Assembly: GCA_902773365.1 (NCBI GenBank)
Contig: CACYEG010000033.1
Span: 1-32,337 of the forward strand
Length of the DNA stretch: 32,337 bases
Source: an uncultured Erysipelotrichaceae bacterium
GTDB taxonomy: Bacteria; Bacillota_I; Bacilli_A; RF39; UBA660
Direction: 5' to 3'
A program made the translations under genes and the position numbers. Within the stretch, counting starts at the first letter, position 1. Every line of letters begins with the position of its first letter. The notes beneath the pieces are model-generated. The model was not told the origin of the DNA. It saw nothing but the letters and a program-made list of their open reading frames with translations, and did no database searches. Shown here one piece after another: positions 1-32,337 of the stretch.

Positions 1-147
1 ACTTAAATAGTTGCTCATTTTAGAACAATACGATGAATTGAATGAAGAATAAGTGAATGTATTAGCTTTGCTAGAATAATATCTAGCAGTACTACTTATG
101 GCTTCTCTTTTTTTATCTAATTCAGTCATATCTACTAAAATTGCCAT
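1..147 (-). CDS. hypothetical protein, first 49 codons only (gene runs off the left edge of the window)
   Basis: Not in the ORF track because it is too short. ATG at 147..145 is preceded by GGAGG (155-159, 7-nt spacer) on the minus strand. The frame stays open to base 1 (MAILVDMTELDKKREAISSTARYYSSKANTF...). No family recognised. Confidence 0.3.
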   Translation of the reverse strand, partial: MAILVDMTELDKKREAISSTARYYSSKANTFTYSSFNSSYCSKMSNYLS

Positions 148-221
148 AAGTATTCCTCCTATTATATCTTGCATAATATCTATTATCTGAATTATATCAC
201 AGAGATAATATTCAATCAATT

Positions 222-246
222 AAAAAGCTTCCTTAAAGGAAGACTT
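222..246 (-). terminator. rho-independent terminator downstream of mraY
   Basis: The minus-strand RNA directly after the mraY stop (249-251) reads AAGUCUUCC-UUUAA-GGAAGCUU, followed by UUUUUAAUU. The stem is 8 bp with one bulged base. Confidence 0.5.
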
Positions 247-248
247 TT

Positions 249-1253
249 CTATAACCATACACCGTAAATAATTCCTAACATTGCCAAGATAAAGCCAACT
301 GCCCAGAAGGCTCTTACAATGTCAGTTTCGCACCATCCCATTTTTTCAAAATGATGATGTAATGGTGCCATTTTAAATACTTTTTTATGAAATTTTCTTA
401 TAGCGATTACTTGTATTAAACTACTAAGTGTTTCGATGACAAATACTCCTCCTATTAATATGAGTGAGAATTCGTGTCTAGTTAATACTGCAACTGTTGC
501 AAGTGCACCTCCAAGTGCTAAAGAACCAGTATCACCCATAATAACTTTTGCAGGGTGTGAATTAAATAATAGGAATCCACCAAGTGATCCAATAAGGATA
601 AAACAGAATATTGCAATTTCTTGATATCCTGCAAGCCACGTCGTATTCCAGGCAATTAAGCCAAATGCAATAAAGGCAAATATAGAAAGCCCGCTAGCCA
701 ATCCATCTAACCCATCAGTAATATTGACTGCATTTGTAGTCGATACTAATACCAAGAGTATGAACAATCCATAAGCCCACCCCATTGGAATATTGAGACC
801 AAAGAAACTGAATGTCAAATCGCCAGTTCCTCCATAATATCTATAAATAAAATAGAAAACTACTGCAATAATAACTTGAAGTATTAGTTTTTGAATTGAT
901 GTAAGGCCTTCACTACCACTTAATGAATTTTTCCTTTTTAATTTCAAATAATCATCTAAAAATCCAATAACACCATATCCTAAGAATACAAATACTAGAA
1001 TAATTAAATTATGTGTTATTGTTATACTTCCTCTTAAAAGAAGCAGCAAAAGAGCAATTATTGTTGGAATTATAAAGATTAAACCACCTATGGTTGGTAC
1101 TCCACTTTTCTTTTGATGGTTCTCATTCAAATAAGAATTGATTTTTTGTCCAAATTTTAATTTTTTTAAAATAGGTATTATTATAAACCCGCTAATCGAT
1201 GAAATTATAAAACCAAGCATAACTGCTAACACAGTTTTTGCCAATATTAACAT
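249..1253 (-). CDS. mraY: phospho-N-acetylmuramoyl-pentapeptide transferase MraY
   Basis: 334-aa polytopic membrane protein with MraY hallmarks: GFLDDYLKLKRK, NAVNITDGLDGLA, GDTGSLALGG, APLHHHFE. GAGGTG lies 8 nt upstream of the ATG. Confidence 0.95.
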   Translation of the reverse strand: MLILAKTVLAVMLGFIISSISGFIIIPILKKLKFGQKINSYLNENHQKKSGVPTIGGLIFIIPTIIALLLLLLRGSITITHNLIILVFVFLGYGVIGFLDDYLKLKRKNSLSGSEGLTSIQKLILQVIIAVVFYFIYRYYGGTGDLTFSFFGLNIPMGWAYGLFILLVLVSTTNAVNITDGLDGLASGLSIFAFIAFGLIAWNTTWLAGYQEIAIFCFILIGSLGGFLLFNSHPAKVIMGDTGSLALGGALATVAVLTRHEFSLILIGGVFVIETLSSLIQVIAIRKFHKKVFKMAPLHHHFEKMGWCETDIVRAFWAVGFILAMLGIIYGVWL

Positions 1254-1336
1254 AATATATACACCTCGTAAAAATATTATACAACATATAAATAATTATT
1301 ACTAGATAAATCTAATTATAGTAAGAAATCATGGCG

Positions 1337-3244
1337 TCAATTTGACAACAGTAGCTTTACAGTTCCATCTTTCTTAATATATTGGTTTGCACTAGGACTC
1401 ATGTAAATTACGGTATCTCCAGAACCGGAATATTCGACTTTAAAATCTTTTAAAATTTTTCTAGCTTCTTTTTTATCTAATCCCAATACATCAGGTAATT
1501 TTAGATATTCAGTTTCATACCATTCGTATTGTTTTGGCATACCTGTTTCATCTGGTTTAATGTTAAGTACTTCTATTGCACTTTTAAATACATTTTTTGC
1601 AATTGGCGCAGATACTGTGCCACCATATTGTGTAATACCTTTTGGATTGTTAACTGCGACATATACGATGATTTCTGGATCGTTCGCTGGCATGAAACCT
1701 ATAAATGAAACGATATAATTACCTGATAAGTATCTACCATTTTCAACTTTTTGTGCAGTTCCAGTTTTACCACCGACACGATAATTTTCAATATATGCAT
1801 TGTGCCCGGTACCATTTGCCACAACACTTTCTAAAGCAAAACGGACTAGTTCTGATGTTTTACTACTTATGACTTGTTTTACGACTTGTTTTTTATTTTC
1901 TAAAATTGTAGTATTTGTTTCAGGTTCACTAATGACTTTTACTATATAGGGCTTTAATAGTTCTCCGCCATTTATTGCTGCACTTACTGCTCGCGCTTGT
2001 TGTATTGGAGTTACACTTATTCCTTGGCCAAAAGATGTTGTAGCGGTTTCTACTGGCCCCATTTTATCTAACTTGAATAGAATACCAGATCCTTCTCCAT
2101 TTAAATCGATTCCCGTTTTATTACCGTATCCATAATTTCTTACGTAGTTATATAATGTGTTCGTGCCAAGTCTTTGACCTAAAACAACAAAACCTGGGTT
2201 GCATGAGTTTTCCACTACTTCCAAGAAGTTTTCACTTCCATGTCCTCCATGTTTCCAACATTTAATTCTGGCGTTTTCCACTTGTATAGAACCAGAATCA
2301 TAATATCTATCTTCAAAAAGATTTACCTTGTTTTCTTCTATAGCAGCACTCAAAGTAAGAATCTTAAACGTACTACCCGGTTCGTACGTTTTCCATATAG
2401 CTAAGTTTCTGTTGATTGCTTCTATGGAATAATTTTTATAATTATTTGGATCGAAATCCGGACGATTAGCAAGACCTAATATTTCCCCAGTTTTTGGATT
2501 CATTGCAATAATAAGTGCATCTTCTGGAGAATACATACTCATAACATTATCTAATTCTTTCTCAATAGATTTCTGTATATCTAAGTCGATGGTAAGCGTT
2601 ATGTTCATACCGCTTTGCGGTGGCTCATATTTTTCTTCTAACTTTAACCTGTGTCCTTTTCCATCCGAATAATACTTAATCGCTCCATTTACTCCAGTTA
2701 AGTATTTATCATAATATAACTCTAAACCGCTAAGTCCTTGGTTATCGATACCGACATAGCCTAAAACATGTGATAATAAATTATTATATGGATAATATCT
2801 TTTGGATTCTTTTAATAGATAAACTCCATCATAATTTAGTTTGCTGATTTTTTCTGCAACTTCGAAAGAAAGTTGTCTACCCTCTGGGTGAACTCTTTCT
2901 ATTGCAATTTTTTTTGTGACGTGCGCTAGCATTTTTTCATAGTCGACGTTTAGAATATCTGAAATATCTTTGGCTATTTTTTCTTTATCTTTTATTTGAT
3001 TAGGAATAAATACCAAGCTTGTAGTAGTTGCATTTGTTGCAATTACTTTGCCGTTTCTATCATATATTTCTCCACGATCAGCGCTGATGGGTAAGTTTCT
3101 ACTCCATAAGTCATTAGCAAGAGTATTTAATTTATCATAACTAATTACTTCGATATAAAATACTTTACCGATAACAAGTATCATCATCAGTACTACTACT
3201 AAAAATATTATTCTGACTCGTATATTTATTGTATTTTTGAACAT
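1337..3244 (-). CDS. class B penicillin-binding protein (FtsI/PBP2B/SpoVD family) with one C-terminal PASTA domain
   Basis: N-terminal TM anchor and PBP dimerisation region. Transpeptidase motifs STFK (GSTFKILT), SxN (NSCNPG) and KTGTA (GGKTGTAQK). PASTA-like tail (LPDVLGLDKKEARKILKD...). I prefer the ATG at 3244 (MFKNT...) because GGAGG at 3250-3254 sits inside the longer ORF-track start. Confidence 0.92.
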   Translation of the reverse strand: MFKNTINIRVRIIFLVVVLMMILVIGKVFYIEVISYDKLNTLANDLWSRNLPISADRGEIYDRNGKVIATNATTTSLVFIPNQIKDKEKIAKDISDILNVDYEKMLAHVTKKIAIERVHPEGRQLSFEVAEKISKLNYDGVYLLKESKRYYPYNNLLSHVLGYVGIDNQGLSGLELYYDKYLTGVNGAIKYYSDGKGHRLKLEEKYEPPQSGMNITLTIDLDIQKSIEKELDNVMSMYSPEDALIIAMNPKTGEILGLANRPDFDPNNYKNYSIEAINRNLAIWKTYEPGSTFKILTLSAAIEENKVNLFEDRYYDSGSIQVENARIKCWKHGGHGSENFLEVVENSCNPGFVVLGQRLGTNTLYNYVRNYGYGNKTGIDLNGEGSGILFKLDKMGPVETATTSFGQGISVTPIQQARAVSAAINGGELLKPYIVKVISEPETNTTILENKKQVVKQVISSKTSELVRFALESVVANGTGHNAYIENYRVGGKTGTAQKVENGRYLSGNYIVSFIGFMPANDPEIIVYVAVNNPKGITQYGGTVSAPIAKNVFKSAIEVLNIKPDETGMPKQYEWYETEYLKLPDVLGLDKKEARKILKDFKVEYSGSGDTVIYMSPSANQYIKKDGTVKLLLSN

Positions 3245-3430
3245 AAGTTCCTCCATTAAATTATATTATTTTAATGAATATAAATACATAAAAATAGTTA
3301 TATGTTTTCTAAGTATATTTAATAATCAATTTTCTGGTTATAGTAATATTAAATTAGATAAAACTTGTTAATTAGCATTATTATTTTTTTTGAATAACGA
3401 TGTAGTTTCACCTTTTGTATAAATCCAATA

Positions 3431-3460
3431 AAAAAAATAATCTTGTTTACACAAGATTAT
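3431..3460 (-). terminator. rho-independent terminator ending the four-gene SipW-type module
   Basis: Perfect 10-bp inverted repeat (ataatcttgt 3437-3446 / acaagattat 3451-3460) with a 4-nt loop. It overlaps the stop codon (3457-3459) and is followed on the minus RNA by a U7 tract (3431-3437). The stem is AU-rich with only 2 GC pairs, so it is weak. Confidence 0.45.
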
Positions 3461-5976
3461 TCATACATTGCAACAAAGTGCATGCTATATATTATTTCTA
3501 CTTGATCTCCTGGCATATATATTTTATCATCACCATTGTTGTACCATCCTTTAAATGTCTTACCTTCTACTTCTTTTGGTTCTGGTAAAGTATAGAATGA
3601 ATTGGCTTCATAATATTCAGCATTTTTATTTTCGCTTGTAGATACCATCCACATAAAACGTCCATTACTGTTCATTGGAGGTATGACAATTTTTCTATTT
3701 AGGACTCTATCAAATAGACTAATATCCAATAGTCCTTTATGTTGTAAAATCATAGCTTCTCTCATTCTAAAGCCTTTAAAGATATGTTCAGGGAATACAT
3801 GCGACCAATCTTCGTAGTGGAATACATCGCCTTTAGCAAGAAATTCTTCTCTTTCACTAGTCCATTTTAAATTATCATCGAATGTGAACATGTTAGATAC
3901 AACAAGTATTGCATCAGTCGTAAGTATATTGTCTGCAATTACATTGTGATAGAAAGTCGATGATACATGATAATATTTAACTGGACTGTGGATTTCTTCA
4001 ATCTTTTCAACAGTTACAATTTCTATTTCATTATTGTCATTAACCTTAATAACTCTCGTACCAACATGGAAGTTTTCTCTATCCTTTACAGACACATACC
4101 TTTTAGCATCCGCACTGTAAACACCATGAGTACCAACAGTCTTTAAAACTGATCCATCTGAAAAAGTATTAATCTGGTATTCATCTATATCTCCAGCTTG
4201 TTCTATCCATATAGGATATTCTTCTATTACTTGCCCGGTCTGATGACTTATAGCGATTAGCAAATCTTCATACCGTATATCTTCTATTTTTTTACTCGTG
4301 CCATCTGCAAGTCTTATCATAGTTCCTTCAACTAAGCACGTTTGATTATTTGCGGTAGTCGAAGTTGAGACGGAAATATTAGATTCTATATTCCCTGCAT
4401 ATATAGTAAAATTTGCAGTTGTTGTTGATCCACTTTGTAGTCTAAAGAAATACTCTGTACCATTCGTATAAGTTCCACTTGTAGGACTAACTGTTATGGT
4501 ACCATCTAGCTTGTAGTTATCTGCAGTTACAGTTATCGTAGATGAAAATTCTGCTTTATAGTAAATCTTTGTAGAAGTGACATTGTTCCCGTTGACAACA
4601 AGTGCTACGTTGTTGTTATTAGAAGTCAAAGTTAAGTCGTATTCGTATACTAAAGATATAGCGCTTGAAGAAACACAATAAGGATTACTACTGTTACAAT
4701 ATTCTAATCCACTATTTTGAGCGTGATCTTTTCCGTATACTTTGACAAAAAATGTTTTGTTGGCATTCTGTAAAGAAGATTTATTTTCTGTTAAGAATGC
4801 ATTATCTAGAATAAATTCATAACCTGTCGTTGGGGTATTTCCGCTTAATTCGACTGTTTTAAGAGGAGTCGATGTATTAGCACTATCAAATAATGCAATG
4901 TAGTAGTTATCGACATCTGTTCCACCAGAATCGAGTCTTTCCCAGGATACTTTAGTCTTTAATGAATTATTTGATGTATCATATTGTATTTTTTCAAAGG
5001 AAACATTGCCAATCGATACTGGAGTTGTATCTTGTACTTGCGATATTGGCACTGCAATATTAAGTGTACCAATACTCGTTGGATTCATGCCAGATGCTTC
5101 TACGATAATCGATGTAGTTGTTGTATCTTCTGTAAATATTGCACCATCAGATTTTTTTATGCAAACATTATATTGTTCAACATTACTCTCTGGGTCATTT
5201 TCATCTGGAGCTTGAATAGTAAAGCTACTTAGGGCATTCTCATTAGAGTCAACAAGTTGAAAATTAGAGTTACCTGATGTTACAGTAAAAGTCTTGGCGC
5301 TTTTATATGTATTTAATATTTCAAAGTCAAAACAGTCTAGATTCTGATTTTTCAAATCGACACTACTCGTTAATAAAGTTCCATAGAATTGTCCTGTTTC
5401 ATAGACTTCACTACCGACTGTAGCTTCTCCTCCGACTCCAATGGTAGTATTAGGCCGCGACGATTCTACCCTTATTTCTAGCTCGACCGCGAATTTTCTT
5501 ATTTCATCGCTTGCAATTACATCACCTATAGCTAAATCTGAGTTAGTAGTAGTTACAAAAGTATGTGTTATAAAAGCCCCGGCTTCATCATCGCTTGCAC
5601 CTGATATTGTTACTTCTGGAGCTATGTTAAACCCAGTAAATGTATAATCATCGATACTTCCATTATCGAGAGTAACTAAATATGTTGCATAATATGTAAC
5701 TTGTTCAGAAGAAACTGTAAAAGAATAATCTAATGCTATATTGTCATTATTATCTAAATAAAGGCCTTGTCCAGAATTAGCAGGTAACGTATTTCTCCCT
5801 GAGCTATCCACGCTGATATCGGTTATTTTGAGTTTACCAACCTTTCTTGTTGTTATTCCACCACCTATAGTAAGTATCTTATCACTAAATGCAAATCCAA
5901 AAGTCATAAGTACTATTATCAAGCAAAAAAAGAAGGTCAATAATATAAATATTTTTTTGTCGTTATTCTTTTTCAT
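3457..5976 (-). CDS. large secreted multidomain protein: SipW-type signal peptide, TasA-like N-domain, Ig/FN3-like beta region, Hint autoprocessing domain, unknown C-terminal module with a Listeria-Bacteroides-type repeat
   Basis: ATG at 5976 (MKKNNDKKIFILL...) lies 1 nt after the upstream stop, with an AAGGA Shine-Dalgarno. The signal peptide ends in TFGFAFSDKILTIGGGITT, nearly identical to the 187-aa protein at 8222..8785, and the following ~140 aa look paralogous to it. The middle is Thr/Ser/Asn-rich beta sequence with an FN3-like stretch (VSWERLDSGGTDVDNYYIALFD...YEF). The Hint domain starts at CLVEGTMIRLADGT. The C-terminus reads GKTFKGWYNNGDDKIYMPGDQVEI...VAMYE. There is no LPXTG, SLH, LysM or C-terminal TM. 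Confidence 0.85.
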   Translation of the reverse strand: MKKNNDKKIFILLTFFFCLIIVLMTFGFAFSDKILTIGGGITTRKVGKLKITDISVDSSGRNTLPANSGQGLYLDNNDNIALDYSFTVSSEQVTYYATYLVTLDNGSIDDYTFTGFNIAPEVTISGASDDEAGAFITHTFVTTTNSDLAIGDVIASDEIRKFAVELEIRVESSRPNTTIGVGGEATVGSEVYETGQFYGTLLTSSVDLKNQNLDCFDFEILNTYKSAKTFTVTSGNSNFQLVDSNENALSSFTIQAPDENDPESNVEQYNVCIKKSDGAIFTEDTTTTSIIVEASGMNPTSIGTLNIAVPISQVQDTTPVSIGNVSFEKIQYDTSNNSLKTKVSWERLDSGGTDVDNYYIALFDSANTSTPLKTVELSGNTPTTGYEFILDNAFLTENKSSLQNANKTFFVKVYGKDHAQNSGLEYCNSSNPYCVSSSAISLVYEYDLTLTSNNNNVALVVNGNNVTSTKIYYKAEFSSTITVTADNYKLDGTITVSPTSGTYTNGTEYFFRLQSGSTTTANFTIYAGNIESNISVSTSTTANNQTCLVEGTMIRLADGTSKKIEDIRYEDLLIAISHQTGQVIEEYPIWIEQAGDIDEYQINTFSDGSVLKTVGTHGVYSADAKRYVSVKDRENFHVGTRVIKVNDNNEIEIVTVEKIEEIHSPVKYYHVSSTFYHNVIADNILTTDAILVVSNMFTFDDNLKWTSEREEFLAKGDVFHYEDWSHVFPEHIFKGFRMREAMILQHKGLLDISLFDRVLNRKIVIPPMNSNGRFMWMVSTSENKNAEYYEANSFYTLPEPKEVEGKTFKGWYNNGDDKIYMPGDQVEIIYSMHFVAMYE
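3913..4338 (-). other. Hint (Hedgehog/intein-like) domain-coding segment inside the large secreted protein
   Basis: ORF-track residues 562-703. Block A is C-L-V-E-G-T-M-I (Cys codon 4338..4336). Block B is T-x-x-H (LKTVGTHGVY). A block F-like stretch reads VKYYHVSSTFYHNVIADN. The segment ends ILTTD-A, without a terminal His-Asn or a Cys/Ser/Thr +1 residue. Confidence 0.7.
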
Positions 5977-5977
5977 A

Positions 5978-7012
5978 TTATTTATCCTTCGATAGCGTAT
6001 ACCGCCAAGCAATCTTATCATTGATCATCAAAAATGTTGCTTTATCCTTTTCATCGCAAAAATTAATCGGTAATCTAAGTTCACTATGTGCATCCAACAG
6101 CTCATTAAAATTTTTAACTTCTATAATCTGTAAGTCCTCAATAGATGGCATTTTTTTAACAGTAATAATTATCGAATCATAGGTTTTTAATATTTTTCTT
6201 AACTTTTTAATATATTCTAGTTGACTCCTAGCTCTCATAATAAACACTATTACGACAAATATATATGATAGTATTGCAACACCTATAAGTGTAAAGCCAC
6301 CTATTCTAAATAATTTGTATTTTGAATCCTGTAAATAGTATTTATCTGAATTTAATGTTTCTTCTTTCTTTGGGCAATTAATCTCAATTGGCACTTCTAT
6401 AGTAGATTTAGTAAGAGGGATAGTTAAACTTACCTCTTCTTCCTTAATAAAGTCATCTCCACCAAATTCACTATTGATGACATTTTTAACTGTCATATAT
6501 ATCTTTAGAGATCCATTCATAGATAGAGAATATTGTTTTTTAAATTCCATTAGAATATCATTATAGTTTTGATAATCAACTTTGATGTTCTCTTTAATAT
6601 TAACCTCATTTGTATCGCTAAAATTTATTTTCTTTTCGGGTATTAATACATATTCTTTTTGCCAATAGTTATTGTCTTTATCATTTTGTAATTCTGCACT
6701 AATAACTCCTTTGATAGAATAACTATACTCTCCGCTTTTTATATTATCAAAAACAATATTATAGCTTAAATCTACATCGATATTGTCAATTAGACTTGTA
6801 ATATAGACCTTTCCTTTTTCTAGATATGGTGTTTCAAAGAACTTATTTTCCTTGAGGTAAACTTTATAATCGACGTCGCTAGTTTCTTTATAATTAATAG
6901 ATTCAACAAATGTATTTTTATAGCTCTTTTTTAAAAGAACAGCTCCAACTGGCAAAAAGATAATATAGCAAAACAGTAATATTACTGCTATGGCTTTTAT
7001 CTTTTTCTTCAT
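5978..7012 (-). CDS. bitopic membrane protein of unknown function: N-terminal TM, ~230-aa extracytoplasmic domain, C-terminal TM, ~90-aa cytoplasmic tail (architecture reminiscent of DUF5305, unverified)
   Basis: ATG at 7012 (MKKKIKAIAVILLFCYIIFLPVGAVLL) with GGAGG at 7020-7024 (7-nt spacer), overlapping the end of the upstream peptidase gene. Second TM is FRIGGFTLIGVAILSYIFVVIVFIM. The stop lies 1 nt before the next ATG, indicating translational coupling. Confidence 0.8.
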   Translation of the reverse strand: MKKKIKAIAVILLFCYIIFLPVGAVLLKKSYKNTFVESINYKETSDVDYKVYLKENKFFETPYLEKGKVYITSLIDNIDVDLSYNIVFDNIKSGEYSYSIKGVISAELQNDKDNNYWQKEYVLIPEKKINFSDTNEVNIKENIKVDYQNYNDILMEFKKQYSLSMNGSLKIYMTVKNVINSEFGGDDFIKEEEVSLTIPLTKSTIEVPIEINCPKKEETLNSDKYYLQDSKYKLFRIGGFTLIGVAILSYIFVVIVFIMRARSQLEYIKKLRKILKTYDSIIITVKKMPSIEDLQIIEVKNFNELLDAHSELRLPINFCDEKDKATFLMINDKIAWRYTLSKDK

Positions 7013-7016
7013 AATT

Positions 7017-8162
7017 TTACCTCCTTTCAAAAAGTTCATGAATCCAAACCGTCGGATAACCGGCATTATTTAAGGCATATTTAACTACACCATAAACATT
7101 TTCATTAGTTATATCCAATGCATCAATGGTTTCGTTGTTATCGCCTTTAGTAATAAATGTATAGACTCCTTTATCGTACTTAATTTTAACCACCCTATGA
7201 GTAATGATACCAGTACCAATATCAAAAGCAAGAATGTCACCTTCATTAACTTCACTTGCAAGTACTTTCTCAATTATTACAGCGTCTCCCCTTTTGTATG
7301 TTGGTTTCATACTATTTGAGACAATTGCAATGATGTGATATTTAAAGAACCCGCTTGTTAAGGCTGCAAGTAAAGATACAAACGCAAGCATTATAGCTAA
7401 AACTATTCTTCTTAAAGTTTTTTTTGCCATACGATGATAAGCATCCTTATATTTAATTTCTTTTCTCACTTGGTAATATATAACGAATGGTAAAATCAAA
7501 CTGAATATCGCACTCAAATAATCTCCTATTGCTGGTAAAAATGGCATAAAATAGGCATATAATTCGATTACTAACCTATAAATTAGAGATGGTGCAAAGC
7601 TTACATTATAAGTTACATATGAGTACATAGACTCATTTGCAATAATAGGAACAATAATAGTTGACGTAATGACAAATATGTTTTTGGCATTACTTAAGTC
7701 TTTACCACTAATTCCCATTATTATGTTTAACGCTATATATTCAATAGTCAATATTATTATTTCTTTTTTACTTGTACAGTTTTTTAAAATGATATATCTA
7801 AAAATTTCCATACATGTAAAAATGATTACATATGGATATATATTTTTTAAAATAACTAGGATATTGTTATCAAAGTGACTATACCCAAATCCTATAAAGA
7901 AACCCATCAAGTATGTACTGACAAAATACAAAAGCAAAATTGTTACTACAATCTTGATAGTAATCGGCTTTAAGTAATTTTTATCCCTCGAAAACCCAAA
8001 GGTGATATATCCAAATAGTGTAATTAAAAGCCAAAAAATCGTATTTATTATTAGAGAGTACTCCCTATACGATTTGATTGCTATTGCCTTAAACATAATA
8101 ATAAAAATTAATAGTATTATTTCAAAAATGTATACTCTCTTTATATTCTTTTTCATAATCAT
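7017..8162 (-). CDS. ER/archaeal-type (S26B, SipW-like) signal peptidase I fused to an N-terminal ~8-TM domain of unknown function
   Basis: The C-terminal ~135 aa (about 7017-7421) hold a TM anchor and then IVSNSMKPTYKRGD (Ser box, Ser codon 7313..7311), GIITHRVV (His box) and TKGDNN. This is the Ser/His pattern of SipW/Sec11-type peptidases, not the Ser/Lys pattern of LepB. Upstream are ~250 aa of about 8 hydrophobic helices. The start is uncertain (ATG at 8162 or 8156). The ORF-track start at 8204 lies inside a hairpin, and no good SD is visible. Confidence 0.8.
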   Translation of the reverse strand: MIMKKNIKRVYIFEIILLIFIIMFKAIAIKSYREYSLIINTIFWLLITLFGYITFGFSRDKNYLKPITIKIVVTILLLYFVSTYLMGFFIGFGYSHFDNNILVILKNIYPYVIIFTCMEIFRYIILKNCTSKKEIIILTIEYIALNIIMGISGKDLSNAKNIFVITSTIIVPIIANESMYSYVTYNVSFAPSLIYRLVIELYAYFMPFLPAIGDYLSAIFSLILPFVIYYQVRKEIKYKDAYHRMAKKTLRRIVLAIMLAFVSLLAALTSGFFKYHIIAIVSNSMKPTYKRGDAVIIEKVLASEVNEGDILAFDIGTGIITHRVVKIKYDKGVYTFITKGDNNETIDALDITNENVYGVVKYALNNAGYPTVWIHELFERR

Positions 8163-8173
8163 CACTAGTAATT

Positions 8174-8203
8174 TGTGTAATGCTGCATAAGCAGCATTAC
8201 ACA
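8174..8203 (-). promoter_or_regulatory. perfect 13-bp stem / 4-nt loop hairpin between the TasA-like gene and the peptidase gene
   Basis: tgtgtaatgctgc (8174-8186), ataa, gcagcattacaca (8191-8203). In the sense (minus) direction it is not followed by a U-tract. The U-tract is on the plus-strand side only. Confidence 0.6.
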
Positions 8204-8221
8204 TATTTTTAGTTAGTAGGA

Positions 8222-8785
8222 TTAAGCTTGTGCTTGTCCATATGTTAAAGTTACAGTTAATGTCTGAGTTTGATCTGTCTCTGGTAATGAACTTTCATTT
8301 GCTGGTTCAACATAAGAAACTTTTACATGAATAGTTTCAGTGCCTTCTGGTGCTAATGCTGAGTTACCAGTTATAGTATTTGTTGCAGCTGTGTAGTTAG
8401 TACTATTATATGTAACAACATGATCTAAATAATCAATATTAGAAGTGCTCGTTAATGCGATAGTTTTAAGTATAGCATTAAAATCACCGGCATTGATTAC
8501 ATCTGCATCAAATTCATAATAGTCACCAGGTTTATTTAAAGTGACAGTATATGAAATTGAAGTAGATCCATCTGCTGGTACACTTGGAGCTGTTGTAACA
8601 GTTGCGCCATTATTATTGATATTCTTAACTTCTTTGAAGTGAACATCCCATTTAGTAGCTTTTGCAGTAACTCCTCCTGTAATTGTTAAGTTAACATCAG
8701 AGAACGCAAAACCTATCGACATAGCAACTACTGCAACTAATAAAATAGCAATAACAGCAACATAAAAAGTGTTCTTCTTTTCCAT
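8222..8785 (-). CDS. small secreted beta-rich protein, TasA/camelysin-like candidate major subunit with SipW-type signal peptide
   Basis: ATG at 8785 (MEKKNTFYVAVIAILLVAVVAMSIGFAFSDVNLTITGGVTA...) with GGAGG at 8793-8797 (7-nt spacer). The ORF-track start is a TTG two codons upstream. FAFSD resembles the (F/W)A-x-F-(S/N)-D end of the TasA/CalY signal peptides. LNKPGDYYEFDADVINAGDFNAIL resembles TasA's NLKPGDKLTKDFQFENNGSLAIKEV. The functional call is by motif only. Confidence 0.75.
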   Translation of the reverse strand: MEKKNTFYVAVIAILLVAVVAMSIGFAFSDVNLTITGGVTAKATKWDVHFKEVKNINNNGATVTTAPSVPADGSTSISYTVTLNKPGDYYEFDADVINAGDFNAILKTIALTSTSNIDYLDHVVTYNSTNYTAATNTITGNSALAPEGTETIHVKVSYVEPANESSLPETDQTQTLTVTLTYGQAQA

Positions 8786-8808
8786 ATTCAATCCTCCTTA
8801 TTATCTTT

Positions 8809-8836
8809 AGTATAACACAAAATAATTCAAATACAA
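8809..8836 (-). promoter_or_regulatory. sigma-A-type promoter with extended -10 for the TasA-like/SipW-type module
   Basis: The minus strand reads TTGTAT, 16 nt, (TGT)TATACT. The -35 is at 8831-8836, the -10 at 8809-8814, and TG is at the extended -10 position. Confidence 0.45.
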
Positions 8837-8856
8837 ATCATTTTTATTCATTTTAC

Positions 8857-8881
8857 AAAAAAAGCCACGCATAAAAGTGAC
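8857..8881 (-). terminator. weak rho-independent terminator after the ABC exporter operon
   Basis: Minus RNA reads GUCAC-UUUUAUGC-GUGGC (5-bp stem including one G-U pair) immediately after the stop at 8882-8884, followed by U7 (8857-8863). Confidence 0.35.
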
Positions 8882-10951
8882 CTATAGTTCAAACTGTGAA
8901 TTATATAACTTTGAATAGAAGCCTTCCTTCTTCATAAGTTCATCGTGTGTTCCTTGTTCAATGATATTTCCTTCATTCATAACTAGTATTAAATCTGCAT
9001 TTTTAATAGTTGATAACCTGTGTGCAATTATAAAGCTTGTTTTGCCTTCTGTTAATTTATCCATTGCCTTTTGAACAAGTTCTTCTGTTCTTGTATCTAC
9101 GTTGCTGGTGGCTTCATCTAAAATTAAGAATGGTGCTTTTTCGATCATGCCTCTAGCAATAGTCAATAATTGCTTTTGTCCTTGACTGATTGTATCATTA
9201 TCGCCAAGTTTAGCTTCTAACTCGCCAGGTAATGTCTTAATAAAATGATCTACACCTACAGTTTTACAAGCATTCCAAATGTCTTTATCTTGTACATCAT
9301 TTTTATTAAATATTATATTTTCTTTAATAGTACCTTCAAATAGCCAAGTATCCTGTAATACCATTACAAATAAATCATGAATATTTTCTCTAGTTAAATC
9401 TTTTATGGATATGCCATCTATTATAATATCGCCAGAGTCTATTTCATAGAATTTCATTAAGAGATTTACCATTGTCGTCTTCCCAGCACCTGTTGGACCG
9501 ACAATTGCGACTTTTTGGCCACTTTTTATGAAAGCACTAAAGTCTTTTATGATCGGTTTTTCTTTATCATAACCAAATTTAACATTCTTAAATTCAATAT
9601 TTCCTTTTACATTATTTTTATCTAAATACTTTGTCAATCTCGATTCATCACTGAGATTTTGTTCATCTAAGAATTCAAATACCCTTTCTTGAGCAGCTGC
9701 GGTTGATTGTAGACCAGTTAAAGCTTGGGCTATTTGTGACAATGGATTAGTAAATAATCTTATATAAATCATGAATGCAACAATCGACCCAAATGTCGTT
9801 TTATTATTCATGACAAGAACTGCTCCTACTACGCAGACAGCAACATAGCCAAAATTGCCAATAAATCCCATAATTGGTTGCATTATGCCTGATAAGAATT
9901 GACTTTTTCTATTGCAATCGTAAAGCCTATTATTTATTTCATCAAATTCTTTTAAAGCATCTTCTTCTCCATTATAAGTTTTTACAACATTGTGTCCTGA
10001 ATATATTTCTTCTATGTGTGCATTTAAATTGCCCAACTCGTTTTGTCTTTCGATAAAATACTTCTGACTTTTCTTTAGTAAAACCGCAGAAAAAGCAAAA
10101 CCAAATATGCTTGCAAAGATTGCCGTAAAAGCCATTATCCAATTAGTTATAAACATCATAAGAATTGAACCTAAAAATAGTGTAATATTTGCAACAAGTG
10201 TAGATAGACTAGTATTCATATTCATGCCAATCGAATCTATATCATTAGTAACTCTCGATAATATGTCACCAGTTTCGTGAGTATCGAAATATTTAAGTGG
10301 CAGTTTATTTATTTTCAAACTGATATCATTTCTCAGTTTTTTGGAGTAAGCATTTGAAACTTCGGCCATAATTCTACCCTGTATATAGTTGAATAGTGAA
10401 CTCAATATATATATGATAGCTAATACTAATACTCTAATATTTATAGATTTAGTATTCATTTTGGGAATAACTAAGGTTTTAATAGATTCAGGTAACTCAT
10501 CTATTAGTTTCAATTCATTCTGTTTATTATCTTTAAGATTATTCTGTAAATCTATAAATTTTATCTGGTCATCAATAGAAATAATACTATTATTTACATT
10601 TATTTCTGTCAACAATTTTTGTTTTTCAAAAGAGTTTAAATTTGTAAAATATTCCTCAAATTCCATTGGATTTGCTAAAGAACCCTCGTAGTTTTTAAAG
10701 GCATTCCTATATATATTTATGTATACTTCCTGTAAAGCGTTTATATTGGGTTTAATCCCTGTGGTGATGATATTAGTAATGCTGGATAGTTTGCTAGGAG
10801 CAATAGTAGATAATATAGCACTAAATAATGCAAGAATAGTACATATAATTATCATTTTTCTCCATTTATCCAAGTTTTTAAATAAACGTATCATAGTTCC
10901 TTTAAAATCTTTTGATTTTAATGGTACATTCATTCCTCCTGGTCTAGGCAT
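8882..10951 (-). CDS. ABC exporter permease/ATPase, BmrD/YheH-like subunit (consensus NBD with degenerate signature, extended first extracellular loop)
   Basis: Walker A GPTGAGKTT, Q-loop VLQD, degenerate signature ISQGQ, Walker B FLILDEATS, H-loop IIAHR. About 115 aa lie between TM1 and TM2 (roughly 10441-10786). GGAGG lies 9 nt upstream of the ATG, and the gene overlaps the upstream stop by 8 nt. Confidence 0.92.
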   Translation of the reverse strand: MPRPGGMNVPLKSKDFKGTMIRLFKNLDKWRKMIIICTILALFSAILSTIAPSKLSSITNIITTGIKPNINALQEVYINIYRNAFKNYEGSLANPMEFEEYFTNLNSFEKQKLLTEINVNNSIISIDDQIKFIDLQNNLKDNKQNELKLIDELPESIKTLVIPKMNTKSINIRVLVLAIIYILSSLFNYIQGRIMAEVSNAYSKKLRNDISLKINKLPLKYFDTHETGDILSRVTNDIDSIGMNMNTSLSTLVANITLFLGSILMMFITNWIMAFTAIFASIFGFAFSAVLLKKSQKYFIERQNELGNLNAHIEEIYSGHNVVKTYNGEEDALKEFDEINNRLYDCNRKSQFLSGIMQPIMGFIGNFGYVAVCVVGAVLVMNNKTTFGSIVAFMIYIRLFTNPLSQIAQALTGLQSTAAAQERVFEFLDEQNLSDESRLTKYLDKNNVKGNIEFKNVKFGYDKEKPIIKDFSAFIKSGQKVAIVGPTGAGKTTMVNLLMKFYEIDSGDIIIDGISIKDLTRENIHDLFVMVLQDTWLFEGTIKENIIFNKNDVQDKDIWNACKTVGVDHFIKTLPGELEAKLGDNDTISQGQKQLLTIARGMIEKAPFLILDEATSNVDTRTEELVQKAMDKLTEGKTSFIIAHRLSTIKNADLILVMNEGNIIEQGTHDELMKKEGFYSKLYNSQFEL

Positions 10952-12704
10952 TTTCCAATTCCTCCTTACTTAACTGTGATAGAGCAATTTCTTTATATAC
11001 TTCACAAGTTTTTAATAATTCTTTGTGTGTACCCATGCCAACACATTTACCTTTATCTAAAACGATAATTTTATCTGCATTCATTATTGTACCAATTCTT
11101 TGGGCAACTATCATAATGGTTGCATCTTTAGTATACTTTTTTAACGCTTTTCTTAGAATCGAATCTGTTTTATAATCTAAGGCAGAGAAAGAATCGTCAA
11201 ATATGTAGATCTCTGGGTCCTTTGCAATAGCTCTAGCGATCGATAACCTTTGCATCTGACCACCAGATATATTTGTTCCGCCCCTTGCAATTAAAGTATC
11301 ATACTGTTTATCCATCTTTAAAACAAAGTCTTCAGCTTGCGCTACTTTAATTGCTTCTTTAATTTTGTTTAATGGAATTACCTTTTCCCCATTGTTACCG
11401 TATGACACATTACCTCTTACTGTTTTAGTAAACATCACAGCTTTTTGAGGAATATAACCAATTTTATTATTTAAATATTTTATATTGTAATCTTTTACAT
11501 TAATCGCATCGACTAGTACTTCGCCTTCAGTTGCATCATATAATCGTGGTACTAAATTAATAAGTGTAGACTTACCAGATCCTGTCGAACCAATAAAAGC
11601 GATAGTTTCTCCTTTATTTACTGTAAAAGATATATTCTTTAGCAAGTATTCTTCTGCATCGGGATATTTAAAACTGACATTTTTAAATTCAACAACGCCT
11701 TTTAAACTTGTTTTACCTGAAAAACTACCGGGCTTCATCGAAATTTCCTCATCCAAAACAGCATTAATTCTTTTAATTGATACATTAGCCCTCGGTAATA
11801 TCATAAATATCATCGTTAACATCAAAAATGATATAATAACTTGCATGCCATAGCTGCTAAAAACTACTATGTTACTAAACATATTTATTCTTTCAATCAT
11901 TCCGCTTTTTGCTATTATGTAAGCACCAACAAAGTAAATGCCAAGTTGTTGAAAATGCATAACAAAACCCATAATTGGACTCATTAGAGCAAAAGTCCTT
12001 TGGTTTTTAAGTTGCGTATTTGTCAAATCATCATTAACTTCACTAAATCTCTCGTTTTGGAAATTCTCCGCATTAAAAGCCCTAACTACTCTTATACCTG
12101 TAATATTCTCTCTTGTTACACTATTTATTTTATCGGTAAGTTTTTGCATACGTTCAAATCTTGGCGTAACTGTTTTTATAATAATTAAATTTGTAATGAC
12201 GATTATTACTACACCGAAAGCAGTAATGAGACTTAATTCTCCGCTTTTACCCAATATTTTTAATAGAGCCCAAACTGCCATTATTGGAGACTTTATAATC
12301 ATTTGCAATCCCATACTTAAAAGCATTTCAATTTGTGTTACATCGTTTGTTGTTCTTGTAATTAAACTGCTCGTTGAAAAATTTTTAATTTCTGCAATAC
12401 CAAATTCTTCAACTTTCATGAAAATCTTTCTTCGGATATTTTTAGAAAAATTTGCGGCAAGTAAAGATGTTAAATAGCCTATTAAAACAGTCGATAGCAT
12501 ACTTATTATGGCACATACAAGCATATAAGCACCTGGCTTTAATATTCCTTTAACGCCCGTTTTTTTCATAGTTACTATTCTAGTAATTTCACTCATATAC
12601 TCCGGCAATCTTAAGTCTAGAAACACAGAAAAAACAATCAATATGACAATACACATAATAATTAAAAAATCTTTTAAAGAAAAATTTTTAAACAGTTTAA
12701 ACAT
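10944..12704 (-). CDS. ABC exporter permease/ATPase, BmrC/YheI-like subunit (degenerate catalytic site)
   Basis: Walker A GSTGSGKST, canonical signature ISGGQ, Walker B IYIFDDS (catalytic Glu replaced by Asp), H-loop IVAQR (His replaced by Gln). This is the classic asymmetric heterodimer pattern when paired with the next gene. ATG at 12704 (MFKLFKNF...) with GGAGG at 12714-12718. Confidence 0.92.
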   Translation of the reverse strand: MFKLFKNFSLKDFLIIMCIVILIVFSVFLDLRLPEYMSEITRIVTMKKTGVKGILKPGAYMLVCAIISMLSTVLIGYLTSLLAANFSKNIRRKIFMKVEEFGIAEIKNFSTSSLITRTTNDVTQIEMLLSMGLQMIIKSPIMAVWALLKILGKSGELSLITAFGVVIIVITNLIIIKTVTPRFERMQKLTDKINSVTRENITGIRVVRAFNAENFQNERFSEVNDDLTNTQLKNQRTFALMSPIMGFVMHFQQLGIYFVGAYIIAKSGMIERINMFSNIVVFSSYGMQVIISFLMLTMIFMILPRANVSIKRINAVLDEEISMKPGSFSGKTSLKGVVEFKNVSFKYPDAEEYLLKNISFTVNKGETIAFIGSTGSGKSTLINLVPRLYDATEGEVLVDAINVKDYNIKYLNNKIGYIPQKAVMFTKTVRGNVSYGNNGEKVIPLNKIKEAIKVAQAEDFVLKMDKQYDTLIARGGTNISGGQMQRLSIARAIAKDPEIYIFDDSFSALDYKTDSILRKALKKYTKDATIMIVAQRIGTIMNADKIIVLDKGKCVGMGTHKELLKTCEVYKEIALSQLSKEELENA

Positions 12705-12748
12705 GTAAATTTCCTCCTTTTTATGAAATAAAAAGGGTATCACCCCTA

Positions 12749-13435
12749 TTAGTTATCTCTATTTCTGCCATAGATAAGTATCAATCTTAAAATACTAAGC
12801 GCTGCACTTAAAACTCCTGCTACATAGGTTAAGGCTGCAGCCCTTAATACTTTTTTGCTGCCAGATACTTCTTCGCTATTTAACAAATTTAAATTTTGTA
12901 ACTCTATTAAAGCACGTCTAGAAGCATCTATTTCAACTGGTAAAGTTACAAGTTGAAATAAAAGTATGGCACTTTCTAAGATTATTCCAGTCCAAATAAG
13001 ATTTAAGCTTTGCATTACAATACCTATGACAATTACAATGTATCCAACTCTTGATGAAATGTTGACAATTGGTACTATCTTTGATCTAATTCTCATAAAT
13101 GTATATCCAACTTTATCTTGAATAGCGTGTCCACACTCATGAGCTGCAACAGAAACAGAACTAATCGACTCTCCGTGAAAGACCTCACTAGATAGTCTTA
13201 TCACTTTTCTACTTGGATCATAATGATCAGTAAGATTACCTTTAGTCTCTACTATATATATGTCATTTAATCCGTTTTTATCCAATATTTCCTGAGCTGC
13301 TTCTCTTCCCGTTATTCCTTTTTTTGTAGATACCTTAGAAAATCTACTATAGTTAAACTTTACATAAAGACTTGCACCTAATGTGATAATTAATGTTATT
13401 AATGTAATTCCATAATATATTATATAATCGTTCAT
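12749..13435 (-). CDS. YugP-like membrane zinc metallopeptidase (Zn_peptidase_2 family)
   Basis: N-terminal TM, HECGHAIQD (HExxH), and two C-terminal TM helices. ATG at 13435 with GGAGG at 13440-13444. Confidence 0.85.
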   Translation of the reverse strand: MNDYIIYYGITLITLIITLGASLYVKFNYSRFSKVSTKKGITGREAAQEILDKNGLNDIYIVETKGNLTDHYDPSRKVIRLSSEVFHGESISSVSVAAHECGHAIQDKVGYTFMRIRSKIVPIVNISSRVGYIVIVIGIVMQSLNLIWTGIILESAILLFQLVTLPVEIDASRRALIELQNLNLLNSEEVSGSKKVLRAAALTYVAGVLSAALSILRLILIYGRNRDN

Positions 13436-13463
13436 AAATCCTCCTATATCCAATAATAATGAT

Positions 13464-13492
13464 ATTATATAATATTATATTTTACTATGCAA
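13464..13492 (-). promoter_or_regulatory. near-consensus sigma-A promoter for the yugP-like/ABC operon
   Basis: The minus strand reads TTGCAT, 17 nt, TATAAT. The -35 is at 13487-13492 and the -10 at 13464-13469. Confidence 0.5.
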
Positions 13493-13503
13493 CTTCTCTT
13501 TAA

Positions 13504-13535
13504 ATTAAAAAAAGTGTTAACATCGTCAACACTTT
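13504..13535 (-). terminator. rho-independent terminator after ftsZ
   Basis: Minus RNA reads AAAGUGUUGA-CGAUG-UUAACACUUU, a ~10-bp stem including one G-U pair, followed by UUUUAAUUU. Confidence 0.65.
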
Positions 13536-13546
13536 AAATAATCTTT

Positions 13547-14590
13547 TTAATAATCTCTATCTCTTAAGAATGGAGGTAAATCGAAATCGTCTTCTCTACT
13601 CTTTATTGTTTCTTTATTTTTGTTAGGGGTTTCGTCAGATTCTAAATCATCAAATCCTGTTGCAATAACAGTGACTATTACTTCATCAGTTAGGTTTTCG
13701 TTGATAACAACACCAAATATTGTATTGATATCAGTATTAGCGGATTCTCTTACTACATCTACAGCTTCTTCGGCTTCTATAAGTGTAAGTGACTTGCCAC
13801 CAGTTACATTGATAATTGCATCTGTTGCACCTTCTATACTTGTTTCAAGTAGTGGACTAGATACTGCGGCTTTAGCAGCTTCAAGGGCCCTATTCTCGCC
13901 AACTCCTAAGCCAATTCCAATCATTGCATTTCCGCGTTTTTCCATAACAGCTTTAACATCAGCGAAGTCTAGGTTAATTAAACCCGTTACAGCAATTAAA
14001 TCACTAATTGATTGTACTCCCCTATGAAGTACATTATCTACTTCTTTGAATGCATCTTCAAATTGTGTAGATTTATCGATGATGTCTCTCAATTTATCGT
14101 TTGGAATAACTATAAGTGTATCGACATGTTTTTTAAGTTCTTCAACACCCTTGATAGCTTGTTCCATTCTTCTATTACCTTCGAATCTAAATGGCTTTGT
14201 AACAATTCCCACAGTAAGAGCTCCTAAACTTTGAGCGATTTCTGCGACGATTGGCGCACCACCTGTTCCGGTTCCACCACCCATTCCGCAAGTTACAAAT
14301 ACCATATCGGCACCCTTAAGTGCTTCTTCGATTTCCGATTTGCTCTCAAGAGCTGATTCTTTTCCAACTTCTGGTTTAGTACCTGCTCCAAGTCCGTTAG
14401 TAATAGTAGCTCCTATTTGTAATTTAACTGGTGCTTTTGAACTGTTTAAAACCTGTAAATCTGTATTAGCAACTATGAAATCGACACCTTTTACCCCAGA
14501 TTCTATCATTCTATTGACGGCATTACATCCACCGCCACCTATACCAATAACCTTAATCTTAGCGATTTGGTTCATCTCTAATCCATTCAT
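13547..14590 (-). CDS. ftsZ: cell division GTPase FtsZ
   Basis: [17 protein letters not shown], tubulin signature [12 protein letters not shown], and a C-terminal linker plus DFDLPPFLR peptide. Confidence 0.97.
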
Positions 14591-14602
14591 ATATACATTC
14601 TC

Positions 14603-15844
14603 CTAACTATCAAAAAAGTATCCAAAAACCTTGCCCAACAAAGAAGTGTTTCCACTTATTTTGTTATCTTTATTATTCATTTTTTCTATTTCACTATCTT
14701 TAAATATTGAAAATACTATACCCCTTAAAGCAGTTTTTTCTTCAAAGTATTTAAGTATTCCAATGGCGCTTGCATATGAGTTGTCTCTTGCTCCTAAAAT
14801 GTTTAAGGATCCAACTCTACTACCTTTACCCAAGACTTTTTCCATCGTAAGATTAAAATCTTTGAGTTCAGTCAATCCTCCTGTTACAATTATATAACTA
14901 ATTTCTTTTTTTGTTAAGATATTTATTTGCTTTTTAGCTAAATTTAGTATTTCTTCAATCCTACTCTCTGCAATTGAACTGACATCGTATTGATTCAATT
15001 CAATCTCAACCTGATCTAATGAAACCACTTTTCTTACTTCATGTAGATTTGCAAGTTCTACTGATCCAAGAGCGATATCTCGATATATTTCTTTGCTAGC
15101 CTTAAAATCAATTTTATTCAAGAAAGCAATATCACGTATAATGTTTTCTCCGCCAATTTTATAGGTTTTATTGTTTGCAAGTATTCCACGGTTAAATATT
15201 GAAATGCTCGTTCTTTCATGCCCTATATTTATAATAGCTCCTGCCTCATTATCTAAATCTACATCTTTAAATGAATAATAATCACCCAATGCATTTGGTA
15301 TTATATCCACAATCTTTAAACCACTATCAGAAGCAGCTTTCATTATTGAAGAAATATAATCTTTTGGGGTTGTAATAACAATGGATTGTACACCAAGATG
15401 AGTACTTTTCATTCCTTTTGGATCTTTTGTGACTCTTTCATCGTCTAAAATAAATCTAATTGGAATTACTCCCAATAATACAAAACCTTCATCGATTAGA
15501 CCTGATGCACTTTTTTTAATAACTTCTTCTATATCAGTTCCGTTAATAATATATTCGTCGTTTCTTATGTCAATTAATCCTGTAGCTTTAATTAGCTTTG
15601 CGTTTTGCATATTGACACCAAGTATAGACTTTTTAATATCTATGCCTATAGTACAAGAAGCCGCACTAACAGCTGATTTAATCGCACCACTTAACTTTTC
15701 TATATCGGTTACTTTTCCGTTTTCTATTCCGGAAGAATTAACTTTATTTGCACTTAAAATGTGAAGTTTACCTTCAATGAACTCCCCAATTACTAATTTA
15801 ATTGTATCACAGCCAATATCAATACTCGAAACTATTTTTCTCAT
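14603..15844 (-). CDS. ftsA: cell division protein FtsA
   Basis: Actin-like ATPase (IDIGCDTIKLVIGE, VTGGLTE) with a C-terminal amphipathic membrane-targeting helix (LLGKVFGYFFDS). I prefer the ATG at 15844 (MRKIVSS...) with GGAG 8 nt upstream. The ORF-track start is a GTG three codons earlier. Confidence 0.95.
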   Translation of the reverse strand: MRKIVSSIDIGCDTIKLVIGEFIEGKLHILSANKVNSSGIENGKVTDIEKLSGAIKSAVSAASCTIGIDIKKSILGVNMQNAKLIKATGLIDIRNDEYIINGTDIEEVIKKSASGLIDEGFVLLGVIPIRFILDDERVTKDPKGMKSTHLGVQSIVITTPKDYISSIMKAASDSGLKIVDIIPNALGDYYSFKDVDLDNEAGAIINIGHERTSISIFNRGILANNKTYKIGGENIIRDIAFLNKIDFKASKEIYRDIALGSVELANLHEVRKVVSLDQVEIELNQYDVSSIAESRIEEILNLAKKQINILTKKEISYIIVTGGLTELKDFNLTMEKVLGKGSRVGSLNILGARDNSYASAIGILKYFEEKTALRGIVFSIFKDSEIEKMNNKDNKISGNTSLLGKVFGYFFDS

Positions 15845-15874
15845 ATCAAACACTCCACTTTTATAATTAAGCTA

Positions 15875-15903
15875 ATTATACTATAAATAGTCTACAATGT
15901 AAA
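15875..15903 (-). promoter_or_regulatory. sigma-A-type promoter for ftsA-ftsZ
   Basis: The minus strand reads TTTACA, 17 nt, TATAAT. The -35 is at 15898-15903 and the -10 at 15875-15880. Confidence 0.5.
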
Positions 15904-15942
15904 ACAAATTTCTCTAATCAACCATAAAAAAACTAGAGAACA

Positions 15943-17406
15943 CTAATTTTTTCTCCAGTATGCTAAAATCTTTGGTATGATTTTAATTTCTCTATTCAAT
16001 TTTTCTACTAAGTCTTCTTTATCAAACAAATTTAAGGCATTTAAGAATAGTGGATTATCTAATGCAAGAAATTCCGGATAAGTCTTTTCTATTTCAGAAA
16101 CTGTTGTAACTCCCAATTCAGTTAAAACTTCTTTGTTGGCATTTTTGTTATTTTCAAATGAGCCAATTTCATTGTCTGTCTTTTTCAATAATTCGATTAG
16201 TCCGCTTTTTGCATCTACTTTCATAAATTCGTTATTATAAACATTTATGAGTTTATCAATATCAACAGCTGCAAGCTCGTCCAAGATATAGTAGATAAAG
16301 TCAATAGTAAATCCCATACCATTTCCTTCTTCATCTGTCGTAATGATCTTGATTAACTCATCTAGCTCCTTAGCATCCTTTTTGTAATATATTTCACTTT
16401 GGTTTAAAGTTAACTCTAATGGAAGCTCATGTTTTTTTAATACCTCAATGTTTTCTTTTACTCGTTCGGTGTTTTGTTCAAAAGAAGCTCTTGTTTCATC
16501 GCTAAAGTCTTCATATTTTATTCCGTTACTTTCGAATATTTTTTTTAATGGTGATTCTTCTAATTCTTTTTTTTCGTCGTTTTGTAGCGTTTCACTAGAA
16601 ATGTTATCTTCAACTGCTTCTTCAGTAACATGAGATACTTCTATACCACTAGCTTCTTCTTTAAGCGGTTCAACCTCTTCGCTTACTTCATTTACTTTTT
16701 CACTTGGCAATTCTACTTCTTCTAAATCATCTTTAGTATCGTAATCTAATTCTATTTCCTTTAAGTCAAAATCTATTTTAGGATAATCAGTATTTTCTTC
16801 TTCTGAAATAACTGGTTCTTCTACTGATGTATCACTTTCATCTTCTAATATTTTTGCGATATCTTCTTCAAATTTTTCTTTAGTAGCTGTTATTAAATCT
16901 AATAAATCTTCGGTCTTCTTTATATATGCTTCTTGATGATCCTTGAATATTATTAGCTCATTTAGTTCTTTTTCAGCGTCTTCTTTATTAAATTTGTTAA
17001 TTTCGCGTTTTTCCTGTGTGTTTAATAGTTTTGTCTCTATCTTAGCAATTTTTTCTGTCTTGCTAGAAATCTCACCATCGATATCTTCTTCTTCCATTCT
17101 TTGTACTTCACTGTCAGTATATGAAATATCTTTTTTCTTTAAAGATAATTCTTCGATATCGCCTTTCGTTTTATCTCTAAGACGCCCTAGCTCATCTATC
17201 TTCAAATCGCAATCACGTATTGTTGATGAATACGATTCTATTTCCTTCTTTTTATCGTCAATATCCTTTTCTGCTTTTTGAAGAGGTTCATATCTATCGT
17301 TAAAATCATTGTAAAATTTATCGAATAAAGTGGCAACTGAATCAACTAGTGTCTTTACGCTGTCTATTCTTTCATAGTCACTTGCCTCGTATTTTATTCT
17401 CATCAT
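15943..17406 (-). CDS. acidic coiled-coil protein of unknown function (N-terminal coiled coil, Glu/Asp-rich linker, C-terminal helical domain)
   Basis: 487-aa ORF with no TM or signal peptide. Heptad-like K/E-rich N-terminal ~190 aa, then a very acidic low-complexity stretch (EDESDTSVEEPVISEEENTD...EEVEPLKEE), then a ~200-aa helical C-terminal domain. No family recognised. Confidence 0.75.
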   Translation of the reverse strand: MMRIKYEASDYERIDSVKTLVDSVATLFDKFYNDFNDRYEPLQKAEKDIDDKKKEIESYSSTIRDCDLKIDELGRLRDKTKGDIEELSLKKKDISYTDSEVQRMEEEDIDGEISSKTEKIAKIETKLLNTQEKREINKFNKEDAEKELNELIIFKDHQEAYIKKTEDLLDLITATKEKFEEDIAKILEDESDTSVEEPVISEEENTDYPKIDFDLKEIELDYDTKDDLEEVELPSEKVNEVSEEVEPLKEEASGIEVSHVTEEAVEDNISSETLQNDEKKELEESPLKKIFESNGIKYEDFSDETRASFEQNTERVKENIEVLKKHELPLELTLNQSEIYYKKDAKELDELIKIITTDEEGNGMGFTIDFIYYILDELAAVDIDKLINVYNNEFMKVDAKSGLIELLKKTDNEIGSFENNKNANKEVLTELGVTTVSEIEKTYPEFLALDNPLFLNALNLFDKEDLVEKLNREIKIIPKILAYWRKN

Positions 17407-17433
17407 ATTAACACACCCTTTTATTCTACTAAC

Positions 17434-17462
17434 ATTCTAGCAAAATAACCCTTTTTTGTAAA
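17434..17462 (-). promoter_or_regulatory. possible sigma-A promoter for the coiled-coil protein gene
   Basis: The minus strand reads TTTACA, 17 nt, TAGAAT, immediately after the uvrC stop. Confidence 0.35.
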
Positions 17463-17465
17463 GAG

Positions 17466-19238
17466 TTATTGTTTATTAGAATTATAATTAATTAAATATT
17501 TTTTCAAACTTATAGCAATAGACTCTGGTATAACTTCTTTAAGATCATCAATTGTTGCACCACTAATATTTTTTAAGCTGCCAAATTTTTTTATCAGTGC
17601 CTTTTTCCTTTTTTCCCCAAGTCCTTCAACATTATCTAAAACACTTGAGAGGCTTCCCTTAGACCTAATTTGCCTATGGTACGATATTGTAAATCTGTGT
17701 ACTTCATCTTGCATGCGCGTAAGATAATGAAACACATCGCTAGTCCTATCAAGCTCTACAGTATTCATTTTTTCATCAACCAAGTCACTGGTTTTGTGCT
17801 TATCATTCTTCTTAAGACCAATTAATTTAATTTTTAAATTTAAGCTATCTAATATTTCTTTTGCAGCATTTAATTGCAATTCTCCACCATCGATGATTAT
17901 CAAATACGGCTTTTCTTGGTGTTCCATAAGCATACGATAATATCTTCTATATAAGACCTCTTTCATAGATGAGTAGTCATCATTTTGGTCAATGCTAATT
18001 TTGAATTTTCTATAATCGCTTTTAGAAGGAACCCCATCTTTAAATACTACCATGCCACTAACAGTGTATTCTCCAAAAAGATGAGCGTTATCGAATAAAT
18101 CAATTCTGTAAAGTTTTTTAAGTCCTAATAATTCTCTTAAAGCTTCATTTGCTAAAACTGTTCTCGATTCATCTCTTTTAATTAATTCTATTTCATTTTT
18201 AAGAGCTATTTCGGCATTTTTACATGCTAAATCCAAAAGCTTTTTCTTATCACCCTTTATACTCGACGTAACCTTAATATTTAGTAGATTGCTAAGAGCC
18301 TCTATATTTAAGCTGTTATTTACTATTAATTCGTGAGGTATTTCATTTTTTGAATAGTATAATCCTATAAAATTTTCTAAATCTTCAATATAATTATCTA
18401 CTATTGCAAATATCTCGTTTTTACTTCCTAAAAGTTTACCATGCCGAATAAAGAATATTACAACACTTATATATCCATTCTCTACATAGAAATTAATTAT
18501 ATCTCTATTTACTAAATCATGTAATTCGACTTTTTGTCTATCCAATACTTTTGTGATATAGTCTAATTCATCTTTTAATTCTTTAGCTACTTCGTAATTC
18601 ATCTTCTCGCTATGATAGGAAATTTTATCGACAATTTTTTGTTTAATTATAGTATCGTTTCCTCGTAAAAACGACAATATTTCGCTTTCCATTTGTTCGA
18701 TTTCATTATTATCGGGCTTTTTTACACAGTAACCCAAGCATTCGCCAATATGATAGTATAAACAGACTTCCTTTGGTGTAGTTTCGCACTTTTTTAGTGG
18801 ATATAGTCTGTTTAATAAATTGACTATTCTTCTTGCAGCGTACTGATTTGGAAACGGCCCAAACAAAAGCCTATCCTTCATCTTTTTAACATTTAGATAC
18901 CTAATAATTCGAAGTTTTGGATATGGTGATTTGATATATTCTATGTATGGATAACTCTTGTCATCTTTTAAAAGGATATTATATTTTGGATCATACTTTT
19001 TTATTAAGTTTAATTCTAATATGAACGCTTCATTCTCAGTAGAAGTTACAATGTATTTAAAATACGCTACTTCACTGACCATTTTTTTAGTTTTACCAGT
19101 TACGCGTCCTGTAAAATAGGAAGAAAGTCTATTTTTTAAATCTTTCGCCTTTCCGACATATATGACTATATCGCTGGCATTATACATTTGGTAGCTGCCG
19201 GGTAAATGTGGCACTACTCCAAGTTCATTTTTAAACAT
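17466..19238 (-). CDS. uvrC: excinuclease ABC subunit C (UvrC)
   Basis: N-terminal GIY-YIG domain (GSYQMYNASDIVIYVGKAKDLKNRLSSYF), a central UvrC/RNase H-like region, and a C-terminal (HhH)2 (LDNVEGLGEKRKKALIKKFGSLKNI). AAGGAGG lies upstream of the ATG. Confidence 0.95.
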   Translation of the reverse strand: MFKNELGVVPHLPGSYQMYNASDIVIYVGKAKDLKNRLSSYFTGRVTGKTKKMVSEVAYFKYIVTSTENEAFILELNLIKKYDPKYNILLKDDKSYPYIEYIKSPYPKLRIIRYLNVKKMKDRLLFGPFPNQYAARRIVNLLNRLYPLKKCETTPKEVCLYYHIGECLGYCVKKPDNNEIEQMESEILSFLRGNDTIIKQKIVDKISYHSEKMNYEVAKELKDELDYITKVLDRQKVELHDLVNRDIINFYVENGYISVVIFFIRHGKLLGSKNEIFAIVDNYIEDLENFIGLYYSKNEIPHELIVNNSLNIEALSNLLNIKVTSSIKGDKKKLLDLACKNAEIALKNEIELIKRDESRTVLANEALRELLGLKKLYRIDLFDNAHLFGEYTVSGMVVFKDGVPSKSDYRKFKISIDQNDDYSSMKEVLYRRYYRMLMEHQEKPYLIIIDGGELQLNAAKEILDSLNLKIKLIGLKKNDKHKTSDLVDEKMNTVELDRTSDVFHYLTRMQDEVHRFTISYHRQIRSKGSLSSVLDNVEGLGEKRKKALIKKFGSLKNISGATIDDLKEVIPESIAISLKKYLINYNSNKQ

Positions 19239-19311
19239 ATCTTTCCTCCTTCATCTGATATTATACTACAATATTAGGCAAAAATAAGATATAATTTGTA
19301 TAGGTGATTTT

Positions 19312-19668
19312 ATGGAACTTGTTAATACATATACATATGAAGTTAAAAAATCAAAGTTTATTGGATACTTATATAAAATAGAAAACGAAAGTGAAGTTAA
19401 AAATATTATAAATAAGCTATGGATAGATAATAAAAAAGCAAGACATATACCGTACGCGTATAGATTTAAAAACACTGCAGGAAAGACTGATGATAAGGAG
19501 CCTTCAAATACTGCAGGTATGCCCATTTTAAAAGCGTTAGATAGAAACAAATGTGAAGGATACTTAATTGCCATTGTTCGTTATTTTGGTGGAACAAAAT
19601 TGGGCGCTGGTCCTCTACTCCGATCTTATTCTTTAGTAGCAAACGAAGTATTAAAAAACAATAGTTAG
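19312..19668 (+). CDS. YigZ/IMPACT-family (UPF0029) N-terminal domain protein, short form
   Basis: KSKFIGYL, KARHIPYAYRF, DDKEPSNTAGMPIL and VRYFGGTKLGAGPLLRSY match the IMPACT/YigZ N-domain. It is only 118 aa, so the C-terminal domain seen in ~200-aa YigZ proteins is missing. Confidence 0.8.
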   Translation: MELVNTYTYEVKKSKFIGYLYKIENESEVKNIINKLWIDNKKARHIPYAYRFKNTAGKTDDKEPSNTAGMPILKALDRNKCEGYLIAIVRYFGGTKLGAGPLLRSYSLVANEVLKNNS

Positions 19669-19724
19669 GACATTTACCTATGCGTTGAGTGTTACTACCA
19701 ATAGAATATTATTAGGTGAAACAC

Positions 19725-20513
19725 ATGGTAAATTTTTTTATACATTTAAACCCTGTAATTCAAGCATTAATTGCTACGATAGTGACATATTTGTTCACTG
19801 TCCTTGGAAGTGCATTAGTATTTCCTTTTAAGAATGTTAATCGCAATATAATGGACGGGATGCTCGGCATTGCAAGTGGAGTAATGATTGCTGCAAGCTT
19901 TTTTAGTCTTTTATCGCCTGCAATAGAAAGTGCAAATACTTTAGGGCTTACGCCTTGGATTATAGTATCGATTGGATTCGCTTGTGGAGGAGTATTACTA
20001 TTTTTAACTGATAAAATATCTTCGAATTTTTTAGATAAATATCCTGATGCTTCCAAAAAAAAGCGAACCTTTATGCTAATGTTCTCAATTACTATTCATA
20101 ACATACCAGAAGGTTTAGTTGTCGGTCTTGCTTTTGGTTCAATTCCTTATAACAATACAACTTTAGTAAGTGCTTGCCTATTAGCCCTCGGTATAGGTAT
20201 ACAAAATTTTCCTGAAGGAAGTGCTTTATCTCTTCCGTTTAGAAGAGATGGTATGAGGCCCTTTAAAGCATTCTTTTTGGGGCAAATTAGCGGAATAGTA
20301 GAGCCTATCGCAGGTGTATTAGGAGCTCTTTTAGTACTTAAGGTACAATCTATTTTACCATTTATGCTGTCTTTTGCCGCTGGTGCTATGATCTATGTCG
20401 TAGTAGAAGAATTAATACCAGAAAGTCAAGCAAACAAAAGAAAAGACCTAATGGCCTTATTTACTATATTGGGTTTTATTATAATGATGATACTAGATGT
20501 CGCCTTATCTTAG
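19725..20513 (+). CDS. ZIP-family divalent metal (zinc) transporter, ZupT/GufA-like
   Basis: Eight TM helices with paired HNIPEG / QNFPEG metal-site motifs. I prefer the ATG at 19725 with AGGTG 6 nt upstream. The ORF-track start is a GTG at 19716. Confidence 0.9.
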   Translation: MVNFFIHLNPVIQALIATIVTYLFTVLGSALVFPFKNVNRNIMDGMLGIASGVMIAASFFSLLSPAIESANTLGLTPWIIVSIGFACGGVLLFLTDKISSNFLDKYPDASKKKRTFMLMFSITIHNIPEGLVVGLAFGSIPYNNTTLVSACLLALGIGIQNFPEGSALSLPFRRDGMRPFKAFFLGQISGIVEPIAGVLGALLVLKVQSILPFMLSFAAGAMIYVVVEELIPESQANKRKDLMALFTILGFIIMMILDVALS

Positions 20514-21161
20514 ATAATTAGAGAATATAAGAAAAAACCATAGCAATACAACTAATATCACGATTATACTGATGACATAATTTGCATTTGCAAGTACATG
20601 TCCTTTGTTATCTTCATATATTGCAACTTTAGGAGCTTCCTTTTTAGGTGGAAGTTTTTTTTCTGTATTATCCTTGTTGATATCCTCTATATCAAATTCG
20701 CAAGTACGTACAAATTCGCCGTTTTCGTTCATCGATGAATCGAGGAAAAATTGTTTATTGACATTCAGTGTAGTAGTAGAACAATAAGTGCTTTCTGTAT
20801 CGTAACTTTTGATTATGTAGCCACTTTCTGTTTCTATAAACGGCATGATTGTGAACTTGATATTTCCAGCAATGAAACTGAAACCATAGTCTTCATTCCA
20901 ATTATATTTTAAAGAATCCCACCCCTGAATATACAAAAAATTACTCCGAATAATTTGTCTAATATTCGAGATTACTTCCTTTTTACAAATCAATACGATG
21001 TCTTTGAAGTGTTCTTCCTTTTCACCACTCCATAGTGCGTTTGCATATTTTTTACAAAAGTACACATTATTAAACACTACAGGCATCTTCTTTAAAATTT
21101 CCTTCGCTGCTAATAATTCTGAAGTAGTGAAATCTAAATAATACGTATACTTAGTTATCAT
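20505..21161 (-). CDS. tail-anchored membrane protein of unknown function
   Basis: 218-aa ORF with a ~185-aa soluble N-terminal part and a single C-terminal TM (VISIIVILVVLLWFFLIFS). No recognisable motifs. Its 3' end overlaps the convergent ZIP gene by 9 nt. Confidence 0.6.
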   Translation of the reverse strand: MITKYTYYLDFTTSELLAAKEILKKMPVVFNNVYFCKKYANALWSGEKEEHFKDIVLICKKEVISNIRQIIRSNFLYIQGWDSLKYNWNEDYGFSFIAGNIKFTIMPFIETESGYIIKSYDTESTYCSTTTLNVNKQFFLDSSMNENGEFVRTCEFDIEDINKDNTEKKLPPKKEAPKVAIYEDNKGHVLANANYVISIIVILVVLLWFFLIFSNYLR

Positions 21162-21189
21162 ATGCCACCTCTATCTTAAATAGATTATA

Positions 21190-22353
21190 TCATTGAGCTT
21201 TTTTTTGTTCAAGTTTTTTATCAATATGATTTTTTATTATAGAATATATTATTGCAAATATTGGTACACCAAAAATCATACCGACAAAACCGAATAGTTT
21301 TCCAAACAACAGTATGGAAAATAATACCCAAAAGCTTTTTAATCCTGTCTTGTTGCCAATCATTTTAGGACCTAATATATTTCCATCGAATTGTTGAATT
21401 AAGAATACAAGAATAATGAATGTTAATGCTTTAGCTGGATCTATCATAAGCAATAATAGTGCACATGGTGCAGCACCAATTATCGGACCAAAATAAGGAA
21501 TTATATTTGTAACTCCAACAATAATAGAAATAATTAATGCATATGGAACGTTAAAAATAGCCATGACAATAAATGTAATTAGTCCTATAATAAACGAATC
21601 AATGATTTTGGCAGTCATAAATCCACCAAAAATCTTGTCGGTAAAAGTTAGGGAATTCATAAATGAATTATATGCTTTATCAGGTAAAATAGTCGCTATT
21701 GTTTTTTTGGCGCCCTTAATAAAGTTTTCTTTGTCGAATAAAACATAAATTGATACTACTAAACCGATTGCAACGTTTACTACTCCGCTAACAAAACTCG
21801 TTACACTGTTTGCTATATTGGTAACAACACTATCAGCAGAAGGTACCATTATATTTGTTATATACTCTGTAATGTTCATGTTTATTTTTTCTATGCTAGT
21901 AGATAATTCCGGATTATTTCTAAGTACATTTTTTAAATAATCATAAATATTATTTATATATGTTGGTATATTATTTATCATTACTTGTAGACTATCTAGA
22001 AGATTTGGAACTATAAACAAAATGAAAAGGAATATAATTGTTGCAACAATTAGATATGTTATTAAAAGGGAAACAATTCTATTAAACTTCTGATGTCTTT
22101 TATCATCTCTAAATATCTTAGGGGTTATTTTTTTTGATATAATTTTTTCAAATACTTTTAATAAAGGATTTAATAAATATGCGAATAATATGCCAAGTAG
22201 TATAGGAGAAAGTGCTCTAAATATACTCACTATAATGTTTGTTATAATATGTAAACGCAATAAAATGAAATATAAGACTATACAAGAAGCGAGTGATATA
22301 AAAAGTGTGAATCCTAATTTAACATAATCATTGTTTTTTAATTTATTTTTCAT
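21190..22353 (-). CDS. AI-2E family transporter (PerM/YtvI-like, UPF0118)
   Basis: 387 aa with about 8 TM helices. The length, topology and sequence pattern are typical of this family (IIPYFGPIIGAAP..., FGVPIFAIIYSI). GGAGG lies upstream of the ATG. Confidence 0.88.
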   Translation of the reverse strand: MKNKLKNNDYVKLGFTLFISLASCIVLYFILLRLHIITNIIVSIFRALSPILLGILFAYLLNPLLKVFEKIISKKITPKIFRDDKRHQKFNRIVSLLITYLIVATIIFLFILFIVPNLLDSLQVMINNIPTYINNIYDYLKNVLRNNPELSTSIEKINMNITEYITNIMVPSADSVVTNIANSVTSFVSGVVNVAIGLVVSIYVLFDKENFIKGAKKTIATILPDKAYNSFMNSLTFTDKIFGGFMTAKIIDSFIIGLITFIVMAIFNVPYALIISIIVGVTNIIPYFGPIIGAAPCALLLLMIDPAKALTFIILVFLIQQFDGNILGPKMIGNKTGLKSFWVLFSILLFGKLFGFVGMIFGVPIFAIIYSIIKNHIDKKLEQKKAQ

Positions 22354-22361
22354 AAAACCTC

Positions 22362-22970
22362 CTAATAATTAAATTCATAAACATATGAGTATTCACCAGA
22401 TGTAATTTCTATTTTAAAAATGCTTTCTGCATCAGTGTAGATTATATATGAAGTTCCATCAATGTTATATGTGTATATCGTATTATTTTCTTGACGATTT
22501 ATTATCGCAGAAGACGAATTAAATGTAGCAAAAAGATCTTTAAACATCAAATTCTTTTTTTCGATGTTTTGATACAAGTCATCATATTCTTCTTCTTTAT
22601 CTTTAGTAACTTTAAAAACTTTATCTTCGACAATTTTATATTTGATTATTTCATCATTATTTTCTCTATAACCGGTATCAATGCCATCTATTATTTTACC
22701 ATCAAAGATTACACTACCATTACCACTAATTGTATATTTATATGAATGATTTGCTTTTAAAAGTTTTTCTTGTTTATCAAGAAAAGAAATACTTTGTGTC
22801 ATATTTTTTTCATTAGTTTCGGTATTTTTAATAACTTCATTATTATTTGTAAAACTTCCAGAGAGTGCTAAAAATGACACTGTAAAAATAAGAAAAGCAA
22901 AATAAAGTGATAATTTTATTTTAGTCGGCCCTTTTTCAGTTTTCATTATTTCTTGTAATTTATTTTTCAT
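22362..22970 (-). CDS. membrane-anchored extracytoplasmic protein of unknown function
   Basis: 202 aa with an N-terminal TM/signal anchor (LSLYFAFLIFTVSFLALSG) followed by a beta-rich domain. The start overlaps the fmt stop by 11 nt, with GGAGTG 7 nt upstream. Confidence 0.65.
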   Translation of the reverse strand: MKNKLQEIMKTEKGPTKIKLSLYFAFLIFTVSFLALSGSFTNNNEVIKNTETNEKNMTQSISFLDKQEKLLKANHSYKYTISGNGSVIFDGKIIDGIDTGYRENNDEIIKYKIVEDKVFKVTKDKEEEYDDLYQNIEKKNLMFKDLFATFNSSSAIINRQENNTIYTYNIDGTSYIIYTDAESIFKIEITSGEYSYVYEFNY

Positions 22971-23898
22971 TACACATCACTCCTATAAGTTTCTCTTTTT
23001 TTACTCCATTTAAGTAATCCTTAACTTCGACTTTATTTTTTCCAGATAATTTAATAGTTTTTATAATGATTTCACCATCACTAGTTCCTATTCCGATACC
23101 ATCTTTATATGTAGCACTAATCATACCTGGAGTACTTTTCTTATTACCAATCGATGATCTATATACTTTTACGACTTCCTTATTCAATAAAAAATAAGCA
23201 CCAGGATTAGGGTTTAATGCCCGTATTTGATTATATATCTCTTGAGAAGTTCGATTAAAGTCGATGAATTCGTCATCTTTAGTAATAATTTTAGCATATG
23301 TTGCATCATTATCGTTTTGCTTAGTTCTTGAAGAAGAACCAGAAATGATTTTTGGAAGTATATCAAGTAGTAAATTGTTTGCAGATAAGACCAACTTCTT
23401 AGATAAGCTTTCCAAATCATCGTCTAATGATATTTCAACTTCACTTTTCTCTATTATATCGCCTGTATCCATGTGTTCATCCATATACATGATAGTAATG
23501 CCCGTTTTTTTATGTCCCTCCATAATTGCTCTGTGAATTGGTGCGCCTCCTCTTAGTTTTGGTAGAAGAGATGCATGAACATTGATGCATCCTAAAGAAG
23601 GCAAATCCAAAAGCTCTTTCGGTATAATTTGGCCATATGCACAAGTGATAATAATGTCAGGTTTTGATTTTTTGATGGCATCCATGTCCTTTTTTATATT
23701 ATCTGGTGTAAATACTTCTAGATTGTTATTAAGTGCAAAAGTTTTTACTGGGCTCGGCGTCAATATTTTTTTTCTGCCAACTATACTATCTGGCTGACTG
23801 ACTACAAGTACTACGTTAAAATTGTTTACTAATAAGTTATTTAGTATTTCTTTAGCAAAATCGCTAGTTCCCATAAAAACTATTCTAGTGTCTTTCAT
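22960..23898 (-). CDS. fmt: methionyl-tRNA formyltransferase
   Basis: IVFMGTSDFA, HASLLPKLRGGAPIHRAI, and a C-terminal formyltransferase domain. I prefer the ATG at 23898 (MKDTRIVFMGT) with AGGTGA 5 nt upstream. Confidence 0.95.
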   Translation of the reverse strand: MKDTRIVFMGTSDFAKEILNNLLVNNFNVVLVVSQPDSIVGRKKILTPSPVKTFALNNNLEVFTPDNIKKDMDAIKKSKPDIIITCAYGQIIPKELLDLPSLGCINVHASLLPKLRGGAPIHRAIMEGHKKTGITIMYMDEHMDTGDIIEKSEVEISLDDDLESLSKKLVLSANNLLLDILPKIISGSSSRTKQNDNDATYAKIITKDDEFIDFNRTSQEIYNQIRALNPNPGAYFLLNKEVVKVYRSSIGNKKSTPGMISATYKDGIGIGTSDGEIIIKTIKLSGKNKVEVKDYLNGVKKEKLIGVMCNEK

Positions 23899-23959
23899 CT
23901 TGCTCACCTACTTACATTCTACCATAAAATTAGCAATAATAAAAGCATGTCGCCATGCC

Positions 23960-25399
23960 TTATTCTAGTAAACTTTTTAAACTTGTTTTAACACTCAATA
24001 TTGAAGAGTCATTCTGTTTCATAACATATAATTTTGTTCTGCCAGTTGAATATGTTACATCAAATGAATCATACCCTAGTGCATTCGCATTAGTTACTTC
24101 CCAATTAACTGTATTATTCATTTGATATTTGGCTAATTTATAAATATCTTCAGTACTTATATTTGTTACAAAAGACTTCTCTAATGAGCCAATAATAGAA
24201 GAATAGTTAGTAATAATACTAGGTGATGTGATTTTATCGATAATTGCTTTTATAACAGCTTCTTGATTTTCTCCTCTAGATATATCTCCTTCAGGCAATC
24301 CTTTTCTAAATCTAGAAAAAGCTAGTGCAGCTTTACCATATAGCTTATTTTTACCTTTTCTAAAAGTATATCCGTCATAAGAAAACGCATACTTACTATC
24401 TACTTCAACACCTCCAATAGCGTCGATTAATTTTATTAAAGAAGAAAAATTAACTTTAATATAGTAAGCAATTTTTATGTCATATAGATCTTCTAATGTA
24501 TTAACTGACTCTTCAATTCCATAAATTCCTGCATGGGTAAGCTTGTCGTAAGCTCCCTTAGAATGAAGTTTTACATAATAATCTCGCGGTGTATTAACTA
24601 ATAAAATTTTATTAGTTTTTGGATTAACCGCTATGAGTATATTTACATCACTTCTACTTACCGTTCCAATGTTACCATATGTATCTATTCCGCTTATATA
24701 CATGACGAATGAATCTTTTGTAATGTCAGTAGTAGTTTTTTTAACTTTCTCTACTTCGCTAACTTCGATGGTTTTAATTACTTTATATTTTTGAATCATT
24801 TCATAATACTGTTCATTTAATATATTTTCTAGAGTACTTGTAATAAATATTGCATCTTCTTCTTTAGAAATTCCTGAATTTAATATTGTATCGATTTCAT
24901 CATAATAGGTTTCTTTTTTTAAGGCACCTTTAACCTCTTTTTTAAGTCCAGCTACAGCCTTAATTAAAGTTTTACTGTTATTGTTGAATATTCCAATTTT
25001 TTTATCTTTTAAATCTGATACTTTTCTAATTGGCGATTCTTTTAGTACATAGACATTATATATTTCCCTTTTTGTAATTGCATTAGATGCGCTCGTAATT
25101 AACGATTCTGTAAGATTAATGTTGTATAAAAAATATATTGGTATAATATTCAGCACTATTAGTATAAAAAACGCAATAAATCGAGTAAATCCTTTTTTAC
25201 TTTTTAATGCAAGTAGAAAGATAACTAATGCTACTACTACACAAGTTATACACAATATCATAAAGTATTCCTTTTTAAGTATATCCATTTTGTATATTTT
25301 ATAGACAAATATAAATAGTGAAACGAGTGTTATAAAAAAGAACAATAAGACTGCTCTTTTATACCCCTTTTTATTATTTTCCTTCTTTTTTTTTGCCAT
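23960..25399 (-). CDS. LytR-CpsA-Psr (LCP) family cell-wall glycopolymer ligase with 3 N-terminal TM helices and an extra extracytoplasmic domain
   Basis: LCP core motifs are VSRSDVNILIAVNP, NTPRDYYV and IDAIGGVEV. An additional ~130-aa domain lies between the TM region and the LCP core. AAGGTGA lies upstream of the ATG. Confidence 0.9.
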   Translation of the reverse strand: MAKKKKENNKKGYKRAVLLFFFITLVSLFIFVYKIYKMDILKKEYFMILCITCVVVALVIFLLALKSKKGFTRFIAFFILIVLNIIPIYFLYNINLTESLITSASNAITKREIYNVYVLKESPIRKVSDLKDKKIGIFNNNSKTLIKAVAGLKKEVKGALKKETYYDEIDTILNSGISKEEDAIFITSTLENILNEQYYEMIQKYKVIKTIEVSEVEKVKKTTTDITKDSFVMYISGIDTYGNIGTVSRSDVNILIAVNPKTNKILLVNTPRDYYVKLHSKGAYDKLTHAGIYGIEESVNTLEDLYDIKIAYYIKVNFSSLIKLIDAIGGVEVDSKYAFSYDGYTFRKGKNKLYGKAALAFSRFRKGLPEGDISRGENQEAVIKAIIDKITSPSIITNYSSIIGSLEKSFVTNISTEDIYKLAKYQMNNTVNWEVTNANALGYDSFDVTYSTGRTKLYVMKQNDSSILSVKTSLKSLLE

Positions 25400-25448
25400 A
25401 CAACATCACCTTGTCTATAGTATATATTTTTTTGGACAAGGACACAAA

Positions 25449-27734
25449 TCAATTAAACACTTCTTTGTAAACTTCTGTAAAGTTAGAAACACATACCACA
25501 TCGATAACATTTAGCACTTTCTTAGGAATATCGATTAAATCCTGTTCGTTATCTTTGGGAATAAAGATCATTTTTATTCCGGCATTATATGAGCTTATTA
25601 TCTTTTCTTTTATTCCGCCGACAGGAAGGATTTTTCCTTCGAGACTTATCTCACCAGTAAAGGCGAGTTCTTGTGAAATCACTTTATTAGTTAAAGTGCT
25701 AAGTAGCGCAACAACTATTGCAAGTCCTGCACTTGGTCCTTCTTTTTTTGTTGCTCCATCGAGAGCGTGTATGTGAATTGTTCCAGACAATTTCTTGATA
25801 TCCAATTTAAAAGTTTTTGCATTTGCTTTAATGTAGCTGTCAGCTATTATGATACTTTCCTTCATCACTTCCCCTAAAGAACCAGTAGATAATACTTGAT
25901 TAGGACCATCATATATAACGCTTTCGATATTTAAAACACAACCACCGTATTCGCCAACTGCAGGTACATTTACTATTCCACTTTTATGATAATCATAGAA
26001 AGATGTCGAGTATTTTGGAATTCCAAGATATTTCACGATATCTTTATCATTTATCGTCGTAGTTTTAAAAGTATTTTTTATGAGAATTTTTCTAACTATT
26101 GAACAAATATGTCTTTCTAAATCTCTAACACCCGGCTCTTTTGTATAACACTCTATTATTTTTATAATAGCTTTATCTGTAATGGAAATCATCTTATAGT
26201 CAAAATCGTACTCTTTACCAAGTCTTGGCAAAGTATAATTTTTTGCAATCTCTAACTTGTCAAAAAGAGTATAACTATGTACATCGATAAGTTCAAGCCT
26301 ATCTAAAAGAGGCAAAGGTATTCCAGTTTTTTCATTTGCAGTTAAAATGAATAGAACATTACTTAAATCAAATGGCTCTGCAACATAGTTATCAATAAAC
26401 TCTCTATTTTGGTTGGGATCTAATATATCGAGTAATACACTAGCCGGATCGCCACGATAGTCTTTGATCATTTTATCTACTTCATCTATTAGAATTATAG
26501 GATTATTTACACCGGATTTTTTAATGCCCTCTATTATTTTACCAGGAGCAGCACCAATATAAGTTCTTCTATGACCGATAAGCTCTCCAGAATCACTCAA
26601 GCCACCAACACTAATTTTAATAAATTCTCTACCAATAGATTTGGCAAGTTCTCTTGCAAATGTCGTTTTACCTGTTCCTGGAGGACCAACTAAACACAAA
26701 ACCGGGCTAGCCACTTTTCTTTTCTGGGATTTCAAAATTAAATATTCTTCTATTCTATCTTTTGCTTTTTCTAATCCATAATGAGTTTCATTTAAGCTTT
26801 TATCTATTTCTTCAATATTCTTATTATCGATTGTCTTTTTATTCCAAGGCAAGCTTACAATGAAGTCTAAATGAGCTTTAACTATTCCATATTCAGGTGA
26901 ACTATCGACCGTGGAAAGCAATCTGTCTACTTCAATTAGCATGTCACCCTTAATTCTACTATCGATTTTTAAAGAATTTATTTTTTGTTTATATTGTTCA
27001 CACTCTGTTAAGCGATCTTTGCCACTTAGTTGTTTAGAAAGTACATTGATTTTTTCTTTAATTAATATTTCTTTTTCATTAGATTCAAAATTGGATCTTA
27101 TTTCTTCATCTAATTGTTGATCAAGCTCTAAATCACTTATTTCACTGTTGATTATCTGAATCAGTTTTTTAGCTCGTTCAAAATAATCATCTTCGACTAA
27201 GAGTATCCATCTTTCCTTATATGTAGATAAAATAGTTGCCGATATAATATCGCACATTTTCCCCAAACTCGAAGGATTTTTTATTAAATCTAAAATTGTA
27301 TTTGAAACTGTAGGAGAAAGTGATACATATTTTTTGACTACTTTTTGAAGTTTTTTAATATATAGTTTTTCTTCATCTAGATTGTATATATGACTACTGA
27401 TAGATGCAAATTCTGCTTCTATAAAATCACCGGCATTGTGGTATTTTAATACTTCAGTCCTTTTGATTCCCCTAATATTAATACGTACATTATCATTAGG
27501 CAATAAAATTTTGCTTTTTATTTTAGCATATGTAGCTACTCGTGGCAAATCTTTAATAGATGGCCTTATTTCAAGCTCGTCTTTAGGACTAACTATCAAA
27601 AGTTCACTATTATATCCACTTATTGCTTCATCAACAATTTTTTTTGATAATTCGTTTTTAAGTTCTAACCTTACTTCCTCATTAGGAAATAAAACGAGGT
27701 TCTGAAGTATAAGAATTAATCTATTATTTTTCAA
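25449..27734 (-). CDS. lon: ATP-dependent Lon protease (LonA type)
   Basis: N-terminal LON domain, Walker A GPPGTGKTT, Walker B ILIDEVDK, proteolytic Ser in EGPSAGLA and Lys in GGIKEKI. The start is apparently a TTG at 27734 with GAGGTG 8 nt upstream. No in-frame ATG is nearby. Confidence 0.95.
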   Translation of the reverse strand: MKNNRLILILQNLVLFPNEEVRLELKNELSKKIVDEAISGYNSELLIVSPKDELEIRPSIKDLPRVATYAKIKSKILLPNDNVRINIRGIKRTEVLKYHNAGDFIEAEFASISSHIYNLDEEKLYIKKLQKVVKKYVSLSPTVSNTILDLIKNPSSLGKMCDIISATILSTYKERWILLVEDDYFERAKKLIQIINSEISDLELDQQLDEEIRSNFESNEKEILIKEKINVLSKQLSGKDRLTECEQYKQKINSLKIDSRIKGDMLIEVDRLLSTVDSSPEYGIVKAHLDFIVSLPWNKKTIDNKNIEEIDKSLNETHYGLEKAKDRIEEYLILKSQKRKVASPVLCLVGPPGTGKTTFARELAKSIGREFIKISVGGLSDSGELIGHRRTYIGAAPGKIIEGIKKSGVNNPIILIDEVDKMIKDYRGDPASVLLDILDPNQNREFIDNYVAEPFDLSNVLFILTANEKTGIPLPLLDRLELIDVHSYTLFDKLEIAKNYTLPRLGKEYDFDYKMISITDKAIIKIIECYTKEPGVRDLERHICSIVRKILIKNTFKTTTINDKDIVKYLGIPKYSTSFYDYHKSGIVNVPAVGEYGGCVLNIESVIYDGPNQVLSTGSLGEVMKESIIIADSYIKANAKTFKLDIKKLSGTIHIHALDGATKKEGPSAGLAIVVALLSTLTNKVISQELAFTGEISLEGKILPVGGIKEKIISSYNAGIKMIFIPKDNEQDLIDIPKKVLNVIDVVCVSNFTEVYKEVFN

Positions 27735-27761
27735 AATGCCATCACCTCGTTAGTGGTTTTT

Positions 27762-27790
27762 ATTATAATTAAACGAATATAAAAAGTAAA
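27762..27790 (-). promoter_or_regulatory. possible sigma-A promoter for lon
   Basis: The minus strand reads TTTACT, 17 nt, TATAAT. The -35 is at 27785-27790 and the -10 at 27762-27767. Confidence 0.4.
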
Positions 27791-27801
27791 CTAAAAATTG
27801 A

Positions 27802-27846
27802 TTTTTTGAGTATTTTTTTATAAAAAAAATACTCAAAAAAGAGTAT
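27802..27846 (-). terminator. terminator complex after dgkA (two mutually exclusive AU-rich hairpins)
   Basis: Minus RNA right after the dgkA stop reads AUACUC-U6-GAGUAU followed by U7, a classic but weak terminator (27829-27846 plus tract). The same GAGUAU-U7 can instead pair with A7-UACUC (27808-27820) in a ~12-13-bp hairpin. The whole region is a near-perfect palindrome flanked by A6/T6. Confidence 0.55.
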
Positions 27847-27847
27847 G

Positions 27848-28243
27848 TTATTTTATTAGCTCAATAACCTTTGGAATAAATATTACTCCACTTATTATTA
27901 TTGCTATTATTGTTGCTACATAAGTCGCACCACTTCCACAGTCTTTAGCAATTTTAGCTAGAGGATTGAATTCAAGTGTAACCATATCTACAACTGCTTC
28001 AATCGCAGTGTTAAGTAACTCAATTGAAAGTATGGCACCCAAGGCAATTAGTAGTATGCTCCATTCAGATAGGGAGATTTTAAATACTATTCCCAAAATT
28101 ATTGCCAATATCGATAGTATGCCATGCAATTGTAAACTCATTTCATTTTTATAACCGTAAATGATACCTTCAAATGAATATTTTGTGCTGTAGATAAAAT
28201 GCGTAATTCCTTTATATTTGCTTTTATTTCTCAATGTTTGCAT
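27848..28243 (-). CDS. dgkA: diacylglycerol/undecaprenol kinase (DgkA family)
   Basis: 131 aa with 3 TM helices and the LLNTAIEAVVDMV motif. It overlaps the ybeY stop by 20 nt, as in the Bacillus ybeY-dgkA arrangement. Confidence 0.9.
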   Translation of the reverse strand: MQTLRNKSKYKGITHFIYSTKYSFEGIIYGYKNEMSLQLHGILSILAIILGIVFKISLSEWSILLIALGAILSIELLNTAIEAVVDMVTLEFNPLAKIAKDCGSGATYVATIIAIIISGVIFIPKVIELIK

Positions 28244-28658
28244 CTTTTAATACCTCTTTCTGTAGTCCGAACATTTCTTCTTCACTTTTCTTATCCTGGT
28301 GGTCATATCCTAAAAGATGTAGTAAACCATGTATCACAAGAAACGATAGTTCTCTTTTTTCACTATGTTTATACTCTGCTGCTTGACTTTTCATTTTAGG
28401 AATAGATATAAATATATCTCCAAGTAAATTAACTTCTTCTAAAATGGTCTCTCCATCATTTAATGCAAATGATAATACATCTGTTGTACGATCTATTCCT
28501 CTATATTTTAAATTCATTTCATGCATTTTTTCATCGTCGATAAACGTTATAGAAAAAGCACCATCTATTTTTAATTTTTTAATTGCTAATTCTAGAAGAC
28601 TATCTAAATAAGAATAATCTTTATAACCATATTCATCTATAATACTATACAATTTCAT
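28224..28658 (-). CDS. ybeY: rRNA maturation endoribonuclease YbeY
   Basis: The HGLLHLLGYDH zinc-binding motif and a typical ~145-aa size. ATG at 28658 (MKLYSII...) with GGAGG at 28669-28673. Confidence 0.93.
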   Translation of the reverse strand: MKLYSIIDEYGYKDYSYLDSLLELAIKKLKIDGAFSITFIDDEKMHEMNLKYRGIDRTTDVLSFALNDGETILEEVNLLGDIFISIPKMKSQAAEYKHSEKRELSFLVIHGLLHLLGYDHQDKKSEEEMFGLQKEVLKDANIEK

Positions 28659-29272
28659 AGTGGAATTACCTCCCATAAATTAAATATCGAAAGTATTATA
28701 AGAATTATAATTATTATAGTCAATATATTATAGACTATATCTTTTTGTAAAAATGATGGTAAGTGATGTTTGATTGCAGATAACCCAATATACAGAAAAT
28801 AGCCGCATATTCCACCAACACAGTTTAAAATAATATCATCGATATCGAAGCTTCTACCAATGAATAATTGTACTAACTCAATAGTTAAACTTGATATAAA
28901 AGTCGCAATCAGTGGTTTACTAACCTTTTTAGAATCTAGTACTAGACTTATAATGAAGCCAAATGGTATAAATATCAATATGTTACCTATGATATTCCAC
29001 ATAAAATGTTTACTTCCCCAAGTATATCTTAATATTTCTCTAAAAGGCATAAAGTTGTTACCGACACTTTGTACATCTGTATTAGTTACCATTCCAAATA
29101 AAAGTAAAATATATATTTGAAATAAAAGTGTAAAAAACTCTTTATATAGAACGAATTTTTCTTTTTTTTCTAAGATATACATAATTCTAATGGTTGTTAC
29201 TATAACCATGAATATAACTAACATAGGCCAAATACCATCTATTATGGTAAAAAATTCTTTAGGAAGTTCCAT
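28655..29272 (-). CDS. VanZ-like family membrane protein
   Basis: 205 aa with 5-6 TM helices and a VanZ-like pattern (FMPFREIL, NIIGNILIFIPFGF, ELVQLFIGRSFDIDDIILNCVGGICGY). Confidence 0.8.
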   Translation of the reverse strand: MELPKEFFTIIDGIWPMLVIFMVIVTTIRIMYILEKKEKFVLYKEFFTLLFQIYILLLFGMVTNTDVQSVGNNFMPFREILRYTWGSKHFMWNIIGNILIFIPFGFIISLVLDSKKVSKPLIATFISSLTIELVQLFIGRSFDIDDIILNCVGGICGYFLYIGLSAIKHHLPSFLQKDIVYNILTIIIIILIILSIFNLWEVIPL

Positions 29273-30410
29273 TTTCTTGCATCCTTTCGAGTGGTATTTC
29301 TCTTTCTACCCGTTCGCCGATAGGCTCTTTAATAGAATAAAAAATATCCATAACAATTATACTATCATACTCGACACTTTGCAAAACTTTTTCAAAAATT
29401 ATAGTTCCTTTATCTCCTATTTTTTCTTTTATCTTTTTTCTGGCTTGTTTTAATGCAACTTTCGTAAGTTCTTCGCTTGTATAATTTTGGGTTGCTTCTA
29501 CATATTCCTGCTCTAAAACTTTATAAATTTTGAATTCACCAATTTTTATTAATTTTCTCTTAATGATGTCATACTTTTTAAAATGGCTTTTAAATATAGT
29601 TTTTTCATTATCTTTATATCCTATAGAAAAATTTACTTTTTTATTGTCAGTATATCTTTTTATAGTATGTAAGCTTGGTATTTTTATATTGACAGTATAC
29701 CAAGTGTTTCCAAATATCTCTCCCTCAGCGCAGGTATATGCTTTTGTTTCTTCGTTAAATTTTATCTCTCCATTTATTAGTGTACTACCCTTTTTAACAA
29801 AATCGTTTATATCTACATTTGCTTGTCCTCTATAGATGGCGCTATTTAATATTACTGCATCTTTAGTGCTGATTATATCACAAAACTTACTTTCTTTTTT
29901 GGTTGAAACTTTTTCTCGTTTTTCTACTCGCACTGTATATTTCATTCCATCATCTATTATTTCTAACCATTCAATTTTATCCTTATTGTTATTTTTTATT
30001 TTAGTCTTTATATTTTGAATATCTTGAAAACTTTTTTTAATCATAAATTGATGAATTCCATTATTTTCTAACTCTTCATATAAAAGGTCCCTTATTTCTT
30101 TTTCGTTATGTAGTACATCTATTTCTAATATGACATGAGATAATAGAAACATCTCTATTATTGATATAATAATGCCTATTATAAAATACTTGCATCTTTT
30201 AATTCCATATAGATATCGCTTAATTCCTGAAAAGCTTAATATTTTAATATCAAATGGTATTTTTTCTATATCTTTGTTACTTATTGTATAAACATTACCC
30301 TTCGAAGTGGCTTTAATGTTATATATATTAATTTTTCTATTTAACAAAAAATTAATAACGTGCCTTGAATCATCTAGGATAAGTATGTCGACTTTATTCA
30401 TGGAATTCAT
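29259..30410 (-). CDS. yqfD: sporulation protein YqfD-like
   Basis: ~380 aa with a central TM (YFIIGIIISIIEMFLLSHVIL). Alignable by eye to B. subtilis YqfD, including the GE-x-GNTWY motif (GEIFGNTWYTV versus GETWY). It sits directly after a yqfC-like gene. The start is either 30410 or 30401. Confidence 0.8.
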   Translation of the reverse strand: MNSMNKVDILILDDSRHVINFLLNRKINIYNIKATSKGNVYTISNKDIEKIPFDIKILSFSGIKRYLYGIKRCKYFIIGIIISIIEMFLLSHVILEIDVLHNEKEIRDLLYEELENNGIHQFMIKKSFQDIQNIKTKIKNNNKDKIEWLEIIDDGMKYTVRVEKREKVSTKKESKFCDIISTKDAVILNSAIYRGQANVDINDFVKKGSTLINGEIKFNEETKAYTCAEGEIFGNTWYTVNIKIPSLHTIKRYTDNKKVNFSIGYKDNEKTIFKSHFKKYDIIKRKLIKIGEFKIYKVLEQEYVEATQNYTSEELTKVALKQARKKIKEKIGDKGTIIFEKVLQSVEYDSIIVMDIFYSIKEPIGERVEREIPLERMQENGTS

Positions 30411-30693
30411 TCTTTTCTATAGAATTGATTGTACCACTAAGTAATACTTCTTCTTTTGTTATTTTCGATATAGACAAATTTATTCCTTTAATAGTTATCT
30501 CTAAATCATTGGATATTTCGAAACAGACTTTGTTATCTAAAAATTTTTTTAAATTCCCATATTTATAAATATATAGATTATTATCATAGAAACAAATAAC
30601 ATAATTTTTATCATACAGGTAGTTGATAATATTATCTCTTATATGCAAAACAATCACCCATAAAATATATGATTTAAAAGACAAAAAAAGCAT
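30394..30693 (-). CDS. yqfC: sporulation protein YqfC-like
   Basis: Small protein whose C-terminal half (LEITIKGINLSISKITKEEVLLSGTINSIEKNE) parallels B. subtilis YqfC (LLVKGKNFVIKTILPEEILLEGKIEQV). It is positioned upstream of yqfD. The start is uncertain: the ATG at 30693 has no SD, and an internal TTG with a GGGTGA SD is possible. Confidence 0.6.
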   Translation of the reverse strand: MLFLSFKSYILWVIVLHIRDNIINYLYDKNYVICFYDNNLYIYKYGNLKKFLDNKVCFEISNDLEITIKGINLSISKITKEEVLLSGTINSIEKNEFHE

Positions 30694-30701
30694 AAGATTA
30701 C

Positions 30702-31766
30702 TTACGCTTTAACTCTTGATTTAACTAATTGGTATATAAACCCTACACCATATAATAGGAAAAGAATTGTAATAAATGATCCAACATATGGAATCAAGTC
30801 TATTAACTTAATAACAACTACACTAATTAAAAGACTTATGTATGGGCTCATATTCTTCGAATATTTACTAATAAGTTTATTTATGACTATGTATGCAGCG
30901 ATTCCACTTGATATATAACAAATTATTGCGTAAAGCGAGATAACAATTAAACTAAGTGGCGCTAATATACCAGTACATAATGTAAATAAAGCAATTATAG
31001 GAATTGCGATTAACACAAATAATCCTTTTGCTATAGTTTTTAAACTTTCCTCTACTTTTAAAGGTTCTTTTTCCAATTTTGTTTTGAATTTTGGTAAAAC
31101 CGAAATAAGAATTGCCAAAACTACAAATAATGAAATAGAACTTTTAATGGCATTTAATATTCTTTGCCATAAAGATATTTTTTCGATATTGCTACTCTCT
31201 TTTTCAACAATTTTGCCTATAGTAGCTTCATTTTTACCTTCAATTACTGTATAATCAAAACATGTAATTTTACCTTCGATAGTTGTATTTTTATCGACTA
31301 ATACTTCATTTGCATTAGCGTAGACATTACCATTTATTGTAATTCCTCTAATATCTAAAGTATCACCGACAAAGCGAATGTTTCTAGCACCTGATGCGTT
31401 AATTTTCATATTACTTACAAATGCATAGATATCTCTGTTAATTTCTGCGTCGCTAGAAATATTTGCACTATTTCCAAGAACAACTAAGTCTTTTTCAATT
31501 TTCGATTCTATTGTTATAACATTACCTACGTATAAAGCATATGGAGCGCTTCCTTTAATATTAGCATTATTGGCAGCGATTATAGAAATCCCATCCACAT
31601 CTTCTTCACTAGTGACATTATTACCTGCTATAACTCGAGAGGAATCAACTGTCCCCTTCTCGTTTAAATCCTTATCAAATTTAAATACCCCTTTTGCCTG
31701 TACACCACTTATTACTAAAAAAGAGCAAATAAGTGTACACATAACCTTAACAATTATCTTCTTCAT
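30702..31766 (-). CDS. exported beta-helix-repeat protein with C-terminal multi-TM anchor (bactofilin/DUF4097-like repeats, unverified)
   Basis: Signal peptide MKKIIVKVMCTLICSFLVISGVQA. About 170 aa of degenerate short repeats rich in N/G/I/V follow (IAGNNVTS, IKGSAPYALYVGNVITIES, VVLGNSANISSDAEINRDIY, VGDTLDIRGITINGNVYANA). About 4 C-terminal TM helices close the protein. GGAGG lies upstream of the ATG. Confidence 0.7.
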   Translation of the reverse strand: MKKIIVKVMCTLICSFLVISGVQAKGVFKFDKDLNEKGTVDSSRVIAGNNVTSEEDVDGISIIAANNANIKGSAPYALYVGNVITIESKIEKDLVVLGNSANISSDAEINRDIYAFVSNMKINASGARNIRFVGDTLDIRGITINGNVYANANEVLVDKNTTIEGKITCFDYTVIEGKNEATIGKIVEKESSNIEKISLWQRILNAIKSSISLFVVLAILISVLPKFKTKLEKEPLKVEESLKTIAKGLFVLIAIPIIALFTLCTGILAPLSLIVISLYAIICYISSGIAAYIVINKLISKYSKNMSPYISLLISVVVIKLIDLIPYVGSFITILFLLYGVGFIYQLVKSRVKA

Positions 31767-31792
31767 AAATCCTCCTATAGAAATTTTATCAT

Positions 31793-32337
31793 TTAATTTA
31801 TTTTTTTACCACTATTTTTTAAAGCAACATCATATATATTTTGTGCAATTTTGACTACGTGACTTTCATCATATTGTGAAGCCCGATTAACCAATTCTTT
31901 TTTATCATATTTTTTATAATTTTCGTATACATATTTAATCGCATTTGCCATGTCAGCTGAATCGTTAACTTTACAAATAATGCCTGTCTTACTATCTATA
32001 TACTCGCTTGGTCCTTTGCAATCGGTCGATATTACTGGAAGTCCAGCAGCCATAGCCTCGATACCAGGTATTGCAAAGCTTTCTAGTTCGCTACTTATTA
32101 TAAGAGCATGAACGGTATCGAATATTTTACTTATTTCCTCTTTGCTTTTCCTACCCCAGAATGTAACGTAAGCACTTACTCCCTCTTCTTTAGCAGCTTT
32201 TTTATATATATCTTCATAATATCCATCGCCTACTACATCATAGTGAATATTCATTCCATCATCTATAAGCTTTTTAATTGCTCTAAAAGCTACATCCAAA
32301 TTCTTTCCCTCTCTTAAAGCACAGACAGTAGCTAAAT
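31793..32337 (-). CDS. GT4-family glycosyltransferase, C-terminal part (5' end beyond the right edge)
   Basis: Glycos_transf_1 pattern with E-x7-E (SELESFAIPGIEAMAAGLPVISTD). The frame is open upstream of the ORF-track TTG out to base 32337 (...LATVCALREGKNLDVAF...), so the gene is truncated by the window edge. Confidence 0.85.
   Translation of the reverse strand, partial: LATVCALREGKNLDVAFRAIKKLIDDGMNIHYDVVGDGYYEDIYKKAAKEEGVSAYVTFWGRKSKEEISKIFDTVHALIISSELESFAIPGIEAMAAGLPVISTDCKGPSEYIDSKTGIICKVNDSADMANAIKYVYENYKKYDKKELVNRASQYDESHVVKIAQNIYDVALKNSGKKIN

Follow-up and report, generated by a model that had tools for sequence, protein, structure and literature searches.

The window analysed here, a 32,337-nucleotide stretch of DNA from an uncultured gut-type Bacillota bacterium, contains an operon of four co-directional genes on the minus strand (8785-3457), which the open reading frame list delimits as g1 (8222-8785, 187 aa from the ATG at 8785, with a ribosome-binding site, AAGGAGG, 7 nt upstream), g2 (7017-8156, 379 aa from MKKNIKR, the start Met being where homologue alignments begin), g3 (5978-7012, 344 aa) and g4 (3457-5976, 839 aa). 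The intergenic gaps measure 65 nt (g1-g2), 4 nt (g2-g3) and 1 nt (g3-g4), in agreement with the spacing of 1-7 nt that a first-pass annotation had given for the last three genes. That annotation had also assigned a common signal end, GFAFSD, to the two secreted proteins, and the translations bear this out (g1, SIGFAFSDVNLTITGG; g4, TFGFAFSDKILTIGGG).

Of the promoter and terminator said to frame the operon, the terminator stands: a 12-bp hairpin over the UAA stop of g4, followed by U8, forms an intrinsic terminator (3427-3462, minus strand; -12.2 kcal/mol, z = -4.85), and none of 200 shuffles was equally stable. A promoter can be read from the sequence at 8809-8836 (minus strand; TTGTAT, 16-nt spacer, extended -10 TGtTATACT), in the 96-nt gap behind an upstream ABC-transporter gene that has its own terminator-like hairpin at 8883-8862, yet it misses the -35 criterion of the promoter scan, by which such sites are no commoner in this AT-rich DNA than in shuffles (54 versus 49); a promoter here is plausible. 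Between g1 and g2 lies a perfect 13-bp stem without a U-tract (8174-8203, minus strand; -22.9 kcal/mol, z = -8.0), probably an mRNA stabiliser or attenuator favouring the major subunit. In the homologous loci L001, L006 and L017 a hairpin of different sequence occupies this position, L007 has a near-identical one, and L003 and L013 have none.

The g2 product is by sequence an ER/archaeal-type (S26B) signal peptidase I behind about eight extra TM helices, as the first-pass annotation had it. It carries the motifs SNSMKPT, THRVV and KGDNN, scores 82.9 bits against TIGR02228 (cutoff 51.85) and has human SEC11C and SEC11A as its best solved relatives (PDB, E = 4.5e-16), with residues 252-371 (nt 7044-7403) forming the catalytic domain and S282, H320, D339 and D345 invariant among four homologues. 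A hydropathy scan yielded eight clear TM helices and a weaker one at ~187-205, which, together with the Lys/Arg-rich N-terminus and loop 228-250, predicts about nine helices (eight before the usual anchor) and an external catalytic domain. Assignment as a SipW equivalog was rejected, the score being 52.6 bits for a cutoff of 190. The g3 product is bitopic, as described, with TM helices at ~8-30 and 234-263 flanking an extracellular domain and a cytoplasmic tail of ~80 aa behind the second helix, and matches PF17231 (DUF5305) at 63.1 bits (cutoff 29). By analogy with the accessory role proposed for DUF5305 proteins (bioRxiv 10.64898/2026.01.04.697558), it is a putative accessory subunit of the peptidase.

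The AF2 model of g1 (pLDDT 86) agrees with the earlier description of a secreted, beta-rich protein: a signal/TM segment (residues 1-28) ending in GFA, modelled as a helix at 3-28, precedes a beta-sandwich assigned to residues 47-187 and modelled at 48-184. The low-confidence stretch between them (~29-46, with pLDDT < 50 at 29-34) contains the putative donor strand, FSDVNLTITGG... (residues 29-46). No Pfam or NCBIfam model matched g1, the Peptidase_M73 and SipW-cognate signal families included, and membership of the Peptidase_M73/TasA family by sequence was rejected; a single member of the g1 family gave a Peptidase_M73 match near threshold. This family is uncurated, has no Pfam or NCBIfam model and comprises 7,502 clusters at 50% identity. 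In hhalign comparisons it aligned with AbpX, the subunit of a Pyrococcus abyssi fibre solved with its donor-strand mechanism (PDB 9SJ2/9RHP; bioRxiv 10.64898/2026.01.04.697558), at 94.9-96.5% probability, the best result being that of the family profile against AbpX and archaeal AbpX-like proteins (96.5%, E = 9.8e-10, 167 collinear columns). With signal peptides removed the alignment held at 68% and E = 4.8e-5, against E = 0.24 for a reversed-sequence control. These alignments, at identities of only 17-20%, point to a remote homology between the g1 family and AbpX, a TasA-superfamily archaeal subunit, and g1 is the putative major fibre subunit. Foldseek with the g1 model placed the TasA fibre 8aur second, as a weak match (E = 5e-3, TM 0.30-0.35); AbpX was absent from the top 50 matches.

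Homologous genes lie together elsewhere, as the first-pass annotation had expected. In all 14 bacterial loci with a full-length polytopic peptidase, one to four g1-family genes precede the peptidase gene and a DUF5305 gene follows it, directly so in 13 (in L015 one small family gene intervenes); a further locus, L060, has five subunit genes. Directly before the peptidase gene, stand-alone subunits of ~185 aa are encoded in one to five tandem copies. Many independent loci share this gene order, so the four-gene arrangement is unlikely to be due to chance. Orthologues of g4 also take fourth position in L001, L006, L007 and L008, and the fourth gene of L003 encodes DUF6273 joined to what is clearly a g1-like domain; the Hint-bearing gene is confined to one subclade, whereas the conserved core consists of g1-g3. 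One archaeal locus, from a Desulfurococcales MAG, has two AbpX-like genes (AbpX HMM, E about 1e-9) followed by a peptidase homologous to g2 over its full length (g2 HMM, E = 1e-30).

The gene kit of bacterial and archaeal abpX loci, a ten-TM signal peptidase I, a DUF5305 protein, minor subunits and tip proteins (bioRxiv 10.64898/2026.01.04.697558), resembles this operon in its subunit (~160-190 aa; a long signal precedes an amphipathic N-terminal donor strand and a jelly-roll or beta-sandwich core, and the mature form is acidic), in its many-TM TIGR02228 peptidase (about nine helices in g2), in its DUF5305 accessory protein and in an extra tip or minor subunit of variable structure. The differences are that only one of the four in-protomer calcium ligands of AbpX (D18) has a counterpart in the g1 family, the Asp of WDVHF; that mature g1 is less acidic (D+E 10.6%, pI 4.38) than AbpX homologues (about 15% and 4.0); that the aromatic-2/acidic-4 donor-strand signature fits g1 only with cleavage after GF and is not seen in most members of the broader family, whose consensus reads IGYA-xLSxxLNINGT...WDVHF; that no SLH/LPXTG anchor, sortase or regulator genes adjoin the operon; and that the putative tip protein here bears a Hint domain. 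The haloarchaeal Tat-fimbriae (Tafi, tafA-G) likewise combine donor-strand assembly and a dedicated signal peptidase, TafD, needed for TafA processing (PMC11821415, PMC12337348), with TafG, which is a DUF5305 protein, and with minor subunits (tip or adapter) that have the N-terminal region in common; they differ in their archaeal hosts, in a TafB-like regulator, in using Tat rather than Sec-type signals, and in that TafD has four TM helices and two extracellular domains. The polytopic peptidase and its DUF5305 partner, which the first-pass annotation had counted among undescribed parts, had already been reported in 2025-2026, by bioinformatics, for AbpX and Tafi loci (bioRxiv 10.64898/2026.01.04.697558; PMC11821415); in the literature we found no experimentally characterised bacterial example of such loci.

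The large secreted protein g4 proved to be multidomain, as annotated. Its AF2 model (pLDDT 74) shows four beta domains at residues 49-526; the g1 profile matches g4 over the N-terminal 28 columns (E = 3.9e-6), and the first g4 domain aligns weakly but collinearly with the g1 family (E = 5.8e-4, 29% probability). Since the signal end and donor-strand motif are common to both proteins, g4 would enter the g1 fibre as a putative minor (tip or nucleator) subunit. A BIL/Hedgehog-like Hint domain follows at residues 547-688 (3913-4338, minus strand), with Foldseek target-normalised TM-scores of 0.72-0.86 to BIL domains, inteins and Hedgehog (BIL2 6y75, 0.76; C. thermocellum BIL 2lwy, 0.83; RecA intein, 0.86; Hedgehog 6tyy, 0.74). 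Weak Pfam Hint-family matches, all under the Pfam cutoffs, are anchored at Cys547, position 1 of the domain; C547, T613, H617 and N678 vary little or not at all, Thr and His falling near positions 67 and 71 as in BIL and Hedgehog-Hog domains, which are also located in secreted proteins, and the invariant acidic E592 (position 46) shares, by sequence only, the offset of Hedgehog D46. The domain has no +1 nucleophile and ends in ...ILTTD rather than His-Asn, features reminiscent of the type B BILs and the Hog domains, where cleavage is not accompanied by splicing (PMC4031507); the canonical TxxH spacing is missing. In the place of the sterol-recognition region of Hedgehog, g4 has a post-Hint region of ~80 residues (689-766; 3679-3912, minus strand), predicted helical at low confidence (pLDDT < 50), in which D723 does not vary and F712, R737 and E740 hardly do, also in stand-alone relatives (P0032-34) that stop just past it. 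The C-terminal beta domain (residues 774-839; 3460-3657, minus strand; pLDDT 75-88) is Listeria-Bacteroides repeat-like (Flg_new, E = 0.0084, under the curated cutoff; Internalin B repeat 2y5p, E = 0.11). The fold, closest to that of BIL domains, the invariant Cys1, the lack of a C-terminal His-Asn and the conserved helical region behind suggest autoprocessing.

We consider it probable that the operon encodes a self-contained, chaperone-free fibre of the AbpX/TasA-superfamily type, assembled by donor-strand complementation. There is an appreciable, though clearly smaller, chance that it makes no fibre and is a system dedicated to export and processing, in which many secreted or surface proteins carry the g1-family domain as a shared N-terminal handle, the beta-sandwich acts as a monomeric wall- or membrane-associated module, and the peptidase and DUF5305 protein serve only for maturation or release. 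Among the top 150 family matches about half are indeed N-terminal modules, attached to unrelated adhesin-type C-termini (DUF285/LRR, ALK_LTK_GRD, NAGPA, DUF6273); the structural likeness of g1 to TasA is weak; and wall anchors, of which the first-pass annotation had recognised none in the secreted proteins, were not found in the operon proteins (no LPXTG-like motif; no SLH or LysM match in a Pfam profile search), the fibre being a prediction from genes. Against this, the tandem ~185-aa subunits upstream of the peptidase are an arrangement usual for major and minor pilins, the family shares homology with AbpX, a donor-strand polymer of solved structure, and a monomer would have no evident use for the amphipathic N-terminal strand, which is poorly modelled.

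PT-HINT domains release C-terminal modules, and Hint domains in secreted bacterial proteins often do so. It is improbable, even so, that g4 is the payload of a polymorphic-toxin-like or effector-release system, with g1 as accessory and with a toxin or signalling fragment, the C-terminal 150 residues, set free by the Hint domain. Stand-alone proteins outside any module (P0032-34, locus L005) do contain the unit of Hint and post-Hint, but g4 matched no PT-HINT or toxin family, no immunity-like small gene lies between g4 and the terminator, the part behind the Hint domain combines a conserved helical region with a common surface repeat and does not look like a variable toxin tip, and the Hint gene, unlike the g1-g3 core, is restricted to its subclade. 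The TasA signal ends in ...WA|AFND. Although GFAFSD resembles this end and a KPGD...N.G motif is common to g1 and TasA, strict orthology to Bacillus tapA-sipW-tasA or C. perfringens sipW-bsaABC, with a TasA/camelysin subunit and a SipW peptidase, is very improbable and contradicted at family level by the missing Peptidase_M73 match and the SipW equivalog score, the peptidase being moreover polytopic, DUF5305 present, the gene order different and the hhalign alignment to TasA only 20 columns long.

At the level of logic the likeness to TasA is nonetheless supported by the remote AbpX homology and the recurrent subunit-peptidase-DUF5305 loci, and weakly by the 8aur match; the first-pass observation is confirmed, and its interpretation is supported with two corrections. 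Both tapA-sipW-tasA and sipW-bsaA-bsaB-bsaC (PMC9674648, PMC7395162, PMC11580942) combine a major subunit, a dedicated ER-type peptidase and an accessory or minor secreted protein, with donor-strand assembly, here proposed for g1, and subunits without LPXTG, BsaA oligomers being membrane-anchored; SipW, however, is small and without a polytopic domain, and neither DUF5305 nor Hint occurs in those operons.

In the donor-strand fibre that we favour, Sec would export g1 and g4 by their N-terminal signal anchors ending in G-F-A, and the g2 catalytic domain, tethered to its membrane domain and assisted by g3, would cut both at or beside GFA|FSD. From the AbpX homology and the poorly modelled N-terminal stretch we infer that the cut would free the amphipathic strand to insert into the open beta-sandwich groove of an adjacent g1, so that g1 polymerises, and the hairpin behind g1 would make g1 more abundant relative to the other products. 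Most likely, g4 would occupy the groove left empty at the distal end, a role proposed for TapA and the Tafi/AbpX tip proteins, and display its stalk of four beta domains. Its Hint domain, judging from fold and conserved residues, would probably form a thioester at Thr546-Cys547 and cleave there, parting a fibre-bound N-terminal piece of ~520 residues from a Hint/helical/beta-repeat C-terminal piece. Speculatively, the uncleaved signal anchor of the newest subunit may retain the fibre on the cell, as proposed for C. perfringens BsaA.

For a Hint-bearing second substrate or minor subunit of such fibres we found no description in the literature, and this is the part that the operon adds to a gene kit already outlined by bioinformatics in the 2026 preprint (bioRxiv 10.64898/2026.01.04.697558). 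By sequence, the nearer relatives of the operon are AbpX-type loci rather than Peptidase_M73/SipW systems.

All four of the minus-strand open reading frames described by the first-pass annotation are present in the window, where they make up a compact operon lying between its own terminator and a promoter-like site. In order of transcription, these are g1, a small putative fibre subunit (8222-8785; 187 aa) whose ATG lies downstream of an AAGGAGG ribosome-binding site; g2, a polytopic signal peptidase I (7017-8156; 379 aa) whose start Met coincides with the point where homologue alignments begin; g3, a DUF5305 protein (5978-7012; 344 aa); and g4, a secreted protein bearing a Hint domain (3457-5976; 839 aa), with intergenic gaps of 65 nt (g1-g2), 4 nt (g2-g3) and 1 nt (g3-g4). 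A terminator overlapping the last stop had been proposed, and 3' of g4 we find a 12-bp hairpin into which the UAA stop extends, with U8 immediately after it; given its folding energy (-12.2 kcal/mol), its z-score (-4.85) and the U8 tract, this is a credible intrinsic terminator. The proposed extended -10 promoter can likewise be read in the sequence (TTGTAT-16 nt-TGtTATACT at 8836-8809), but a promoter scan did not flag the site, and since promoter-like sites were not in excess in this AT-rich region the promoter is plausible only. The ABC-transporter gene upstream has a weak terminator-like hairpin of its own.

A second, perfect 13-bp hairpin lies 3' of g1 in the g1-g2 gap (8174-8203; -22.9 kcal/mol, z = -8.0), and an alternative ATG at 8204, which would give a longer g2 reading frame, falls inside its stem. 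Comparable hairpins occupy this gap in four of the six loci from other genomes or metagenomes that we compared: that of L007, from the nearest genome (5934-5991), is near-identical in sequence to the window's, and those of L001 (8571-8629), L006 (5727-5780) and L017 (5804-5883) differ from it; no such hairpin was found in L003 or L013. Because the structure is kept while the sequences differ among loci, the comparison argues for a selected structure, one that would favour expression of the major subunit.

The peptidase g2 matches the ER/archaeal-type signal peptidase I model (TIGR02228, S26B) over residues 252-371 (82.9 bits; cutoff 51.85), and its best PDB matches are the human catalytic subunits SEC11C and SEC11A (E = 4.5e-16), in agreement with the type assigned at first pass. 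Four homologues of 33-57% identity all keep S282 (SNSMKP), H320 (THRV), D339 and D345 (KGDNN..D), so that, judged by alignment, g2 has the Ser/His, rather than Ser/Lys, catalytic residues and the conserved Asp of S26B enzymes. The label SipW-type does not hold in the strict sense, with g2 scoring 52.6 bits against the SipW equivalog NF046067, whose cutoff is 190. Hydropathy and the positive-inside distribution indicate about nine TM helices, consistent with the "about 8 additional" helices counted earlier; in this topology the N-terminus and the loop at 228-250, which is rich in Lys and Arg, would face the cytoplasm, and the catalytic domain would face outward. In the homologue alignment, the membrane domain conserves D58-K59, E117-x-x-R120-Y121 and a number of prolines, and no His is conserved; assignment to a CPBP-type or other enzyme was rejected. 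The bitopic membrane protein encoded next, g3, matches PF17231 (DUF5305) over profile positions 1-217 with 63.1 bits (gathering cutoff 29), and its two TM helices (about 8-30 and 234-263) give it a TM, ectodomain, TM and cytoplasmic tail layout.

The peptidase fusion and the bitopic protein had both been considered non-canonical; they are, however, of a known kind, because they have already been described for AbpX and Tafi fibre loci. The signal peptidase I associated with AbpX, a fibre subunit of P. abyssi, has ten TM helices, and abpX loci commonly encode minor subunits, structurally variable tip proteins and a DUF5305 protein, the last proposed as an accessory subunit of the peptidase (bioRxiv 10.64898/2026.01.04.697558). 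Among the haloarchaeal Tat-fimbriae (Tafi, tafA-G), genetics shows that processing of TafA needs a dedicated peptidase, TafD, and the cluster includes a DUF5305 protein, TafG (PMC11821415, PMC12337348). The operon studied here, with about 9 TM helices and an adjoining DUF5305 gene, compares closely with the approximately ten-TM peptidase plus DUF5305 of AbpX-type loci. In bacteria, AbpX-type loci have been described in the literature by bioinformatics only, and none has been characterised experimentally.

Assigning g1 itself to a family was less direct, since it has no Pfam or NCBIfam match, with Pfam tried to E <= 10 over 18 family members. Peptidase_M73 (PF12389), the camelysin-TasA family suggested for it at first pass, matched neither g1 nor any of these 18 sequences even at E <= 10 and was narrowly missed by a distant family member, P0038 (20.2 bits; cutoff 22.5). 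The suggested SipW-cognate signal and alternate-signal exported families (TIGR04087-04090) gave no NCBIfam match at E <= 0.1 for g1 or for the N-terminus of g4, and PDB sequence searches with g1 and its profile returned chance-level matches only. We conclude that g1 is not of the TasA/camelysin family in the Pfam sense. Its AF2 model (pLDDT 86) consists of a signal helix (3-28) and a confident beta-sandwich (48-184) on either side of a poorly modelled stretch (about 29-46, with pLDDT below 50 at 29-34). In the putative mature protein, V4, L6, I8 and V12 form an alternating pattern, the last three of them aligned with L6, L8 and I12 of AbpX; as modelled, g1 thus appears to have the amphipathic donor strand that AbpX-clade monomers carry, without fixed structure, at the N-terminus. 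The expected likeness to TasA was borne out in part by Foldseek, which ranked the TasA fibre 8aur second, but the match was weak (TM 0.30-0.35), the query having been the full-length model, in which the poorly modelled strand and the signal helix lower the scores.

Profile comparison placed g1 more closely. AbpX, whose sequence we took from bioRxiv 10.64898/2026.01.04.697558, belongs to the TasA superfamily and forms a polymer of solved structure that assembles without chaperones, by donor-strand complementation (same source). A homologue search found only 5 close Pyrodictium relatives, and because of this the AbpX profile was thin until two AbpX-like proteins from locus L019 were added. Aligned with hhalign, 167 g1-family sequences matched the AbpX relatives at 94.9% (E = 4.5e-8), rising to 96.5% (E = 9.8e-10) with the two archaeal proteins added and extending over 167 collinear columns from signal peptide to last strand; the match survived removal of the signal peptides (68%, E = 4.8e-5), where a control with reversed sequences gave E = 0.24. 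Against a single, approximate TasA sequence, only the KPGD...N.G motif aligned, and we give this comparison no weight. From the AbpX profiles we conclude that g1 belongs to the TasA superfamily as a remote, AbpX-like member, an assignment by remote profile homology, where AbpX cluster membership of the preprint's type is defined by BLAST/CLANS. On further AbpX features g1 gives a mixed picture. Its F-S-D has the right spacing for the aromatic-2/acidic-4 donor-strand signature but occupies positions 2 and 4 only with cleavage after GF; cleavage after GFA, preferred both by the -3/-1 rule and by the family alignment, places F and D at positions 1 and 3, and most of the wider family has A-L-S-T in place of F-S-D. 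The pI of g1 is 4.38 with 10.6% D+E, compared with about 4.0 and about 15% Asp/Glu for the AbpX clade, and of the AbpX calcium ligands D18 alone is matched (by the Asp of WDVHF), D46, D48 and E52 being without counterpart.

The family to which g1 belongs is very large. Only 25 relatives came out of a word-indexed search, but with an exhaustive profile search the number rose to 7,502 clusters (50% identity) at E <= 1e-3, and to 1,477 at the stricter E <= 1e-30, with a signature consisting of a basic N-terminus, a hydrophobic helix, [SG][IV]G[YF]A-x-L-S-x-x-L-x-I-x-G-T and then WD[VI]HF. About one third of the top 150 matches are stand-alone proteins of about 185 aa, and in the remaining two thirds or so the domain is the N-terminal module of a longer protein; six of ten long members scanned had C-terminal matches (including DUF285/LRR, ALK_LTK_GRD and NAGPA) and four had none. 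P0038 carries three tandem copies of the subunit domain. Without exception, family members are "hypothetical protein" or unnamed in their source records.

When species-representative genomes were scanned with the g2 alignment, 53 loci were returned. The polytopic peptidase is full-length in 14 bacterial loci, and in every one of these it has one to four g1-family genes before it and a DUF5305 gene after it, which adjoins the peptidase gene in 13 (in L015 one small family gene lies between). The same arrangement, in different flanks, is seen in metagenomic loci to which we were led by a g4 homologue and by g1 homologues that are 63% and 36% identical. Several subunits stand in tandem in some loci, with four or five paralogues 5' of the peptidase in L060 (12700-20912; five) and L011/L012 (3408-8885), and additional family members 3' of DUF5305; because of this arrangement, the loci suggest that each fibre system may draw on several interchangeable subunits. 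The archaeal locus L019 (3320-6658; a Desulfurococcales archaeon MAG) has two AbpX-like genes followed by a 409-aa polytopic peptidase homologous to g2 over the membrane domain, and the polytopic peptidase type is therefore tied to AbpX-type loci; the next gene encodes a membrane protein without significant match to the g3 profile (E = 0.029). Complete modules also occur on two contigs binned as "Muribaculaceae" (Bacteroidota; L010 and L013), possibly through mis-binning or transfer, all other full-length bacterial matches being in Bacillota-type MAGs. For one and the same region, two assemblies differ in gene calls, with two genes (527 and 484 aa) in L003 (1927-5201) and one 1,092-aa gene in L004 (1923-5201), probably owing to a frameshift or assembly difference.

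In the nearest genome, an "uncultured Tenericutes" MAG, g1-g4 are 80-87% identical and lie downstream of the same ABC transporter. The window is otherwise ordinary chromosome of a walled Bacillota, with genes for an MraY-family protein (glycosyl transferase 4), FtsA, FtsZ and Lon. Since it also encodes YqfD (stage IV sporulation; 29259-30410), a PASTA-domain PBP (1337-3256) and an LCP-family protein (23960-25399), the organism evidently has a wall and perhaps forms spores, despite the label of the nearest genome. Four open reading frames (15943-17406, 20505-21161, 22362-22970 and 30702-31766; 487, 218, 202 and 354 aa) have no Pfam match at E <= 1e-5 and sit among housekeeping genes, the 487-aa one between ftsA and uvrC.

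The hydrophobic N-terminal segments of g1 and g4 both end in GFAFSD, as read at first pass, and the two proteins have this signal end and the next strand in common (28 columns, E = 3.9e-6); there is also a weak, collinear alignment between the first domain of g4 and the g1 family (E = 5.8e-4). The g4 model (pLDDT 74) comprises a signal helix, a disordered stretch (24-46), four beta domains (49-526), the Hint domain (about 547-688), a low-confidence helical region (689-766) and a last beta domain (about 774-839). Because the fourth gene of L003 encodes an unmistakable g1-like domain fused to DUF6273, the fourth position is probably that of a minor or tip subunit which varies between loci. The Hint domain recognised earlier in g4 is firm at the level of the predicted fold: Foldseek matched it (E = 2e-8 to 1e-5; target-normalised TM-scores 0.72-0.86) to the bacterial intein-like (BIL) domains BIL2 (6y75) and C. 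thermocellum BIL (2lwy), to DnaB and RecA inteins and to the Hedgehog autoprocessing domain 6tyy. By sequence, the Pfam Hint score of g4 is 14.7, below the 29.7 cutoff that the homologue P0037 passes at 30.6, and a PDB search with g4 and its profile gave one weak intein match (8w20, E = 0.01).

In an alignment of 12 sequences, some as low as 20% in identity, C547 and H617 never vary and T613 hardly does; N678 is likewise invariant, as is E592 when only the eight closest sequences are considered. The domain thus has the N-terminal Cys/Ser nucleophile and the block B Thr..His of Hint domains, with a spacing of T-x-x-x-H where the norm is TxxH. It ends in ...ILTTD followed by Ala (...LTTN then Gly in the distant relatives P0032-34), in place of the C-terminal His-Asn of canonical inteins and type A BILs and the +1 Cys/Ser/Thr of inteins, and because of this ending it resembles type B BIL or Hog domains, which cleave without splicing (PMC4031507). 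The roughly 78 residues after it are conserved and predicted to be helical, and the stand-alone relatives P0032-34, which end just past these residues, have them too. Hint-bearing fourth genes were found in the locus scan only in the subclade nearest the window. In L005 (4674-7583; GCA_045535655.1), the Hint and conserved helical region form the C-terminus of P0032, a 969-aa TIG-domain protein whose N-terminus differs; genes for a peptidase or a DUF5305 protein are absent nearby, and the Hint unit is therefore a mobile module.

The best supported, and on balance probable, account of these observations has five steps. Sec would export g1 and g4; a g2-g3 complex would cut both at or beside the junction between GFA and FSD; g1 would polymerise through donor-strand complementation; g4, with a strand that matches, would be built in as a minor subunit in a distal position; and the Hint domain would then autoprocess g4. 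In the main rival, which we regard as unlikely, the operon would be devoted to processing surface proteins that stay monomeric and have this N-terminal handle in common.

A more specific role for the Hint domain, which we put forward as quite improbable, is that with the helical region it forms a Hedgehog/Hog-like unit, in which a Thr546-Cys547 thioester would be resolved by a specific nucleophile, not water, attaching the minor subunit covalently without sortase. Candidate nucleophiles would be an amine of the cell wall, a lipid of the membrane, or a group exposed on the host or on another cell. Two leads point this way: E592 has a sequence offset (position 46) equal to that of the Hedgehog general base D46, a lead from the offset alone, and the helical region is placed where Hedgehog has its sterol-recognition region, again a lead only. 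SLH or LPXTG anchors, and regulators, are often added to bacterial abpX loci (bioRxiv 10.64898/2026.01.04.697558). As noted at first pass, no wall anchor was recognised in g1 or g4, which have no LPXTG-like motif and no SLH or LysM match; covalent attachment of g4, if true, would explain why the LPXTG/SLH anchors of other bacterial AbpX-type loci are missing here, the Hog-like unit fixing g4 without sortase as an anchor or covalent adhesin.

The overall interpretation of the first-pass annotation is supported, with family assignments shifted from TasA/SipW to AbpX-type. The core of the operon is a recently described kit, and the distinctive parts are the Hint/Hog-like minor subunit and the lack of any anchor. 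Donor-strand TasA-superfamily fibres with a polytopic ER-type peptidase and DUF5305 have been recognised across domains only in 2025-2026, and a compact four-gene version of this kit is present in uncultured, small-genome gut-type Bacillota. Because it is compact and self-bounded, the operon makes heterologous expression feasible and could show what the 9-TM domain and DUF5305 add, and whether cleavage and polymerisation are coupled. If the Hint domain is active, intein/Hedgehog-type autoprocessing would be added to pilus biology. More widely, the g1 family, with thousands of clusters, no Pfam or NCBIfam model and a frequent place at the N-terminus of adhesin-like proteins, points to what may be a common surface-display route missed by annotation pipelines.

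Follow-up and report, generated by a model that had tools for sequence, protein, structure and literature searches.

In this work we looked at a stretch of 32,337 nucleotides (hereafter the window) from contig CACYEG010000033.1 of assembly GCA_902773365.1, which belongs to an uncultured gut Erysipelotrichaceae bacterium (RF39; UBA660). The window holds a four-gene cassette that encodes a small subunit, a SipW-like signal peptidase, a DUF5305 protein and a large fibre-associated protein with a Hint domain (the Hint protein), and its gene order is the same in most of 79 gut-MAG loci (at least 57 when counted over 83 loci). The peptidase and DUF5305 genes lie directly upstream of the Hint-protein gene, whose downstream neighbour encodes a penicillin-binding protein. 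The features are collected in Table 1. The peptidase also matches the SipW model NF046067 with an E-value of 4e-14, below the cut-off of that model, and its peptidase S24/S26 matches cover residues 271-367. The DUF5305 protein has two predicted transmembrane segments; a role of DUF5305 as an accessory subunit of signal peptidase I was proposed previously (PMC12337348; bioRxiv 10.64898/2026.01.04.697558). The small subunit is a candidate for the major fibre subunit, and 11 of the 27 members of its family match DUF11.

Table 1. Features of the cassette and of the Hint protein, in window coordinates.
Feature	Position	Strand	Basis or remark
Large fibre-associated (Hint) protein gene	3457..5976	(-)	ORF; 839 aa counted from M16
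SipW-type signal peptide, residues 16-44, ends ..MTFGFA	5890..5976	(-)	Sole hydrophobic segment of the protein
Start of mature protein, ~17 residues, FSDKILTIGGGITTRKV	5839..5889	(-)	Candidate N-terminal donor strand
N-extein body, residues 62-561, tandem beta-sandwich (Ig/FN3-like) domains	4339..5838	(-)	AF2 model
Putative scissile junction Thr561/Cys562	4336..4341	(-)	Predicted N-to-S acyl shift site
Hint domain, residues 562-703	3913..4338	(-)	Profile versus PDB, Foldseek; beta strands at model residues 13-153
His632, block-B histidine, equivalent to intein B:10	4126..4128	(-)	His in 253/260 relatives
Asp703, intein/BIL terminal-Asn position	3913..3915	(-)	Alignment ..NviadniLtt / HNFFANGVLAH
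Helical extension, residues 704-788	3658..3912	(-)	Conserved; aligned in every homologue
Asn710, 7 residues beyond the Hint fold	3892..3894	(-)	Near-invariant
C-terminal beta domain, residues 789-854	3460..3657	(-)	Weak Listeria-Bacteroides repeat (Flg_new) likeness
DUF5305 protein, proposed accessory subunit of signal peptidase I	5978..7066	(-)	PF17231, E 3.9e-17
SipW-like (archaeal-type) signal peptidase I	7017..8204	(-)	TIGR02228, E 3e-23
Small subunit gene, ~187 aa	8222..8791	(-)	N-terminus common with the Hint protein; first cassette gene in at least 57 loci

The ORF of the Hint protein spans 3457..6021 on the minus strand, its reading frame being open upstream as far as 6021. The probable start codon is M16 (ATG at 5976), with a GAAGGA ribosome-binding site 8 nt upstream, and homologues P0001-P0005 begin with MKKNNDKK, i.e. 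at the M16 position; a start at M16 makes a protein of 839 amino acids likely. Despite this start, residues are numbered throughout in the 1-854 scheme of a preliminary description of this DNA. Its positions for the codons of Cys562 (4338-4336) and Asp703 (3915-3913) on the minus strand are exact, and the strings quoted in it, CLVEGTMIRLADG, TVGTHG and YYHVSSTFYHNVIADNILTTD-A, all occur in the ORF.

Over their first 44 residues the Hint protein and the small subunit share 39% identity (BLASTP E 2e-7), and 77 relatives have an N-terminus of the same xIG[FY]A class. By analogy with TasA, the signal peptide is presumably cut after A44. Right after it, both proteins have the motif GFAFSD..LTI.GG.T, and residues 1-17 of the AF2 model of the N-extein (the part that precedes the Hint domain) have a pLDDT below 50. 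A disordered N-terminal 17-mer, together with a motif held in common with the small subunit, is compatible with a donor strand, and the segment FSDKILTIGGGITTRKV is a candidate for it; donor-strand assembly is described for the TasA/AbpX/Tafi systems with SPase I and DUF5305. The remainder of the N-extein model (pLDDT 80) is beta nearly throughout. A TasA-like fold was found for neither subunit: the N-extein matched only generic multi-Ig, FN3 and MG-domain chains, with no TasA fold among the 50 Foldseek matches listed, and the best PDB matches of the small-subunit family profile were to AbpX at a non-significant E-value of 0.25. The protein had been called SipW-type, secreted and TasA-like; the adjacent SipW-like peptidase and DUF5305 bear out the first part, whereas the likeness to TasA lies in the operon context only. 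Apart from the signal peptide no transmembrane segment was found in the protein, and it has no LPXTG motif.

Residues 562-703 were already thought to be a Hedgehog/intein-type Hint domain, and both profile and model comparisons confirm this assignment. A family profile of 12 sequences matches 6y75/6tmm (E 1e-7), 8w20 (6e-6) and 2lwy (2e-5) in the PDB. The AF2 model of residues 550-854 is predicted with confidence (pLDDT 93.9, pTM 0.90) and gives 63 Foldseek matches to the PDB at E<1e-3, of which the 50 listed are all Hint-fold; among them are 6y75 with an E of 1e-9 and, with TM-scores of 0.85, 0.85 and 0.78, 3ifj, 2lwy and 1at0. Comparison with Hog and intein folds, which the preliminary description had proposed, thus ended in a superposition on BILs including BIL2, on the RecA mini-intein and other mini-inteins and on Hedgehog Hh-C, with target-normalised TM-scores of 0.78-0.88. 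The HMM searches proposed with it gave a divided answer. The window protein alone stays below threshold in Pfam, with PF01079 (Hint) at E 0.005-0.025 and 14.6-16.8 bits where the cut-off is 29.7, with Intein_splicing at E 0.03 and Hom_end_hint at E 0.045 (models PF14890 and PF05203, both below their cut-offs) and with no match to PF13403 or PF07591, but the family profile and the relatives are significant: relative P0012 passes PF01079 unaided (30.6 bits), and the best Pfam Hint E-value of any relative is 1.2e-8. Because the window protein falls below the cut-off while relatives pass, existing Pfam models cover this family poorly and for the most part miss it. Taken over profiles and models, the Hint signal is well above chance despite the sub-threshold Pfam scores of the single sequence.

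Conservation was counted over 271 relatives, with totals that vary by position according to the sequences aligned there, and over a separate 39-sequence alignment. Cys562, position 1 of block A, is Cys in 256 of 257 aligned relatives and invariant in the 39-sequence alignment, and it aligns with Cys1 of BIL2, the residue changed to Ala (C1A) in 6y75. The residue before it is variable (G/S/T/P/I/V). Block B had been read as T-x-x-H; its His is nearly always kept, but the strict spacing is not, the sequence here being T-V-G-T-H (T-x-x-x-H), one residue longer than the T-V-N-H of BIL2. The Thr, which stands four residues before the His instead of three, is found in 156 of about 260 relatives (~60%). 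The block-F Asp is missing here and unconserved in the relatives. At position 703 the family has mostly D (112) or N (67), followed by S (15), C (14) and P (10); the penultimate position (Thr702 here) is T or S and not His, and the first residue past the domain (Ala704 here) is G, A, D or P in the relatives, never a Cys/Ser/Thr nucleophile. Block G had been described as absent; the His-Asn pair and the +1 nucleophile are indeed lacking, but the block is degenerate and not missing, with Asp703 at the place of the terminal Asn. With Cys562 and His632 near-invariant and the splicing residues unconserved, the pattern fits N-terminal cleavage only, in line with the earlier proposal that the domain retains the acyl-shift machinery alone; the residues needed for the first step alone are those conserved here (PMC4031507; PMC7664689).

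The same residues bear on whether the domain acts at all. In principle it could be a non-catalytic Hint fold, i.e. a structural, adhesive or oligomerisation module that has lost cleavage, as might be read from the offset Thr of block B, the missing Asp of block F, the failure of the window sequence to reach the Pfam cut-off of any Hint model and the existence of look-alikes (an AXH module matches the first strand weakly). Yet Cys1 and the block-B His stay near-invariant in more than 250 relatives whose sequences have otherwise drifted down to ~25% identity, which is hard to explain without catalysis, and we find loss of activity very improbable. An active N-terminal acyl shift followed by cleavage, a step common to the other readings, is judged likely.

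A true mobile intein that splices itself out of its host gene is hardly conceivable. The Hint fold and the weak matches of 'CLVEGT..ADG..K.IEDI' to helicase and RecA inteins (P0104-P0107) would suit it, but the terminal His-Asn is lacking, Ala704 takes the +1 place of Cys/Ser/Thr, the 142-residue domain is too small to hold a homing endonuclease, domain and C-terminal flank vary together, and every N-extein relative found has the module. A canonical class 1 intein was rejected on similar grounds, as neither a block G His-Asn, nor a +1 nucleophile, nor, among the recovered N-extein relatives with complete genes, intein-free alleles were found.

The best profile and fold matches are BIL domains, namely 2lwy of Clostridium thermocellum and 6y75/6tmm, the BIL2 of Tetrahymena BUBL1. 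BILs resemble the present domain in being Hint domains in a non-intein context, within a non-conserved host protein and with no +1 nucleophile. Many BILs reportedly sit in secreted bacterial proteins, an observation said to go back to Amitai et al. in 2003. Here, in contrast, the domain ends in Thr-Asp without the A-type His-Asn, block B is one residue longer, and an ~85-aa conserved extension always follows on filament-type proteins, at their C-terminus. BILs mainly yield cleavage products (PMC7664689), and a BIL-like double processing would include a second cut, by Asp cyclisation at Asp703/Ala704 or Asn cyclisation at Asn710/Met711. The closest solved relatives give both N- and C-cleaved products (PMC7664689), a terminal Asp, Gln or Glu cyclises in some inteins (PMC4031507), 179 of 247 relatives have Asp or Asn at position 703, and Asn710 is kept in 235 of 241 and invariant in the 39-sequence alignment. 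Even so, the penultimate His is replaced by Thr or Ser, ~28% of relatives have S, C, P, G or Y at position 703, the +1 residues are hydrophobic or small with no nucleophile among them, and Asn710 lies outside the Hint fold, past a short helix (one turn at 706-709 in the AF2 model). Such a second cut is improbable in our judgement, and so is its outcome, in which the Hint domain would be excised and the extension freed or ligated to the N-extein by aminolysis.

The extension that follows the domain is about 65-85 aa long in its conserved part and, in the model, forms four predicted helices, mostly with pLDDT above 90, packed against the Hint domain (pTM 0.90). Its conserved positions include Y736, D/E738, G750, R752 and E755, and its sequence has no match in Pfam or the PDB. 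The beta domain behind it, with strands at model residues 240-304, matches PF09479 at E 9e-4 and 19.8 bits, below the cut-off of 27. All family members have the extension and about half have the beta domain; the distance from Asn710 to the C-terminus is 57-90 or 130-160 aa in ~230 of 241 sequences. The extension had gone unnoticed in the preliminary description, as had the wide spread of the module. At E<1e-30 the Hint-module family comprises 1310 clusters (50% identity), and the module, always at the extreme C-terminus, caps SipW-type, type IV pilin-like, Tat-signal and phage tail-fibre-like proteins, the last placement being seen also among viral structures. The C-terminal flank changes in step with the Hint domain across these unrelated N-terminal partners. 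All recovered N-extein relatives with complete genes carry the module in the same place; the sample picked independently of the Hint domain is small (3 loci). In one locus (L053) a paralogous cassette pairs with a large protein that has no Hint domain, so systems of this type can do without the module.

Based on these data we favour a reading in which the last 293 residues (Hint domain, extension and beta domain) are one self-removing C-terminal module. The protein would be exported by Sec, and the SipW-like peptidase with DUF5305 would trim the signal peptide after Ala44. Outside the cell the Hint domain would fold and Cys562, assisted by His632, would attack the Thr561 carbonyl in an N-to-S acyl shift; the thioester would then be resolved by water, which would release the beta-sandwich N-extein of 517 residues and leave its Thr561 as a free carboxylate. 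This product could take part in a donor-strand fibre made of the small subunit, as its tip or as an accessory subunit, and the discarded module may be a pro-domain that aids folding or holds the subunit back until assembly, much like the self-cleaving C-terminal chaperone domains on phage fibres. Peptidase S74 domains are such intramolecular chaperones of phage tail fibres and spikes, which cleave themselves off with a Ser-Lys dyad. The likeness is one of function only (a C-terminal module on a fibrous protein and, as proposed here, autocatalytic removal after folding or assembly), whereas the fold is unrelated and the chemistry is that of a Cys thioester. Phage fibres assemble in the cytoplasm, where by our own reasoning a cell-wall acceptor makes no sense, and the presence of the module on them therefore favours a context-independent role such as self-removal. 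Release by hydrolysis has, in our estimate, not quite an even chance. A bare Hint domain suffices for hydrolytic release in BILs and PT-HINT, while here a strictly conserved extension with the polar residues N710, R752 and E755 suggests an extra function, e.g. acceptor recognition; the large accessory proteins of bacterial AbpX loci carry SLH or LPXTG anchors, which hints at anchoring; the block-B Thr is offset and only partly conserved; and the cassette at L053 runs without the domain.

Another option is a Hedgehog- or sortase-like transfer in which a nucleophile positioned by the extension resolves the Thr561-Cys562 thioester, so that the N-extein becomes anchored or cross-linked without a sortase. 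The acceptor could be an amine of peptidoglycan or lipid II, a hydroxyl of a wall polymer or lipid, or a lysine of another subunit. The Hint domain with its packed ~65-85-aa extension mirrors Hog, which is a Hint domain plus SRR/ARR (PMC2362128), and the polar residues of the extension are near-invariant. The module also occupies the anchor position of the SLH/LPXTG large proteins in bacterial AbpX-type loci, where donor-strand complementation is the predicted way for the large protein to enter the fibre, and the Hint protein has neither a transmembrane segment nor an LPXTG motif of its own. On the other hand, no single wall or lipid acceptor fits the phage tail-fibre-like, Tat-type and pilin-type hosts together, and neither the Hedgehog SRR nor any Pfam or PDB entry is detectably similar to the extension. 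The spread over pilin-like and phage fibre proteins thus weakens a model of cell-wall-specific anchoring, and we consider transfer possible but on the unlikely side. A prokaryotic Hog counterpart, with an extension that recruits an acceptor whether the host is a SipW-type fibre, a type IV pilin-like protein or a phage fibre, is doubtful as well. The module shares with Hog the Hint fold (1at0, TM 0.78-0.81), the predicted restriction to an N-terminal acyl shift and a conserved region of ~60-85 aa that comes directly after the Hint domain and closes a secreted protein at its C-terminal end (PMC2362128; PMC7664689), but it is prokaryotic and phage-borne, with no G-C-F junction motif and no sequence similarity to the SRR. 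Sterols are not expected in this host.

Polymorphic-toxin PT-HINT domains (PF07591) were compared too and rejected. They are predicted autoproteases that lie, in secreted bacterial proteins, close to the C-terminus (PMC3482391), but there variable toxin domains and immunity genes accompany them, whereas here the tail is conserved and short (57-160 aa), the next gene encodes a penicillin-binding protein and PF07591 finds no match. The Hint kinds known are inteins, Hedgehog processing domains, BILs and toxin-releasing peptidases, and the present module is unlike each; it represents a distinct and very large family in which filament-type surface proteins end in a Hint domain joined to an unannotated but conserved extension. 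These proteins are built in three or more unrelated ways, as SipW/DUF5305 donor-strand fibres, as type IV pilin-like proteins and as phage fibres. Should the module do nothing but cleave itself, it would add a maturation step to a fibre class widespread in gut Bacillota and offer compact new self-cleaving tags; should the thioester be passed to an acceptor, this would amount to a new way of attaching proteins covalently at the surface and to a bacterial parallel of the lipidation of Hedgehog.

The preliminary description had stated that no TasA/TapA-type system with a Hint domain was known. Our full-text searches agree, having found no paper that ties Hint to SipW or DUF5305, and the literature on TasA, AbpX, Tafi and DUF5305 searched here does not mention a Hint domain. 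The cassette does resemble the TasA/AbpX/Tafi loci in that it combines an SPase I of the SipW/archaeal type and DUF5305 with one small subunit and one large accessory protein, a layout described for the AbpX/Tafi loci, and its subunits have the N-terminal signal and the strand motif in common. It differs from them in the Hint domain and in the peptidase, whose N-terminus has six additional hydrophobic segments that form an extra polytopic membrane domain.

The preliminary description placed a Hint domain in the large protein of a SipW-type locus (839 aa; residues are numbered 1-854 over the whole ORF), and proposed HMM searches and a structure prediction as checks. When this protein was searched alone against Pfam, Hint (PF01079) was obtained at E 0.005-0.025 (about 15-17 bits, where 29.7 are required), the Intein_splicing and Hom_end_hint matches were sub-threshold as well, and none of the Pfam Hint models matched by the protein reaches its cut-off. 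NCBIfam and PDB searches with the single protein gave nothing convincing, the Hint matches again being sub-threshold, and in single-sequence searches AXH models matched its first strand. Since single-sequence searches were too weak, profiles were required. A search with the whole protein gave 12 homologues, whose C-terminal regions share an invariant Cys, IED, TF..G, a His and an Asn. The profile built from them matched in the PDB the BIL2 domain of Tetrahymena BUBL1 (6y75/6tmm, E 1e-7), an intein-containing chain (8w20, E 6e-6) and a Clostridium thermocellum BIL (2lwy, E 2e-5). Seven or eight of the 12 match Hint or Hom_end_hint individually (best E 1.2e-8), and the homologous protein P0012 exceeds the PF01079 cut-off by itself. 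The AlphaFold2 model of residues 550-854, built from 39 sequences (pLDDT 93.9, pTM 0.90), superposes on BIL, intein and Hedgehog folds. Foldseek gave 63 PDB matches at E<1e-3 and all of the best 50 of these 63 have the Hint fold; the leading ones are BIL2 (E 1e-9), the Mtu RecA mini-intein (TM 0.85) and the Cth BIL (0.85), and the Hedgehog Hh-C structures 1at0/6tyy reach a TM of 0.78-0.81. Based on the profile matches in the PDB, the homologues' own Pfam matches and the fold of the predicted model, the Hint identity of residues 562-703 can be regarded as secure, as was claimed. Its fold and catalytic residues place the domain in the HINT superfamily, where BIL domains are its nearest relatives.

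Codon mapping of Cys562 and Asp703 shows that residues 562-703 correspond exactly to the interval 3913-4338 that had been assigned to the domain. The start codon is likely Met16, at 5976, because a GAAGGA site is found 8 nt upstream and close homologues begin with MKKNNDKK.

Features of the Hint protein and its cassette; conservation was counted in 271 module sequences aligned to the family HMM
Feature	Position	Strand	Description	Conservation or match
Large protein ORF	3457..6021	minus	encodes the protein noted in the preliminary description	
Cys562	4338-4336	minus	block A position 1; codon by residue mapping	256/257
His632			block B His (B:10)	253/260
His685			block-F Asp equivalent	N/H/S/F, no conservation
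Asn693			block F	241/253
Thr702			penultimate His equivalent	T/S
Asp703	3915-3913	minus	terminal Asn equivalent; codon by residue mapping	D 112, N 67, S 15, C 14, P 10
Ala704			+1 residue	G/A/D/P; Cys, Ser and Thr missing from common residues
Asn710	3892-3894		first residue of the extension	235/241
DUF5305 protein	5978-7066	minus		E 3.9e-17
SipW-like/archaeal-type signal peptidase I	7017-8204	minus		TIGR02228, E 3e-23
Small subunit, 189 aa	8222-8791	minus	first of three genes upstream of the Hint protein	
Terminator-like hairpin	8883-8862		upstream of the cassette	

In inteins, the N-terminal acyl shift depends on the B:10 His and position 1, and the later steps are served by the G:6 His, the G:7 Asn and the +1 nucleophile; Hedgehog performs the first step only, and BILs mainly cleave (PMC4031507; PMC7664689). 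The residue pattern found here is that of a domain predicted to cleave at its N-terminus only, and the family-wide conservation matches what the preliminary description proposed. The terminal His-Asn and the +1 nucleophile are missing, as it stated, with Thr702-Asp703-Ala704 at these positions of the window protein. Its block B motif T-x-x-H stands for the conserved His, but the Thr, found in about 60% of members, is one residue farther from the His than in BIL2 (T-V-G-x-H vs T-V-N-H). A genuine intein was rejected, as it would need the His-Asn, the +1 nucleophile and room for an endonuclease, all of which are missing, and as the flank co-varies with the Hint domain; we give it practically no chance. 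It is also highly improbable that the Hint domain is non-catalytic, a reading to be set against the conservation of position 1 and of the B:10 His throughout the family. We infer that a first step common to the cleaving mechanisms probably takes place: following export and signal-peptide removal, the Hint domain would replace the Thr561-Cys562 peptide bond by a thioester and separate the 517-residue N-extein (residues 45-561) from the 293-residue C-terminal module.

Every homologue has a conserved region of about 65-85 residues after the Hint fold. This extension begins with the near-invariant Asn710, and its other conserved positions are Y/F712, Y736, D/E738, G750, R752 and E755. In the model, four short helices (723-730, 745-750, 757-761 and 768-774) are packed on the Hint domain and are followed by a beta domain of 65 residues (789-853) with a weak resemblance to the Listeria-Bacteroides repeat. 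Counted from Asn710, the length that remains to the C-terminus falls into two classes, 57-90 aa where only the extension is present and 130-160 aa where the beta domain is added (a handful are longer), which indicates that the module is always C-terminal. The extension profile gave nothing significant against Pfam and PDB sequences. EF-hand proteins (calmodulin-like kinase domains, centrin) appeared at a non-significant E of about 0.1 over an FD[DE]N..W...R..F segment; an EF-hand in the extension (3658-3912) was rejected because the loop departs from the EF-hand consensus, and we mention the resemblance since a calcium response is reported for AbpX fibres.

Asn710 follows the Hint fold at a distance of 7 residues and is part of the motif [SN]-N-[ILMF]-[YF]-x-[FI]; its conservation far exceeds that of the position where inteins have their terminal Asn. 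Possible roles are a structural cap or a second cleavage site that depends on Asn. In the alignment with BIL2 (..NviadniLtt vs HNFFANGVLAH) it is Asp703 that takes the place of the catalytic terminal Asn. A BIL-like double cleavage, with the second cut at Asp703 or Asn710, is improbable given the N-terminal-only residue pattern.

Compared with known systems, this domain lacks what defines canonical inteins and PT-HINT. A polymorphic-toxin PT-HINT was rejected because the short C-terminal part is conserved, an immunity gene is missing and PF07591 gives no match. Hedgehog Hog proteins have a comparable architecture, yet homology of the extension to the Hog SRR/ARR was not found.

A profile search that covered all 1.84 billion representatives gave 6870 proteins at E<1e-3, 1310 of them at E<1e-30. 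The commonest architecture among the top-scoring proteins has 760-850 aa and the N-terminus of the window protein class (..IG[FY]A.Y..L.L.G; 77 of the classified sequences). Other partners of the module are canonical camelysin/TasA AYF[ST]D signals, type IV prepilin N-termini (KGFTLIELL), Tat-like signals (SRRDA..) and phage tail-fibre-like N-termini (GDSLRxAFxKxNxNF, KIQLRRDT..). For example, proteins of about 360 aa (P0066, P0069, P0071-P0074, P0077 and P0082) have twin-arginine-like signals (KKLSRRDAIKLLGA..) before the module, so the module is present on Tat-type-signal proteins too. Of the entries in the viral structure library, a giant-virus Hint protein (A0A3G5A239, Gaeavirus sp., BFVD; 198 columns, rmsd 1.9, E 2e-16, 26% identity) matches best, over the Hint domain and part of the extension, and many phage proteins labelled Hint-domain come next. 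Judging from this structural match, the module seems to extend to eukaryotic giant viruses. We describe it as a "Hint plus extension" module at the C-terminus of filament proteins, large and unannotated, and a variant within the known HINT superfamily. As the same module is found on proteins from very different compartments, including phage fibres, and as bare self-removal fits all of them, we tentatively favour resolution of the putative thioester by hydrolysis, the module then being a removable pro-domain.

In the window, the module belongs to a SipW/DUF5305 fibre cassette that is conserved in uncultured gut Bacillota. Similarity between the small and the large protein is confined to their first 44 residues, which hold the signal peptide and GFAFSD..LTI.GG.T (BLASTP E 2e-7). 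A one-genome-per-species scan with the 222-residue module gave 79 loci, the best match being 90% identical; with few exceptions they come from MAGs of gut or rumen origin that bear the labels Bacilli, Tenericutes/Mycoplasmatota, Erysipelotrichaceae or Clostridia. The order small subunit, SipW, DUF5305 and Hint protein on one strand is found by phmmer in at least 57 of 83 loci, and the remaining loci are in many cases truncated contigs or genes of the pilin type. Where the SipW cassette is missing, most loci carry pilin-like versions, sometimes in tandem (L082, L083). In the related loci L025, L029, L032, L036 and L080-L083 (e.g. L082:96-6124) the module is C-terminal on type IV prepilin N-termini (KGFTLIELL / KGITLIAL), there is no SipW cassette, and in Clostridia MAGs such genes form tandems of two or three.

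DUF5305 (TafG) is found with SPase I in archaeal Tafi loci and in TasA-superfamily AbpX loci, where assembly is by donor-strand complementation, and bacterial AbpX loci have SLH or LPXTG anchors on large accessory proteins (PMC12337348; bioRxiv 10.64898/2026.01.04.697558). Neither of these papers mentions Hint domains or inteins, and a literature search did not find "Hint domain" combined with "SipW"; in the literature searched, a Hint domain in a TasA-type system is thus unreported, as the preliminary description supposed. The location of the module where related loci have wall anchors bears on the main rival of hydrolysis, a Hedgehog- or sortase-like transfer of the N-extein to an acceptor. 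The Hog-like layout of Hint domain and extension and the conserved polar residues of the extension also speak for such a transfer, which we consider rather unlikely given the range of compartments in which the module occurs.

Another question is whether the fibre protein is TasA-like. The N-extein model (pLDDT 80, pTM 0.56), built from a shallow set of 9 sequences, is almost all beta, with the first 17 residues disordered; a third homologue search gained only three full-length relatives, as its candidate list was filled up by low-complexity words. The 50 Foldseek matches listed are all generic chains with several Ig, FN3 or MG domains, and TasA is not among them. With the small-subunit family profile, the AbpX chains 9sj2 and 9rhp, both solved recently, and the "pilus assembly protein" 9rwu were obtained in the PDB at a non-significant E of 0.25-0.5, AbpX being best (E 0.25), and 11 of 27 family members match DUF11. 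The label "TasA-like" is therefore borne by the operon context and the common N-terminal motif, but not by the fold. A metagenome scan for N-extein relatives without the module had low power, as it gave only four loci; the module is present in all complete ones.

The SipW-like peptidase is extended at its N-terminus by an additional domain of about 260 aa, which has six predicted membrane segments and matches nothing in Pfam; ORFs that match the peptidase in the other loci are similarly long (about 1.1-1.2 kb). In a promoter/terminator scan the site counts were at chance level and the hairpin upstream of the cassette was the only useful site.

The cassette lies within a division/cell-wall neighbourhood (249-19238), together with MraY, an SpoVD-like PBP, two genes for ABC transporters, a Zn peptidase, FtsZ and FtsA. 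In the related locus L001 the flanking genes differ (e.g. Tex upstream), so the chromosomal position of the cassette is not conserved. Four ORFs of 202-487 aa, all on the minus strand, have no Pfam match at E<=1e-5 (15943-17406, 20505-21161, 22362-22970 and 30702-31766). Other genes include UvrC, Lon, LCP and YqfD; the rest of the window is the ordinary chromosome of a walled Bacillota, and the host is possibly spore-forming. The MAG of the related locus L053 has a second, paralogous cassette (L053:9108-14306) of a small subunit, SipW and a 560-aa DUF5305 protein whose N-terminal extension is acidic. Its large protein, next in line, has 516 aa, the same signal class and a Listeria-Bacteroides-like repeat but no Hint module, which indicates that the module is an optional addition to such systems.
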